From: Planktothrix mougeotii LEGE 06226
GTDB lineage: Bacteria; Cyanobacteriota; Cyanobacteriia; Cyanobacteriales; Microcoleaceae
Direction: 5' to 3'
Length of the DNA: 40,481 nt
Assembly (NCBI RefSeq): GCF_015207485.1
Contig: NZ_JADEWU010000005.1
Location: 116,508-156,988 of the forward strand
Shown: in pieces, positions 1 through 40,481 of the stretch
Position numbering within the stretch: the first letter of the stretch is position 1
Layout of the letters: the number at the start of each line of letters is the position of its first letter
Program-made: the position numbers and the translations under genes
The notes under the pieces: generated by a model
What the model was told of the DNA's origin: nothing
The model's database searches: none
The model's input: only the letters and a program-made list of their open reading frames with translations

Positions 1-1
1 C

Positions 2-193
2 CATCCGAACCAAATTGTTACCCGCGATCAACTTTTAGGTCAACTTTGGGAAATCGGATCTGAACCGGAAAGTAATGTTGTAGCGGCTCAAATTCGCTTA
101 CTCAGACGGAAACTTTCGGAAATTGGTTGTGATCATTTGATTGAAACGGTTTATGGTTTAGGATATCGTTTTTTAATAGATAATGATTCATGA
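2..193 (+). CDS. OmpR-family response regulator, C-terminal winged-helix DNA-binding domain (5'-truncated by window edge)
   Basis: Frame-2 translation gives ...TRDQLLGQLWEIGSEPESNVVAAQIRLLRRKLSEIGCDHLIETVYGLGYRFL*. That is the trans_reg_C pattern (RxxLxxxVWG..., Ax.IRRLRxKL, IETVRGVGYRF). The stop TGA (191-193) overlaps the ATG (190-192) of the downstream kinase. Confidence 0.7.
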   Translation, partial: HPNQIVTRDQLLGQLWEIGSEPESNVVAAQIRLLRRKLSEIGCDHLIETVYGLGYRFLIDNDS

Positions 194-1671
194 ATCAAAA
201 CTCACTGTTTAAACGGACAAAATTACGCTTAACCTGTTACTATGCTGGGGTGATGGGAGTCATTCTTAGTATTTGTGGTTTAGGGGTTTATGAAGCGATC
301 GCCCATGCCCATTGGATTACCTTAGATCGAGAAATAGAATCCGTTGCTGGTGCATTACATGATAGTTTAGAAACGGTTTTAAAACAACCGGGGCAATTAG
401 AACCGGATGTTTTAAGAATTATACCTGATTTATGTTTAATAGACTCTAAAAAAAGTGATATTGTTAGGTTGATTTATACTCATTATCCTAACAATAAATT
501 CAATAAAAATAATCCTTTAACTCATCCAGATTCAGAAGTAAACTGTTTACCAATTATTGATCAACAGGGTCAAGAATATCATCGATTAGCTCCTTATCAT
601 AATAATAATTATTTAATTCGTTTATTTAATAATTCAGGGGAGTTAGTCGCATTTACCGGAACCCATCATCGTGATTTATTTCCTCGTTATCAAGGAGAAA
701 TTTGGCAAACCTTTACGGATAAACAAGGAATTCGCTATCGTCAATATTCTTTAATTGTACACACTCAAAATCAGCAAAATTGGGGAATTTTACAATTAGG
801 GCGATCGCTACAGGATTTTGACCAATATATGACTATTGTAACATTAATTTTAGTGATCGGTTTACCCTTAGCTTTAATTTTAGTTGGGTTTGCGAGTTGG
901 AAATTAGCCGGAATTGCCATGCAGCCCATTTATTATTCTTACCAACAAATTCAACAATTTACCGCCGATGCCGCCCACGAATTAAGAACACCTTTAGCCG
1001 CCATTCGTGCGACCGTAGAATCCACAATCAAGCTCGAACCTTTGACCGAAACCGAAGCTAAAGAAACGTTAAAAACCGTAGAACGACAAAATCATCGATT
1101 ATCTAAATTAGTTCAAGATCTTTTATTATTATCTCGGATGGATCAAGAAACAATATCTCGCTTGGAAAAAATATGCTGTTTAAATGATTTAATCAGCGAT
1201 ACTCAAGAAGAACTGGCTGCAATAGTATTAAACGCAAACCTATCTTTAAAAATAGATATTCCTGAAAAAGAACCGATTTATATTTTAGGGAATGAAGAAC
1301 AACTCTATCGGGTTATTTTTAATTTAGCCATTAATGCGATTCAATATACTCCCCCTGGCGGTGAGATTATTTTAAGTTTAAATTCTAGTCATCAACAAGC
1401 TATTATTCAAGTCAAAGATACAGGAATTGGCATTCCTTTAACCGAACAATCTCGAATATTTGATCGATTTTATCGGGTACATAGCGATCGCTCTCGCAAA
1501 ACCGGAGGATCAGGCTTAGGATTAGCCATTGTTCAAGCCATTGTTCAAGCGCATCGTGGTAGTATTGAGGTAGAAAGTCAACCGGGAATCGGTAGTACCT
1601 TTACCATTCGATTACCTTTGAAGCCAACTGCACCCCTTGTCTCTTATTCTAAGGGGAAAGCATCAGGATAA
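190..1671 (+). CDS. Sensor histidine kinase with two transmembrane helices, periplasmic sensor domain, HisKA and HATPase_c
   Basis: TM1 is at aa 15-35 and TM2 at about aa 210-235, with a periplasmic domain of about 170 aa between them. The H-box is FTADAAHELRTPLAAIRATVE. N, G1 and G2 boxes are present (NLAINAIQYTPPGG, DTGIGIP, GGSGLGLAIVQAIVQAHRGSI). The start overlaps the response-regulator stop by 4 bp (ATGA). Confidence 0.85.
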   Translation: MNQNSLFKRTKLRLTCYYAGVMGVILSICGLGVYEAIAHAHWITLDREIESVAGALHDSLETVLKQPGQLEPDVLRIIPDLCLIDSKKSDIVRLIYTHYPNNKFNKNNPLTHPDSEVNCLPIIDQQGQEYHRLAPYHNNNYLIRLFNNSGELVAFTGTHHRDLFPRYQGEIWQTFTDKQGIRYRQYSLIVHTQNQQNWGILQLGRSLQDFDQYMTIVTLILVIGLPLALILVGFASWKLAGIAMQPIYYSYQQIQQFTADAAHELRTPLAAIRATVESTIKLEPLTETEAKETLKTVERQNHRLSKLVQDLLLLSRMDQETISRLEKICCLNDLISDTQEELAAIVLNANLSLKIDIPEKEPIYILGNEEQLYRVIFNLAINAIQYTPPGGEIILSLNSSHQQAIIQVKDTGIGIPLTEQSRIFDRFYRVHSDRSRKTGGSGLGLAIVQAIVQAHRGSIEVESQPGIGSTFTIRLPLKPTAPLVSYSKGKASG

Positions 1672-1803
1672 TTTTCTGGTTAGATTATAAACATTTGCTA
1701 TTTTTTCTAAAGTTTTCTAAACTTGATCTAGACTCTCCCGTTACTGGAGACTTTATACTAGAACTATTAATAGAAATGTTAAATTGATCAGAGGAAATAG
1801 ATC

Positions 1804-2388
1804 ATGAAAATTAACCGATCTCATACTCAGATTAAAGGATTTGCGATCGCCACAGGTATTGCGTTGATTTCTCTGGGTTATTCCCATCCTTTATTGGCTC
1901 AGTCTAACCCAAATTCTCCCCAACCTATCCCTAATAATGGAAATAATTTTTATCCCCCTTGTCAGCAACTTATGGGGCAAAATCATCCCATGATGGGTCA
2001 AGGTTGGTGGGGCAATTCTCCAGGGGGAAAAGGTCAATATTCCCGTTCGATGTATGATCCGAGTCGTGTAGAAACAATTCAAGGGACAGTCACAGAAATA
2101 CAAGGCGGAAATCGTGGAAATCGAATGCCTCATGGGATGTATTTACAGATTAAAACCAATACAGAAACCCTCGGACTTCATGTTGGCCCTATTTGGTATT
2201 TAGATCAACAAAACTTTCAAATTCAACCCAATGAAACCTTAGAAGTGACGGGAACACGAGTTAACTGGGGAGGACAACCCACGTTAATTGTCGGAGAGAT
2301 TAAAAAAGGAAATCAAACCATACAATTACGGGATGCAAATGGTTATCCTCGATGGATGGGATGGCAACAACAAACCCCTAGTAATTAA
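1804..2388 (+). CDS. Secreted (signal-peptide) Gly/Asn/Gln/Met/His-rich protein of unknown function, possible periplasmic metal-binding protein
   Basis: There is an N-terminal signal peptide (MKINRSHTQIKGFAIATGIALISLGYSHPLLAQS) and a good SD (GAGGAAATAGATC ATG). Met/His-rich motifs are present (QQLMGQNHPMMGQGWWG and NRMPHGMYLQ). The C-terminal half is beta-rich (TVTEIQG...LQIKTNTETLGLHVGPIWYL). Confidence 0.6.
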   Translation: MKINRSHTQIKGFAIATGIALISLGYSHPLLAQSNPNSPQPIPNNGNNFYPPCQQLMGQNHPMMGQGWWGNSPGGKGQYSRSMYDPSRVETIQGTVTEIQGGNRGNRMPHGMYLQIKTNTETLGLHVGPIWYLDQQNFQIQPNETLEVTGTRVNWGGQPTLIVGEIKKGNQTIQLRDANGYPRWMGWQQQTPSN

Positions 2389-2496
2389 TCGTTAATAGGT
2401 TAATATTAAGTAAATCCGGTTCTCTTGATTTTCAATTGTCAAAGATTACCGGATTTTATTTTGTGTTAGAATTAGAAAAACGATGTTTCTCAACCT

Positions 2497-3621
2497 ATGC
2501 CAGATCATTCTTTTTTTGAGCAGCAAAAAGAACAATCCTTAGTTAAAGCTGAAATTGTAGCTAAATATTTTTGGGAGTGGGCTGGAGTGATGATCCCCCA
2601 AGCCAAAAAATGGGGGACAAAAATTGCATATATTGATCTGTTTTGTGGGCCAGGCGTTTATGAAGATGGATCTAAATCTACTCCCATACTAATTTTAGAG
2701 AAGGCAATTAATGATGCAAATATGCAAGAGTTACTCGTAACAATATTTAATGATTGTGATGAAAAGAATACTAAATCTCTAAAAGCAGCTATAGATGCTC
2801 TACCTAATATTAACTTATTAAAAAATCAACCGACGATACAAAACATGACAGTAGGTAGAGAGTTTGAGGAATTTTTTCAGAAAAAAAAATTCATTCCGAG
2901 CCTATTCTTTATTGACCCTTGGGGATATAAAGGATTATCACAACAATTGATTGGATCGGTCATTAAAGATTGGGGTTGTGATTGTATATTCTTCTTTAAT
3001 TATAACCGTATTAATCCTGGCTTAAGTAATCGAGCAGTTGAAAAAAACATGAACGATTTGTTTGGCAAAGAAAGAGCAGATGAGTTGCGATCGCAACTTC
3101 AAACAAAAAGTCCTCATGAAAGAGAACTAATGATTGTAGAATCAATTTCTCAAAGTTTAAAAACAATAGGGGGTGAGTATGTATTGCCATTTTGCTTTAA
3201 AGATGAGAAAGAAGCAAGAACAAGCCATTATCTAATTTTTGTATCGAAACATAAAAAAGGTTATTCAACTATGAAACGTATTATGGCTAAGGCGAGTTCC
3301 AGTACAGAACAAGGTGTACCTTCCTTTGAATATAATTCAGCTACAAGCTCACAACTTCTACTATTTCCTTCACGACCTCTTGACGATTTGGAAAATATGT
3401 TACTAGATGAATTTGCAGGTCAGACATTGACAATGAACGAAGTTTATGAACAGCATAATGTAGGAAAACGTTACATTGAGAGGAATTATAAAGATGCTCT
3501 TTTAAAACTAGAAGATCAAGGCAAGATTATAACAAAATCAGAAAAAAAACGAAGGAAAGGAACATTTGGAGATGAAGTCATCGTTACATTCCCACCAAAA
3601 TCGGAAAATTCTCTGTTTTAG
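2497..3621 (+). CDS. TcmP-like protein (three-Cys-motif partner protein family) with methyltransferase-like motifs
   Basis: The 374-aa protein carries YIDLFCGPGVYEDG (like SAM-MTase motif I hhDhFxGxG) and FFIDPWGY (like motif IV (D/N)PP(Y/F/W)). It is encoded convergently with a DUF5131 gene and overlaps it at the 3' end, the pairing described for the TcmP family. I recognise the family by the sequence pattern only. Confidence 0.6.
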   Translation: MPDHSFFEQQKEQSLVKAEIVAKYFWEWAGVMIPQAKKWGTKIAYIDLFCGPGVYEDGSKSTPILILEKAINDANMQELLVTIFNDCDEKNTKSLKAAIDALPNINLLKNQPTIQNMTVGREFEEFFQKKKFIPSLFFIDPWGYKGLSQQLIGSVIKDWGCDCIFFFNYNRINPGLSNRAVEKNMNDLFGKERADELRSQLQTKSPHERELMIVESISQSLKTIGGEYVLPFCFKDEKEARTSHYLIFVSKHKKGYSTMKRIMAKASSSTEQGVPSFEYNSATSSQLLLFPSRPLDDLENMLLDEFAGQTLTMNEVYEQHNVGKRYIERNYKDALLKLEDQGKIITKSEKKRRKGTFGDEVIVTFPPKSENSLF

Positions 3622-4372
3622 ATTGACGAGTTGATGAAGCAGAATAACTTTGCCATTTCTTCTGATGTTCATACCAAGCTTCAGGCATTTCATCCCAAAT
3701 TTTACCTTCTAATAACCGTCCTCCTGCTTTTGGTGTTCTCCCTCCGACTTGTTTAAAGAAAAATGCTACATTTTCGGCTTCACATTGTTGCTGAATATCT
3801 TTAGCCCATTCTAACTGCATAGGTCGATGTTTTACTCCTGATTCTCCCCCAACAATTACCCATTGAATTCCTTTTAAATTAAGTTCTAACGGCCCCAATA
3901 AGGGTTCACAAGATAGAAAACGAACAGATGCTGGAACTTTTCTTAAATAATCAATTCTATGAACATAGTTTTGATTTTCAACAGAGACTCCCATCCAAAT
4001 ATTATCTGACCATTCTAGTTGAGGAGCAATTTCTACTAATCGCTCATGCCGTTTAGTCAAAATTTGATAAATGTGATGAGGAGTTTTATGAATAACATCA
4101 AACACTTTTTGGAGAAATTCTACAGGAATATCTTCATGAAAAAGATCACTCATTGAGTTAACAAAAATTCGGCTAGGTTTCCGCCATTTTAAGGGTTCTT
4201 CTAATCGTTCTGGATGTAATGTTAAAGCAAATCCATTCTGAAAATTTTGAGTAAAACGTTTGGTAATTGCTTCTGCATAGCAATGGGTACATCCAGGGCT
4301 AACTTTGTTGCATCCGGTTGTCGGATTCCATGTTCTGTCTGTCCATTCTATCCCTGTATTTATACTTGCCAT
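3584..4372 (-). CDS. DUF5131 / phage Gp37-Gp68 family three-Cys-motif protein
   Basis: The N-terminus MASINTGIEWTDRTWNPTTGCNKVSPGCTHCYAEA matches the family hallmark (IEWTD.TWNP..GC...S.GC..CYA), a Cx5CxxC three-Cys motif. Its 3' end overlaps the TcmP-like gene by about 38 bp. Confidence 0.65.
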   Translation of the reverse strand: MASINTGIEWTDRTWNPTTGCNKVSPGCTHCYAEAITKRFTQNFQNGFALTLHPERLEEPLKWRKPSRIFVNSMSDLFHEDIPVEFLQKVFDVIHKTPHHIYQILTKRHERLVEIAPQLEWSDNIWMGVSVENQNYVHRIDYLRKVPASVRFLSCEPLLGPLELNLKGIQWVIVGGESGVKHRPMQLEWAKDIQQQCEAENVAFFFKQVGGRTPKAGGRLLEGKIWDEMPEAWYEHQKKWQSYSASSTRQSKTENFPILVGM

Positions 4373-4770
4373 TTTCTGAATTGCCTCCTGAAAAGCAAAC
4401 TCTAATTGATTCAGTATATCATAAAAATGACTTAAAAGTCAATTTTTTAATCTGTTAAAAACTTTCAAAATTATATAAAAATTAAATCGTATTATTATTT
4501 TATATTTATCAAAATATTGTTCTTTAGATAATGCTCTTTAAATTATAATAAAATTACTTAATTACTACTTTTGAGATAAATAAATTATAATTTTAAATAA
4601 AAAAATTCATATATAATCAAGAGTATTGAGTCTTTTCTTTGATCTTTAAAGAAAACATTAAGTGAACCATTATTGGCAAAATCCATTAATATTGATTGAA
4701 TCTGAACAGGTGTCTTTGATCTTGAATGGTCGAAGAATAACTCGACCGACAACTAGAGCAACATATAGAT

Positions 4771-6381
4771 ATGGCTAAAATTATATTCTTTTTCCCAAGA
4801 AGGGTACTCAGTATATTGTCATTTTTGATCGTTTCCCCTATTCCCACCCTCGCCCAAGACCCAGACCCCCAAGCTCAAAACACTAACCCGACGTTAAAAA
4901 TCGGTGTAGTGCAACACTTTGGGCAAAAACCCACCGATCAACTCATTCTCAAAGCACAACCGGGAGATCACTTAACCCTTGGGTTCCAAACACCCCAAGG
5001 AAACAAAGAATTGCATACGGAGACGGTGATCCTGAAAATCGGCGTTGAACCCCTCCCTGAACCTGAAGTCGAGGAAAGGGTGGTTTTGAGTACCCATCGC
5101 AGCTATGAAAATGCCGAAGAAGACGCTCAAAAATGGCGATCGCTGGGTTTAAAAGTAGAATTAGCTCAACCGGATCGTTGGCAAGTTTGGGCGAAACGTA
5201 GCGTTTATAGTACCCCTCTGCTGCGACGTTGGTTAATCGATAGTTTACAAGCCCAAGGTCATAAAATCCCCAGTTTGGAAACCCAAGTTCTCACCGAAAA
5301 ACGTACCCCCTATTGGACAGCGGCAGGATATCGCTACAACCGTAATCAACTGGAGATTACAACCCCCCAGAATGTGATTCAAGTGAGTCAAAAACCGAAT
5401 GATCCCCAACCTTTAGTTTATGGGGGAAGTTTGCAACTACAACCCGATGCTTATGGAACCTACACCCTGGTTAATAACGTGCCATTAGAGACCTATTTGC
5501 GGGGCGTCGTGCCTCATGAAATTGGAGCTTGGCCCCCGGATGCGTCTATCGAAGCTCAAGCGGTTTTAGCGCGAACCTATGCGTTACGAAATCTGCGACG
5601 ATTTGAAGCAGATAATTATCATCTCTGTGCTAATACGGACTGTCAAGTGTATAAAGGATTAACGGAAGTTTATCCCAGTACGGATCAAGCGATTAATGTT
5701 ACAAACGGTTTAGTTTTAACCTATAACAATCAATTGACGGATGCGGTTTATTTTTCTACCAGTGGGGGAGTTACGGCGAATTATAATGATATTTGGAATG
5801 GGGAACCGCGACCTTATTTACAAGGAATTATTGATGCTCCGAATAAAATTTGGGATTTATCTCAACAAAATTTAGCATCAGAACAAAATTTTCGACGGTT
5901 TATGAATTTGCAAAAGGGATTTAATGAAACCGGAGAATATGATTTTCGTTGGCGAGAAGAAACAACGTTAGAATCAATGGCAGCCCATTTGCGTCTTTAC
6001 TTGAAACGCCGCAATTTGCCTAATTCTAATTTTAAGAATATTCAAAAGGTTGAGATTGTAGAGCGATCGCCAACGGGACGAGTTTTGAAAATGACGGTAA
6101 CGACCGATCAAGGGGTGTTAGAAATTTCTAAAGATGAAATCCAAAGTGCTTTTTTACCCCCGATTAGTACGTTATTTTATATTGATCCCGTTTACAACCC
6201 CAACAAAACCTTAAAAGGCTATGTTTTTGTTGGGGGTGGTTATGGACATGGGGTGGGTATGAGTCAAACGGGCTCCTATCACTTGGCTAAATTGGGATGG
6301 TCAAGCGAGGAAATTTTAAACTTTTACTTCCCTGGAACCCAACTACAACCGTTTAATACTGCGATGCAGTTGGGACAATAA
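4771..6381 (+). CDS. SpoIID/LytB domain protein (cell-wall amidase enhancer-like), secreted
   Basis: A signal peptide is present (MAKIIFFFPRRVLSILSFLIVSPIPTLAQ). The C-terminal motif is GYGHGVGMSQTGSYHLAKLGWSSEEILNFYFPGTQL. Upstream lies ...YLRGVVPHEIGAWP...AQAVLARTYALRN, typical of SpoIID/LytB. Confidence 0.8.
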   Translation: MAKIIFFFPRRVLSILSFLIVSPIPTLAQDPDPQAQNTNPTLKIGVVQHFGQKPTDQLILKAQPGDHLTLGFQTPQGNKELHTETVILKIGVEPLPEPEVEERVVLSTHRSYENAEEDAQKWRSLGLKVELAQPDRWQVWAKRSVYSTPLLRRWLIDSLQAQGHKIPSLETQVLTEKRTPYWTAAGYRYNRNQLEITTPQNVIQVSQKPNDPQPLVYGGSLQLQPDAYGTYTLVNNVPLETYLRGVVPHEIGAWPPDASIEAQAVLARTYALRNLRRFEADNYHLCANTDCQVYKGLTEVYPSTDQAINVTNGLVLTYNNQLTDAVYFSTSGGVTANYNDIWNGEPRPYLQGIIDAPNKIWDLSQQNLASEQNFRRFMNLQKGFNETGEYDFRWREETTLESMAAHLRLYLKRRNLPNSNFKNIQKVEIVERSPTGRVLKMTVTTDQGVLEISKDEIQSAFLPPISTLFYIDPVYNPNKTLKGYVFVGGGYGHGVGMSQTGSYHLAKLGWSSEEILNFYFPGTQLQPFNTAMQLGQ

Positions 6382-6446
6382 CAAAAACTCCAAGTTCAAC
6401 GTTGAAAGATATCAATAACGCTGAACTTGGAATCAAAAACTGATCA

Positions 6447-6755
<309 letters not shown>

Positions 6756-7158
6756 TCATGAATTTCGATAAAATTTGAAAAATCTCTTAGGCTTCACCAA
6801 GGCGTTCACTCGCCTTTGTTGACATCACAGATTTTTTTCACCCTTTGATATTAAGAGAAAAAGTGAAAGATGTAAAACAGGATTAACCTAAATTGTGAAT
6901 GGGATTTTTTATAATTTTTTATAATTATATCTTAATTGCTTATCGTTCACCTGTTGATGATTGACCCTAGAATTATCTCAGATCAAGGCTCTGAGAAAGG
7001 CATGAAGTTAGGTCAGTGGCAGTCCAAACTCTCAATTTTTCTTCCCTAGACCTTGACTTCAGCCTTTCAATTCATTGAAGTCCTTTGCCCATTAGGAGAT
7101 CAAAGCTTAATGTTGAGTCAGATGGATCAACCTTAAACTCTGAACCCTAACCCAAGGA

Positions 7159-7479
<321 letters not shown>

Positions 7480-7778
7480 CTATAAAAATCACTTATGCAA
7501 ATCAAAAGCGTTAATTAGCCTTCGTTTGCATCGCCGATTTATTTTACCTCTCGATATTAGAAGAAAAAGTGAAGAATGTAAAACCTTGTTAAGCGACCTT
7601 TTGAAAGGGATTTATTATAAATTTTTCTAATTACATCTTGATTACTTATATCTAGTCTCTGTGTCCCAGGGAGAAGGGCAGGTGTAGAGAAATCAGGGGA
7701 GAATGGGACAGATGGGGTTTTAGTTGCTGGTTAAGTGGGTGTAGGGTATTAAGTCGGATGAATATTTGAGATCAGGAG

Positions 7779-8798
7779 TTGGTGATCATGAGTCAATCTT
7801 TAGATTTATCTTGGGGTAAGGTTTCTCAACCCCTACGAGTGGGTATTGTTGGGACAGGATATGCAGCGAAAATGCGAGCAACAGCTTTAAAAGCCGATGA
7901 GCGATCGCAACTTGTGGCCATTTCCGGTCATACCTCCGCTTCAACTATTGCTTTAAGTCAAGAATTTGATGTGACGGTATCGGCATCTTGGACAGATTTA
8001 GTCCAACGACCGGATATTGATTTAGTCATGATTTGTACGATTAATCGAGATCATGGCCAGATCGCTCGTTACGCCTTAGAACACGGTAAACACGTCGTTG
8101 TCGAATATCCCCTGAGTTTAGATCCCCAGGAAGCAGAATCTTTAATTACCCTCGCCCAAGAGAAAAATAAACTCCTCCATGTTGAACATATTGAACTTTT
8201 GGGGGGACTGCACAATGCCATCAAAGCGTCCCTAGCAGCTATTGGTCAAGTGTTTTATGTTCGCTATGTCACGTTTAACCCCCAACATCCAGCCTCTCGG
8301 AAATGGACATATCAACCGTCTTTATTTGGGTTTCCCCTGAGTGGAGCTTTATCCCGTTTGCATCGGTTTACGGATTTATTTGGAACCGTAGCCAGTGTTA
8401 ACTGTCAAAATCAATATTGGGAGATTGAACCCGATCTCTACAAAGCTTGTTTATGTCATGCCCAGTTAACCTTTAATAATGGCATCCTGGGAGAATCGGT
8501 TTATGGTAAAGGGGAGGTTTTTTGGCAGTCGGAAAATACGTTTACCCTCTATGGAGAACAGGGAACGTTAATTTTTACTCCCGAAAAGGGCCAACTGATT
8601 CAAAACGATACCATTCAAACCCTTGAAGTTGCTTCTCGTCGGGGATTATTTGTTAAAGATACCCAAATGGTTTTAGATTGTCTCTACCAAGGAACTCCCC
8701 TTTATGTAACGCCAGAAGCCAGTTTATATAGTCTAAAAGTTGCTGAGGCGGCGCGACAGTCGAGTTTATCGGGGCAAAAATACAATCTAAATCCCTAG
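7779..8798 (+). CDS. Gfo/Idh/MocA-family NAD(P)-dependent oxidoreductase
   Basis: The N-terminal Rossmann motif is LRVGIVGTGYAAKMRATAL. EYPLSL matches the family EKP motif region, and a C-terminal alpha/beta domain follows. Cyanobacterial biliverdin reductases belong to this family, but I cannot assign that function from the sequence. Confidence 0.7.
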   Translation: MVIMSQSLDLSWGKVSQPLRVGIVGTGYAAKMRATALKADERSQLVAISGHTSASTIALSQEFDVTVSASWTDLVQRPDIDLVMICTINRDHGQIARYALEHGKHVVVEYPLSLDPQEAESLITLAQEKNKLLHVEHIELLGGLHNAIKASLAAIGQVFYVRYVTFNPQHPASRKWTYQPSLFGFPLSGALSRLHRFTDLFGTVASVNCQNQYWEIEPDLYKACLCHAQLTFNNGILGESVYGKGEVFWQSENTFTLYGEQGTLIFTPEKGQLIQNDTIQTLEVASRRGLFVKDTQMVLDCLYQGTPLYVTPEASLYSLKVAEAARQSSLSGQKYNLNP

Positions 8799-8938
8799 AA
8801 GATTTTCTCTGTTAGAAGCTGAAATTGATCAGGATATCCTAAAAAAACTGCATTAAAATCCGTAAACTCAGCTATTCTATCAGAGATATTCCTTAAGGAT
8901 TATGCGATCGCTATTCGCTACAAACGAGGTTAACCGAT

Positions 8939-9685
8939 ATGTCCATTAAACCTAGTCAACTGATCATAGCAGGTGCGGTCGGGGTGATTGCTGGGGTAAC
9001 AATTGCTGTGATGGCGGTTCAGTCTCCCTCCTCGAAATCGTCCCCAACCCCTCAAACCGAGTCTCCTCGACCCTCTGAACCCCCCATTACCTCGGTTCCC
9101 GCATCCGTTACCAACACCCCAACCCCATCAGATACTCCTCCTATCGCCGTCATTAAACCCCCTGTGGAGGGTTGCAAAATTAGTACGGCGGTTGTCAAAG
9201 ATCCCGATGCACCGTTGAACGTTCGTTCAACACCGGAAGTAACAGAGGGTAATATTGTTGGTCAATTAAATAATAATACCTTTGTTTTTGTAATTGAAGA
9301 AAAAAACGGATGGTTTAAAATTAATAATCCTGTGAGTGGATGGATTGCCAAAAGTCGCACCGAGAGCAGTTGTTCTATTGTAGAAAAAAATATTGAATTT
9401 TTACCGGGTGGAAATGCAGCCTTAGTTCAGGGAAAAATTATTGGCGGCGGAAGTCACAATTATAAAATTACAGCGATCGCAGGTCAAACCTTAACGATTG
9501 AGAATTATAAATCTGTCTTCCCAATGGTAATGAGTCCTAATGGGGAATTATTAACAGATAATCTGGGTATTACACCCGATACAAAGGTGTTTTCTAATAA
9601 ACTTCCCCTAACCGGAGAATATACGTTACAACTGGATTCTAATTATAAAGGGTTTGAATATGAGTTTTTAGTTAAAGTTGAGTAA
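8939..9685 (+). CDS. Membrane-anchored protein with Pro/Ser/Thr-rich linker and SH3b-like domain
   Basis: It has an N-terminal TM helix (LIIAGAVGVIAGVTIAVMAV) and a PST-rich linker (SSKSSPTPQTESPRPSEPPITSVPAS...). It then has an SH3_3-like segment (LNVRSTPEVTEGNIVGQLNNNTFVFVIEEKNGWFKINNPVSGWIAKS). Confidence 0.5.
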   Translation: MSIKPSQLIIAGAVGVIAGVTIAVMAVQSPSSKSSPTPQTESPRPSEPPITSVPASVTNTPTPSDTPPIAVIKPPVEGCKISTAVVKDPDAPLNVRSTPEVTEGNIVGQLNNNTFVFVIEEKNGWFKINNPVSGWIAKSRTESSCSIVEKNIEFLPGGNAALVQGKIIGGGSHNYKITAIAGQTLTIENYKSVFPMVMSPNGELLTDNLGITPDTKVFSNKLPLTGEYTLQLDSNYKGFEYEFLVKVE

Positions 9686-9727
9686 TTCTGATTCAATGTA
9701 TTATTAAGTGCGATAGGATGACGCTAT

Positions 9728-10687
9728 TTAGGTAGAATATTTTACTGTAGGAAGATGAACACCAACATAACCAATAATCACTTTTTCCGTTTTACGCTCT
9801 AGGAAAAAATGAATTCGCCAATTACATTGTTTCAGCTTAATATGTTGATCAAATAAACGTTCTTCCCCATCAGGACACAAAAAAGTTCGTTCTTTCCAAT
9901 ATTTATCAAGTGTTCGTTTACTTTCTCCAGAAACATCAAGAGAATATCCTTCTAAACTAAATTCTTTGCACCCTTGACTAATCCAAATTTCTGTATATTC
10001 TTCCAGTTGCTCTAAAGTTTTTAAAACCCATTTTAATTTAGCCTCTCCTGAACCAAGTATACGCAATTGTTTAGTACCTGTTTTACAAAATTGTAAATGT
10101 GAAAATAACTGATCTTTACGATTCCATAAATCATTGCCATCATATATTTCTCTTTGTGGATTTGGAGGTAAATAATGTCCCGGTATATTTTTAACTTGGT
10201 CAGCATTTATTAAATTATAAACCTCTATAATTTCTGAGGGATTTTCATCCAGCTTAAATAAGACATTGATCAATTCACTGGAGAAATCAGGTGCTTGCTG
10301 TAAACTAATCAAAATTCCTTGTAAGTATGCTGCACCAGCCAATGAACTTTCACAATAGTCTTCACCATTAAATTCGCATTCCCAATATAATAGTTCTTGA
10401 TTTAAAATATCTAAGATAAAAGGCCCATCTGTAAATAATTTAATCAATAATAATGCTTGCACTTGATCATGATCATTAGATAATGATTTTTCATACACCC
10501 AGTCTTTTACTGTATAGTTTTCTGTAATTTTGCAATTTGAAAATAATTCATGTATATAAATAGAATCATTTCCTAAAATGGGTTTAATTGCCTTGATAAC
10601 CTCTGCTAAAGCTTTCATCAGGGTGTCAGCATCATAAATATTTGTAGCTTGCCCAATAAAAGATAATTCGTTAATTAAGAAATTCAT
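9728..10687 (-). CDS. Hypothetical 319-aa protein, third gene of the DUF262-ATPase operon (no recognisable domain)
   Basis: Its start overlaps the ATPase stop by 1 bp (TAATG). The protein is acidic and Cys/Trp-containing (…CPDGEERLFDQHIKLKQCNWRIHFF…) with no motif I can assign. It sits in the same AT-rich block. Confidence 0.55.
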   Translation of the reverse strand: MNFLINELSFIGQATNIYDADTLMKALAEVIKAIKPILGNDSIYIHELFSNCKITENYTVKDWVYEKSLSNDHDQVQALLLIKLFTDGPFILDILNQELLYWECEFNGEDYCESSLAGAAYLQGILISLQQAPDFSSELINVLFKLDENPSEIIEVYNLINADQVKNIPGHYLPPNPQREIYDGNDLWNRKDQLFSHLQFCKTGTKQLRILGSGEAKLKWVLKTLEQLEEYTEIWISQGCKEFSLEGYSLDVSGESKRTLDKYWKERTFLCPDGEERLFDQHIKLKQCNWRIHFFLERKTEKVIIGYVGVHLPTVKYST

Positions 10688-11796
10688 TACATTAATTGGA
10701 TTAAATCTTTTTGAGTTTGATCAAAAAAACCAGCAGGCCATTTATTAATTCGACCATTTTTATCAATTTTTGGGGATATTATTTCTGTGATTAATTGTCC
10801 ATCCTCGTCTATCCGTTGAAAGTAGTTTAATTGAACATCTTCAGGTTTAATTTTACCATCATGAACCGCAAGACGAATTCCATTTAACACATGATCACTA
10901 TGGGTTTCTACAACAACTTGAACTCCACAACTTGCTGCAAGTGCTAACAGTTGACCCATTTTGGATTGTCCTTTAGGATGAAGATGGGCTTCTGGGTTTT
11001 CTATTAAAATGAGTGTTCCTGGTTTAGAGGATAATACAGCAACTATAATAGGCAACACATAACTAATCCCAAAACCTACATTAGTCGCACGATATAAATT
11101 ACTTAGTCCATAAGAGTATTCTAAACTTACTAAATCTAGTTGTGGATTATCATTAATTGTAATACGTGTTCCGGGGCTAATTTCTCCCATCCAGGCTTCA
11201 ACTTGAAATCCTAGTTTTAATGATTCTGCTGACGGGTGACTAAGTTCACTATTAGGAATAATTTTATCGCGATATAGTGCCAGGAAATGTGCTGTATATT
11301 CACCGCTAGTTCCGATTTGATTGTGCATCCGTACCTGAAAATCCGACTTTTTTAAATAAATACGAGGGCCAATTCGTTCAGCTTGTAGATAGTGGAAATT
11401 GTCCCCAAACAGATTTGATTGATAAATTTCAGAATTCACTTCAGGTGAAGTTAAATCGAGAACATCTGCCTCTTCATCATAATTAAAATACCACGTTCCT
11501 TGTAGTTTATTATTCCAAGTAATTGTAAAACCAATTGCATCTTCTTCTGCATCCTCGAATAAAGCATCTTTTGCTGTTCCAACACACACTAAATCACCAT
11601 TCAATGCTAATCCTGTTTCTGGTAACAAATCCTGTTGATAAGATTGGCGTAGTAATAGTAATGATTGCAATAACGAAGATTTTCCTGAACTATTCAAACC
11701 AGAAAGCAGAGTCAATGCTCCTAAACTAATCAATTGATCAGCAAAACATTTAAAATTTTTAAGATGAATTGAACTCATCATACTAGCTGAACTCAT
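10687..11796 (-). CDS. ABC-type AAA ATPase (AAA_21/AAA_15-like) with DUF3696-like C-terminus
   Basis: Walker A is LLSGLNSSGKSSLLQSL. Walker B/D-loop is GTLILIENPEAHLHP and the H-loop is VVVETHSDHVL. The C-terminal GRINKWPAGFFDQTQKDL resembles DUF3696. It is translationally coupled on both sides. Confidence 0.75.
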   Translation of the reverse strand: MSSASMMSSIHLKNFKCFADQLISLGALTLLSGLNSSGKSSLLQSLLLLRQSYQQDLLPETGLALNGDLVCVGTAKDALFEDAEEDAIGFTITWNNKLQGTWYFNYDEEADVLDLTSPEVNSEIYQSNLFGDNFHYLQAERIGPRIYLKKSDFQVRMHNQIGTSGEYTAHFLALYRDKIIPNSELSHPSAESLKLGFQVEAWMGEISPGTRITINDNPQLDLVSLEYSYGLSNLYRATNVGFGISYVLPIIVAVLSSKPGTLILIENPEAHLHPKGQSKMGQLLALAASCGVQVVVETHSDHVLNGIRLAVHDGKIKPEDVQLNYFQRIDEDGQLITEIISPKIDKNGRINKWPAGFFDQTQKDLIQLM

Positions 11797-12974
11797 GATG
11801 CTAACACCTCTTGAATAATCCTTTCTACTGTACTAAATCTCAAAGATACTTTTTCACCCGCTTGAGAAATAGATTTTAAAAAGTCCTTATCATTATCAAC
11901 TAAATAACTAAATTTTTGTTTTAACTCCTCTTTTCTTTTTTTAAGAATGTGTAATTCGGTATCATCAAGTTTACTCAGATTTACAGACCAGGCTTCAAAC
12001 AAGGCTTCATTAACAGGATATCTTCTTCCATTTTGATTTGAAATTTTTCTAAATGCAGTATCCCCAAAAATATCGTATGCTGCTATCATTGAACGCTTAA
12101 AACTATCTACAATTTCTTTTAATTTATCTTCAGATAAAGATTGATTAATTTCCTCCATTGTTTTATGAAAAAAATCATCTCTACTTTTAGATTGATAGTA
12201 ATCTTGATAATTATTAATTTTAAAAGCTAAAAATCCTAACACAAACTCCTGATCTATCATTCTCTTTTTTTTTCGAGATTTGTCAAGATTGGTAACTTTT
12301 TTAAATTCTTTCATGTTAGCTAATTTAGATAAAATTTTTGTAGCTTTTCCTTGGTTTAATGCGTTGCGAGTTTCTTGAGGGGAAAGAGGTACTCCTCCTG
12401 TATTGATACGTCTAAATATATTATATTTTACAGATGGAGGGGTACCTTCTTCAACAACATAAATTGTTAGTTGAGTCTCAAGTAAGCGACGTTGATACTT
12501 ACGAGGTAGTTCATCGTAAGTTTTTTCTTGAATATCAGTTAGATAATCTAATTCATCAGTTAACTTTAGTTCTTTATTTAAAATAAACTTTTTTAGTGCT
12601 GTTAATCGCTGTCGTCCATCAATAACTACCCATCGATCATCATCAGTCGCATCCATATAAAACGAAGGTAAGGGAATACGCAGAAGAATAGACTCTATTA
12701 ACTTACTCTGAGCTTTATCCGTCCAAATATCTGAACGCTGAAAAGAAGGTGCAAGATCAATCTCTCCATGATTAATCCTTGAAAGCACTAAATCAATCGT
12801 CATTTGTCGAGTATCAACTCTAATTTTAGTTGGATCAAATGGTTCATTAATTCCTTCATCATCTGCTTCAATTATATTGTCATCATCAAAATCTTCTAAA
12901 TCCATATCTGTCTGATACTCAATACCATCCTTTTCAATTTTTAATTCTAATTGCTCATTTTGCGAATTTATCAT
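11793..12974 (-). CDS. DUF262 (ParB/Srx-fold, GmrS-like) domain protein; first gene of a 3-gene defense-like operon
   Basis: It has the DGQQR-type hallmark ...RWVVIDGRQRLTALKKF. An acidic N-terminus precedes it. I did not recognise a DUF1524/HNH C-terminus. Its stop overlaps the start of the downstream ATPase (ATGA). Codon usage is AT-rich relative to chlN next door. Confidence 0.75.
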   Translation of the reverse strand: MINSQNEQLELKIEKDGIEYQTDMDLEDFDDDNIIEADDEGINEPFDPTKIRVDTRQMTIDLVLSRINHGEIDLAPSFQRSDIWTDKAQSKLIESILLRIPLPSFYMDATDDDRWVVIDGRQRLTALKKFILNKELKLTDELDYLTDIQEKTYDELPRKYQRRLLETQLTIYVVEEGTPPSVKYNIFRRINTGGVPLSPQETRNALNQGKATKILSKLANMKEFKKVTNLDKSRKKKRMIDQEFVLGFLAFKINNYQDYYQSKSRDDFFHKTMEEINQSLSEDKLKEIVDSFKRSMIAAYDIFGDTAFRKISNQNGRRYPVNEALFEAWSVNLSKLDDTELHILKKRKEELKQKFSYLVDNDKDFLKSISQAGEKVSLRFSTVERIIQEVLAS

Positions 12975-13027
12975 AATTGATCTATTTTTTTAAGGATATG
13001 AATATTTTTATTATAAACAACAAAGAG

Positions 13028-13062
13028 GGCGATCGCATTCGATCACCCTTTTTATTATACTA
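13028..13062 (-). terminator. Putative rho-independent terminator downstream of chlN
   Basis: On the minus strand the sequence reads AGGGTGATCGAATGCGATCGCCCT followed by CTTTGTTGTTT. That is a 10-bp stem with a single G·U/mismatch, followed by a U-rich run. It lies between the chlN stop and the DUF262 operon start. Confidence 0.4.
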
Positions 13063-13080
13063 ATCCATTGTCTAAAGCAA

Positions 13081-14499
<1,419 letters not shown>

Positions 14500-14607
14500 T
14501 TAATCGAATGTTAGTGAATCAAAATTTGACAAGACTATCCATGACTTAAAATCCTGCGGATTCAAAGTCTAATCTCGATTAAGAATTAGGGAAACTAAAC
14601 CGGGAAA

Positions 14608-16110
14608 TTATTTAAAATCCGACAGGGAAATTTCGTCATCATCTGAAGAACCGGTTAATCCGTCGATATCAATATCGTCCATATCTCCAGTTGTTAAATC
14701 ACCCATATCGTCGAGATTAAAATCCCCTAAATCATCGGATGAAAAATCATCATCCCCTAATCCTAAATCGTCTAAATTATCTCCGGTATCGAGATCCAGG
14801 CCATCGGAAGCGTTATCTTCCCCCAATCCTAAATCACCGAGATCATCATCCAGACTTGAATCTGTATCTTCTAATTCCAACCCTCCTAAATCATCAGAAC
14901 CAAGGTCGTCAGCTTCTAGGCTGATTTCTCCATCTAAGTCATCTGCGGCTAAAACTTCCGACTCTAAGCTGAGATCGTCCATTCCATCTGAACCCAGATC
15001 ATCGGAGGATTCCAAACCAAAATCGATATCATCGCTTATCTCCGTGTCTTCACCCAGTTCCGTATTAACGTTGTCGTCCCAGACATCAGATTCGGTATCA
15101 ATGTCTAATTCAGCCGATTCCGTTTGCGAATCTAAGCTCAAATCGAAATCATCAGCACCCATCTCATCGGAATCTAAACCCATGTCCAGGTCATCAGCAC
15201 CCATCTCATCGGAATCTAAACCCATGTCTAGGTCATCAGCGCCCATCTCATCGGAATCTAAACCCATGTCTAGGTCATCAGCGCCCATCTCATCGGAATC
15301 TAAGCCCATGTCCAGGTCATCAGCACCCATCTCATCGGAATCTAAGCCCATGTCTAGGTCATCAGCACCCATCTCATCGGAATCTAAGCCCATGTCTAGG
15401 TCATCAGCACCTAGGGCTTCTGATTCATCCTCCAACCCTAGATCAAAGTCTTCCTCGGCTACGCTAGCCGTCTCTGTGTCGATATCTAAATCCAGATCCC
15501 CATCGACATCAGTGTCCTCCATTGCCTCTGCATCCAGATCATCCATTCCGAAATCATCATCCATGCCGGAATCATCTAGGCCCATCTCATCAATGGTGAT
15601 TTCTTCTTCGGTCTCAAGCTCGAGTTCATCGGAGTCATCCAGGGTATCGGCAATCACCGCAGCCCCTCCAACAACAGCGGCAGCACTGGCAACGGCCACG
15701 GCAGCACCCGCTATATTGGGTTGTTCTACCAGAGTCACTTCCTCCTCTAAATTCAGTGTCTCTGGAGGGGCCGGAGGAACCGGAGTTGGCGTTGGAACAA
15801 CTACCGTTGCAGATTCTCCTGGGGTAGGCCTAATGCCCAACGCTATATCGGGATCAAAATTCAGCCCTAAAACATCAATCAGTTTTTCAGGATCTGGATT
15901 GAGTTTAGAAAAGGGCAACATGAGTTGGGCTGCCTCTGGGTCAAGCGCGTTGATCGTTCCCAAAATGAGGGAGGAGGCGGGTCTTCGACCCCCATCGGGG
16001 GTCGGTATTGAATTCAAATCCATTTGCAGTACCAGCCACTCTCGATTGGCTTGGTAATATTGCAACCACTTATCTTTAAGCGCGGTGGTAAAGTCTTTGA
16101 AGAAAGCCAT
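14608..16110 (-). CDS. Hyper-acidic repeat protein: conserved N-terminal ~120-aa domain, Pro-rich linker, Ala-rich hydrophobic segment, about 330-aa Asp/Glu-rich low-complexity tail with 6 tandem 14-aa repeats (GADDLDMGLDSDEM)
   Basis: It lies on the same strand as chlL and chlN and is wedged between them (36 bp after the chlL stop, 120 bp before the chlN start). A 500-aa ORF is kept open through the perfect 42-bp repeats. The N-terminus is MAFFKDFTTALKDKWLQYYQANREWLVLQM…. The hydrophobic segment is NIAGAAVAVASAAAVVGGAAVIA. Confidence 0.7.
   Translation of the reverse strand: MAFFKDFTTALKDKWLQYYQANREWLVLQMDLNSIPTPDGGRRPASSLILGTINALDPEAAQLMLPFSKLNPDPEKLIDVLGLNFDPDIALGIRPTPGESATVVVPTPTPVPPAPPETLNLEEEVTLVEQPNIAGAAVAVASAAAVVGGAAVIADTLDDSDELELETEEEITIDEMGLDDSGMDDDFGMDDLDAEAMEDTDVDGDLDLDIDTETASVAEEDFDLGLEDESEALGADDLDMGLDSDEMGADDLDMGLDSDEMGADDLDMGLDSDEMGADDLDMGLDSDEMGADDLDMGLDSDEMGADDLDMGLDSDEMGADDFDLSLDSQTESAELDIDTESDVWDDNVNTELGEDTEISDDIDFGLESSDDLGSDGMDDLSLESEVLAADDLDGEISLEADDLGSDDLGGLELEDTDSSLDDDLGDLGLGEDNASDGLDLDTGDNLDDLGLGDDDFSSDDLGDFNLDDMGDLTTGDMDDIDIDGLTGSSDDDEISLSDFK
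15151..15410. repeat. 42-bp near-perfect tandem repeat (6 full copies plus partial copies)
   Basis: The unit is atcagcacccatctcatcggaatctaa(a/g)cccatgtc(c/t)aggtc. Copies start at 15151, 15193, 15235, 15277, 15319 and 15361. It is in frame within the acidic-protein CDS and encodes GADDLDMGLDSDEM. It has no spacer structure and is not CRISPR-like. Confidence 0.9.
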
Positions 16111-16146
16111 AACCTCTATATCCTCATCCTGAGATAGCTAGACATA

Positions 16147-17013
16147 TTAAACCATCATCAGGTCTAGCTCATCTTCCTGACTTTGAACAAGGGGTTGAGT
16201 CGGATTTAGATAAAAATCTGATAACAAGGTGAATAAATCCCGATCTGGCGCGTCTTGAGGAACTACTCCTTCGGGTTGTGACAGCAGTTGATCGGCAATA
16301 TTCAGATAATAATCACAAACGTAGTTGAGGGATGGATCACTTTCGGCCATCTCAAATAAGGTTTTTCCTTTCACGCGGGACACCCGAATGTCCTCGATTA
16401 AGGGTAATACCTCTAAAACAGGCATGGGAACAGATTCAATATATTTTTCAATCAGATCCCGTTTAGAGGTGCGATTTCCGATTAATCCTGCTAATCGTAA
16501 AGGGTGGGTACGGGATTTTTCCCGGACTGAGGCGGCGATGCGGTTGGCTGCAAATAGGGCATCAAAGCCATTATCGGTGACAATGACGCAATAGTCGGCA
16601 TAGTTGAGGGGGGCAGCAAACCCACCACAAACCACGTCCCCTAAAACGTCAAACAGAATCACATCGTATTCGTCAAAGGCGTTGAGTTCTTTGAGGAGTT
16701 TGACGGTTTCTCCCACAACGTAACCGCCACATCCTGCACCTGCTGGAGGGCCACCTGCTTCGACGCAATCGACACCCCCATAGCCTTTATAGATCACGTC
16801 TTCTGGCCAAATATCTTCGTAATGAAAGTCTTTTTCCTGCAAGGTATCAATAATCGTGGGAATTAAAAATCCTGTGAGGGTAAAGGTGCTGTCGTGTTTG
16901 GGATCGCAGCCAATTTGCAGGACTTTTTTACCTCGTTTGGCTAAAGCGGCTGAGATATTACAGCTTGTGGTTGATTTACCAATTCCGCCTTTACCGTAGA
17001 CTGCTAATTTCAC
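16147..17013 (-). CDS. chlL: Light-independent protochlorophyllide reductase iron-sulfur ATP-binding protein
   Basis: [59 protein letters not shown]… is the NifH-like P-loop. At 288 aa the length is canonical for ChlL. Confidence 0.93.
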
Positions 17014-17545
17014 GCTGGCTTCTCCTTAATCGGTTTTTATTAAAAACTGTTGACGGTTGACTGCTGGAGCAGTGGGTTTTCTGGTTCGATACAGCCATTA
17101 TTGGCATAACTACCCCAGAAAATAAAGGGGCAAGTTTAATGGATTGAGCTATAAAATCAAGCTTTATCGTTTATTAAAAAATTATTTTAATTTAATCAAC
17201 TCAGAATCAGGTTCAAGCGTTATTTTAAATAAATTATTTATTTTATATTATTTTTTTTATAAAAATAGTTACAATAAGCAAAAAAATAAAATACAAGTGT
17301 CTGCAACGTTAAAAAAGTTACCCCCACTGATCACCCCTGAGTCAAGAGGATTAGGAGTCTTGACCAATAGTTTCCTTGGGTAAAATTTTGATGAATATTA
17401 AATCTTTCCGGTGTAATTGAGGAATTTTTTCAAAAAATAACTAAGCAATTGTACTGATTATTTTCAGGAAAAACCTTTAAAAATCTCAGGATCAAAACCA
17501 ACGGAGTTAAATGTTAATTTTTGCAAAATTCTCTCAATCACAGTC

Positions 17546-17592
17546 AAAAGTGAAAAGTGAAAAGTGAAAAGTGGAACGGGCGTCCCGCCCGT
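17546..17592. repeat. Heptamer tandem repeat (AAAAGTG x4, STRR-like) followed by a short GC hairpin (ACGGGCG-TCC-CGCCCGT)
   Basis: I read these directly. The units are at 17546-17573 and the hairpin at 17576-17592. They lie in the long chlL upstream region. Confidence 0.6.
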
Positions 17593-17820
17593 CAAAAGTC
17601 TTCAAAAGTCAGAAGTTGCTGGAAAACAGGCAAGATGCCTGTTCCACGGTGAGATGAGCGATCGCCAATCAGTAAAAATTAAAATCAAGACTGATAATGC
17701 TGATAGCCATGAAGATTTTAGAAGACTATATGATTGTTACCCGTCAGTCATGATAACGGAACCTTTATCGCTTACGTTCCAGCAATTTTGGGTTATCATG
17801 CTTGTTATCTGCATTTTAAC

Positions 17821-17877
17821 TGATAACTGATAATGCGGATACTTGATAACTGATAATGCGGATACTTGATAACTGAT
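17821..17877. repeat. 23-bp direct repeat x2.5 (TGATAACTGATAATGCGGATACT) rich in GATAA(T/C) hexamers
   Basis: Copies are at 17821-17843 and 17844-17866, with a partial copy at 17867-17877. They sit immediately 3' of the TpsB stop codon. More TGATAA motifs occur at 17688-17700 and 17751-17760. Confidence 0.7.
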
Positions 17878-19703
17878 TAAGGGGTATAAGTGACACCAAA
17901 ATAAATCCCATCATCTTGAAGATTATTGCCTCGATCATCAATACCAATGAGGGGAAGCCCATAATCAACACGGAGATTTAACCCGGAAACCGGTTGCCAA
18001 ATTACGCCTAATCCTGCACCTGCTAAAAAAGTTTTACCAATAATGCGGTTAGGATTTCTGTCATTGTTCCAAACTCCACCAAAATCAATAAAGGGAGCTA
18101 GTTGAAATACAGGTTCAGAGTCTTGATTTCGATCTAGGGTAATGCGATCTTCGAGGGAAATCCGAAAGCCATTATCCCCAGCCCGGACGTTTTGACGATA
18201 TCCTCTCAAAGATAGTGCTCCTCCAATCACAAATTGTTGGGAAGGAAATAACGGATCAGCCGATAGTTGAATATCTCCTTGAGCAATTAATAGATTATCT
18301 TCCCCTAATCGTTGTACCCGTTGGACTTGACCCAACCAACTGAAAAAGGAAGCATTCGGTGTACTGACATCCGTAGCGCCGAGAATATCTAAACCCAGGT
18401 TAAATTGCGATCGCAAGGCCCAAGCTCCTTCCGGATCACGAATTACATAATCCTGTCCAAACTTCAAAACACTGGTGCGCGTATACCCGTTACTATCTGG
18501 CCCGGATGCAAAAGGTTCTCCGTTATTATCTAAAAGGGTTTGACTATCTTGATAGGCAAAGCCAAAGGATAACGCAAATTCGGTGATAGGGTTACGAATA
18601 ATCGGCTGACGATAACTAATTTCATAACGTTGAGATTTTCCTTCAATATTCAACGCATCAAAGGGATCTTGAATAATGCGGTTTTGGTAAGGTTGGACTC
18701 GCAATTGTATCGTTCCGTTCATGGGGTTGATGGGAATACTATACAAAGCGTCGATAATATCCGACTCCCCATCCGCAATTAAGCGAGTCGTATTGTAGGA
18801 CAGTCCCAGAAAGTCTCCCCGACCCGTGAGGTTAAGATGACGCACACTAATCCCCATACGTTCAGAACCAATACTGGGGGGGGAATAGTTATCAATATTC
18901 AGACTCACCCCGAAAGGCGGTGCTTCCACAACTCGAACAATTAGAATACTCTGGCCTTCTTGGGTTCCCGCTCTTAAACTAGCTTCTACGCTTTCAAATA
19001 AGGGATTAATCCGTAACAGTCGCAATTGATCTTCTAAGGAGGCGGTACTCAGGGGTTTTTCCGCACCTAAACGAATGCGACTGGTGATATAGGACGGATG
19101 GAGGCGTTTGATTCCTTCAACTTCAATATTTTCTAAGGTTCCTTCAATCACCTGAATCTCAACAATGCCATTGTTAATGGTTTGTTCAGGAACAATAGCC
19201 CTAGAGGTAATGTAACCTCGTTCTAAATAAATCGCTGTAATTTTATCGGCGAGTTCCCGCAGTTCCGTCAGAGTCACAGAACGATTTTCTAGGGGGGTAA
19301 CTAAGGTTTGAAGTTCCTCTGAAGTGAGAATTGTGCTACCTGTAACGTTAATTTTTTGAACGGGAATGGGGGTTTCATCTGTGGGTGGGTTCGGCGTTGG
19401 GCTAGGAGTGGGAGTGGGTTGTAACTCTGGGTTATTGGGGGGTTCCGGTTTAGGCGGAATAGGAGGTCGTGGTAAAAATCGATCTTTGTTGGGATCGGGT
19501 TGGGGAACTTGGGGCGGAATATTAATTGATCCGCCTTGGGCCAAAGTCGGACAATTTTGGCGATCGCACAACTCCCCAGTCGCAGCAAAGGAACGAGTTT
19601 GAGAAAGACCTTGACGAGAAAATAGGGATAAAACCAGCAATAGGGTACTGGTTAAAATCACTCCACACTGACGAAAATGAATCAGATTTTCACTCCTACC
19701 CAT
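17877..19703 (-). CDS. ShlB/FhaC/HecB-family two-partner-secretion outer-membrane transporter (TpsB) with POTRA domain
   Basis: A signal peptide is present and a Pro-rich linker follows (PQVPQPDPNKDRFLPRPPIPPKPEPP…). There is a POTRA-like region (INVTGSTILTSEELQTLVTPLENRSVTLTELRELADKITAIYLERGYITSRAIVPEQ). The C-terminal beta-barrel ends in aromatic residues (…DGIYFGVTYTP). Confidence 0.8.
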   Translation of the reverse strand: MGRSENLIHFRQCGVILTSTLLLVLSLFSRQGLSQTRSFAATGELCDRQNCPTLAQGGSINIPPQVPQPDPNKDRFLPRPPIPPKPEPPNNPELQPTPTPSPTPNPPTDETPIPVQKINVTGSTILTSEELQTLVTPLENRSVTLTELRELADKITAIYLERGYITSRAIVPEQTINNGIVEIQVIEGTLENIEVEGIKRLHPSYITSRIRLGAEKPLSTASLEDQLRLLRINPLFESVEASLRAGTQEGQSILIVRVVEAPPFGVSLNIDNYSPPSIGSERMGISVRHLNLTGRGDFLGLSYNTTRLIADGESDIIDALYSIPINPMNGTIQLRVQPYQNRIIQDPFDALNIEGKSQRYEISYRQPIIRNPITEFALSFGFAYQDSQTLLDNNGEPFASGPDSNGYTRTSVLKFGQDYVIRDPEGAWALRSQFNLGLDILGATDVSTPNASFFSWLGQVQRVQRLGEDNLLIAQGDIQLSADPLFPSQQFVIGGALSLRGYRQNVRAGDNGFRISLEDRITLDRNQDSEPVFQLAPFIDFGGVWNNDRNPNRIIGKTFLAGAGLGVIWQPVSGLNLRVDYGLPLIGIDDRGNNLQDDGIYFGVTYTP

Positions 19704-19915
19704 AAAATGCCTACTTTTGGTGAACGATGGGGTTGGTGGCTAACTAGGTTAAGTTTAGTTTAGAGGAGCAAAGAGGCAAAAGTGAATAGGAGTAAAACTT
19801 AATACGGTCGAGATTAATGCAGACAACCCCCAAAAAATCGGGTTTCTGAAAAAAATATCTTGATTTTTCTCTCTAAAATTAGAGTCAAAAACTCGGTTTT
19901 TAAAGAGGGGCTGAA

Positions 19916-20809
19916 TTAATTAATTTGAATTTTTAAAATAGGCGCATCAAGAATTGTCTGAGCTTTATTTTTTTCATTTTGAGTTTCTTTTAAAGCTGGA
20001 TCAAAACCAATAGATTGTAAGAGTTGATTCCATTGATTTTTAATCGCTACATCTCTGGATTGTTCCAATCGTAAGGTAGCTAAAGTTGCCATTGTTTCAT
20101 ACCAAAGCCCCTGTTGAACATAGATTTTAAGCTTTTCTAAGGGATCTTGAGTTTGTTCTAATTGACGTTTTTGCTCATTCGTTAAAGTGGCTGAATTAAT
20201 CCATCCACTTACAAGAATATCTTTTGAAGAATCACTGACATCGCATTTAATCGTCAGATACCAGCGATAATTTTTATTGTCTTCTAAAGTAATAAATTTA
20301 GAGTTAGGAGACCATTGAATTCCCACAATTCCAGGGCGATCAATATTGAGGGAAAAGGTGGTTTTATAGAGGGTTTTATCGGTTTCATCAGTAATTTCAA
20401 ATTCAGTTACCTTTTGATCGAGTGTCCCTGGAATATAAAGAAAAAAGGCAGGTTGCTTCGACGCTGTGCGCCCCATTGTAGACTCTGGAATTAAGGCAGT
20501 CACTGGACTGGGACAATCTCCACCCCGAGTTCCACCCCCTTCCCGACGCCCCGGTACACCCCGTTGGGGTGGGGTAAAGGCATTCCAATTCGTAAAGGGT
20601 GAATGACCCGTGGGCGAGGAGGGTTCAGAGTTCTGAGCCCTGTCCCCCTGTCGGCGAGTGATTCCCTGCTGTCCATCTCCCTCAATAGGAGGTAAAGATG
20701 CTGAATGGGCGATAGGTACAATTAAACTATTGCCCAAAATGATTGGCAACAGTAACGTTAGTCCAAGTGTTGCACGGTGGAGGAAAAACATTGGCCTAGC
20801 CATAATCAA
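19916..20809 (-). CDS. Secreted hypothetical protein (DUF928-like), upstream of and co-oriented with the TpsB gene
   Basis: It has a signal peptide (MIMARPMFFLHRATLGLTLLLPIILGNSLIVPIAHSA) and a Pro/Gly/Arg-rich segment. The C-terminus is a conserved-looking domain (…WYLTIKCDVSDSSKDILVSGWI…LKIYVQQGLWYETMATLATLR). The DUF928 assignment comes from pattern memory only. No TPS-domain NPNL/NPNGI motifs are present. Confidence 0.5.
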   Translation of the reverse strand: MIMARPMFFLHRATLGLTLLLPIILGNSLIVPIAHSASLPPIEGDGQQGITRRQGDRAQNSEPSSPTGHSPFTNWNAFTPPQRGVPGRREGGGTRGGDCPSPVTALIPESTMGRTASKQPAFFLYIPGTLDQKVTEFEITDETDKTLYKTTFSLNIDRPGIVGIQWSPNSKFITLEDNKNYRWYLTIKCDVSDSSKDILVSGWINSATLTNEQKRQLEQTQDPLEKLKIYVQQGLWYETMATLATLRLEQSRDVAIKNQWNQLLQSIGFDPALKETQNEKNKAQTILDAPILKIQIN

Positions 20810-21006
20810 TGAAGCTCACCGATTAGCAGAGTAGCATTTCTTGACAGAACTATTGTATCCAATGTTCCTGCGAAAGTTGTCAAAATCTGTGCTTAATCTT
20901 AAATGTTTGAGGTGAAATCGGATTTGAGGAAAGGCTTGGTTTTGTTTCCGATGGTTAATCTGAAGTTTGACCTCATACACGCACTGAAGATCGCTATTTT
21001 ATCACC

Positions 21007-22710
21007 ATGACAATTTCTATGAATCTTAACTCACCAACTTTGGGGTACAATACGGGTTTTAAACCCCGAACAATTCGACCGATGGGGGTTTCTGCTTTAT
21101 ATGGGTTAATTGGGGTAGAAAATTCCTTATTTGCCGTTGATACCTTACGGGGATTTTTACTTAAAATTGACCCCAAAACCGATAATGCAACGGTGGTTAA
21201 TCCTGATTTAACGTTAGCATTTAGAGATGTTACAGGTTTAGCTTTTTGGGATAATACGTTGTGGTTTACTCGCGGTCGAGAAGTTTATTATGCTCCCCAG
21301 GTGATTGCAGGGAATTCTATTGTTAATCTTGAGCCTAAATTGTTTTTGGAATTACCTGATGCTGTCACCGGAATTGCGGTTTGGGAATCTACCCTTTATT
21401 TAGCTTGTGATCGACTAGCTTCTATTTTAGTTTATAATCGCAATACCCGAAAGGAAATTACACGCTTTCATTCCCCAGGAATTGGAGTAGAAAATATCAC
21501 GATTAAAAATGAGGAATTATGGGTTTGTGATCGAGAAGAACAAACGGTATATTGTTTAGAACGGGGAACGGGAGAAACGCGATTTAGTGTATTAACGCCC
21601 TTTGAATCTCCCACAGGATTAACCTTTTATACTGATCCTGAAACGGGTGAGGAAGTTCTTTATGTTGCCTATGCTGGGGATGAGCTTTATATTCGAGATA
21701 ATCCCAGTTCCTATGAACAATTTGAATTAGCAAGACGCGATCGAACGTTTATTCATCCCTTATCTTTCTATTATAATGAATCTGAGCATTATGCCACATC
21801 TAATGGCTATTTGATCGAGATGTCTTATGTAGAAGAGTTAGAACCGTTAGATGCGGTTTATATTGAAGATTTGGAATGGCGAATTGCCTTACCGTCTAAT
21901 ACGAAACGGCAAAAAGTTGTGGAAGTGTCTTATATTGGGATTCCCTTTAGGGAAGAAATTGAAGAGGGGGAAAAAGTCGCGGTTTTCAGATTTAATCCGT
22001 TAACTTCAACAGAACGTTTAATTTTTGGTTGGAAAGCTGTGTTGGAAGTTAGAAGTATTAAATATCAAATTAATCCTCGTCAGGTGGAAAATATTCCGCC
22101 TCTGTCACCGGATTTCCCCAAAAAATATTTAGTCGATGATGATCATTTAGCCATGAATACGGCTATTGTTCAAGAAGCCGCCCAAGCTGCAATTCGCCAT
22201 GAAACAAATTTTTTACGGCAACTTTTAAGTATTCGCAATTATGTTTATGATCAGTTATCCTATAGTCTGACTTCTAAGATTGAAAATCCTGATGTGGTTT
22301 TGAAACGAGGGGTGGGTTCCTGTGGGGAATATGTGGGGGTTTTATTAGCTTTAGCCCGATTAAATGGCATTGCTTGTCGCACCATTGGACGGTATAAATG
22401 TCCGCAATTTGCTGACCGTCGAGGGGTGTCTTTAGAACCGGAATATAATCACGTTTGGTTGGAATTTTATATTCCGGGTTTCGGTTGGGTTCCCATGGAA
22501 TCTAACCCTGATGATATTCAAGAAGGAGGGCCCTATCCTTTGCGGTTTTTTATGGGATTAGCTTGGTATCATATTGAAATTGGCAAAGGAATCCGCTTTC
22601 AACGATTAACAAATCAAGGCGTTGATGTTGACCGAGAAAAAGTCTCTGTGGGAACCTTAGCCATTAATCATGTTCGGTTTACCATTTTAGATGAGTTACC
22701 TGCGGTTTAA
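21007..22710 (+). CDS. Transglutaminase-like cysteine-protease-superfamily protein with N-terminal beta-rich (propeller-like) domain
   Basis: The TGase core Cys context is KRGVGSCGEYVGVLLALARLNGIACR. The downstream His is in YNHVWLEFYIPGFGWVPMESNPDD and the Asp in the same stretch. There is no signal peptide. Confidence 0.7.
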   Translation: MTISMNLNSPTLGYNTGFKPRTIRPMGVSALYGLIGVENSLFAVDTLRGFLLKIDPKTDNATVVNPDLTLAFRDVTGLAFWDNTLWFTRGREVYYAPQVIAGNSIVNLEPKLFLELPDAVTGIAVWESTLYLACDRLASILVYNRNTRKEITRFHSPGIGVENITIKNEELWVCDREEQTVYCLERGTGETRFSVLTPFESPTGLTFYTDPETGEEVLYVAYAGDELYIRDNPSSYEQFELARRDRTFIHPLSFYYNESEHYATSNGYLIEMSYVEELEPLDAVYIEDLEWRIALPSNTKRQKVVEVSYIGIPFREEIEEGEKVAVFRFNPLTSTERLIFGWKAVLEVRSIKYQINPRQVENIPPLSPDFPKKYLVDDDHLAMNTAIVQEAAQAAIRHETNFLRQLLSIRNYVYDQLSYSLTSKIENPDVVLKRGVGSCGEYVGVLLALARLNGIACRTIGRYKCPQFADRRGVSLEPEYNHVWLEFYIPGFGWVPMESNPDDIQEGGPYPLRFFMGLAWYHIEIGKGIRFQRLTNQGVDVDREKVSVGTLAINHVRFTILDELPAV

Positions 22711-22872
22711 ACGGTAAAAACTCGGTTTCTGCTATAATCTTGTTGCTGAAAATTAAGCTTTTGATAGAAACTGGGTTTTTGGGTTGTAGGAGGGGTGATG
22801 ATCATTGAATTGATGTCATCTCTCCTACATTTTGAATTAAAATAGATAAAAACTGCTTTTTGAATTGACCTA

Positions 22873-23022
22873 TGGAAATTTTACAACAGTTGACAATTGT
22901 TGATATTTTGGTATTGGTTGCGTTCTCTCTGCTGATTATTTTTACTGGGGGTGTAATTTATTTAACCCTCGCCGAATGGCGCGATCGCAGACGTAGAGAA
23001 GAAGAAAAACGTCTACGTTAAA
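22873..23022 (+). CDS. Small single-TM protein (49 aa) with basic/acidic C-terminal tail, absent from the supplied ORF track, presumably because of a length cutoff
   Basis: The sequence is MEILQQLTIVDILVLVAFSLLIIFTGGVIYLTLAEWRDRRRREEEKRLR*. It has a clean hydrophobic helix followed by a charged tail. It is intergenic and does not overlap other CDS. Confidence 0.45.
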
Positions 23023-23044
23023 TAATAGGTAATGGGTAATGGGG

Positions 23045-23114
23045 ATCACGGATTTAAGAGGATTTCACGGATTTTAATCTGTGTTAATCTGCGTCATCCG
23101 CTTAAATCCGTGAA
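23045..23114. repeat. CACGGATTT motif x3 (two direct, one inverted), forming an 11-bp stem / 30-nt loop hairpin; possible bidirectional terminator or protein-binding site
   Basis: Copies are atcacggattt (23045-55), ttcacggattt (23063-73) and the reverse-complement copy aaatccgtgaa (23104-14). They sit between the 3' ends of the small TM gene (+) and the HTH gene (-). Confidence 0.4.
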
Positions 23115-23131
23115 AAGAAGTATTTTACCTA

Positions 23132-23863
23132 TTATAATTCACGCAATATTGTTTCGATCACCACATCGGGAAGACCAAGCAATTGAGCAATTTGGCATAG
23201 TTCGATACCTTGACTGTGCAATTTGCAAACGACATCAGCGACATCAATTTCGAGACGTTCGATCTGAGTTTTGAATCTGGAGTCAGTAGGATCATTATTG
23301 TCAGAGTCGCTAGGCGGAGAAAGACAGGGGTTGAGGTTGAGGGTGTGGACGTATTCGACATATTGAATATAATCTCTGCCGAAGTTTGAATTATTGCTAA
23401 TATTTCTGCGATCTATAGCAGCTTTGAGATTACCTTTTTGCATATCTTCATCCATAACTACCGAGAGAGTTTTGAGTAACTTGTAGCCGACTTCTCGGAC
23501 ATATTTGGTAGTGTAGCGGGTGTCACGGGCTATCGCTTCGTAGGTTTTGCCATCATACATTCCCTGAAACACTAGCTGTTGTAGCGTGTTGAGATGTTTG
23601 CCCGTTTTCTCGAAGATCAGGCAATCGACCAATTTCAGCAGTTCGTTTTCGTCAGGGACGGCTTGCAACGGGCGATCCTCCTTGGGGAGCTTATGTTGAG
23701 TCAAGGAAAAATAAAATTGTGTAAAACTTCGGGCTTTTTCAGGCTTTTTCAGGCTTTTTTGGTCAAGACAAATGCAATCAAGGTCAGGTATAGTAGTCAC
23801 AAATTTATCTGAGCGAAAGTGAGACACAATGCCTGACAATTTAGCTTTGTTAGAAAAGAACAA
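23132..23863 (-). CDS. Putative HTH transcriptional regulator (sigma-70 region-4/LuxR-like helix-turn-helix)
   Basis: LNTLQQLVFQGMYDGKTYEAIARDTRYTTKYVREVGYKLLKTL resembles sigma-70 r4/ECF-type HTH (L.ERQR.V..L...EG.SYEEIA..LG.S.GTVKSR...A.KKL). A second helical HTH-like segment is near the C-terminus. The true start may be the internal TTG at 23668, preceded by AAGGAGG at an 8-nt spacing. That start would remove the 35-bp overlap with the divergent RTX gene. Confidence 0.5.
   Translation of the reverse strand: MFFSNKAKLSGIVSHFRSDKFVTTIPDLDCICLDQKSLKKPEKARSFTQFYFSLTQHKLPKEDRPLQAVPDENELLKLVDCLIFEKTGKHLNTLQQLVFQGMYDGKTYEAIARDTRYTTKYVREVGYKLLKTLSVVMDEDMQKGNLKAAIDRRNISNNSNFGRDYIQYVEYVHTLNLNPCLSPPSDSDNNDPTDSRFKTQIERLEIDVADVVCKLHSQGIELCQIAQLLGLPDVVIETILREL
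23731..23760. repeat. 10-bp tandem repeat x3 ((G/A)GGCTTTTTC) in the divergent intergenic region between the HTH gene and the RTX gene
   Basis: I read it directly: gggctttttc aggctttttc aggctttttt. Confidence 0.55.
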
Positions 23864-26105
23864 TGACTTACTGAATGGTAGCAGTGCAGAAAGTCAGGAG
23901 GATTGCGGCTGTCCCTTCAAAAAAGCCCCGACGGTCGAAGCGGTATCGAATGCTCAGAATGTCCAGAGTATCCTTAACTTTGGGAGTAACGATACGCTAG
24001 AAGGCTCTGTCACGCAAGAGATATTAAATGCTAACACAGGAAGTGAATTTCTCCCCAGTTCTGCTGCGAATATCAGGCGATCGGCTTCTCAAGTCGGTGG
24101 TGGCTCACTTTCGAGCGATGGTAGTGCATATATTTTAACCGAGGGAAGCGACACATTTACGATTCCCCTTGGCTTGCTCGATACTCTATTGGGCGGTTTG
24201 CGGGGTTTAGGCGGTGCGGATTCGATTACGGGTTCGGAATCTGGGGATATCGTCTATGGCGATGAAGGGGATGACAGAATTGAGGGCCTCGGTGGTGCTG
24301 ATTTGTTCTACGGTGGTGCGGGCAACGATTTTCTGAGTGGCGGTGCGGGTCAAAATGGTCTCCTTGGCGGTGATGGTGCAGACACTTTGCAGGGTGGTGA
24401 AAGTGCTGATGGTGTCAATGGAAATATGGGTGATGACGTAATTTTAGGTGCAGGCGGAAACGACTTTTTGCGGGGTGGTCGCGGTAACGATATTGTCAAT
24501 GGGGAAGATGGGGATGACTTAGTAATCGGCGATTTTGGCAATGATACTTTGACTGGTGGTGCGGGTCAAGATGTGTTTTTTCTGCGCCATGAGGAGGCTT
24601 TAGGCTCTCCTACTTTTGATTTAATTACCGACTTTCAAAGAACAATTGATTTCATCGGACTTAGTACAAATCTTCGGGAATCTGATGTTATTTTGGAGTC
24701 GAAAGTGCAGCCTTCTGGTGGTTCGGCTGTGGATATTAAAGTGGCTGCAACAGGGACTTTGTTAGGTACAGTTTTGGGAGTCGCACCAGAGGATTTAAGA
24801 GGTCGATTCAGACCTTATGATGTGGAAGGAGAGCGTCCTGAAGATGTAGCGACAATTGATTTACCAGAAGTAACAAAGCTATCTGAAAATAGATTTCAGA
24901 TGGAATTTCCGGCGAGTGATGGTAGCAAATATACAGTTATTTTTCAAGATGATGCTGACGGACGTTTCGTAGAATCAGTTATATTTGTACCCAATCCTAC
25001 AACGGGTGTTCGTGGTAGTACAACGCTTTTCAATCGAGATGGTACACAGGCGGATATCACTCTTGAAGGCTCTAATGAAACTGTACGAGTTGAGAATCAA
25101 AAGAGTCAAGAACCTGGAAAGCCGGATCAAGGTGTTATATCGCGGATCAAAGATGGTCAGATTTTTGATACTGTAACTTTTCCTCTGCCAATTGAGCCGA
25201 CCGTACCTCCTAATCCTGAGCCACCAGTTACTCCTCCCCCAGTTGGGCCAGATTTTGCGAAAGCTTGTGATTCGGTTAAAGACTTTTGCATGAAAGTTAA
25301 CGACCTGGGTAAAGTGATTGATACAGTTGCTCTTGGGTTGGCAGTTGGTGGTGTAGTATTTCTTCCCCTTGAACTTGCTGCCGGAGCAGCGGAGGCAGTG
25401 GCTATTTCACTTAAAGTCGTTAAGTACAGTTGTATATTGCTTACGGGTAGTGATATGGATTTAGGTTTGAGTGCGATTAGTGATTTGTTTGGACAGGTAG
25501 TTAAGAGGTCTGGCGACCTGGAGGAATTAGCCCAACCAGATTACAAACAAATAAACGAGATCAGGTATTCTGGTGCTATGCTCATTGATTCATTTCGGGA
25601 AAAGGAGCCAACAGCCTCTAAATTAGACTTTTTGCCTCAGTTCCGAAAGTGGCTTACTGACAAGACGGGTAAGCCATTTGACTTTTGTGATAAACCTGCG
25701 ACTACTCCTGAACCAGAACCAACTTGTTTGCCAGGAGGAGGTTCAGACATTAAAGTAGAACTCATCCCTGACCGCATCCCCTACGGACAAACGGCACAAT
25801 ACACAATGACATACTGCGATCCACAAAATGACATAGACAATTTTCTCGTAGAACTTAATACAAGAAGTGGAACACAAACCAAAATCATTCCCGTTTCATC
25901 TTCCAGTGGAACGATAAGTTTTGGGATACGAAACAAGCCAAACGCTTTTGGGGACTGTTTTACATCAGGTCAATACGTGAGTGTTTCAGCTAGAAGTGGC
26001 AGTCGTGACTTAAATTCTATTGCAAATTTCACAAATTTTGGTCTTGATGGTGGATTAACTGGTAGATTCGACATTAACGGTGTGTGTGATGTAGAGTTGG
26101 TTTAA
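23829..26105 (+). CDS. RTX (hemolysin-type) calcium-binding nonapeptide-repeat protein with Pro-rich linker and C-terminal domain containing a hydrophobic segment
   Basis: GGxGxDxUx repeats are present: GGADSITGSESGDIVYGDEGDDRIEGLGGADLFYGGAGNDFLSGGAGQNGLLGGDGADTLQGGESADGVNGNMGDDVILGAGGNDFLRGGRGNDIVNGEDGDDLVIGDFGNDTLTGGAGQD. The linker is PPNPEPPVTPPPVGP. There is no N-terminal signal peptide. GC content is locally higher. Confidence 0.75.
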   Translation: MPDNLALLEKNNDLLNGSSAESQEDCGCPFKKAPTVEAVSNAQNVQSILNFGSNDTLEGSVTQEILNANTGSEFLPSSAANIRRSASQVGGGSLSSDGSAYILTEGSDTFTIPLGLLDTLLGGLRGLGGADSITGSESGDIVYGDEGDDRIEGLGGADLFYGGAGNDFLSGGAGQNGLLGGDGADTLQGGESADGVNGNMGDDVILGAGGNDFLRGGRGNDIVNGEDGDDLVIGDFGNDTLTGGAGQDVFFLRHEEALGSPTFDLITDFQRTIDFIGLSTNLRESDVILESKVQPSGGSAVDIKVAATGTLLGTVLGVAPEDLRGRFRPYDVEGERPEDVATIDLPEVTKLSENRFQMEFPASDGSKYTVIFQDDADGRFVESVIFVPNPTTGVRGSTTLFNRDGTQADITLEGSNETVRVENQKSQEPGKPDQGVISRIKDGQIFDTVTFPLPIEPTVPPNPEPPVTPPPVGPDFAKACDSVKDFCMKVNDLGKVIDTVALGLAVGGVVFLPLELAAGAAEAVAISLKVVKYSCILLTGSDMDLGLSAISDLFGQVVKRSGDLEELAQPDYKQINEIRYSGAMLIDSFREKEPTASKLDFLPQFRKWLTDKTGKPFDFCDKPATTPEPEPTCLPGGGSDIKVELIPDRIPYGQTAQYTMTYCDPQNDIDNFLVELNTRSGTQTKIIPVSSSSGTISFGIRNKPNAFGDCFTSGQYVSVSARSGSRDLNSIANFTNFGLDGGLTGRFDINGVCDVELV

Positions 26106-26130
26106 GGGCGATCGCTATTCAATACAATTT

Positions 26131-26326
26131 GTAGGGGCGGGTTCACCGATCAATTATGTCACCCACTAATAACCTTAATAAACCCGCCCTCACCCAACAA
26201 ATAAACCCGAATAACTATCACTGAATAACCATTAAATTGAATTAATTGTTGATTTTTCGGTGGGGTAGGGGCGGGTTTTTATAATTTGTTGATGGGTGTC
26301 AAATATTCAGGCGAACCCGCCCCTAC
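26131..26326. repeat. Two pairs of GTAGGGGCGGGTT / AACCCGCCCCTAC inverted repeats (one perfect 13-bp pair, one imperfect), MITE/REP-like palindromic element
   Basis: F1 is at 26131-43, R1 (imperfect) at 26180-94, F2 at 26266-78 and R2 at 26314-26. The F2/R2 pair is a perfect reverse complement separated by 35 nt. Confidence 0.5.
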
Positions 26327-26369
26327 AGGCTAGGTACAATAGATATGGTAAAATGATGTTCAATCGGGC

Positions 26370-26870
26370 GTGATCGCTCTTTTCCGTGAAAGTTGTAATC
26401 AATCTAAAATGCTACCGAGAGATATAATCATGACATCAACTATCAAAGAACCAATGGGAAAAATTACCACAACGTTGACAATCACAAATCGGCTAGACCA
26501 AGGTAAGGCGGAAGATAATCTAATTCCTGCCGATCAAGTCCGTTCTATTACAATAAAAGATGTGCTGGTAGATACGGGAGCAACTACTTTATGCTTGCCG
26601 CAGGATGCGATCGCTCAACTCGGTTTAAAACTTCTGAAAACAGTACCTGTAGCAACGGCAACTGGTATCGGTACGGCACGCATTTTTGAAGATGCAAAAA
26701 TTTCATTAATGGGAAGAGACGCAACTTTTGAGTGCATAGAATTGCCCGCAGGAGCAGATCCGTTATTGGGCGTTATCCCCTTAGAAGCTTTGGGTATTGA
26801 ATTAGATTTGCAGAAACAAACTCTCGTGCTTTTGCCACTGAGTCCTACAGCCAGTTATTTAAGAATTTGA
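26370..26870 (+). CDS. Retropepsin-like (clan AA) aspartic protease
   Basis: The catalytic DTGAT motif sits in IKDVLVDTGATTLCLPQD and the C-terminus is …GVIPLEALGIELDLQKQTLVL. The real start is probably the internal ATG at 26430 (MTSTIKEP…). Confidence 0.7.
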   Translation: MIALFRESCNQSKMLPRDIIMTSTIKEPMGKITTTLTITNRLDQGKAEDNLIPADQVRSITIKDVLVDTGATTLCLPQDAIAQLGLKLLKTVPVATATGIGTARIFEDAKISLMGRDATFECIELPAGADPLLGVIPLEALGIELDLQKQTLVLLPLSPTASYLRI

Positions 26871-26971
26871 ATTTTGTTTTAATGTCTGATCGACTTTTAT
26901 TATTCAGAGATAGTATTTGGATTGATCGGCAAACCGCAGCAAAATATTCGTATCCACAAGGCATAACATTG

Positions 26972-27247
26972 CTATGAATGATCCTCATAGATACCAGCAC
27001 GACTGACCGCAAAATCCGATAGCGTAGGGACATTTACTTTCCTGTTTTTAATGAACTCATCAGCCAATTCATCTAAAAGTATTTCAAACTCGTGATCGCC
27101 GATCTCTGCATCAGAATCACTTACTGTTGATAACAGGCTCGGTGCTGACTGCCAATTTAGGAAATCAACAAAGGTAAGAACAACTTCTAGTTGCGGTTTA
27201 CCTAAATAACGCAGCTTACTTACAATGGTTTCAATTACAGCTTCCAT
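26972..27247 (-). CDS. DUF2281-like small protein (antitoxin-like)
   Basis: MEAVIETIVSKLRYLGKPQLEVVLTFVDFLNWQ matches the L..LP...Q.EVLDFVEFL pattern of DUF2281. An acidic C-terminal tail follows. No cognate toxin is downstream. Confidence 0.4.
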   Translation of the reverse strand: MEAVIETIVSKLRYLGKPQLEVVLTFVDFLNWQSAPSLLSTVSDSDAEIGDHEFEILLDELADEFIKNRKVNVPTLSDFAVSRAGIYEDHS

Positions 27248-27505
27248 ACATTTATAGCTGAACTTTAATAGTGATTAATTTCATACAATTATAGCAGAAA
27301 TATTAAATATGGCTATATAGTTGGTGCTAACCCAGCCCCTGTCAGTGGGTGTTAAATATCTGGGCGAAACCAACCTGCAAGGTATGGGCTACTTTAGATT
27401 GCCCCTCTTTTCCCCTGTACTTGCAAATAACTGCTATGAAAGATTTAATCCAACAGAAATCGGCATTAGTGAATATGCAAAACTCCTAAAACATGAAGAT
27501 TTAGT

Positions 27506-27586
27506 ATGACAATCAGACGAGGTGAAATTTGGATTACCAACTTCGATATTCCGTTGCATTCTGTTATCAAATTAATGAAATAAATT
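27506..27586 (+). pseudogene. Truncated MazF/PemK-like toxin remnant (26 codons)
   Basis: MTIRRGEIWITNFDIP… resembles the MazF/PemK N-terminus (RGEIWLVDFDP). It ends after 26 aa, abutting the UbiA gene stop. Its ATG overlaps the TGA of the upstream 62-aa ORF 27321..27509 (ATGA), a TA-like arrangement. Confidence 0.3.
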
Positions 27587-28651
27587 AATCTTAAAATACA
27601 AGATTGCTAAGTAGCAAATTAGCCAAATCATTAAACTTAATTTAATCGTAGTATCTTGAATTAAAATTCGGCTGGGTTCTTCACCTTCTGCTAACACTGT
27701 GACTAACCATTTATAGTGCATTACGGCATAATAAACAATCGGAACGGTAATCACTAACGAGGGATTTTTACCTGATGTTATTGTAAATAAAGCATAGCAC
27801 ATAATGGTCATTGTTGCTGTGCTATTGAGTAGAGAATCTAAATAAGGTAAGGTGTATTGAGAGAGAACTGGACGTTGTTGGTTTTTTCTACCTCGTTGAT
27901 AAAATAAGTGTAAATAAGAACGTTCTAACGGTGCTGATTTTATATCTTCTTGAGGTAGATTTTCAGACTCTAAACTGTCTTGATGGTTTTGAAAATGCAA
28001 GAGAGATAAAAGTTCAGAACGCCGTTTAGAAAACCCTAAAAATAAAGTTAGAAAAAAGGTACATAAAACAATCCAAGCCGTCGGCATATCTCCTAACGCA
28101 TAAATTCCTGCTAATAGCCTTAATACAAACCCAAAGGCAATACAATTAACATCAAATAAAGGTATATTTTTTAATTTTAGAGAATAAGCAATATTGTTAA
28201 TAGCGTAAAGTAAAATGCAAATTAATGTGGGAACTCCTAAAAAATATGCACCCCATAGGGAAATGATTGCTAAAGGAATTGCGATCACGAATCCCATTTT
28301 AACTGAAACTTGACCACTCGCAAGGGGACGATACTTTTTTTTCGGATGCAGGCGATCGCGTTCTCGATCTTGAATATCATTAAAAATATAAATAGCTGAT
28401 GCCATTGCTGAGAAAAAAATTACCGTTAATCCTGATAGCCAAATGCTCTGGGGCTGTAATAGTCTACCCCCAAACAAAAGTCCGGCTAAACAGAATAAAT
28501 TTTTTGTCCATTGGTGGGGGCGCAGAAGTTTAATTAGGGGGGGAATAGTTTTAGATGGAGTTGGTTTAAATAAAGGATCAGTCGTCTCAGAAATTGTCTC
28601 TAATACAGAAGTAGAATCACCCGAATAATGGTCTTGATTTGCTGGTTTCAT
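27572..28651 (-). CDS. UbiA-family prenyltransferase, decaprenyl-phosphate phosphoribosyltransferase (DPPR synthase)-like
   Basis: NDIQDRERDRLHPKKKYRPLASGQVS matches the DPPR-synthase subfamily motif (NDxxDxExDRxHPxKxxRPhAxG). There are 8-9 predicted TM helices and an N-terminal soluble extension. Confidence 0.7.
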   Translation of the reverse strand: MKPANQDHYSGDSTSVLETISETTDPLFKPTPSKTIPPLIKLLRPHQWTKNLFCLAGLLFGGRLLQPQSIWLSGLTVIFFSAMASAIYIFNDIQDRERDRLHPKKKYRPLASGQVSVKMGFVIAIPLAIISLWGAYFLGVPTLICILLYAINNIAYSLKLKNIPLFDVNCIAFGFVLRLLAGIYALGDMPTAWIVLCTFFLTLFLGFSKRRSELLSLLHFQNHQDSLESENLPQEDIKSAPLERSYLHLFYQRGRKNQQRPVLSQYTLPYLDSLLNSTATMTIMCYALFTITSGKNPSLVITVPIVYYAVMHYKWLVTVLAEGEEPSRILIQDTTIKLSLMIWLICYLAILYFKINLFH

Positions 28652-28705
28652 GAATGGTTTAACTCCTCACAGTTTAGTCTAATGAGTTCAACAGTATTTT
28701 TGACT

Positions 28706-29068
28706 TTAACGAGACATAATCACAATTCCAGCCACAATAAAGCTTAATCCTATCATTTGATTTAATCCAACACGCTCTCCTAAAAATAAGCTTCCCATCA
28801 ATGCAACTAAGCTAAAACCAATAGCAGCAAAGACAGGATAAGCAATGGAAACAGGTAAGCGATCTAAGGCTTTAGCAAAGACAATTAAGTTAATTCCATA
28901 GACTAGGATTGCTGCCATAAACCAAGGAGATAATAATAGAGTGAGTATACTGGGATCAGGAGCTTCTAGTCGAGACTTTTTGAGTAATAAATTGCCAATT
29001 CCTGTGTTCATAGCCGCAATTAAAACTAAACTCCATGAAATCCAATTAGCTGAGTTGATATTGTTCAC
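28706..29068 (-). CDS. Small 4-TM membrane protein (SMR/EamA-half or GtrA-like), putative polyprenyl-phospho-sugar flippase subunit
   Basis: It is 120 aa with four hydrophobic helices. It sits directly downstream of the UbiA gene, analogous to ArnE/F or to mycobacterial Rv3789 next to dprE1/E2. Confidence 0.55.
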   Translation of the reverse strand: MNNINSANWISWSLVLIAAMNTGIGNLLLKKSRLEAPDPSILTLLLSPWFMAAILVYGINLIVFAKALDRLPVSIAYPVFAAIGFSLVALMGSLFLGERVGLNQMIGLSFIVAGIVIMSR

Positions 29069-29161
29069 GATTTGTTATTAGAATAGGAGATTGAATTATT
29101 CTTAATCATCCTTAAAATGTTAGATGGCGCGTGCGCTGCGCTTACGCACCCTACCATTAAG

Positions 29162-30187
29162 TTAGGAGAGTTGTTTTAACACCCAAAGTAATTTTTCTTT
29201 GACGGGACGCCGATGGGCTGAACCTGCTTTTTCCGCTTGCAGTTGATTATAGTTCTTTTGAAACCAATCATAACTTTCTCGGAACATTTCATCATTAGAA
29301 TATTTAGGTTTCCAGCCCAGTTTTAGCAGAGGATCAACATCAAAATAAAATTCTTTGTGATAGGTTAAATAATGCCAAGGGGCGAGAGGACTTAACCCCA
29401 TCCAGTCTAACAGTTGTAAGGTTCCAATGGTTAATCCAGTGGGTAAACTTTTAACTTGAGACTCTGTTCCTGCATATTCAATTAAATGTTCTAACCCTTC
29501 TCGTAACGTGCCAAAGCGATCAGTTCCGACATTATAGATTCCAGGTTGACCTAAATCAAGGGCTAGAAGATAAGCATCCATTAAATCATGAGCATGAACA
29601 AACTGAAATTTAACGTTCCCACTCCCAATTACATAAACATTTTTTCCTTCTTGAATCCATTCAAATAATATCTGAAAAATTCCTAATCTTCCTTCGCCTA
29701 AAATTGTCCGAGGACGAATTACAATTAAGGGTAAACCCGCTTGATCACAAATTTCTCTAACTGCTAATTCTCCAGCTAATTTTGCTCGTCCATAAATCTC
29801 AACGGCTTTTGTCGGGGTATCATTTGTAATCGGACATTCAGCCTCGCCAAATAAAGCACTAGAACTCATGTGAATAAAACTTTTGACTCCGGCTTTTACC
29901 GCTTCTTCGGCGGCGATTTTGCTTCCTTCAACGTTGACTTCCCAGAATTTATTACCAGATTTTGTTAAGGGAACTAAAGCCACATTATGATGGACAATAT
30001 CAATATCTTTCATCGCTTTTGCAACCCCAGTGCGATCGCAAATATCACAGTTAATAAATTCAATTTCTGGGGGACGGGTCGGATCTTCCCAAATATCTAA
30101 AATTTTAACGTCTTCTCCCCGTTCATATAATCGACGGGCAATTAAATTTCCTAAAAACCCCGATCCTCCCGTAATTAAGTGCTTCAT
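29162..30187 (-). CDS. NAD-dependent epimerase/dehydratase (extended SDR)
   Basis: The N-terminal motif is MKHLITGGSGFLGNLIARRL (GxxGxxG). YxxxK context is present in the central region. Confidence 0.8.
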   Translation of the reverse strand: MKHLITGGSGFLGNLIARRLYERGEDVKILDIWEDPTRPPEIEFINCDICDRTGVAKAMKDIDIVHHNVALVPLTKSGNKFWEVNVEGSKIAAEEAVKAGVKSFIHMSSSALFGEAECPITNDTPTKAVEIYGRAKLAGELAVREICDQAGLPLIVIRPRTILGEGRLGIFQILFEWIQEGKNVYVIGSGNVKFQFVHAHDLMDAYLLALDLGQPGIYNVGTDRFGTLREGLEHLIEYAGTESQVKSLPTGLTIGTLQLLDWMGLSPLAPWHYLTYHKEFYFDVDPLLKLGWKPKYSNDEMFRESYDWFQKNYNQLQAEKAGSAHRRPVKEKLLWVLKQLS

Positions 30188-30239
30188 AAAGTTCTGTTTG
30201 TCCTCAACACCATTTGTTTTGTCGTATCATAAACGAAAT

Positions 30240-31886
30240 TTACCCATCCGTAAAGGTTAAACTTAGCTTGCGGTGTGGAACAGGTAAAAGTTGACCTTGA
30301 GAATAATAGAAAACTTGCTCAATGGGAATATTGTTTTTAATTTTAATTTGATAAGATTGATGAGTTTTAAAATCAAAATTTTCAATAGTAAATTTTTTTC
30401 GTTTAAACGTTTGTTCTAAAGGTAAACTAACATTCATAAAATAAATTCCTTCACCGACTAATTGAATTTGATAAGTATAGGGTTCAATTTCTGCAACTTT
30501 GAGTTGGTTTTCAGGACTCAGCAGATTGTGAAACGATGCAATATTCAAAAATTTTATCTTAATGTTATGAATAGAAAATAGTTGTGCTGCGTGATAAATA
30601 CCGTTTCTATAAATGTAAGCTCCTTTAAAATTATCGGGAACATTAATAATAAGTAATCCCGGTTGATTTCCCCTCTGATCATTAATGCTTTTAATCAACT
30701 GATGAGAAATTTGACTAGCTATCTGCCAATTTTTATTAGCGATATAGATATTCTTTATCAAAAATATTGAAAAAATTACTGCTAAAAAAATAATAGTATG
30801 TTTCTTTTTAACCAGAAAACTGATAATAAATACCAGTAGAATTACGAAAAAAACAGAGGGTAAATAAAGAATTCTTTCAGCTTGTGTATCCCCCAGTGAA
30901 ACTCTAATATTAATCACGGGAAACATTGAGATTAAAAAGGCATAAATTAGAAATAGTAATAACTTAGCTTGTTCTCGGTAAATCCCCCCTAACCGAAAAT
31001 ATTGAATCACAAAAATCGTAACTAAACTGATGAAGATGAGAAAACACCATTGCCATTGAACTTCTCCAGATTGAGGTAATGGAGGTATGATAATTCTAAG
31101 ACTACTAGCAAGTCCCCTGAGTATAATTGGGACAGAAAAATTAAGATGAGTTTGAGATCCATATCCACCTAATAATTGCTTTAATCCTAAATATCTCATT
31201 CCTAAATAAATTGGAAAAATAGAAGCCATTAATATTGGTAAAATCATCACCTTATAAAGCTGCTTTAGAGGTTTTTTATTTTGAAAAAATTGATAAATTT
31301 CATACCCTAAAATTAATCCAGGATAGATAATGACTGATTCTTTGGAAAGTAAAGCAAATATAAACCAGACATAAGAACTGAGTAGCCAGAACTTATTAGA
31401 GTTATGTTTGTAATATAAATAGCTATTGAAGGCGGCTAGAAAAAAACAAGTTGCTACTACATCGGAACGTGCAGAAATCCAAGTAACTGCTTCTACATGG
31501 CTGGGTAAAACTAGAAATAAAAAACCTGCAATTATAGAAATGGATTGGCTTGTTTTTTTAGATAAATGACTATGAACTAATAGCTGAGAGGAAATCAAAT
31601 AGACAAAAAAACAACAGATTCCATGAAAGATAATATTAGTGAGATGATAACCTACAGGATTTAAGCCCCAAATTTGATAATCTAAAAATAAAAGGATGGA
31701 AATTATCGGTCTAAAAAAAACATCGGGTGCAGTTGTCCATACTCCAAATATTCCTTGAGTTTGAATTTGATAAATCCAGGTAAAATCATCGGATAGAAAA
31801 AAAGAATTGATAATCGGAAAGTAAATAATAACACTCAGAACAATAGAAACAATTAAAATTCCTAGGAAGTAGCCTTTTTTAATCAT
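30240..31886 (-). CDS. Polytopic membrane protein, GT-C-type glycosyltransferase-like (polyprenyl-phosphate-sugar dependent), C-terminal soluble domain
   Basis: About 12 TM helices are predicted. An acidic motif (FLSDDFTW) sits in the first extracytoplasmic loop after TM1, as in the ArnT/PMT/Aft GT-C families. Its start overlaps the DUF218 gene stop. Confidence 0.5.
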   Translation of the reverse strand: MIKKGYFLGILIVSIVLSVIIYFPIINSFFLSDDFTWIYQIQTQGIFGVWTTAPDVFFRPIISILLFLDYQIWGLNPVGYHLTNIIFHGICCFFVYLISSQLLVHSHLSKKTSQSISIIAGFLFLVLPSHVEAVTWISARSDVVATCFFLAAFNSYLYYKHNSNKFWLLSSYVWFIFALLSKESVIIYPGLILGYEIYQFFQNKKPLKQLYKVMILPILMASIFPIYLGMRYLGLKQLLGGYGSQTHLNFSVPIILRGLASSLRIIIPPLPQSGEVQWQWCFLIFISLVTIFVIQYFRLGGIYREQAKLLLFLIYAFLISMFPVINIRVSLGDTQAERILYLPSVFFVILLVFIISFLVKKKHTIIFLAVIFSIFLIKNIYIANKNWQIASQISHQLIKSINDQRGNQPGLLIINVPDNFKGAYIYRNGIYHAAQLFSIHNIKIKFLNIASFHNLLSPENQLKVAEIEPYTYQIQLVGEGIYFMNVSLPLEQTFKRKKFTIENFDFKTHQSYQIKIKNNIPIEQVFYYSQGQLLPVPHRKLSLTFTDG

Positions 31887-32461
31887 GGTTTTAATAGATA
31901 GAGGTTTTTATAACAAATAATCCAGTGAAATACCTTAATTAAATCATAGACTAAAGCCATCGCTTCGTAAATCAAATTAGCAGGTAAATAATGATAATAA
32001 ATAAGACGTAGTGGCATCGTTCTATTTGCAAGTTCAGGATAAGAAGTAATAACTTCTTGGACGTTATAACCACACAGCTTAAACATTAACTGACTTCGTA
32101 AAGCATGGGGTTGATTACAATATAAAATCACTTCTCCTAAAGGCCATTGTTCCTGTTTTTCTAGCCATTTTCTTAATAATCTAGCATTATCAAACGTATC
32201 CAAATAGGGACGATCTTGAACATTTTCAGGAACAATAACTTGGAGTTCAGGACGATAATGTAAAAGATATTTTGCAGCACACTGTTCTTCTGATTCAGGA
32301 CAATCAAAGGAATTACCCGGAGAAATAAATACTTTTTCCTCAACAGGAACTTGCTTTAAAACTTGTTGTAAAACCGCTTCAAAATAATTTGATAAAAAGT
32401 AGTATTGAGCAAAATCTTCCCGATAAACTAATCCTTCTGTGACGACAATATGGCTAACCAT
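31883..32461 (-). CDS. DUF218 (YdcF/ElyC/SanA-like) envelope-biogenesis protein
   Basis: PYLDTFDNARLLRKWL matches the DUF218 S.NT.ENA motif. VILYCNQPHALRSQLMFKLCG matches the LVTS.YHM.RA motif. It is coupled to neighbours (overlaps at both ends). Confidence 0.55.
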   Translation of the reverse strand: MVSHIVVTEGLVYREDFAQYYFLSNYFEAVLQQVLKQVPVEEKVFISPGNSFDCPESEEQCAAKYLLHYRPELQVIVPENVQDRPYLDTFDNARLLRKWLEKQEQWPLGEVILYCNQPHALRSQLMFKLCGYNVQEVITSYPELANRTMPLRLIYYHYLPANLIYEAMALVYDLIKVFHWIICYKNLYLLKP

Positions 32462-32463
32462 GA

Positions 32464-33546
32464 TTAATCTAATCCTCCATAATTTTCAAAAATCCAGGTT
32501 AAGCTTCTTCGCATTCCTTCTTCTAAGGAAATTGTGGGATGATACCCTAATTCTCGTTGAGCTTTTGCGACCGAACAAGCAATGGTTTTATTCATTTCTG
32601 AGAGAACATGAATTTTTTGATGATAGAATCCTAGAGCTTGTAATGTTCCATCAACAACTAAAGCAACTTCACTGGCTAATCCCGATAATTTTAATCGTTT
32701 ATGAACACAATTCTGTTGAAATTCTGTTTCTAATAAGCGTTCAACGGTATCAATAATGTCATTCATGGAGTAGGGACATTCATCGGCTATCCAATAGGTT
32801 TGTCCGTTGGCTTTTTCTGTAATAGCAGCTAACAATAATCCCTGACAAAGATTATCAACATAAGCCATTGACCGGAGATTATTTCCATCCCCAACAATCG
32901 GCCCTTTTCCATCTCGAATCATTTTAAAAAATAGGGTTTGGCGTTGAGGTTGATGGGGGCCATAAAACCAAGGGGGACGAATCACAACGGTTTCAATTTC
33001 TCCCTGTTCTTGATAGTTTTTAACCGCTAATTCCATTAGCATTTTTGAACGTCCATAGTTCATATAAGGATGATAGGGAGAGATTTCATCGAATAAATGA
33101 TCAGGATGGGGATTACAACCACAGGGGGAATTTGAAGAGACAATAATTGCTCGTTTTACACCCCTACAAATGGCAGAATTTAATAGATTTTTTGTTCCTT
33201 CTACATTAATTTGATAAAATTCTGATACTTTTTGCGGGTGAATAATTCCAGCCGTATGAAATAAAATAGCATTTTCGGCATTTTCACAAAAGCGATCACA
33301 ATCTTGAGGGTGTCTTAAGTCTCCTTGATAAATTTCAATTTTATCCGATATTCTTTGCAATAGGGTTGCATCTTGTTCTGGTAAAATTAAACACCGAATT
33401 TTTAAGTTATTTTGAGGTTGATTCAGGGGTTCAAAATCGGGTAATCCTTTAACCAATGATTCGACTAAACGAATTCCTAACCACCCTAATGCACCTGTAA
33501 CTAAAATAAGGTTAGTTTTTAATTCCATAATTTTATTATTCCGCAT
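32464..33546 (-). CDS. NAD-dependent epimerase/dehydratase (extended SDR, UDP-sugar 4-epimerase/4,6-dehydratase-like)
   Basis: The N-terminal motif is ILVTGALGWLGIRLVESL. The catalytic region is YGRSKMLMELAV (YxxxK). Confidence 0.8.
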   Translation of the reverse strand: MRNNKIMELKTNLILVTGALGWLGIRLVESLVKGLPDFEPLNQPQNNLKIRCLILPEQDATLLQRISDKIEIYQGDLRHPQDCDRFCENAENAILFHTAGIIHPQKVSEFYQINVEGTKNLLNSAICRGVKRAIIVSSNSPCGCNPHPDHLFDEISPYHPYMNYGRSKMLMELAVKNYQEQGEIETVVIRPPWFYGPHQPQRQTLFFKMIRDGKGPIVGDGNNLRSMAYVDNLCQGLLLAAITEKANGQTYWIADECPYSMNDIIDTVERLLETEFQQNCVHKRLKLSGLASEVALVVDGTLQALGFYHQKIHVLSEMNKTIACSVAKAQRELGYHPTISLEEGMRRSLTWIFENYGGLD

Positions 33547-33668
33547 TAAGTAGGTAAACCAAATTAATTACACAAGACTTCATAATTGGTTATAATCCAT
33601 TGGAACAGCTTGTCCGGCGATGACATTTGTAAAACTCCTGAGTTAAGGGGTTAATTTAGTTCATTATC

Positions 33669-35126
33669 TTAAAGTTTATCTAAAAATTTTAACGCATTTC
33701 GACGAGCGATCGTCATAATTGAACCTTGAGGATTGACCCCTGGTGCGGTACAAAGTAAACTAGCATCCGCAATATATAAATTATTGAATCCATGAACTTG
33801 ACCAAAGGAATTAACAGCACATTTTTGTAAATTTTCTCCCATTGGACAGGAGGAAAAAACATGAACGGTCATTAAATTTGTTTGTTTGACAGGAAGTTTT
33901 TCTGCTATTGTACTTAAATCTTGAGGATGGGTCAAGGGAGAAGTATTAGAAATACTAGGATAGAGAATTTTTGCATCTGCTTCAAACAATAATAACGCTA
34001 ATTTTTGTAACGCTTCTGATAAATCTTTTAAATCTTGAGAAGTTAGTTTATAGCGAACAAAAGGATCACGATAAAAGGGAATATTTCTGACTGTACCCGA
34101 ACCTTCCCCAGTAATCATAGCATAATAAATTGCCATGTTTTGCCACTGTTTTTCAACGGTTTCTGTATATTGAGGATGGTCAGTCATTCCCACCGATAAA
34201 TAAGGCAGAGAACTAATCGAACATCCGAAACTAAATCGAGGTGAAAATTCTTTGACTTGATGAACAGGAACCCCCATATCTAAGGCGTTAATATTCTCAT
34301 TAAATTGAGCAATTATTTTAACTGTTGGGTGCATTCTTAATGAATTACCAATATTATTTTTAATTCCACTTCGTCTTAATAAGGCTGGAGTTTGAATCGC
34401 ACCACAACAAACAAATACGGTTTCGGCTTGAATTTTAATCGAATTTTCGGGGATATTATTCCCTTGACGAGTTCCTGTTAAAATCCAAGTTTTATCCGTT
34501 TGTTGAAGACTGTTAATCCGAGTGTTTGCTAAGAGTTTACAACCCGCTTTTAACGCTCTAGGAATAAAGGTTTTTGTCATGGATTGTCGAGTTCCTTTGG
34601 GAACAGAAGTTTCATCAGATTCTTCATGACGAAACCATCGAGGAACTTCTAAAGATTGCCAACCTAAACGTATTGCACCTTCGTGTAATTTTAAAGATGC
34701 TGTTGGAGCTTTCCCCGGTAAATAACAGACGTTAACCGCTTGTTCACAAGCTTCAAAATGAGGAATTAAATCAACTTCGGTTAAAGCGTCTACTTCAAAT
34801 TCTGTGCGCCATTGTTCTAAAATATCTGGGGGTGTACGATGATAAAGTCCGCTATTAATTTCACTTCCTCCCCCGACACATCGACCTTCCACATATTGAA
34901 TTTTGGGTTGACCAAAGGCTGCGGTTAACCCTCCATTTCGGTATTTTTGCACCATTTCTTCAACGGAAAAAGGTTGACAGGATTCTAAGGGTAAATCGTC
35001 GCCTTCTTCTATTAATAAAACATCCCGTCCTGCTTCAGCCAATAAACAGGCGGTAATCGCTCCTCCAGGGCCAGAACCAATGATGGCAATTTCAACTTTT
35101 AAATCAGATTTCGAGGGTTGAAGCAT
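33669..35126 (-). CDS. GMC-family FAD-dependent oxidoreductase
   Basis: The N-terminal FAD motif is VEIAIIGSGPGGAITACLLAEAGRDVLLIEEG. The C-terminus carries the GMC_oxred_C-like region (…NLYIADASLLCTAPGVNPQGSIMTIARR). Confidence 0.8.
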   Translation of the reverse strand: MLQPSKSDLKVEIAIIGSGPGGAITACLLAEAGRDVLLIEEGDDLPLESCQPFSVEEMVQKYRNGGLTAAFGQPKIQYVEGRCVGGGSEINSGLYHRTPPDILEQWRTEFEVDALTEVDLIPHFEACEQAVNVCYLPGKAPTASLKLHEGAIRLGWQSLEVPRWFRHEESDETSVPKGTRQSMTKTFIPRALKAGCKLLANTRINSLQQTDKTWILTGTRQGNNIPENSIKIQAETVFVCCGAIQTPALLRRSGIKNNIGNSLRMHPTVKIIAQFNENINALDMGVPVHQVKEFSPRFSFGCSISSLPYLSVGMTDHPQYTETVEKQWQNMAIYYAMITGEGSGTVRNIPFYRDPFVRYKLTSQDLKDLSEALQKLALLLFEADAKILYPSISNTSPLTHPQDLSTIAEKLPVKQTNLMTVHVFSSCPMGENLQKCAVNSFGQVHGFNNLYIADASLLCTAPGVNPQGSIMTIARRNALKFLDKL

Positions 35127-35146
35127 AGGATTAATAATAAGTCAGT

Positions 35147-35515
35147 TTATAAATGAATTGAATCAGATTGCCAATATAATACCACTAGACTTTCATAAAA
35201 TCGCATCACATCTCGACAAACTTGGAAGGGTGAATTTTTCCAAGCTTTAACTTGAAGTTGACGACTAGATGGAGACTGACAATGAAAAAAGGAACCTCGA
35301 CGAAGCAAACCCCAAAAATCAAAAATTAACGTTAATAAAAATAGGGGAAATTGTAAATAATCAGGCATTCGATTCTGTTCTTCTAAAACAAACTTAACAA
35401 CAGAATTATGGGGAAATTTTAGGGGAGTACAATCCGATGGAAAACGCTGATCAATTAAAGAATAACACAACGCAGAGACAGTATTTACAAAGAGTTGTTG
35501 AATCATAGTTGACAA
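35147..35515 (-). CDS. Hypothetical 122-aa protein downstream of the GMC oxidoreductase
   Basis: The ORF lies 21 bp after the GMC start, in the same orientation. No motif was recognised. One hydrophobic segment is present (FPLFLLTLIFDFWGLL). Confidence 0.3.
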   Translation of the reverse strand: MSTMIQQLFVNTVSALCYSLIDQRFPSDCTPLKFPHNSVVKFVLEEQNRMPDYLQFPLFLLTLIFDFWGLLRRGSFFHCQSPSSRQLQVKAWKNSPFQVCRDVMRFYESLVVLYWQSDSIHL

Positions 35516-35564
35516 TCCGGCTTACTTCCTTTAAAATCTGGCAATGTTTTTATGATAATCCCGA

Positions 35565-37367
35565 ATGAACCTACGTGCATCATCTATTTATGCTCAGATT
35601 CCTTTAATTATTTTATATCTAATCCCTCCCTTGGCAACGGCTTGGTTTATTCTTGATTATGGAGTGGATGTCCCTTATCATGATCAATGGATATTACCTA
35701 GTTTATTCGAGAATTTTAAAAGCGGAACTTTACAATTTATTGATTTATTTAATTTACATAATTATCATCGGTTAATCTTCCCGAAGTTGATTTTTTTAGG
35801 TCTAGGGTTAACTTCAAACTGGAATATTTATGCAGAGCTAATTTGTAGCTTTTCACTAGCAATTCTAACCTTTTTAGGCCTTTATCAACTCTCCCGACTT
35901 ACAAACCCTGAGCAACAAGATAACTTGTTTCATCTAACAAACCTGCTAACCAGTTTAGTCTTTTTTTCTTGGATTCAATATCAAAATTGGCTTTGGGGAT
36001 TTCAGGTTGCTATATTTTTAATTAATTTTTGTACTATTTCTGCTTGTTTAATATTATCTTACCCTAAGTTTTTATCAACTAAATGGCAATATATTGGCTC
36101 GGCTATTTTATGCGGAATTGCTAGTTTTTCTTCGGCTCAAGGTTTAGCATCTTGGTTGGCTTTAATTCCTTGTGTTTTAGGGTTAGAAGGAAGTTTGACT
36201 CAACGAAGAAAGCGTCTGTTGGTTTGGATTTTATTATTTTTAATTTCTGTATATCTTTATTTCCTCGGTTATCAACCCGATGAAGCATTAAAAAATGATG
36301 CGTTTAAAAATAATCCTGATTTAGCTCAAAATCCTAGTTTATTTTTAATTCATTTTCTATTTAATATTATTGCTTCTCCCTTAATCGGTTCCCTGCAATG
36401 GTCTTGGGTTTTGGGTTTGATCATCCTTTGGTATTTCTTTTATCTCCTCTATGAACTATTAATTAAAAATCATCATCTCTATTCTTTCACTTTTCCTTGG
36501 ATATCCATTGGGTTATTTGGCTTGCTTTCCAGTGTTCTAATTGCTAAGGGACGTTATTATTTAGGCGCCGACTATGGTATTCTACAAAGTTCTCGCTTTA
36601 CTACTCATACTTTACTATTATTGGTCGCTATCTTTCAACTGAGTTTGATTTGGGTGCGCTTCAAAATTTCTGCTTTAGAATTATTAAAAAATCAGGGAAT
36701 TAATACTGTCCTAACTTATGGTGTGTTAGTCGGTATTTTAGGGAGTTTAACAATATTGAGAGGAGAATATGCAGTCATTCAAGCAACGGATTTAAGTTTT
36801 TTCTTAAAGAGTGGTCAAACCTGTTTAACACTGATTGATTATCTGGAAGATTCTCCTTTTCTGAACACTTCAGTAGACAGTTGTTTAGTCAGAATTTATC
36901 CTGATGTTGCCTTTTTAAGACAGGAGGTAAAAAGACTAAAAACCTTACAATTAAGAACTTTTGCTGAAACAATTCCTTTTGTATCTGACCCTAATTTAAA
37001 ATATGGTTATCTTCATCCTTTACCCAATAATGAGCCTTTAGTCATTCGCCGTAAAATGCCAATGAGTTTAAGCGGGTGGGCAATTCTCCCAGATTCCCAA
37101 CAACAACCTAATCTTATTTTTCTGTCCTATAACAATCAAAAATCATTTTTTGCCAATGCTTATATTACAGTGGCTAGACCTGATATTGCTGAATTATTAA
37201 AATCGAAATCCTATACAAGAGCCGGATGGCAAGTTGTTTTTTCAGGAGAATCTCTTCCTGTAGGCGAGAACAAGATTAAAGCTTGGGTTTATGACCCAAA
37301 ACGTCAACAATTTATTCAATTAAACGGTGAAAATTCTGTGACGGTTAAACCAAAAAAGAAACCCTAA
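35565..37367 (+). CDS. Polytopic membrane protein (about 13 TM) with C-terminal soluble beta-rich domain, GT-C-like candidate
   Basis: It is a 600-aa hydrophobic protein. Acidic residues sit in the first loop (ILDYGVDVPYHDQW). The C-terminal approx. 130 aa are hydrophilic. It is divergent from the GMC/SDR genes. Confidence 0.5.
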   Translation: MNLRASSIYAQIPLIILYLIPPLATAWFILDYGVDVPYHDQWILPSLFENFKSGTLQFIDLFNLHNYHRLIFPKLIFLGLGLTSNWNIYAELICSFSLAILTFLGLYQLSRLTNPEQQDNLFHLTNLLTSLVFFSWIQYQNWLWGFQVAIFLINFCTISACLILSYPKFLSTKWQYIGSAILCGIASFSSAQGLASWLALIPCVLGLEGSLTQRRKRLLVWILLFLISVYLYFLGYQPDEALKNDAFKNNPDLAQNPSLFLIHFLFNIIASPLIGSLQWSWVLGLIILWYFFYLLYELLIKNHHLYSFTFPWISIGLFGLLSSVLIAKGRYYLGADYGILQSSRFTTHTLLLLVAIFQLSLIWVRFKISALELLKNQGINTVLTYGVLVGILGSLTILRGEYAVIQATDLSFFLKSGQTCLTLIDYLEDSPFLNTSVDSCLVRIYPDVAFLRQEVKRLKTLQLRTFAETIPFVSDPNLKYGYLHPLPNNEPLVIRRKMPMSLSGWAILPDSQQQPNLIFLSYNNQKSFFANAYITVARPDIAELLKSKSYTRAGWQVVFSGESLPVGENKIKAWVYDPKRQQFIQLNGENSVTVKPKKKP

Positions 37368-37407
37368 ACTGTTAAAATAGAATTAATTAGATCAATATTT
37401 AGCCGTT

Positions 37408-38499
37408 ATGAAACCAGAAAATGAAATTATTTTAATCGGAGGCGGTTTAATCGGATTATCCCTAGCCGTTGAGTTAAAATTACGAGGGGCAACGGTAACT
37501 GTTCTAAGTCGAAATCAACAGGAAGCGGCGGGTATCGTAGGGGCTGGAATGTTAGCCCCCCAAGCCGAACAAATTCCTCCTGGCCCCATGCTAGACTTAT
37601 GTTTACGCAGTCGCGCCCTCTATAACGACTGGACACGCAAACTGGAGGAACTCACGGGGTTAGAAACTGGATATTGGCCCTGTGGGATTTTAGCCCCCGT
37701 CTACGAACGTCCCGACTGTATCATCTTACCCCAAACCCCAGACACACCGAGTTACTGGCTTGAACGAGAAGCAATTTTACAGCAGCAACCGGGGTTAGGG
37801 GATGACGTTGTGGGAGGATGGTGGTTTCCCCAGGATGGTCAAGTCGATAACCGTCGGGGGTTAGTCAAAACCTTGTACAGGGCGGCTCAGGAATTAGGGG
37901 TTAAAATTATAGAAGAAATCACAGTCAAAACCTTAGTAACTTCCCCAGAAAAGGTAACAGAAATTATCACCAATCAAGGTAATTTTAACGCCGATCATTA
38001 TATTTTAACAACGGGAGCTTGGGCTGGAGACTTATTATCAATTCCCGTCTATCCCCGCAAAGGACAAATGTTATCTGTCCGAGTTCCTGATGGTTTTGAA
38101 TCCTTACCTTTGAAACAGGTTTTATTCGGTTCTAATATTTATATTGTCCCCCGTCGAGATGGTTTAATTGTGATTGGAGCGACATCAGAAGATGTGGGAT
38201 TTACCTGCGGTTTAACCCCCAATGGTATTGAAACCTTACTCTCAGGAGCGATGCGATTATATCCGATTTTAAAAGAGTTTCCCCTTCAAGAATTTTGGTG
38301 GGGATTTCGACCGGAAACGCCAGATTTATTACCCATATTAGGGCCGAGTTCTTGGGAAAATTTAACCTTAGCCGTTGGTCATTATCGCAATGGAATTTTA
38401 TTGGCTCCGGTTACGGCTGAATTAATTTCTAATTGGGTTTTAGACCAACAAGATGATCCTTTATTCGATTATTTTAGAAGCGATCGCTTTCAACCCTAA
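37408..38499 (+). CDS. thiO: Glycine oxidase ThiO (FAD-dependent, DAO family)
   Basis: The N-terminal motif is IILIGGGLIGLSLAVEL. The C-terminal AVGHYRNGILLAPVTAELISNWV matches ThiO (AAGHFRNGILLAPATGALISDLI in B. subtilis). YIVPRRDGLIVIGAT also matches. It stands alone and is not fused to ThiG. Confidence 0.75.
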   Translation: MKPENEIILIGGGLIGLSLAVELKLRGATVTVLSRNQQEAAGIVGAGMLAPQAEQIPPGPMLDLCLRSRALYNDWTRKLEELTGLETGYWPCGILAPVYERPDCIILPQTPDTPSYWLEREAILQQQPGLGDDVVGGWWFPQDGQVDNRRGLVKTLYRAAQELGVKIIEEITVKTLVTSPEKVTEIITNQGNFNADHYILTTGAWAGDLLSIPVYPRKGQMLSVRVPDGFESLPLKQVLFGSNIYIVPRRDGLIVIGATSEDVGFTCGLTPNGIETLLSGAMRLYPILKEFPLQEFWWGFRPETPDLLPILGPSSWENLTLAVGHYRNGILLAPVTAELISNWVLDQQDDPLFDYFRSDRFQP

Positions 38500-38550
38500 G
38501 AGCTAAAATTATCAGATATATAGAAAGCTGAAACCCTTTCACTTCTTACT

Positions 38551-38578
38551 GTTCCCTGTTCCCTGTTCCCTGTTCCCT
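38551..38578. repeat. Heptamer tandem repeat GTTCCCT x4 (STRR-like)
   Basis: I read it directly, just upstream of the 38593 start. Confidence 0.75.
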
Positions 38579-38592
38579 GCTATAAAATTTCT

Positions 38593-39201
38593 ATGAAATG
38601 GGTCTATAAAAATTGGGATTTAGAAACCGACCTAGGGTTTGTCATCCAGTGGATATTCGTAACCTGGATGGGATTTTTAGTCAGTTTAATTTGGATAGAA
38701 ATTGGAGAAAGACCCGATTTAGGAGCTTTAGAAGGAGCCCTTGGCGGATTAATTATCAGTGTGGCTCAATGGTTTGTTCTCAAAGACCATATTTCCCAGA
38801 GTTGGCGATGGATTTTCGTCCATGTTTTAATCTGGACAATCATTGCGTTCACTCCAATAGGACTCTTGGGTTGGGTGGTTCCCCGAACCTTAAATCTTAC
38901 CCCTCGAATTATTTATGGTGTTATCGAGGGAGTTAAATTAGGACTATGTTTAAGCCTTGGACAATGGTGGGTCTTACGCACCGAAGTCTTGAAACCCTGG
39001 CGATGGATCGTAGCTAGTGTACTGTCGTGGGGGATAGCATTACCCATCGGTTGGATGTTTGGGGGAATTCTACGTCAGGGGACAAGTTTTTTTCTGGGAG
39101 ATGTGTTGGGTTTAGTCCTGGTTTGGACAATCGTTGCCGGGATGACAGGAATCGCACTGACTCGGTTATTGTGGTATCCTGTTAGACCGGGTAATTGGTA
39201 G
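38593..39201 (+). CDS. Trp-rich integral membrane protein with internal sequence repeats
   Basis: Repeated modules: SQSWRWIFVHVLIWTIIAFTPIGLLGWVVPR…, LKPWRWIVASVLSWGIALPIGWMFGGIL… and the N-terminal LGFVIQWIFVTWMGFLVSLIWIEIGER. It has 6 or more TM helices. Confidence 0.5.
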   Translation: MKWVYKNWDLETDLGFVIQWIFVTWMGFLVSLIWIEIGERPDLGALEGALGGLIISVAQWFVLKDHISQSWRWIFVHVLIWTIIAFTPIGLLGWVVPRTLNLTPRIIYGVIEGVKLGLCLSLGQWWVLRTEVLKPWRWIVASVLSWGIALPIGWMFGGILRQGTSFFLGDVLGLVLVWTIVAGMTGIALTRLLWYPVRPGNW

Positions 39202-39751
39202 GAAGCATCAATTGTTTACGCAGATCAACCTCCGTTGTCTCTTCCGTGTGATTGGGAAACAATGGATCAGAGGAAACTCCAGGTGAAGTTAAAACTTCTA
39301 CGGAATACACAGGTTCCGACTCATGTTCCTGTTGCTGAGATGAATGATGCACCTCTATTCCTCCAGTAAAAATCAATTCTGTTGGATCAGGTTGAATATT
39401 TAAGAGAATTTTGGGCCCCGATATGGCTAAGTGAATCACTTGTCCATCGACTAAAGGAACTTCTTGAACCGCTTGTCCATTAACATAGGTTCCATTAGTT
39501 CCCAGATTCACAACAACCCAATCTTCACTTTGGCGACGAATCTCGACATGATACCGAGACACAACCGCACTATAGAGAACAACATCATTTTTGAGCGATC
39601 GCCCAATCCGAATCACATTGTCCTTTTTAAAGACCCAACTGCGGACAGGAATCGATTGGAGAGGATGTAATAATGTTAGTTTAATCACAAGAAAAACATG
39701 GGAAGGTTGGAAGCCTCGTCTATAAGCGAGCGAGGAGGAAAACCGGGACAA
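39182..39751 (-). CDS. FHA (forkhead-associated) domain protein
   Basis: The FHA core is VIRIGRSLKNDVVLYSAVVSRYHVEIRRQSEDWVVVNLGTNGTYVNGQAV (GR…D..L…VSR.H..I…..W.L.DLGS.NGT.VNG). The real start is probably the internal GTG near 39690. The annotated 5' extension overlaps the presumed IS end. Confidence 0.65.
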   Translation of the reverse strand: MSRFSSSLAYRRGFQPSHVFLVIKLTLLHPLQSIPVRSWVFKKDNVIRIGRSLKNDVVLYSAVVSRYHVEIRRQSEDWVVVNLGTNGTYVNGQAVQEVPLVDGQVIHLAISGPKILLNIQPDPTELIFTGGIEVHHSSQQQEHESEPVYSVEVLTSPGVSSDPLFPNHTEETTEVDLRKQLMLPTNYPV

Positions 39752-40481
39752 AAGCGGTTTTAACCGCCTGAGTTCTTTTAGAATCCATAAGAATAACCAT
39801 CCTTTTTATGAATTGATTGACAATATTTGTGACTAATTCCTGCTACTCTTCCATGAGGAGTAACAAGATCAAAACTGCCAGATGCGCGACAAAGAACTCG
39901 ACCTAAATAAAAGCCTATTTTCTTACCTTTAGTAACAACAGCTTTAACAATATCGCCCGTCTGAAAGCCTTTGTGAATCTGTATTCGTGAGCGATGTCGT
40001 GTTGGAAATCCGTATTTGTCTGTACCACACATTTGACGAGTGCCACGTCCTGTTGCCAGAATCAATAAAGGTTTATTGGTTAACACCTTTAAAGTTTCAA
40101 CTTTCCCAACACAAGCTGCATCTAGCCAATGGGTTTTAGGTAGATTTAATCGAGTGCGATTGAATTTAGTTAAACCACCGGAGCCAGTTGAAACAGGTAA
40201 ACCCGTTTCTTTTAAGCGATTAAACAGTAACCATCGGGTTGAATTAACGGCTGTAGCATCTTTTAACGGTTGTTTAGCTTGTTTCAAAATCCGGGGCAGT
40301 AAGTCAGGTTTACCTGATAGGAAATCTTGAATATCTTGATTTCCTTTCTTTTGATTACAGTCATGACAAGCAACAGTAAGATTGGAAATTCGGTCAGTTC
40401 CGCCTTGGGATTTGGGGTGAATATGTTCTACTTCTAAGGGGACATTTTCAACCCCACAGTAAGCACATTTTCTACTCCATT
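39690..40481 (-). mobile_element. Partial IS200/IS605-family (IscB-type) element, right end
   Basis: It is inferred from the iscB fragment plus about 80 bp between its stop (39778) and the probable FHA start. I cannot place a boundary by sequence alone. Confidence 0.35.
39778..40481 (-). CDS. iscB: IscB-like OMEGA RNA-guided nuclease, C-terminal half (HNH, RuvC-III, TID), 5'-truncated by window edge
   Basis: Reading from the window edge on the minus strand gives …[44 protein letters not shown] (a classic HNH). Then comes …[14 protein letters not shown] (a RuvC-III-like H..DA motif), then a Gly/Lys-rich C-terminal TID-like domain ending in [20 protein letters not shown]. The supplied ORF 39778..40287 begins at an internal Met. 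Confidence 0.6.

Follow-up and report, generated by a model that had tools for sequence, protein, structure and literature searches.

The three minus-strand genes at the chlN 3' end of Planktothrix mougeotii form an operon that, on sequence grounds, is a complete Type I Menshen (nsnA-nsnB-nsnC); the system is a named one, and the locus is a new member of it. Menshen was named in 2022 (Millman et al. 2022) and has since been dissected computationally (Li et al., NAR 2025, PMC12065111). We put at roughly 85% the probability of the whole explanation developed here, in which a Type I Menshen occupies a variable site between chlN and an SH3 gene, operates by an inferred sensor, transducer and effector mechanism, and undergoes exchange of three modules. 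All positions refer to the window, the whole 40,481-nucleotide stretch that was analysed.

9687–13077, minus strand: variable cassette, from the chlN stop to the SH3-gene stop (3.4 kb)
13026–13049, minus strand: chlN terminator-like hairpin, containing the HIP1 palindrome GCGATCGC
13010–13015, minus strand: TATAAT, putative -10, 36 nt upstream of the nsnA ATG
11793–12974, minus strand: nsnA, 393 aa, from the ORF call
12606–12620, minus strand: DGRQR codons (NsnA 119–123), predicted nucleotide-binding centre of DUF262 (role per PMC12065111)
10687–11796, minus strand: nsnB, 369 aa, from the ORF call
10996–11013, minus strand: Walker B codons (LILIEN), coinciding with the apparent upstream recombination breakpoint between allele modules
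9728–10687, minus strand: nsnC, 319 aa, two-domain putative effector
10193–10687, minus strand: NsnC residues 1–165, PIN-like ('inPIN') domain, predicted docking site for the NsnB DUF3696 tail
9731–10141, minus strand: NsnC residues 183–319, BECR-fold (RelE/YoeB/YafQ-like) RNase domain, from structure search
10090–11000, minus strand: putative recombinant tract common with the L003 allele, NsnB 266–369 and NsnC 1–~195

Identity of the operon

All three ORFs are intact, adjacent and co-directional across 9728–12974, and their stop and start codons overlap (ATGA at 11796–11793 for nsnA/nsnB, TAATG at 10691–10687 for nsnB/nsnC), as a sequence-only reading of this DNA had reported. The order A-B-C recurs at homologous loci, and the trio is kept in other cyanobacteria. 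Each protein aligns with its PADLOC model essentially from end to end: NsnA at E = 2.1e-130 (residues 22–391 on model positions 22–383 of 385), NsnB at E = 8.9e-132 (residues 6–369 on 1–343 of 345) and NsnC at E = 1.6e-58 with model PDLC03879 (residues 1–313 on 3–304 of 305). The runner-up families are at least 90 orders of magnitude worse for NsnA (PD-T4-2_A, 7.5e-39) and NsnB (HEC-03B, 3.9e-39), and the only PADLOC matches of NsnC are NsnC models. PD-T4-2 itself was set aside on the distance between those two NsnA scores and on its partner genes, which match NsnB and NsnC. The sequence-only reading had left room for an unnamed, novel system while offering Menshen as a tentative name. The name holds and the novelty does not, because PADLOC, the check that reading had itself nominated, assigns all three genes to this characterised system.

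Every motif published for NsnA and NsnB of Menshen is found here. NsnA consists of an acidic N-terminal tail (18 D/E among residues 1–50), a DUF262 domain and a C-terminal NsnA-C/ParBDB-type region. The Menshen motifs QRxxxW, DGxQR and FxxxN appear as QRSDIW (79–84), DGRQR (119–123) and FRRINTGG (187–194, with FRRIN at 187–191). Pfam places GmrSD_N/DUF262 on residues 67–206 only (6e-26) and gives no DUF1524 match in NsnA or its neighbours at E<=1, in agreement with the earlier description of the first gene as a DUF262 protein with DGRQR and without DUF1524/HNH. The region that replaces the DUF1524 nuclease is spanned by the PADLOC NsnA model, and this C-domain is similar to the middle, DNA-binding domains found in GmrSD and SspE (PMC12065111). 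NCBIfam gave no equivalog, and a PDB sequence search no match, for NsnA or NsnC. Public records annotate the Menshen-type proteins here as hypothetical.

NsnB is predicted to be an OLD-type ABC ATPase that acts as the transducer. It matches AAA_15 (4e-24), AAA_21 (4e-19) and DUF3696 (9e-17, residues 316–368) in Pfam and carries Walker A GLNSSGKS (33–40), GFG (241–243), Walker B LILIEN (262–267) and THSDH (298–302), which bears out the earlier call of an ABC-type ATPase with a DUF3696-like C-terminus. The Walker B 'EN' and the GxG that replaces SGG are peculiarities reported for Menshen NsnB (PMC12065111). NCBIfam returned sub-threshold ATPase matches only, and the match in the PDB sequence search was confined to the N-terminal P-loop of an OLD ATPase.

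The likeness to the prototype from Solibacillus silvestris StLB046 extends to the identical three genes in identical order, to NsnA with DUF262 motifs I–III and without DUF1524, to NsnB with AAA_15/AAA_21, DUF3696 and the 'EN' and GxG variants, and to NsnC with a PIN-like N-domain, a BECR RNase C-domain and an H-R-H-type conserved set. Both are Type I, without a globular NsnA-N sensor domain. The S. silvestris system protects against T2, T4, T6 and Fado (PMC12065111), and it is the only Menshen for which phage protection has been shown. The Planktothrix member differs in its host, a filamentous cyanobacterium, and in the 50-residue acidic N-terminal tail of NsnA; it is known from sequence and predicted fold, whereas the prototype is known from phage protection.

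Several other defence systems share parts of this architecture. The ATPases of PARIS, Septu and Gabija are related to NsnB, which scores 9e-28 with AriA, 1e-13 with GajA and 3e-11 with PtuA in PADLOC (weak against the NsnB model), and the predicted logic is common with Menshen, an ATPase oligomer holding or controlling a nuclease effector. However, PARIS (AriA-AriB), Septu (PtuA-PtuB) and Gabija (GajA) consist of two genes or a fusion, their effectors are of the Toprim or HNH type, and they lack a DUF262 partner, whereas the locus here has a separate gene for a putative ParB-like sensor and a PIN-like plus BECR effector. We found no Toprim partner (as in AriB and the GajA C-terminus) or HNH partner (as in PtuB) and rejected membership in all three. 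GmrSD, SspE and DndB resemble NsnA in that a ParB-like DUF262 NTPase domain stands at the N-terminus and a helical DNA-binding domain comes after it. NsnA differs in having no fused DUF1524 HNH, its output probably being delegated to separate ATPase and RNase-fold proteins; a GmrSD-type type IV enzyme was likewise rejected, as there is no DUF262-DUF1524 HNH fusion. As a defence system, the locus adds nothing categorically new.

The putative effector and the proposed mechanism

The third protein had been described as domain-less, which is true of Pfam, where NsnC has no match, but not of the PADLOC NsnC models or the structure search, both of which recognise it. Its AlphaFold2 model (mean pLDDT 84.3) has two domains, and the PIN-like plus BECR architecture matches NsnC as described by Li et al. 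(PMC12065111). The PIN-like N-domain has two conserved acidic residues only, E7 and D66 (at least 90% conserved within the family), against the four-residue D-E-D-D set of active PINs, and the canonical PIN residues are missing in all 35 inPIN families (Li et al., PMC12065111). A 2026 preprint contests PIN inactivity in one NsnC class, BECR-Tox2. The C-domain is the predicted toxin/nuclease effector domain; its conserved residues are H282, R291, H293, Y307, G309 and H311, among them the H282-R291-H311 set.

This C-domain has the same BECR fold as the type II toxins RelE, YoeB, YafQ and HigB, with basic and histidine residues conserved on corresponding strands and at the C-terminus. It differs from them in being fused to a PIN-like domain inside a sensor-ATPase operon, without a cognate antitoxin gene. 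We also rejected a type II toxin-antitoxin module of the RelE/YoeB kind: the BECR fold here occupies just the C-terminal third of its 319-aa protein, and the interval from nsnC to the SH3 gene, a spacer of just 42 bp, holds no small partner ORF. The modelled folds are consistent with NsnC being an effector with an RNase-type C-domain, the part that the sequence-only reading had assigned to the third protein.

By analogy with the published computational model, we infer that sensor, ATPase transducer and RNase effector act in series. NsnA, a ParB/DUF262 NTPase with a DNA-binding C-domain, would sense phage DNA and signal to NsnB, the OLD-type ABC ATPase. The DUF3696 tails of NsnB may clamp the PIN-like N-domain of NsnC, holding NsnC until ATP binding or hydrolysis by NsnB releases or activates it. 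The RelE/YoeB/YafQ-like BECR domain of NsnC would then cut RNA, shutting down translation and aborting infection. At the population level, three modules (sensor and ATPase core; ATPase tail and inPIN; effector domain) may be exchanged at a fixed site. The sensor-transducer-effector model and its DUF3696-inPIN interface are AlphaFold 3 predictions; NsnB-NsnC binding is predicted by AlphaFold 3 models only, and these show no NsnA contact with NsnB or NsnC (PMC12065111).

The chlN 3' site and its alleles

The cassette has a GC content of 0.319, against 0.409 in chlN (a difference the sequence-only reading had noticed), 0.419 in the SH3 gene and 0.385 in the window, and it is the GC minimum of all 3.39-kb sliding windows in the window. 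The window contains no tRNA genes, and no direct or inverted repeats flank its cassette (the sole repeat, a 19-nt pair, is at chance level), so nothing points to an integrase-type island. A second low-GC block (27.5–35 kb), considered as a defence island, gave no PADLOC matches; its genes are for envelope and sugar enzymes. A -10 had been placed near 12990, downstream of a hairpin. The TATAAT is indeed present after the terminator-like hairpin (13049–13026), but it lies at 13015–13010, with a weak -35 match (3/6), and it was not called in a sigma-70 scan, where promoter-like sites were no more numerous than in shuffled sequence. A second TATAAT occurs at 13059–13054, ahead of the chlN hairpin.

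Flank homology to the Planktothrix locus L003 (94%) breaks off at 13078 and starts again at 9686. Menshen is present at the identical chlN 3' site in at least five other Planktothrix-type contigs, and L004 and L087 show a clean 3,033-bp presence/absence difference, the empty-site contig being metagenomic. Among the 80 close-ChlN loci listed (one genome per species), Menshen follows chlN in two Planktothrix only; P. agardhii and P. rubescens, although expected, were absent among the ChlN-scan matches listed. Horizontal acquisition of the cassette beside chlN, which had been proposed from base composition and layout, is supported by this Planktothrix-only occurrence among the listed loci together with the empty site.

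The sister alleles (L003, L004, L088, L089 and L091–L093) share the chromosomal position and operon architecture, and the two that were tested with PADLOC, L003 and L004, both encode NsnA, NsnB and NsnC. ChlN is 94–100% identical across the compared Planktothrix loci; NsnA of the sister alleles is just 41–55% identical to that of the window. For the inPIN domain, identity to the window is 93% in L003, 82% in L089, 37% in L004 and 27% in L091, and for the effector domain it is 75% in L091, 32% in L003 and 9% in L004, whose NsnC belongs to a different class (PDLC03898). NsnB-tail identity follows inPIN identity across the alleles. At about 11000, DNA identity to L003 steps up from ~0.6 to 0.9 or more, and the protein profile is further evidence for a breakpoint there. 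Inside the recombinant tract, 10322–10590 is a perfect 269-bp match to L003; given the flank figure of 94.4%, the chance of 269 bp without a difference is about 2e-7. The sister loci also vary in their hicB/hicA remnants and in which gene, SH3 or Uma2, lies downstream.

These comparisons suggest mosaic alleles put together from three modules: NsnA with the NsnB core, the NsnB tail with the NsnC inPIN, and the NsnC effector. We lean slightly towards the view that recombination has a fixed hotspot at the Planktothrix chlN 3' end. Co-occurring strains would there exchange Menshen as three blocks, each inherited independently of the others (NsnA with the ATPase core of NsnB; the His-loop/DUF3696 tail of NsnB with the inPIN; the NsnC effector), and breakpoints would fall at the conserved Walker B codons and the NsnC inter-domain linker. 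If so, strict co-inheritance of the NsnB tail and the inPIN would support the predicted NsnB-NsnC docking interface with natural-genetic evidence, the first that does not come from AlphaFold, and the alleles would be a ready-made chimera panel for finding the module that sets phage specificity. Planktothrix is a bloom-forming cyanobacterium, and its cyanophage interactions are ecologically important. A natural allele series that differs module by module in such closely matched backgrounds, with an empty site besides, could be used to test the Menshen mechanism (sensing versus coupling versus killing module) and could show how strain-level defence diversity persists in blooms.

Alternative readings

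That the operon is a new, unnamed three-gene defence system merely resembling Menshen is extremely improbable. NsnA and NsnC go unnamed by Pfam/NCBIfam, NsnC has no Pfam domain and public records call the proteins hypothetical, but the Menshen HMM matches run end to end in all three genes (E = 1e-58 to 1e-132), the motifs, gene order and NsnC fold agree with the published description, and cyanobacteria already account for 8% of catalogued Menshen loci. A GmrSD/SspE-like type IV restriction activity, with a DUF262 protein recognising modified phage DNA and DNA rather than RNA cleavage as output, would fit the matches of NsnA to GmrSD_N and to the PADLOC 'REase_II' model (1e-14), the likeness of its C-domain to the DNA-binding middle domains of GmrSD/SspE, and the action of validated Menshen on T-even phages, whose cytosines are modified. 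We consider it quite unlikely: Pfam finds no DUF1524/HNH or other DNase domain in the operon, and the sole nuclease-like fold is that of RelE/YoeB/YafQ, a group in which the characterised proteins are RNases. Modified-DNA sensing by NsnA is in any case compatible with the Menshen model preferred here.

NsnC might instead be a dual nuclease in which the PIN-like N-domain is itself catalytic and does not serve for docking or RNA binding, as the 2026 preprint argues for the BECR-Tox2 class and as conservation of E7 and D66 might suggest. Two acidic residues do not make a D-E-D-D set, however, the canonical residues are missing from 35 of 35 inPIN families in Li et al., and the inPIN varies together with the NsnB tail, in keeping with a docking role; activity of this domain is unlikely. 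It is very unlikely that the cassette is mainly selfish and addiction-like, a toxin that an ATPase holds, persisting beside hicBA at a recombination hotspot and contributing little phage defence in Planktothrix. The effector does have a toxin-antitoxin toxin fold, hicB/hicA and Uma2 genes occupy the same site in sister loci, and the cassette is dispensable, since an empty site exists. Against this, anti-phage activity of the Menshen family has been shown experimentally, and the strong allelic diversification of sensor and effector in near-identical backgrounds is what an arms race, rather than simple addiction, would be expected to produce.

The operon beside chlN

The three minus-strand genes beside chlN are a Menshen system (NsnABC), a system already known, laid out as follows.

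13081-14487: chlN, upstream of nsnA, with a terminator-like hairpin after its end
13026-13049: that hairpin, containing the cyanobacterial HIP1 palindrome GCGATCGC
13015-13010: TATAAT, putative -10, 36 nt ahead of the nsnA ATG
11793-12974, minus strand: nsnA, 393 aa, intact
10687-11796, minus strand: nsnB, 369 aa, intact
9728-10687, minus strand: nsnC, 319 aa, intact

PADLOC matches the proteins over nearly their full length to NsnA (2.1e-130; residues 22-391, model 22-383 of 385), NsnB (8.9e-132; residues 6-369, model 1-343 of 345) and NsnC (PDLC03879, 1.6e-58; residues 1-313, model 3-304 of 305), with much weaker runner-up families (PD-T4-2_A 7.5e-39, HEC-03B 3.9e-39, AriA 9e-28). For the first protein Pfam finds GmrSD_N/DUF262 alone (residues 67-206, 6e-26) and no DUF1524; it recognizes AAA_15, AAA_21 and DUF3696 in the second and assigns no domain to the third; NCBIfam names none of them. 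The sequence-only reading had proposed a defense system, which the full-length matches support, and had hoped for a novel one; PADLOC instead places all three genes in characterized Menshen, the outcome that reading had itself named as deciding against novelty.

Every sequence-level hallmark of Menshen described by Li et al. (NAR 2025, PMC12065111) is found in these proteins. NsnA carries QRxxxW (QRSDIW, 79-84), DGxQR (DGRQR, 119-123) and FxxxN (FRRIN, 187-191). NsnB has Walker A GLNSSGKS (33-40), a Walker B with the unusual 'EN' (LILIEN, 262-267), GxG replacing SGG (GFG, 241-243) and the sensor histidine (THSDH, 298-302). Because the N-terminus of NsnA is a 50-residue acidic tail without an additional globular sensor domain, the locus falls into 'Type I' of their scheme. 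That the proteins belong to this family, with its motifs, its folds and its operon layout, is shown directly. The Solibacillus silvestris Menshen protects against T2, T4, T6 and Fado (Millman et al., as cited by Li et al.).

The sequence-only reading had located all three intact frames exactly, together with their stop/start overlaps (ATGA at 11796-11793, TAATG at 10691-10687) and an AT-rich composition relative to chlN. GC is 0.319 across the cassette (9687-13077), versus 0.409 in chlN, 0.419 in the SH3-domain gene and 0.385 in the window, and is the minimum among 3.39-kb stretches of the window. Its TATAAT exists, though about 20 nt from the position given (~12990); the accompanying -35 matches at 3/6 positions only, and a promoter scan did not call it. 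The equivalent hairpins in L003 and L004, two Planktothrix contigs with the corresponding site, differ in sequence from the HIP1-centered one. Housekeeping genes flank the cassette: a ShlB-type transporter, chlL, a DUF5331 acidic-repeat protein and chlN on one side, and on the other a GFO/IDH/MocA oxidoreductase and the SH3-domain gene, which is convergent with the operon and bounds the cassette with its stop.

A variable site 3' of chlN

Across at least 80 ChlN loci, one genome per species, only two other Planktothrix genomes among the matches listed have Menshen directly after chlN: L003 (ChlN 98% identical) and L004 (P. paucivesiculata, 95%), both with complete NsnABC by PADLOC. NsnC homologue lookups added L089 and L091-L093, with chlL-DUF5331-chlN synteny conserved. 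The arrangement also recurs on read-assembled contigs. An unbiased scan of metagenome contigs, with a 31-mer from close to the 3' end of chlN as anchor, yielded L088, with Menshen, and L087, without it. Other genes at this site are:

L003 11479-11652 and 14796-14984, L004 11491-11915, L087 180-610, L091 10969-11076: hicB/hicA-like toxin-antitoxin pair (71 + 73 aa)
L004 15012-15587, L087 661-1236, L089 10048-10270, all minus strand: Uma2-family gene (putative restriction endonuclease fold; Pfam 4e-36)

L087 runs chlN-hicB-hicA and then directly into the Uma2 gene that in L004 follows nsnC. It lacks L004 11929-14961 (3,033 bp: nsnABC and short spacers), and the flanks are 92-95% identical on both sides. 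In L003 two hicB fragments, forming 170-nt direct repeats with 88% identity, stand on either side of the cassette; we found neither a hicB remnant nor flanking repeats at the window cassette. There, homology to L003 ends precisely with the chlN stop (13078) and restarts at the SH3 stop (9686). The hotspot is also polymorphic on its right flank, since in one Planktothrix lineage the Uma2 gene takes the place of the SH3 gene. The hicB/hicA pair is intact in L004 and L087. L003 and L088 retain a version truncated to hicB, L003 and L091-L093 a remnant 3' of nsnC, and the window has none of it. In L088 (143-417) the chlN 3' end matches as two overlapping pieces (67-79% protein identity), which suggests a frameshift or assembly error beside an otherwise intact cassette. 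Homologous trios in Nostoc carneum and an Oscillatoriales MAG are likewise stand-alone cassettes, the former with Uma2, PIN-type toxin-antitoxin and nSTAND genes among its neighbors.

Mosaic alleles

Both the presence/absence difference and the mosaicism of the modules were observed directly.

Protein identity (%) of each allele to the window, by segment (-, segment not on contig; inPIN, PIN-like N-domain of NsnC)
Segment: L003, L004, L088, L089, L091
ChlN: 98, 95, -, 94, 98
NsnA: 43, 42, 41, 55, 53
NsnB 1-265: 51, 51, 52, 74, 55
NsnB 266-369: 91, 59, 60, 84, 68
NsnC 1-165 (inPIN): 93, 37, 36, 82, 27
NsnC 190-319 (effector): 32, 9, 12, 35, 75

The window thus has its coupling module (NsnB tail and inPIN) in common with L003 and its effector in common with L091. 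L003 and L091 themselves have 100% identical ChlN and unrelated Menshen alleles (NsnA 43%, inPIN 25%, effector 29%). DNA identity between the window and L003 rises from ~0.6 to at least 0.9 at ~11000, on the Walker B codons, and falls to ~0.45 by ~10090, in the NsnC inter-domain linker. Within this tract lies a 269-bp perfect match (10322-10590), whose probability given 94.4% flank identity is ~2e-7; this indicates recent exchange. NsnB-tail identity follows inPIN identity in all alleles compared, and this co-inheritance of DUF3696 with inPIN fits the interface predicted by AlphaFold 3 in Li et al. Menshen domain shuffling and genus-level diversity in general were already described there; the present locus adds a one-site, within-genus example with its breakpoints mapped. 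Its worth lies mostly in this natural series of module swaps at one fixed hotspot in Planktothrix, and in what it may offer on Menshen mechanism.

NsnC, mechanism and neighboring features

A hypothetical Planktothrix mougeotii protein matches NsnC at 100% identity. The AlphaFold2 model of NsnC, built from an alignment of 85 full-length, nearly all cyanobacterial homologues (mean pLDDT 84.3), has domains at 1-165 and 183-319 and a low-confidence linker (171-177). Across the homologues the C-domain keeps H282, Y307 and G309 without exception, and R291, H293 and H311 are at least 90% conserved; the model places them on sheet strands 2 and 3 and just past the last strand, and the set fits the PB-BECR1 'H-R-H' triad of Li et al. 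Active PINs have a D-E-D-D set, whereas just two acidic positions (E7 and D66) are conserved in the N-domain, a pattern in keeping with an 'inactive PIN'. Because a 2026 preprint disputes such inactivity for another NsnC class, we keep a catalytically active PIN as a rival to this assignment.

The literature and homology suggest the following scheme. As GmrSD and SspE would suggest by analogy, NsnA may detect phage DNA with its ParB-like NTPase domain and its DNA-binding domain. NsnB would form an ATP-dependent oligomer whose DUF3696 tails clamp the inPIN, on the analogy of Gabija, Septu and PARIS, and activation could free or turn on the BECR (RelE/YoeB/YafQ-like) RNase of NsnC and halt translation. 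Direct NsnA-NsnB contact is not predicted, even by AlphaFold 3 (Li et al.).

Further features of the window are:

35565-37367, plus strand: 600-aa ORF, strongly negative AT skew (~-0.24), GC 0.32; neither Pfam nor PADLOC match
27572-35126, minus strand: envelope/sugar-modification gene run, GC 0.30-0.38
2497-3621, plus strand: 374-aa GMT-wHTH protein (PADLOC PDC-M30A 1.3e-28, full length)
3584-4372, minus strand: 262-aa DUF5131 protein (PADLOC PDC-M30B 1.8e-109, PDC-M41B 2e-111)
14608-16110, minus strand: DUF5331 protein, 500 aa, extremely acidic, between chlL (16147-17013) and chlN

The envelope run encodes a UbiA prenyltransferase, an SMR/EamA-like transporter, two NAD-dependent epimerases, DUF218 and a GMC oxidoreductase; its 548-aa ORF (30240-31886) has no Pfam match, and none of six proteins of the run, this one included, matches PADLOC. 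The GMT-wHTH and DUF5131 genes, convergent and overlapping (GC 0.33-0.35) ~5 kb from Menshen, are an unvalidated PADLOC candidate defense pair. The DUF5331 protein contains about six tandem 'GADDLDMGLDSDEM' repeats, with local GC up to 0.50, and is 60-69% identical among Planktothrix genomes, versus 95-98% for ChlL/ChlN.

Follow-up and report, generated by a model that had tools for sequence, protein, structure and literature searches.

A DUF5331-family gene with an expandable acidic tail between chlL and chlN of Planktothrix mougeotii

Introduction

DPOR, like nitrogenase, is an O2-sensitive two-component reductase of the nitrogenase type, and the mechanism by which it works inside oxygen-evolving cells is still debated. 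It is regarded as a three-subunit enzyme. A 2026 Chem Rev review, in the part drawn on here, divides DPOR into two components, BchL/ChlL and BchNB/ChlNB, and states that it has no associated NifB-like cofactor-synthesis protein (PMC13474568); neither that part nor the part of the Fujita 2015 review drawn on here names an accessory protein or mentions an accessory DPOR ORF. In the searched collection, papers on the chlL/chlN operon, on frxC/ORF467 and on DPOR accessory factors likewise yielded no description of an ORF intervening between chlL and chlN. Our literature search on DUF5331 and all5077 returned no mention in any paper of the searched collection, and the supplements of PMC4915528 contained none of the locus tags that we looked for. 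An RNA-seq paper on Nostoc 7120 does treat all5076-all5078 as one co-regulated unit (PMC7699953), and all5077 of Anabaena/Nostoc PCC 7120 is, by position, the counterpart of the gene considered here.

We analysed a stretch of 40,481 nucleotides from Planktothrix mougeotii LEGE 06226 (contig NZ_JADEWU010000005.1, positions 116,508 to 156,988; hereafter the window, in which all coordinates are given). An earlier sequence-only reading of this DNA had singled out a hyper-acidic ORF wedged between chlL and chlN, which we call gene X, and had interpreted its tail as a Ca2+/metal-binding or intrinsically disordered scaffold. That interpretation was supported in part.

Results

The ORF is present as had been reported. 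Gene X (14608..16110, minus strand) starts with ATG, encodes 500 aa, and is separated by 36 bp from chlL upstream and by 120 bp from chlN downstream. The upstream gene of the cluster, chlL (16147..17013, minus strand), encodes the DPOR Fe protein (TIGR01281, 485 bits; PF00142), and the downstream gene, chlN (13081..14487, minus strand), encodes a subunit of the DPOR catalytic component (PRK02842, 666 bits). The whole gene X protein contains 163 D+E versus 10 K+R, for a net charge of about -153. Its proposed anatomy, consisting of an N-terminal domain, a Pro-rich linker, an Ala-rich segment and an acidic repeat tail, was borne out, except that the N-terminal globular domain, put at ∼120 aa by the sequence-only reading, has a folded part of about 95 aa according to both Pfam and AF2. 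This N-domain (aa 1-95; 15826..16110, minus strand) matches Pfam PF17265 (DUF5331) with a score of 154 bits (cut-off 27 bits), with residues 1-99 aligned to positions 1-99 of the 113-position model. AlphaFold confidently predicts a small helical fold (pLDDT 86.9) of five to six helices with, at TPDGGRRP, a small hairpin. Thirty alignment columns of the N-domain are invariant. The domain has no Cys/His ligands, no relative of it was found among solved structures, and a search of the whole protein against NCBIfam gave no match. Within the window we found no second DUF5331 copy, no Rfam family and no tRNA. A 337-aa plus-strand ORF at 15044..16057 was rejected as a Ser-rich, opposite-strand shadow of the gene X repeat.

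Gene X is a genuine protein-coding gene, the Planktothrix-lineage ortholog of a cyanobacterial family (DUF5331) with a conserved position between chlL and chlN. A family search of our genome collection yielded at least 491 confirmed relatives; the candidate P0171 (1745 aa, 25 partial matches) was rejected as a spurious repeat match. Homologs lacking the N-domain, which the sequence-only reading had named as a sign of spurious repeat expansion, were not encountered: all 103 homologs found with the full-length query carry PF17265. The placement had been called striking, and genome comparison showed that it is not peculiar to this genome. Among the 80 related genomes examined (Oscillatoriales, Nostocales and Chroococcidiopsidales), chlL lies upstream of the ortholog on the same strand at every locus (80/80), and chlN follows it in every case where DPOR is intact and the locus extends far enough. 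Four unicellular cyanobacteria (Gloeothece PCC 7424, Crocosphaera ATCC 51142, Geminocystis and Microcystis) have tail-less DUF5331 genes in the chlL-chlN slot. These unicellular genes encode proteins of 107 to 150 aa whose C terminus bears a short charged helix motif ending in DPDTEYLNKIRQE, or else occur as tandem-duplicated genes or domains; they share the domain and the slot with gene X but not the polyanionic tail. Across lineages, unicellular forms lack the tail, Nostocales have a short one that is only 20 to 30% acidic, and it reaches its greatest extent in Microcoleaceae. The tail is the dispensable, lineage-specific part of gene X, and gene X in this window is an ordinary, if extreme, member of its family.

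Other Planktothrix DUF5331 proteins (e.g., P. agardhii, 407 to 449 aa), which NCBI annotates as "DUF5331 domain-containing protein", are 54 to 65% identical to gene X overall, and the N-domain from the nearest genome (L001) is 96% identical. They have the same linker, Ala/Gly segment, acidic 14-aa repeats, SDDDEISLSDFK end and chlL-chlN slot. Gene X stands at the long end of this group, at 500 aa versus 407 to 507 aa in the close relatives found, its Pro-rich linker is shorter than that of the P. agardhii protein, and its repeat unit reads GADDLDMGLDSDEM where that of P. agardhii reads DDLDMSLESDELES.

The segments of the protein evolve at different rates. Estimates of dN/dS were 0.04 to 0.15 for the N-domain and 0.13 to 0.16 for the tail distal to the repeat array, indicating purifying selection on both, compared to 0.33 to 0.63 for the fast-evolving linker and hydrophobic segment combined (aa 96-160). 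The variable linker (aa 96-132; 15715..15825, minus strand) is 24% Pro and has a pLDDT of about 35. It is followed by an Ala/Gly/Val hydrophobic segment (aa 133-155; 15646..15714, minus strand) with a mean Kyte-Doolittle score of 2.2 over 19 residues, which most Oscillatoriales orthologs have and those of Nostocales lack.

The remainder of the protein (aa 156-500; 14611..15645, minus strand) is a polyanionic tail without a Pfam match. Its last 330 residues (aa 171-500) include 135 D+E (41%) and a single K/R, for a net charge of about -134. As the sequence-only reading had anticipated, AF2 predicts disorder for everything after residue 97, with block-mean pLDDT values of 30 to 56 and no secondary structure over residues 97 to 500. 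Within the tail lies a 42-bp in-frame tandem array (15118..15411, minus strand) of six perfect 14-aa units (GADDLDMGLDSDEM; aa 234-317, 15160..15411) followed by a seventh, degenerate unit (GADDFDLSLDSQTE). Tandem Repeats Finder placed the array at 15128..15411, with a 42-bp period, 6.8 copies, 94% matches and no indels. The six copies are identical in protein and in frame, but their DNA differs at three third-codon positions, all synonymous. This pattern speaks against an artefact of collapsed repeats and favours translation in the frame given. The expectation that copy number would vary between strains held true: Planktothrix strains carry 3 to 7 units, and the P. agardhii/rubescens proteins of 407, 421, 435, 449 and 463 aa correspond to 3, 4, 5, 6 and 7 units, respectively. 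All 43 tandem arrays found in ortholog coding sequences (43/43) have a period divisible by 3, and the tail evidently lengthens and shortens through tandem, in-frame duplication of a short acidic-hydrophobic motif.

This motif follows a regular grammar. Its core is [LM]-[DG]-[LM]-[GS]-L flanked by Asp. Hydrophobic residues in the tail stand side by side less often than expected (z of -4 to -6) and two positions apart (i,i+2) more often (z of +2 to +4). The variants LDMGL, LDMSL, MDLGL and MGLDL recur across genera in arrays of different period. Two further elements emerged from ortholog comparison. An SDVW motif (aa 341-344; 15079..15090, minus strand) recurs in family tails, with [STRL]D[VIEAS]W found in the tail of 40 of 72 complete orthologs, ranging from Planktothrix to Nostocales. 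The protein ends in a conserved acidic-hydrophobic tip, SDDDEISLSDFK (14611..14646, minus strand), which is identical in the Planktothrix orthologs P0001 and P0003-P0043 and replaced by SDDEEISLSDFK in P0002; related tips occur in 59 of the 72 complete orthologs, and examples from other lineages end in DPEISNLLSDLE or in DDSEIARLFPN. By its same-strand position between chlL and chlN and by an acidic tail with this tip, gene X belongs to what we define here as the chlL-X-chlN subfamily of DUF5331. By its predicted pLDDT, the recurrence of these motifs and its dN/dS of 0.13 to 0.16, the gene X tail is a disordered region with short linear motifs.

Several features of the locus suggest that chlL, gene X and chlN are read as one transcript, as the sequence-only reading had held. 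The 36-bp chlL-X spacer (16111..16146, minus strand) is purine-rich and presents an SD-like GAGGA...GAGG before the ATG, and spacings of 23 to 37 nt separate chlL from the ortholog in most Microcoleaceae and Nostocales. The chlN start is likewise preceded, at 9 nt before the ATG, by an SD-like AAGAGGA. No minus-strand terminator-like site was found inside the chlL-X-chlN cluster; the strong one comes only after chlN, as an intrinsic-terminator-like hairpin with a 10-bp stem, 6 GC and a T-rich tail (13026..13049, minus strand). Given the tight gaps, the SD-like sequence, the location of this terminator and the all5076-all5078 unit reported for Nostoc 7120, co-transcription is likely. Upstream of chlL there is a sigma-70-like promoter match (17247..17274, minus strand), which is a weak consensus match in a region where promoter-like matches are no commoner than in shuffled sequence.

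Discussion

The explanation that we favour, and regard as reasonably probable, is that gene X is a genuine DUF5331 gene whose product serves in a non-catalytic adaptor role. It has to be weighed against four others. The proposal that gene X is a spurious ORF, produced by repeat expansion or mis-assembly between chlL and chlN, draws on the fact that several public assemblies break or mask exactly within the gene X tail (N runs or truncated ORFs at loci L002, L003, L007, L020, L041 and L047), which leaves repeat copy number uncertain in any short-read assembly, this window included. Yet the strong purifying selection on both N-domain and tail, the restriction of differences between repeat copies to synonymous sites, the hundreds of orthologs that share the architecture and the in-frame state of every ortholog array already effectively refute it, and we consider it exceedingly improbable. 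It is also quite improbable, if less so, that the protein is membrane anchored, with aa 133-155 as a transmembrane helix holding the N-domain and the acidic tail at, or on opposite sides of, the thylakoid or plasma membrane. The hydropathy of this segment does exceed the usual transmembrane thresholds, most Oscillatoriales orthologs have a comparable one, and one of its Gly residues is nearly invariant. However, AF2 shows no helix there (pLDDT about 30 to 36), both flanks are strongly acidic and devoid of Lys/Arg, against the positive-inside rule, there is no signal peptide, and a transmembrane topology would require the export of about 345 residues with a charge of about -134. Besides being missing in Nostocales, the segment is weak in the Oscillatoria acuminata/Laspinema group.

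Doubtful, in our estimation, is the idea that gene X encodes a high-capacity, low-affinity buffer or store for Ca2+, Mg2+ or other metals, with the N-domain merely localising the tail. Any such polyanion binds divalent cations in vitro, and the composition of the tail, 41% D+E with one basic residue, is compatible with such a role. In addition, chlL and chlN transcripts of Anabaena respond to external Ca2+ (PMC4915528). Nevertheless, the Ca2+/metal-binding reading received no positive support from the searches: aa 171-500 matched 0 Pfam families at E<=1, and no EF-hand, RTX/HemolysinCabind, TSP3, Excalibur or calsequestrin-type family was among the results, while an RTX Ca-binding protein in the same window (23829..26105) was recognised at 72.8 bits as a positive control. 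The repeat carries no GGxGxD or DxDxDG signature, and neither the residue-level constraint nor the regular hydrophobic motif grammar is expected of a pure charge store. Since unicellular orthologs lack the tail and Nostocales have a less acidic one, cation storage cannot be the core role of the family. Somewhat less doubtful, though still tentative, is the proposal that gene X encodes a dedicated fourth DPOR component that would specifically assist ChlL and/or ChlN-ChlB in assembly, stabilisation or protection from O2, in analogy with the small accessory ORFs of nif operons. The chlL-X-chlN order is strictly kept across at least four cyanobacterial orders, the 23- to 37-nt spacing to chlL holds in most lineages, and all5076-all5078 are reported as one co-regulated unit (PMC7699953). 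Against this, gene X is not gained and lost together with the DPOR genes. In two Nostocales lineages (L049 with L068, and L051), chlL and chlN have been reduced to fragments by different deletions and gene X remains intact, with a dN/dS of 0.19 to 0.35, so that its role is not strictly tied to DPOR. Moreover, DUF5331 paralogs reside at loci away from DPOR genes, and the domain offers no Cys/His ligands. DPOR is active in vitro without such a protein, and in Synechocystis slr0749 and slr0750 are adjacent, with no such gene known between them.

Returning to the adaptor role, we infer that the gene X protein is most likely a non-catalytic adaptor whose N-domain would provide docking to a partner within the ChlL/Fe-S/ferredoxin neighbourhood. 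Docking near ChlL is suggested by the synthesis of the protein next to ChlL from a tightly spaced gene. A Nostocales DUF5331 paralog adjoins a PALP-family enzyme gene in 4/4 genomes and, in 3/4, both this gene and that of a thioredoxin-like [2Fe-2S] ferredoxin, which constitutes a second association of the DUF5331 domain with an Fe-S protein. The tail could present many copies of a short linear motif together with the C-terminal tip and might bind or sequester a basic partner or cations, with repeat number tuning valency. It would represent a lineage-specific elaboration, and the core function is for this reason expected in the N-domain.

We also put forward, as a possibility only, that DUF5331 is an unrecognised, cyanobacteria-specific partner of the nitrogenase-like DPOR/Fe-S-ferredoxin network. 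If this is true, the domain could be, for example, an adaptor for escorting or gating electron donors or for protecting the ChlL cluster in an oxygenic cell, and the polyanionic tail of filamentous lineages, expandable by repeats, would act as a multivalent module that can be tuned. The retention of DUF5331 after DPOR loss and the paralog beside a ferredoxin gene would then point to a role broader than DPOR alone, in Fe-S/ferredoxin or protochlorophyllide handling. A small domain kept between chlL and chlN in at least four cyanobacterial orders is a concrete candidate for a missing partner, and one open to genetic tests. The tail offers a clear example from nature of a disordered polyanionic region in which in-frame duplication is combined with residue-level constraint; its copy number, which differs among bloom-forming Planktothrix strains, could be useful as a strain marker and provide a model of valency tuning in disordered proteins.

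Among known systems, the accessory ORFs of nif operons (NifT/NifW/NifZ, FeSII/Shethna and CowN) offer one possible analogy, as they too are non-catalytic ORFs in a reductase operon (PMC6428710). They share no homology with gene X, however, and gene X lacks Fe-S ligands and outlasts the decay of the reductase genes. Calsequestrin-type and RTX/EF-hand proteins resemble the gene X tail in their very high Asp/Glu content and their Gly- and Asp-rich repeats, but calsequestrin-like stores are built of folded thioredoxin-like domains, whereas the gene X tail has no predicted folded domain and no Pfam match. Another parallel in design may be found in the well-established acidic tails of SSB and of the ribosomal stalk. 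Like the SSB C-terminal tail and P1/P2 or L7/L12-type tethers, gene X appears to join a folded docking domain through a flexible acidic linker to an acidic-hydrophobic C-terminal peptide, and its repeats might confer multivalency comparable to that of SSB and P-stalk tails, although it has no sequence or fold homology to them and its own tail is far longer and more acidic.

A conserved DUF5331 gene between chlL and chlN

Between chlL (16147..17013, minus strand; TIGR01281, 485 bits) and chlN (13081..14487, minus strand; PRK02842, 666 bits) lies a gene, here called X, that starts at an ATG on the same strand (14608..16110) and encodes 500 amino acids. Its spacers of 36 bp to chlL and 120 bp to chlN are those reported in an earlier, sequence-only reading. 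Residues 1 to 99 score 154 bits with the Pfam model PF17265 (DUF5331; cut-off 27) and pass the membership test; no NCBIfam model matched the protein. Among 5.8 billion proteins we found 103 homologs, the best of them metagenomic and 64 to 65% identical overall. All 103 carry PF17265, and none thus lacks the N-terminal domain, a lack that the sequence-only reading had named as grounds for abandoning its claim. X is orthologous to Planktothrix proteins already annotated as “DUF5331 domain-containing protein” (54 to 59% identity in P. agardhii and P. rubescens). The homologs share its layout of conserved N-domain, Pro-rich linker, Ala/Gly-rich stretch, acidic tail, and conserved C-terminal peptide, and their tails contain 36 to 46% Asp plus Glu and 0 to 7 basic residues. 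A profile-free query with the N-domain alone against 1.84 billion cluster representatives returned 283 clusters at E≤1e-3, of which 185 reach E≤1e-10, and relatives are encoded in at least 491 genomes in a survey that took a single genome for each species. The window's X is an extreme but ordinary representative of DUF5331.

Gene order was compared in the best 80 of these at least 491 relatives' loci. In all 80, chlL precedes the ortholog on the same strand, and chlN lies downstream in every locus that extends far enough and has an intact dark-operative chlorophyll synthesis enzyme (DPOR). The loci come from Planktothrix, Limnospira/Arthrospira, Lyngbya, Limnoraphis, Floridaenema, Phormidium, Geitlerinema, Halomicronema, many Nostocales (Calothrix, Dolichospermum, Scytonema, Fischerella), and one Chroococcidiopsidaceae MAG, and most Microcoleaceae and Nostocales have a spacer of 23 to 37 nt after chlL. 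In unicellular cyanobacteria the slot is likewise occupied, by short and more distant DUF5331 proteins: one of 121 aa in Gloeothece PCC 7424, one of 150 aa in Crocosphaera subtropica ATCC 51142, three tandem single-domain genes (131, 132, and 144 aa) in Geminocystis herdmanii (locus L087, 4345..5860), and a single protein that carries the DUF5331 domain twice in Microcystis wesenbergii (locus L090, 4001..4732). The triplet and the two-domain protein imply repeated in-place duplication of the domain, and the slot shared by filamentous and unicellular lineages makes chlL-DUF5331-chlN a widely conserved cyanobacterial arrangement, of which the N-domain, not the tail, is the constant element. With chlL upstream in 80/80 loci and in the unicellular forms as well, the placement inside the DPOR operon is not the striking feature it had been taken for. 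One contig labeled “MAG: Actinomycetota bacterium” (JBLNEP010000148.1, our L021) carries a typical cyanobacterial chlL-DUF5331-chlN with a ChlL 93% identical to the window's, and is probably mis-binned.

Signals in the DNA make co-transcription of chlL, X, and chlN in the window likely. A terminator-like hairpin with a 10-bp stem lies directly 3′ of chlN (13049..13026, minus strand), no other minus-strand hairpin of this kind was found from the chlL start to the chlN stop, and Shine-Dalgarno-like sequences stand ahead of both X and chlN. An RNA-seq study of Nostoc PCC 7120 (PMC7699953) named as a single co-regulated unit the “chlL, chlN operon, all5076-all5078”. Since all5076 is chlN and all5078 is chlL (PMC4915528), all5077 is the X ortholog by position. 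Upstream of chlL, an unusually long non-coding stretch of 863 bp (17014..17876) extends to the gene of a ShlB/FhaC-type two-partner-secretion transporter (TpsB; 17877..19703, minus strand; POTRA_2 plus ShlB). A weak promoter-like match at 17274..17247 is the only one there on the minus strand, that of chlL, and no Rfam family or tRNA was found. Directly downstream of chlN, the three genes of an NsnABC anti-phage defence system are all present (9728..12974, minus strand), with PADLOC scores of 433 bits (NsnA), 438 bits (NsnB), and 197 bits (NsnC) and the Pfam domains GmrSD_N and AAA_15/AAA_21/DUF3696. Three genes after chlN in Gloeothece citriformis PCC 7424 (locus L085, 6908..10107) match NsnABC in size and Pfam domains, and AAA_15/21 plus RloB follow chlN in Microcystis (L090).

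A predicted helical domain with a disordered, repeat-built tail

An AlphaFold2 model from the N-domain alignment was confident (pLDDT 86.9, pTM 0.75), with helices at residues 2-21, 23-32, 46-56, 58-70, and 74-81 and a small hairpin at the invariant TPDGGRRP; modeling thus shows a folded, orphan helical domain. Invariant positions hold Lys, Trp, Asn, Arg, Pro, Gly, or hydrophobic residues; with no Cys or His among them, the N-domain does not ligate a metal or cluster. The globular N-terminal domain proposed from the sequence does exist, but the Pfam match and the model give it about 95 residues, not 120. The proposed Pro-rich linker is present at aa 96-132, where Pro makes up 24%, as is the hydrophobic Ala/Gly/Val segment at aa 133-155, with a mean hydropathy of 2.2. 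Past residue 97 the full-length model has block-mean pLDDT of 30 to 56 and no secondary structure, the hydrophobic segment included, which supports the disorder suggested earlier and weakens a transmembrane reading. The whole protein contains 163 Asp plus Glu versus 10 Lys plus Arg, and its final 330 residues contain 135 acidic and 1 basic.

Tandem Repeats Finder placed an array at 15128..15411 (period 42 bp, 6.8 copies, 94% matches, zero indels). It encodes six perfect units of GADDLDMGLDSDEM (aa 234-317; 15160..15411) and then a degenerate seventh, a count that is an assembly value and provisional, because several public assemblies are broken or masked within the tail. The 14-aa units are perfect in protein, as previously noted, but their DNA copies differ at three third-codon positions (GGT/GGC, CTA/CTG, GGC/GGT), all synonymous. 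This pattern is that of a translated, selected repeat and speaks against the collapsed-repeat artefact that had been considered. The anticipated strain variation in copy number is real: P. agardhii/rubescens protein clusters of 407, 421, 435, 449, and 463 aa have 3, 4, 5, 6, and 7 units, and the closest relatives of X carry the repeat type of X itself in three to five copies. Ortholog tails at six loci (L002, L003, L007, L020, L041, and L047) show N runs or a truncated or frameshifted ORF, and with such recurrent assembly or masking trouble not all database-annotated ortholog lengths are reliable.

Tandem arrays occur in 43/80 ortholog coding sequences, with periods of 15 to 204 nt, and the top-array period is divisible by three in every one of the 43; Nostocales orthologs mostly have none. 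One small motif recurs across the differing arrays of the genera (LDMGL in the window, LDMSL in P. agardhii, MDLGL in Arthrospira, MDMDL/LGLDM in Lyngbya, MGLDL in Halomicronema). In these tails, hydrophobic adjacency is avoided (z −4 to −6) and i,i+2 spacing favored (z +2 to +4). An S-D-V-W type motif (aa 341-344 in the window) occurs in 40 of the 72 complete orthologs, and an acidic-hydrophobic C-terminal tip recurs family-wide: SDDDEISLSDFK in the window, DPEISNLLSDLE in Phormidium/Geitlerinema, and DDSEIARLFPN. in Nostocales. The tail is a disordered polyanion, produced by recurrent in-frame tandem duplication, with strain-variable copies and a conserved tip. It is missing from unicellular forms, comprises ∼150 moderately acidic residues in Nostocales and 200 to 400 residues in Microcoleaceae, and appears to be a lineage-specific elaboration of DUF5331. 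A Ser-rich ORF of 337 aa on the opposite strand (15044..16057, plus), overlapping the acidic tail, is a low-complexity-repeat shadow with a recurring SSAPISSESKPMSR unit and no gene candidate.

Compared with four Planktothrix genomes, the window's X has dN/dS of 0.04 to 0.15 in the N-domain, 0.33 to 0.63 in the linker and hydrophobic segment, and 0.13 to 0.16 in the acidic region distal to the array, and its final 40 residues are identical among closest relatives. A merely acidic requirement would allow far more replacement in the tail. X is a real gene under selection, tail included, and together with the synonymous-only repeat differences this leaves almost no room for the view that it is an artefact.

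Retention of X after DPOR decay, and possible roles

In a Dolichospermum MAG (OTE_75; L049, 3750..5029) and a related isolate (ST_sed8; L068, 891..1079), only the last ∼75 codons of chlL and ∼30 codons of chlN are left, after deletions that lie on both sides of X and spare it. A second Nostocales MAG (ELA583; L051, 3170..5188) has a frameshift in chlL and an internal deletion in chlN, and the boundaries differ. All three genomes keep an intact X (dN/dS 0.19 to 0.35; 0.19 between L049 and L068, both with only a chlL remnant). X is under purifying selection in two Nostocales lineages with decayed chlL and chlN, and fails the co-inheritance test for a dedicated DPOR subunit. A literature search found no paper mentioning DUF5331 or all5077, and the reviews consulted on DPOR and nitrogenase-like enzymes make no reference to an ORF in the chlL-chlN interval. 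As far as can be told, the family-level synteny and the survival of X after DPOR decay, our main points of interest, are undescribed.

Several readings of X, not all mutually exclusive, can be weighed against these data. A strict DPOR accessory, favored by the conserved slot and tight chlL spacing, is a tentative possibility. Against a DPOR-only role count the retention of X in L049, L068, and L051 and the acidity of ChlL and ChlN themselves (pI 4.6 and 5.6), which makes it unlikely that the tail binds them by charge. So does a second Nostocales DUF5331 protein (603 matches, 270 to 380 aa), whose tail is not acidic and whose C-terminal motif is ..SWVDEFCQG..W..EE.IFIPF. In all four genomes whose context we inspected (L081, L083, L088, and L089; gene from 6001 or 4001), a PALP-family (cysteine-synthase-like) gene lies upstream of it, and in three a thioredoxin-like [2Fe-2S] ferredoxin gene separates the two (PF01257, 28.6 bits against a cut-off of 24.8, in one protein scanned directly).

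That the tail might buffer cations such as Ca2+, as its composition had suggested to the sequence-only reading, seems unlikely. Any polyanion binds divalent cations to some extent, but the tail has no Pfam family even at E≤1 and failed tests for known Ca-binding families, which are recognizable in this window: a real RTX (HemolysinCabind) repeat protein (23829..26105, plus strand, 758 aa) scored 73 bits. Strong residue-level constraint and the hydrophobic motif grammar fit motif-mediated binding better. Membrane anchoring is more doubtful still, as the hydrophobic segment is modeled without secondary structure, has acidic flanks without Lys/Arg, and is absent from Nostocales orthologs.

With modest confidence, we propose that X is a non-catalytic adaptor. 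Its N-domain would dock onto a partner in the ChlL/Fe-S/ferredoxin neighborhood, and its tail would present many copies of acidic-hydrophobic linear motifs plus the terminal tip, holding a basic partner or cations. DUF5331 as a whole could conceivably be a cyanobacteria-specific partner, with a tunable multivalent tail, of the DPOR/Fe-S-ferredoxin network, an idea we hold no more than provisionally. The tail of such an adaptor would follow the same logic as the acidic tails of SSB or the ribosomal stalk.

Follow-up and report, generated by a model that had tools for sequence, protein, structure and literature searches.

What does a compact run of membrane-protein and oxidoreductase genes in Planktothrix mougeotii LEGE 06226 build, and from which precursor? 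The window analysed here is a stretch of 40,481 nt (GCF_015207485.1, contig NZ_JADEWU010000005.1, positions 116,508–156,988 of the forward strand), and all gene coordinates are counted from its first position. Between positions 27572 and 37367 it holds eight co-directional genes on the minus strand and one divergent gene on the plus strand (Table 1). A preliminary description of the window had likened this block to the mycobacterial decaprenyl-phospho-arabinose (DPA) pathway; every gene that it listed is present where it had been placed, but a conserved 122-aa open reading frame (p122) had been missed. Because the intergenic distances are short (−4 to 122 nt) and the synteny is kept in many genomes of a comparative locus survey, the arrangement is not due to chance. 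Promoter and terminator scans of the block performed no better than chance, and no glycan backbone genes were found near the cluster. We posit that the block is probably an extracytoplasmic pentofuranose glycosylation system with a polyprenyl-phosphate-linked donor, which most likely builds a lipid-carried five-carbon sugar from PRPP, alters that sugar and attaches it to some acceptor at the cell surface.

Table 1 Genes of the block in window coordinates, with the basis for each assignment
Gene product	Position	Strand	Basis
UbiA-family polyprenyl-phosphate 5-phosphoribosyltransferase (PPPRS/DPPRS type; activity predicted), 359 aa	27572..28651	−	Pfam, NCBIfam, PDB match; no HAD fusion
SMR-family 4-TM small membrane protein, 120 aa, candidate polyprenyl-phosphate-pentose flippase	28706..29068	−	Pfam, NCBIfam
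Extended SDR (SDR1; GGSGFLG, YGRAK), 341 aa, candidate epimerase/ketoreductase on lipid-linked pentose	29162..30187	−	Pfam Epimerase, 3Beta_HSD
GT-C-fold glycosyltransferase (GTC1; activity predicted), 548 aa	30240..31886	−	AF2 model, Foldseek
Divergent DUF218-domain protein, 192 aa	31883..32461	−	Pfam just under cut-off; orthologue matches
Extended SDR (SDR2; TGALGWLG, YGRSK), 360 aa, candidate ketoreductase/epimerase working with the GMC enzyme	32464..33546	−	Pfam Epimerase
FAD-dependent GMC oxidoreductase, 485 aa, candidate enzyme for oxidising a pentose hydroxyl	33669..35126	−	Both Pfam GMC domains
Conserved protein p122, 122 aa, upstream of the GMC gene	35147..35515	−	Orthologues in same position; GMC fusions
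GT-C-fold glycosyltransferase (GTC2; activity predicted), 600 aa, divergently transcribed	35565..37367	+	AlphaFold model, fold match

The UbiA-family protein carries NDIQDRERDRLHPKKKYRPLASG and matches Pfam UbiA (PF01040, E=3e-26). Among NCBIfam models it scores highest with the three DPPR-synthase equivalogs (230, 191 and 128 bits, just under the equivalog cut-offs at 230 versus 234 and 191 versus 207 bits), against at most 62 bits for the remaining UbiA subfamily models. The best PDB match is Rv3806c (8j8j, E=3.4e-31), whose R22, K28, Y70, N73, D77, K87, R90, Y138 and K143 are identical in the window protein, with Q135 replaced by N and Y157 by F. The pyrophosphate- and 5-phosphoribose-binding residues are thus kept, and the Rv3806c structure paper reports that the phosphoribose sites are not conserved among ordinary UbiA enzymes. 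In agreement with the preliminary description, the protein falls within the decaprenyl-phosphate phosphoribosyltransferase clade, with a predicted PRPP-dependent activity. Its public annotation as 'UbiA prenyltransferase family protein' or '4-hydroxybenzoate polyprenyltransferase', together with the scores below the DPPRS cut-offs, would suit an ordinary prenyltransferase of quinone, chlorophyll, tocopherol or secondary metabolism in a cluster making a prenylated small molecule or lipid. We consider this very improbable and already largely refuted: the ChlG, HPT, UbiA, MenA/MqnP, CyoE and EboC models reach at most 36 bits against 230 for DPPRS, so that the subfamily scores do not group the protein with quinone, chlorophyll or tocopherol enzymes, the protein keeps the phosphoribose-binding residues peculiar to Rv3806c, and an SMR protein and GT-C enzymes are encoded nearby. 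As a DPPRS-type enzyme it would transfer ribose 5-phosphate from PRPP to polyprenyl phosphate, presumably a C55 polyprenol, on the cytoplasmic face, as its family placement and PRPP-binding residues suggest.

Three-component pentofuranose systems comprising a PPPRS, a flippase and a GT-C with auxiliary epimerases were described in 2024 (Kelly et al. 2024, PMC11127046). ORF12–ORF15 of Citrobacter youngae O1/O2 (PPPRS, flippase, GT-C and an SDR C3-epimerase) are biochemically proven, and candidate systems were listed for several taxa, one of them on a Rhizobium plasmid whose cassette is orthologous to the present one (SI Fig. S12 of that study). The earlier view that such pathways are poorly characterised outside Corynebacterineae and rhizobial noe genes is therefore out of date, and the present cluster is a variant of these systems. 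Like those of Citrobacter it combines a UbiA-type synthase predicted to form polyprenyl-phosphoribose from PRPP, a small 4-TM protein resembling EmrE/ArnE as candidate flippase, GT-C proteins that carry an Asp in the first loop and a CBM-like beta domain at the C terminus, and auxiliary extended SDRs as candidates for altering the pentose. In contrast to Citrobacter, a HAD phosphoribose phosphatase is neither fused to its synthase nor encoded next to it, it has two GT-Cs that could not be placed by sequence in a CAZy or Pfam family, a DUF218-like protein is present, and the cluster lies outside any O-antigen locus. It also has two SDRs with a GMC flavoenzyme and p122, none of which is discussed in Kelly et al. 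or its supplement.

Pfam and NCBIfam profile searches found no HAD or PAP2 phosphatase among the nine cluster genes, so the 5-phosphate removal step has no assigned enzyme; an unlinked enzyme or, speculatively, the DUF218-like protein could carry it out. The latter has no TM segment or signal peptide and scores 26.6 bits against a Pfam DUF218 cut-off of 27.6, yet 19 of 20 orthologues match the family, which upholds the preliminary assignment. Its T89 and H119 are invariant among orthologues and may be compared with the Thr/His/Glu triad of SanA (PMC12176290). It occurs in 24 loci (23 labelled cyanobacterial, one unlabelled), never together with a HAD–UbiA fusion, and is a candidate enzyme acting on a polyprenyl-phosphate-linked intermediate.

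The 120-aa membrane protein matches Pfam SMR (Multi_Drug_Res, E=2.9e-12) with ArnE as its top NCBIfam model, as expected from its earlier likening to ArnE, and its gene adjoins the UbiA gene in loci L001–L005. The preliminary comparison also named Rv3789, which we take to be GtrA-like rather than SMR. As a homodimer the SMR protein would flip the lipid-bound sugar to the periplasmic side of the membrane. The ArnT/ArnE-ArnF modification of lipid A with aminoarabinose likewise uses an SMR-type flippase, there for an undecaprenyl-phosphate-pentose, and ArnT heads the Foldseek matches of GTC1. The Arn donor, however, is made from a UDP-sugar by the GT-2 enzyme ArnC, whereas the window donor is predicted to derive from PRPP via UbiA, and the Arn sugar is the pyranose L-Ara4N, for which the cluster lacks the Arn biosynthetic enzymes.

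The GMC enzyme carries both family domains above the gathering cut-off (GMC_oxred_N E=8e-31, GMC_oxred_C E=4e-17) and appears cytoplasmic from its lack of a signal peptide. In an alignment with cellobiose dehydrogenase, its H422 and N465 correspond to a His and to the Asn of NPQG, which we take to be the catalytic pair of that enzyme. The neighbouring p122, which probably starts at the ATG of Met4, has no Pfam match; its family comprises 453 representative clusters, and orthologues 56–59% identical occupy the same position in L003 and L005. It is fused to a full GMC enzyme (P0415), p122–GMC fusions occurring in some metagenomic proteins, and once to a PMT_2 GT-C (P0492), and probably serves the GMC enzyme as a subunit or adaptor. 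Both SDRs match Pfam Epimerase (SDR1 E=1.6e-40, also 3Beta_HSD; SDR2 E=1.2e-29); PDB matches of SDR1 are generic GalE/NSDHL-type enzymes, and inspection of the SDR2 sequence revealed no T-D-E dehydratase motif. Two Epimerase-family SDRs are present, as earlier described, but the cluster has no homologue of DprE2, which is a classical SDR, whereas both window enzymes are extended. The usual substrates of extended SDRs are nucleotide sugars, which counts against action on a lipid-linked sugar.

The locus survey, queried with the GMC protein alone, returned 80 loci, 56 of which were well flanked (at least 5 kb on both sides). Within 9 kb of GMC, these 56 contained a DPPRS-family UbiA in 45 cases, SDR2 and SDR1 in 43 each, p122 in 34 and SMR in 26; in 11 there was no UbiA nearby. 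The loci span at least five phyla (Cyanobacteria, Verrucomicrobiota, Planctomycetota, Acidobacteriota, Eremiobacterota), and three DPPRS subtypes occur as the UbiA partner, among them a HAD–UbiA fusion with ORF15 architecture. Other neighbouring genes vary while GMC, SDR2 and SDR1 remain linked to a DPPRS-type UbiA, SDR2 directly following GMC in most loci; some verrucomicrobial loci have GMC and HAD–UbiA with no SDR nearby. This linkage across phyla supports a functional tie between the GMC and UbiA genes and is consistent with the earlier proposal that the GMC enzyme could fill a DprE1-like oxidation step. The set of p122, GMC and two SDRs is a new element, unstudied and recurring across many bacterial phyla.

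The same cassette lies on rhizobial symbiosis plasmids (S. fredii NGR234 pNGR234a, NGR_RS31055–31085, near nodS/nodU; Rhizobium sp. CCGE531 pRCCGE531b), with orthologous proteins 38–47% identical (GMC 38.5%, SMR 41%, SDR1 44%, SDR2 47%), a p122-like small protein, a DPPRS-type UbiA and a large hypothetical membrane protein. It differs from the window in that its UbiA is of the HAD-fused subtype (~480 aa), the DUF218-like protein is missing and there is only one large membrane protein. One such plasmid is the candidate named by Kelly et al., and a literature search found no functional study of the rhizobial plasmid cassette.

Gene linkage and analogy with DprE1/DprE2 and ORF13 suggest that a hydroxyl of the ribofuranose head group would be oxidised by the GMC enzyme with p122, and the keto-intermediate reduced or epimerised by the two SDRs to Araf, Xylf or doubly inverted Lyxf; possible final sugars are these three or another. 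Tentatively, the cluster could be a functional analogue of the DPA pathway in which GMC acts as DprE1 (2'-oxidation) and one SDR as DprE2 (2'-keto reduction), giving polyprenyl-phosphate-D-arabinofuranose for arabinofuranosyltransferases. The combination of a flavoenzyme and an NAD(P)H reductase follows the DprE1/DprE2 logic, SDR2 lies beside GMC in nearly all loci, and no DprE1/E2-like family is conserved across the 80 loci. However, SDR1, also conserved, would be left without a role, nothing points to C2 because GMC enzymes oxidise C1, C2, C3 and primary alcohols, the sole characterised extended-SDR auxiliary enzyme of such systems, ORF13, yields Xylf by C3 epimerisation, and the GT-C folds resemble Aft no more than Pmt, ALG or ArnT. 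With the mycobacterial pathway (Rv3806c, Rv3807c, DprE1/DprE2, Rv3789, Emb/Aft GT-Cs) the window shares the predicted first step, with catalytic as well as PRPP-binding residues of Rv3806c kept, and a common logic of lipid-linked ribose, redox remodelling, flipping and GT-C transfer. It is nevertheless not a copy of that pathway, since the cluster has no homologue of VAO-type DprE1, classical-SDR DprE2, the PAP2 phosphatase or the GtrA-like protein, and oxidation would instead use a GMC-type flavoenzyme with a small partner. The preliminary interpretation is partly right: the cluster is a variant of the pentofuranose systems, arabinofuranose being one of several possible products.

One GalE-like SDR might instead form xylofuranose, as ORF13 does in C. 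youngae O2, with GMC/p122 and the second SDR then adding a second inversion to lyxofuranose, C5 oxidation or oxidation to a keto-sugar, and the two GT-Cs of the full cluster may each use a different donor. ORF13, which acts as a single extended SDR and carries TGxxGxxG and YxxxK motifs, is a precedent; both window SDRs have motifs of this kind, and the reduced cassette of L004 (DUF218, SDR1, GTC1, SMR, UbiA), with no GMC, SDR2 or p122 within reach, suggests that SDR1 can work alone and that the other three form a separable module. This scheme is doubtful: L004 lies near a contig end, so its missing genes could sit elsewhere, and lyxofuranose has never been reported in any glycan. Improbable, finally, is the transfer of unmodified ribofuranose, with GMC and SDRs merely co-located and acting on nucleotide sugars for the acceptor glycan or on a polyprenol/terpenoid lipid. 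The SDRs do weakly match NDP-sugar epimerase/dehydratase and 3beta-HSD/HpnA/OleD-type families, GMC is distantly similar to cholesterol oxidase, and minimal systems without GMC or SDR genes exist (L001: SMR, UbiA, HAD, PMT_2); but GMC, SDR2 and SDR1 are linked to DPPRS-type UbiA in at least five phyla and on rhizobial plasmids, neither a nucleotidyltransferase nor a Leloir glycosyltransferase is encoded in the cassette, and p122 is fused both to GMC and to GT-C.

In the pentofuranose system that we favour, the two GT-Cs would transfer the flipped sugar to one or two acceptors, polysaccharide or protein. Neither matched Pfam, and 5 of 38 GTC1 homologues match PMT_2. Their AlphaFold models are of high confidence (pLDDT 92–93; GTC1 AF2 91.9) and the significant fold matches of both are to the GT-C fold: the top 24 PDB matches of GTC1 in Foldseek are all GT-C enzymes or the GT-C-fold GAB1 (a PIG-U homologue, GPI transamidase subunit), led by ArnT (5f15, E=1.3e-4), and GTC2 resembles AftB and AftA. 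An invariant acidic residue stands just past TM1 in each (D33/D34 in the FLSDDF of GTC1, D40 in GTC2), further invariant residues of GTC1 including R59, H81, H130, E132, R140, D142, K182 and E183, and a C-terminal beta domain (~residues 410–540 in GTC1; a beta-sandwich at ~480–600 in GTC2) may bind carbohydrate. As modelled, both proteins thus have the GT-C fold anticipated from their first-loop acidic motifs, and transferase activity is predicted.

GTC1, whose gene has a GC content of 0.30, is missing from the cassette of sister Planktothrix species, where the cassette comes without any GT-C gene; the link between donor synthesis and the GT-Cs in P. mougeotii therefore rests on adjacency, backed by the recurrence of window-type GT-C genes in other Oscillatoriales. 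Strain-specific and low in GC, the GT-C genes have been added to a conserved cassette for donor synthesis, as would be expected of a system that diversifies surface glycans.

Each gene named in the preliminary description, which had likened the cluster to the mycobacterial decaprenyl-phospho-arabinose (DPA) donor pathway, was found in the window, along with one small protein that it had overlooked, p122. Eight co-directional genes occupy the minus strand from 27572 to 35515 with intergenic gaps of -4 to 122 nt, the order of transcription running from p122 to the gene for the UbiA-family protein, and a ninth gene (GTC2) diverges from them.

Nine genes of the cluster, with positions in the window
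Gene product	Position	Strand	Length	Remark
p122	35147-35515	-	122 aa	no Pfam match
GMC oxidoreductase	33669-35126	-	485 aa	
SDR2 (extended SDR)	32464-33546	-	360 aa	
DUF218-like protein	31883-32461	-	192 aa	
GTC1 (polytopic protein)	30240-31886	-	548 aa	
SDR1 (extended SDR)	29162-30187	-	341 aa	
SMR protein	28706-29068	-	120 aa	
UbiA-family protein	27572-28651	-	359 aa	
GTC2 (polytopic protein)	35565-37367	divergent from block	600 aa	49 nt from p122

Promoter and terminator scans returned counts no higher than those of shuffled controls, and Rfam and tRNA scans of the window gave no matches. The best sigma-70-like match of the region (35509-35537, plus strand, TTGACA/17 nt/TAAAAT, 11/12) falls just ahead of GTC2 in the 49-nt spacer from which transcription diverges; in all, such sites are no more numerous than chance would give. 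A 105-aa plus-strand ORF (32439-32756) was judged spurious as it overlaps conserved genes of the opposite strand. ThiO (37408-38499), the next gene after GTC2, was not counted among the cluster genes. It scores 347 bits with the equivalog model for glycine oxidase, above the cut-off of 251, has a GC content of 0.44, and adjoins the cassette in 17 of 80 homologous loci, those of some cyanobacteria only, Planktothrix included; it is a housekeeping neighbour. The spacer that follows thiO contains a CTGTTCC repeat of 4.4 copies (38549-38579).

No backbone glycan genes adjoin the cluster. Directly upstream of it (17877-26105) lie genes for a ShlB/FhaC-type two-partner-secretion transporter, a DUF928 protein, a transglutaminase-like protein and a 758-aa RTX-repeat protein, with a perfect 23-nt repeat of 2.5 copies (17821-17877) just past the 3' end of the ShlB-type gene. 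No evidence was found of a tie between these genes and the glycosylation genes; the secreted RTX protein is a conceivable glycosylation acceptor. Farther away, a 500-aa ORF with an N-terminal DUF5331 (14608-16110, minus strand) sits between chlL (16147-17013) and chlN (13081-14487) and contains a locally GC-rich (0.50) 42-nt tandem repeat of 6.8 copies with 94% match (15128-15411). Next to chlN, a low-GC block (9728-12974, minus strand, GC 0.30-0.34) encoding an AAA_15/AAA_21/DUF3696 ATPase, a GmrSD_N (DUF262-type) protein and a 319-aa protein is probably a small anti-phage defence islet. Two plant-type [2Fe-2S] ferredoxin paralogues stand in tandem at 6447-6743 (98 aa) and 7159-7449 (96 aa), both on the minus strand.

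The UbiA-family protein (PF01040, E=3e-26) groups with PRPP-dependent polyprenyl-phosphate 5-phosphoribosyltransferases (DPPRS, also termed PPPRS). Its sequence is 100% identical to that of an NCBI protein from Planktothrix mougeotii, and the surrounding DNA holds chlL, chlN and further genes of cyanobacterial character. Its best matches by far are the NCBIfam DPPRS models, which it reaches below their curated equivalog cut-offs, narrowly for NF008977 (230.0 against 234 bits) and NF008978 (191.1 against 207); the score with NF008976 is 127.6 against 474. The model of a HAD-UbiA fusion, PRK08238, scores 167 bits, and models for quinone, haem, chlorophyll, tocopherol, archaeal-lipid and EboC enzymes all score 62 bits or less. 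UbiAs of two other subtypes encoded in orthologous cassettes do pass the NCBIfam DPPRS cut-offs. Among solved structures the best match is Rv3806c, the Mycobacterium tuberculosis enzyme of the DPA pathway (8j8j, E=3.4e-31), with which the Asp-rich motif N-D-x-x-D-x-x-x-D is shared by alignment (N91, D92, D95 and D99, corresponding to N73, D74, D77 and D81). Rv3806c binds Mg/pyrophosphate through N73 and D77 and through a K/R cluster (R22, K87, R90 and K143) together with Y138, and contacts 5-phosphoribose through K28, Y70, Q135 and Y157; ordinary UbiA enzymes do not conserve its phosphoribose sites (PMC10994848). The window protein has N91, D95, R44, K105, R108, K161 and Y156 at the pyrophosphate site, and K50, Y88, N153 (Q to N) and F175 (Y to F, a Phe also found at the Y157 position in some mycobacteria) at the phosphoribose site, so that all PRPP-site positions are identical or conservative. 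Model scores, the Rv3806c match and these residues together bear out the earlier placement of the protein with DPPR synthases and not with pigment or quinone prenyltransferases. The ebo/Ubi-297 UbiA cluster (PMC9235831) was ruled out, the EboC model reaching only 21 bits. Compared with Rv3806c and the 290-aa homologues, the protein has an insertion of ~45 residues (~215-258) behind its KRxxEL motif, which is common to close Oscillatoriales relatives (340-360 aa). A tblastn search of phage genomes with UbiA yielded a sole match, to one unannotated 6.6-kb record.

Neither GTC1 nor GTC2 matched any Pfam family even at E<=10, and their profiles (38 and 40 homologues, respectively) retrieved only chance matches from the PDB, such as the motilin receptor and adenovirus E3. 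As sequence-profile and Pfam searches gave nothing real, the assignment of both proteins rests on fold comparison. AlphaFold2 models built from the same alignments were confident, with pLDDT values of 91.9 (GTC1) and 93.1 (GTC2) and a pTM of 0.92. The top 24 Foldseek matches of GTC1 were all GT-C-fold proteins, among them ArnT (5f15, E=1.3e-4, TM 0.47), STT3, PglB, DPY19, Pmt4, ALG12 and AftA. Both proteins are polytopic with a GT-C fold, and in both an invariant acidic residue follows straight after TM1 (D33/D34 in FLSDDF of GTC1, D40 of GTC2), within the first extracytoplasmic loop. GTC1 and GTC2 are therefore predicted from their folds to be GT-C glycosyltransferases, in agreement with the preliminary description. 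Pfam PMT_2 was reached by 5 of the 38 GTC1 homologues; no GTC2 homologue matches a glycosyltransferase or other recognisable Pfam family, and the GTC2 family is almost entirely cyanobacterial among labelled matches. Comparison by hhalign of GTC1, GTC2, a Verrucomicrobial 542-aa family and a Nostoc 615-aa family gave no significant similarity (probabilities 0.1-5.7%).

Sister Planktothrix (L007-L011, L013) carry a cassette of ThiO, p122, GMC, SDR2, DUF218, SDR1, SMR and UbiA from which a GT-C gene is absent; relative to these loci, GTC1 is inserted in the window between DUF218 and SDR1, and GTC2 between p122 and ThiO. GTC1 (0.30) and GTC2 (0.33) are among the genes of lowest GC content in the block; ThiO has 0.44, and the window as a whole 0.385. 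The absence of GT-C genes from the sister cassettes, combined with this low GC content, marks the donor-synthesis cassette as the core that is conserved and the transferases as variable additions to it; GTC1 and GTC2 look like strain-specific acquisitions. Such genes suggest that the surface of Planktothrix varies in a serotype-like manner, with possible consequences for interactions with phages and grazers.

The GMC protein matches PF00732 (108 bits) and PF05199 (63.5 bits), both above cut-off, and has the FAD-binding N-terminal and substrate C-terminal domains of a GMC oxidoreductase, with a GxGxxG-type motif near its N terminus (GSGPGG, residues 17-22) and neither a signal peptide nor a TM segment. 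In an alignment with cellobiose dehydrogenase, its H422 and N465 fall on a His and on the Asn of NPQG, taken to be the catalytic pair of that enzyme. SDR1 and SDR2 are extended SDRs (PF01370) with a Gly-rich nucleotide motif and YxxxK; both lack the T-D-E dyad of 4,6-dehydratases, and their database matches are generic. The SMR protein covers the whole PF00893 profile (47.4 bits against a cut-off of 23.7) and has the length and four TM helices of its family (~110-120 aa); all NCBIfam SMR subfamily models scored below cut-off, ArnE being the best. A search of 1.84 billion representative proteins placed p122 in a family of 453 representative clusters that has no Pfam model. One member (P0415, 618 aa) is a full p122-GMC fusion and three fragments share its junction, while a fusion of p122 to a PMT_2 GT-C occurred once (P0492, 675 aa). 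Single fusions of this kind may be metagenomic gene-call artefacts; the recurrence of the GMC junction in several proteins supports a physical partnership of p122 and GMC.

The DUF218-like protein falls just short of the PF02698 gathering cut-off (26.6 against 27.6 bits), and 19 of 20 orthologues match this family at E<=0.01 (best 3.6e-8). T89, H119 and several Glu are invariant among the orthologues, and the profile retrieved no match from the PDB, YdcF included. The DUF218 proteins ElyC and SanA affect undecaprenyl-linked envelope intermediates (PMC12176290, PMC3879167), and SanA requires a Thr/His/Glu triad (PMC12176290). No HAD or PAP2 phosphatase domain was found in the nine cluster proteins, and related loci carry a phosphoribose phosphatase as a HAD domain fused to UbiA or encoded adjacently. 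As a stand-in for this HAD phosphatase, the DUF218-like protein has an only partly complementary distribution: its gene never occurs with a HAD-UbiA fusion, Verrucomicrobial loci with unfused UbiA have an adjacent HAD instead, Nostoc-type loci have HAD and DUF218-like genes together, and two Oscillatoria loci have neither. We regard its being the missing 5-phosphatase as a weak possibility.

Homology to the mycobacterial DPA pathway extends to the first enzyme, UbiA, and no further. DprE1, DprE2, Rv3807c and the GtrA-like Rv3789 of that pathway have no homologues in the window cluster, where the sole flavoenzyme is GMC-type instead of VAO-type and both SDRs are extended instead of classical. 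The cluster is thus not a copy of the DPA pathway. Among described systems, the nearest is the "three-component" one for pentofuranose side chains (Kelly et al. 2024), which combines a PPPRS bearing a HAD phosphatase domain, an EmrE/ArnE-like flippase and a GT-C (GT136), with optional epimerases that are ORF13 for Xylf and DprE1/E2 homologues for Araf (PMC11127046). ORF13 of Citrobacter youngae is an extended SDR converting undP-Ribf to undP-Xylf, and "more elaborate systems" with several epimerases or GT-Cs are mentioned (PMC11127046). A putative PPPRS, a putative small flippase and GT-C-fold proteins are likewise encoded within 9.8 kb in the window, and the C-terminal beta domain of GTC1 and GTC2 resembles the CBM of the C. 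youngae GT-C (ORF12) and of Emb proteins; the window cluster differs in having no HAD phosphatase and in having the GMC module. The candidate list of Kelly et al. (SI Fig. S12, PMC11127046) includes Rhizobium sp. CCGE531 CP032687.1, which carries a cassette orthologous to that of the window; GMC enzyme, oxidoreductase, DUF218 and cyanobacteria are all unmentioned in the paper and its supplement. From both comparisons the cluster is a variation on the system of Kelly et al., neither a wholly new type nor a DPA copy.

Loci found through UbiA homologues differ in content, from Capilliphycus and a metagenome contig of Oscillatoriales (L003, L005), where the gene set is complete, to a reduced set of DUF218-like, SDR1, GTC1, SMR and UbiA from which GMC, SDR2 and p122 are absent (L004), and a minimal set of SMR, UbiA, HAD and a PMT_2 GT-C in Microcoleus vaginatus (L001). 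A search with GMC only, using one genome per species (185,579 species), returned 80 loci, whose neighbours were annotated with the window proteins and by all-against-all clustering. Fifty-six of these loci are flanked by 5 kb or more on either side; among them, a DPPRS-family UbiA was encoded within 9 kb of GMC in 45, SDR2 and SDR1 were each present in 43, p122 in 34, SMR in 26 and DUF218-like in 19; GTC1 and GTC2 were found in only 7 and 8, respectively. No DprE1/DprE2-like family, other oxidoreductase or any other family was conserved across the 80 loci. The loci belong to Cyanobacteria, Verrucomicrobiota (UbiA in 15/15), Planctomycetota, Acidobacteriota and Eremiobacterota, some MAG taxon labels that look unreliable (e.g. 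"Bifidobacterium", "Klebsiella") being tallied as "other". The partner UbiA may be any of three DPPRS subtypes, namely the window type, a Nostoc/Okeania type passing NF008978, and a HAD-UbiA fusion that passes PRK08238 at above 600 bits and is built like ORF15 of C. youngae, an enzyme with biochemical proof. Five Verrucomicrobial loci (L037, L038, L041, L043, L051) encode a divergent 542-aa membrane protein, a HAD-UbiA fusion and GMC only, with no SDR within 9 kb. These loci with GMC and no SDR nearby, combined with L004, which lacks GMC, SDR2 and p122, indicate that the module is separable.

Rhizobial symbiosis plasmids hold the same cassette, as found by tblastn in S. fredii NGR234 (L087, pNGR234a 299625-307690, a few kb from nodS/nodU) and in Rhizobium sp. 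CCGE531 (L086, pRCCGE531b). There the genes run SDR, SMR, a small hypothetical protein and GMC, followed by a divergent 658-aa hypothetical protein, SDR and HAD-UbiA. Identity to the window proteins is 44% for SDR1, 41% for SMR, 38.5% for GMC and 47% for SDR2, and the small protein aligns weakly with p122. Our literature searches found no relevant paper tying GMC to UbiA/arabinofuranose or to polyprenyl phosphoribosyltransferases, and no functional study of the rhizobial cassette, also under the old pNGR234a names y4nG-M.

We think it most likely that UbiA would transfer ribose-5-phosphate from PRPP to polyprenyl phosphate, as suggested by its family placement and conserved PRPP-binding residues, and that the 5-phosphate would then be removed, a step for which the cluster offers no assigned enzyme. 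By gene linkage and analogy with DprE1/DprE2 and ORF13, GMC with p122 may oxidise a pentose hydroxyl and the SDRs reduce or epimerise the resulting keto-sugar. An SMR dimer would flip the donor, and GTC1 and GTC2, judging from their fold, would pass the sugar to periplasmic acceptors. The sugar produced could be Araf, Xylf, Lyxf or an oxidised pentose. Should the module make no more than Araf or Xylf, the finding would still be of use, extending Kelly et al. 2024 by an increment.

A more far-reaching reading, to which we give only a small chance, is that p122, GMC, SDR2 and SDR1 constitute an unrecognised, widespread non-DprE1 route for remodelling polyprenyl-phosphate-ribofuranose, which may make a pentofuranose of no known pathway that decorates cyanobacterial, Verrucomicrobiota, Planctomycetota and rhizobial surfaces. 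Such a novel sugar is deemed possible because one flavin oxidase is accompanied by two distinct reductase/epimerases; examples would be D-lyxofuranose, which is inverted at both C2 and C3 and is not known from any glycan, or a pentofuranose that bears a keto group or is oxidised at C5. To our knowledge, DprE1/DprE2 and the single SDR ORF13 are the only characterised bacterial means of diversifying lipid-linked pentofuranose donors, and the epimerisation of lipid-linked ribose by the DprE1/DprE2 type of enzyme is one of the foremost drug targets in tuberculosis. Occurring with PRPP-dependent UbiA across at least five phyla and on rhizobial symbiosis plasmids, the GMC-flavoenzyme module would be an independent solution to the same chemistry. 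It would also serve as a bioinformatic marker for as yet undescribed pentofuranose-containing surface glycans in ecologically important groups, including bloom-forming Planktothrix, Limnospira (food "spirulina"), lichen Nostoc, Verrucomicrobiota and nodulating rhizobia.
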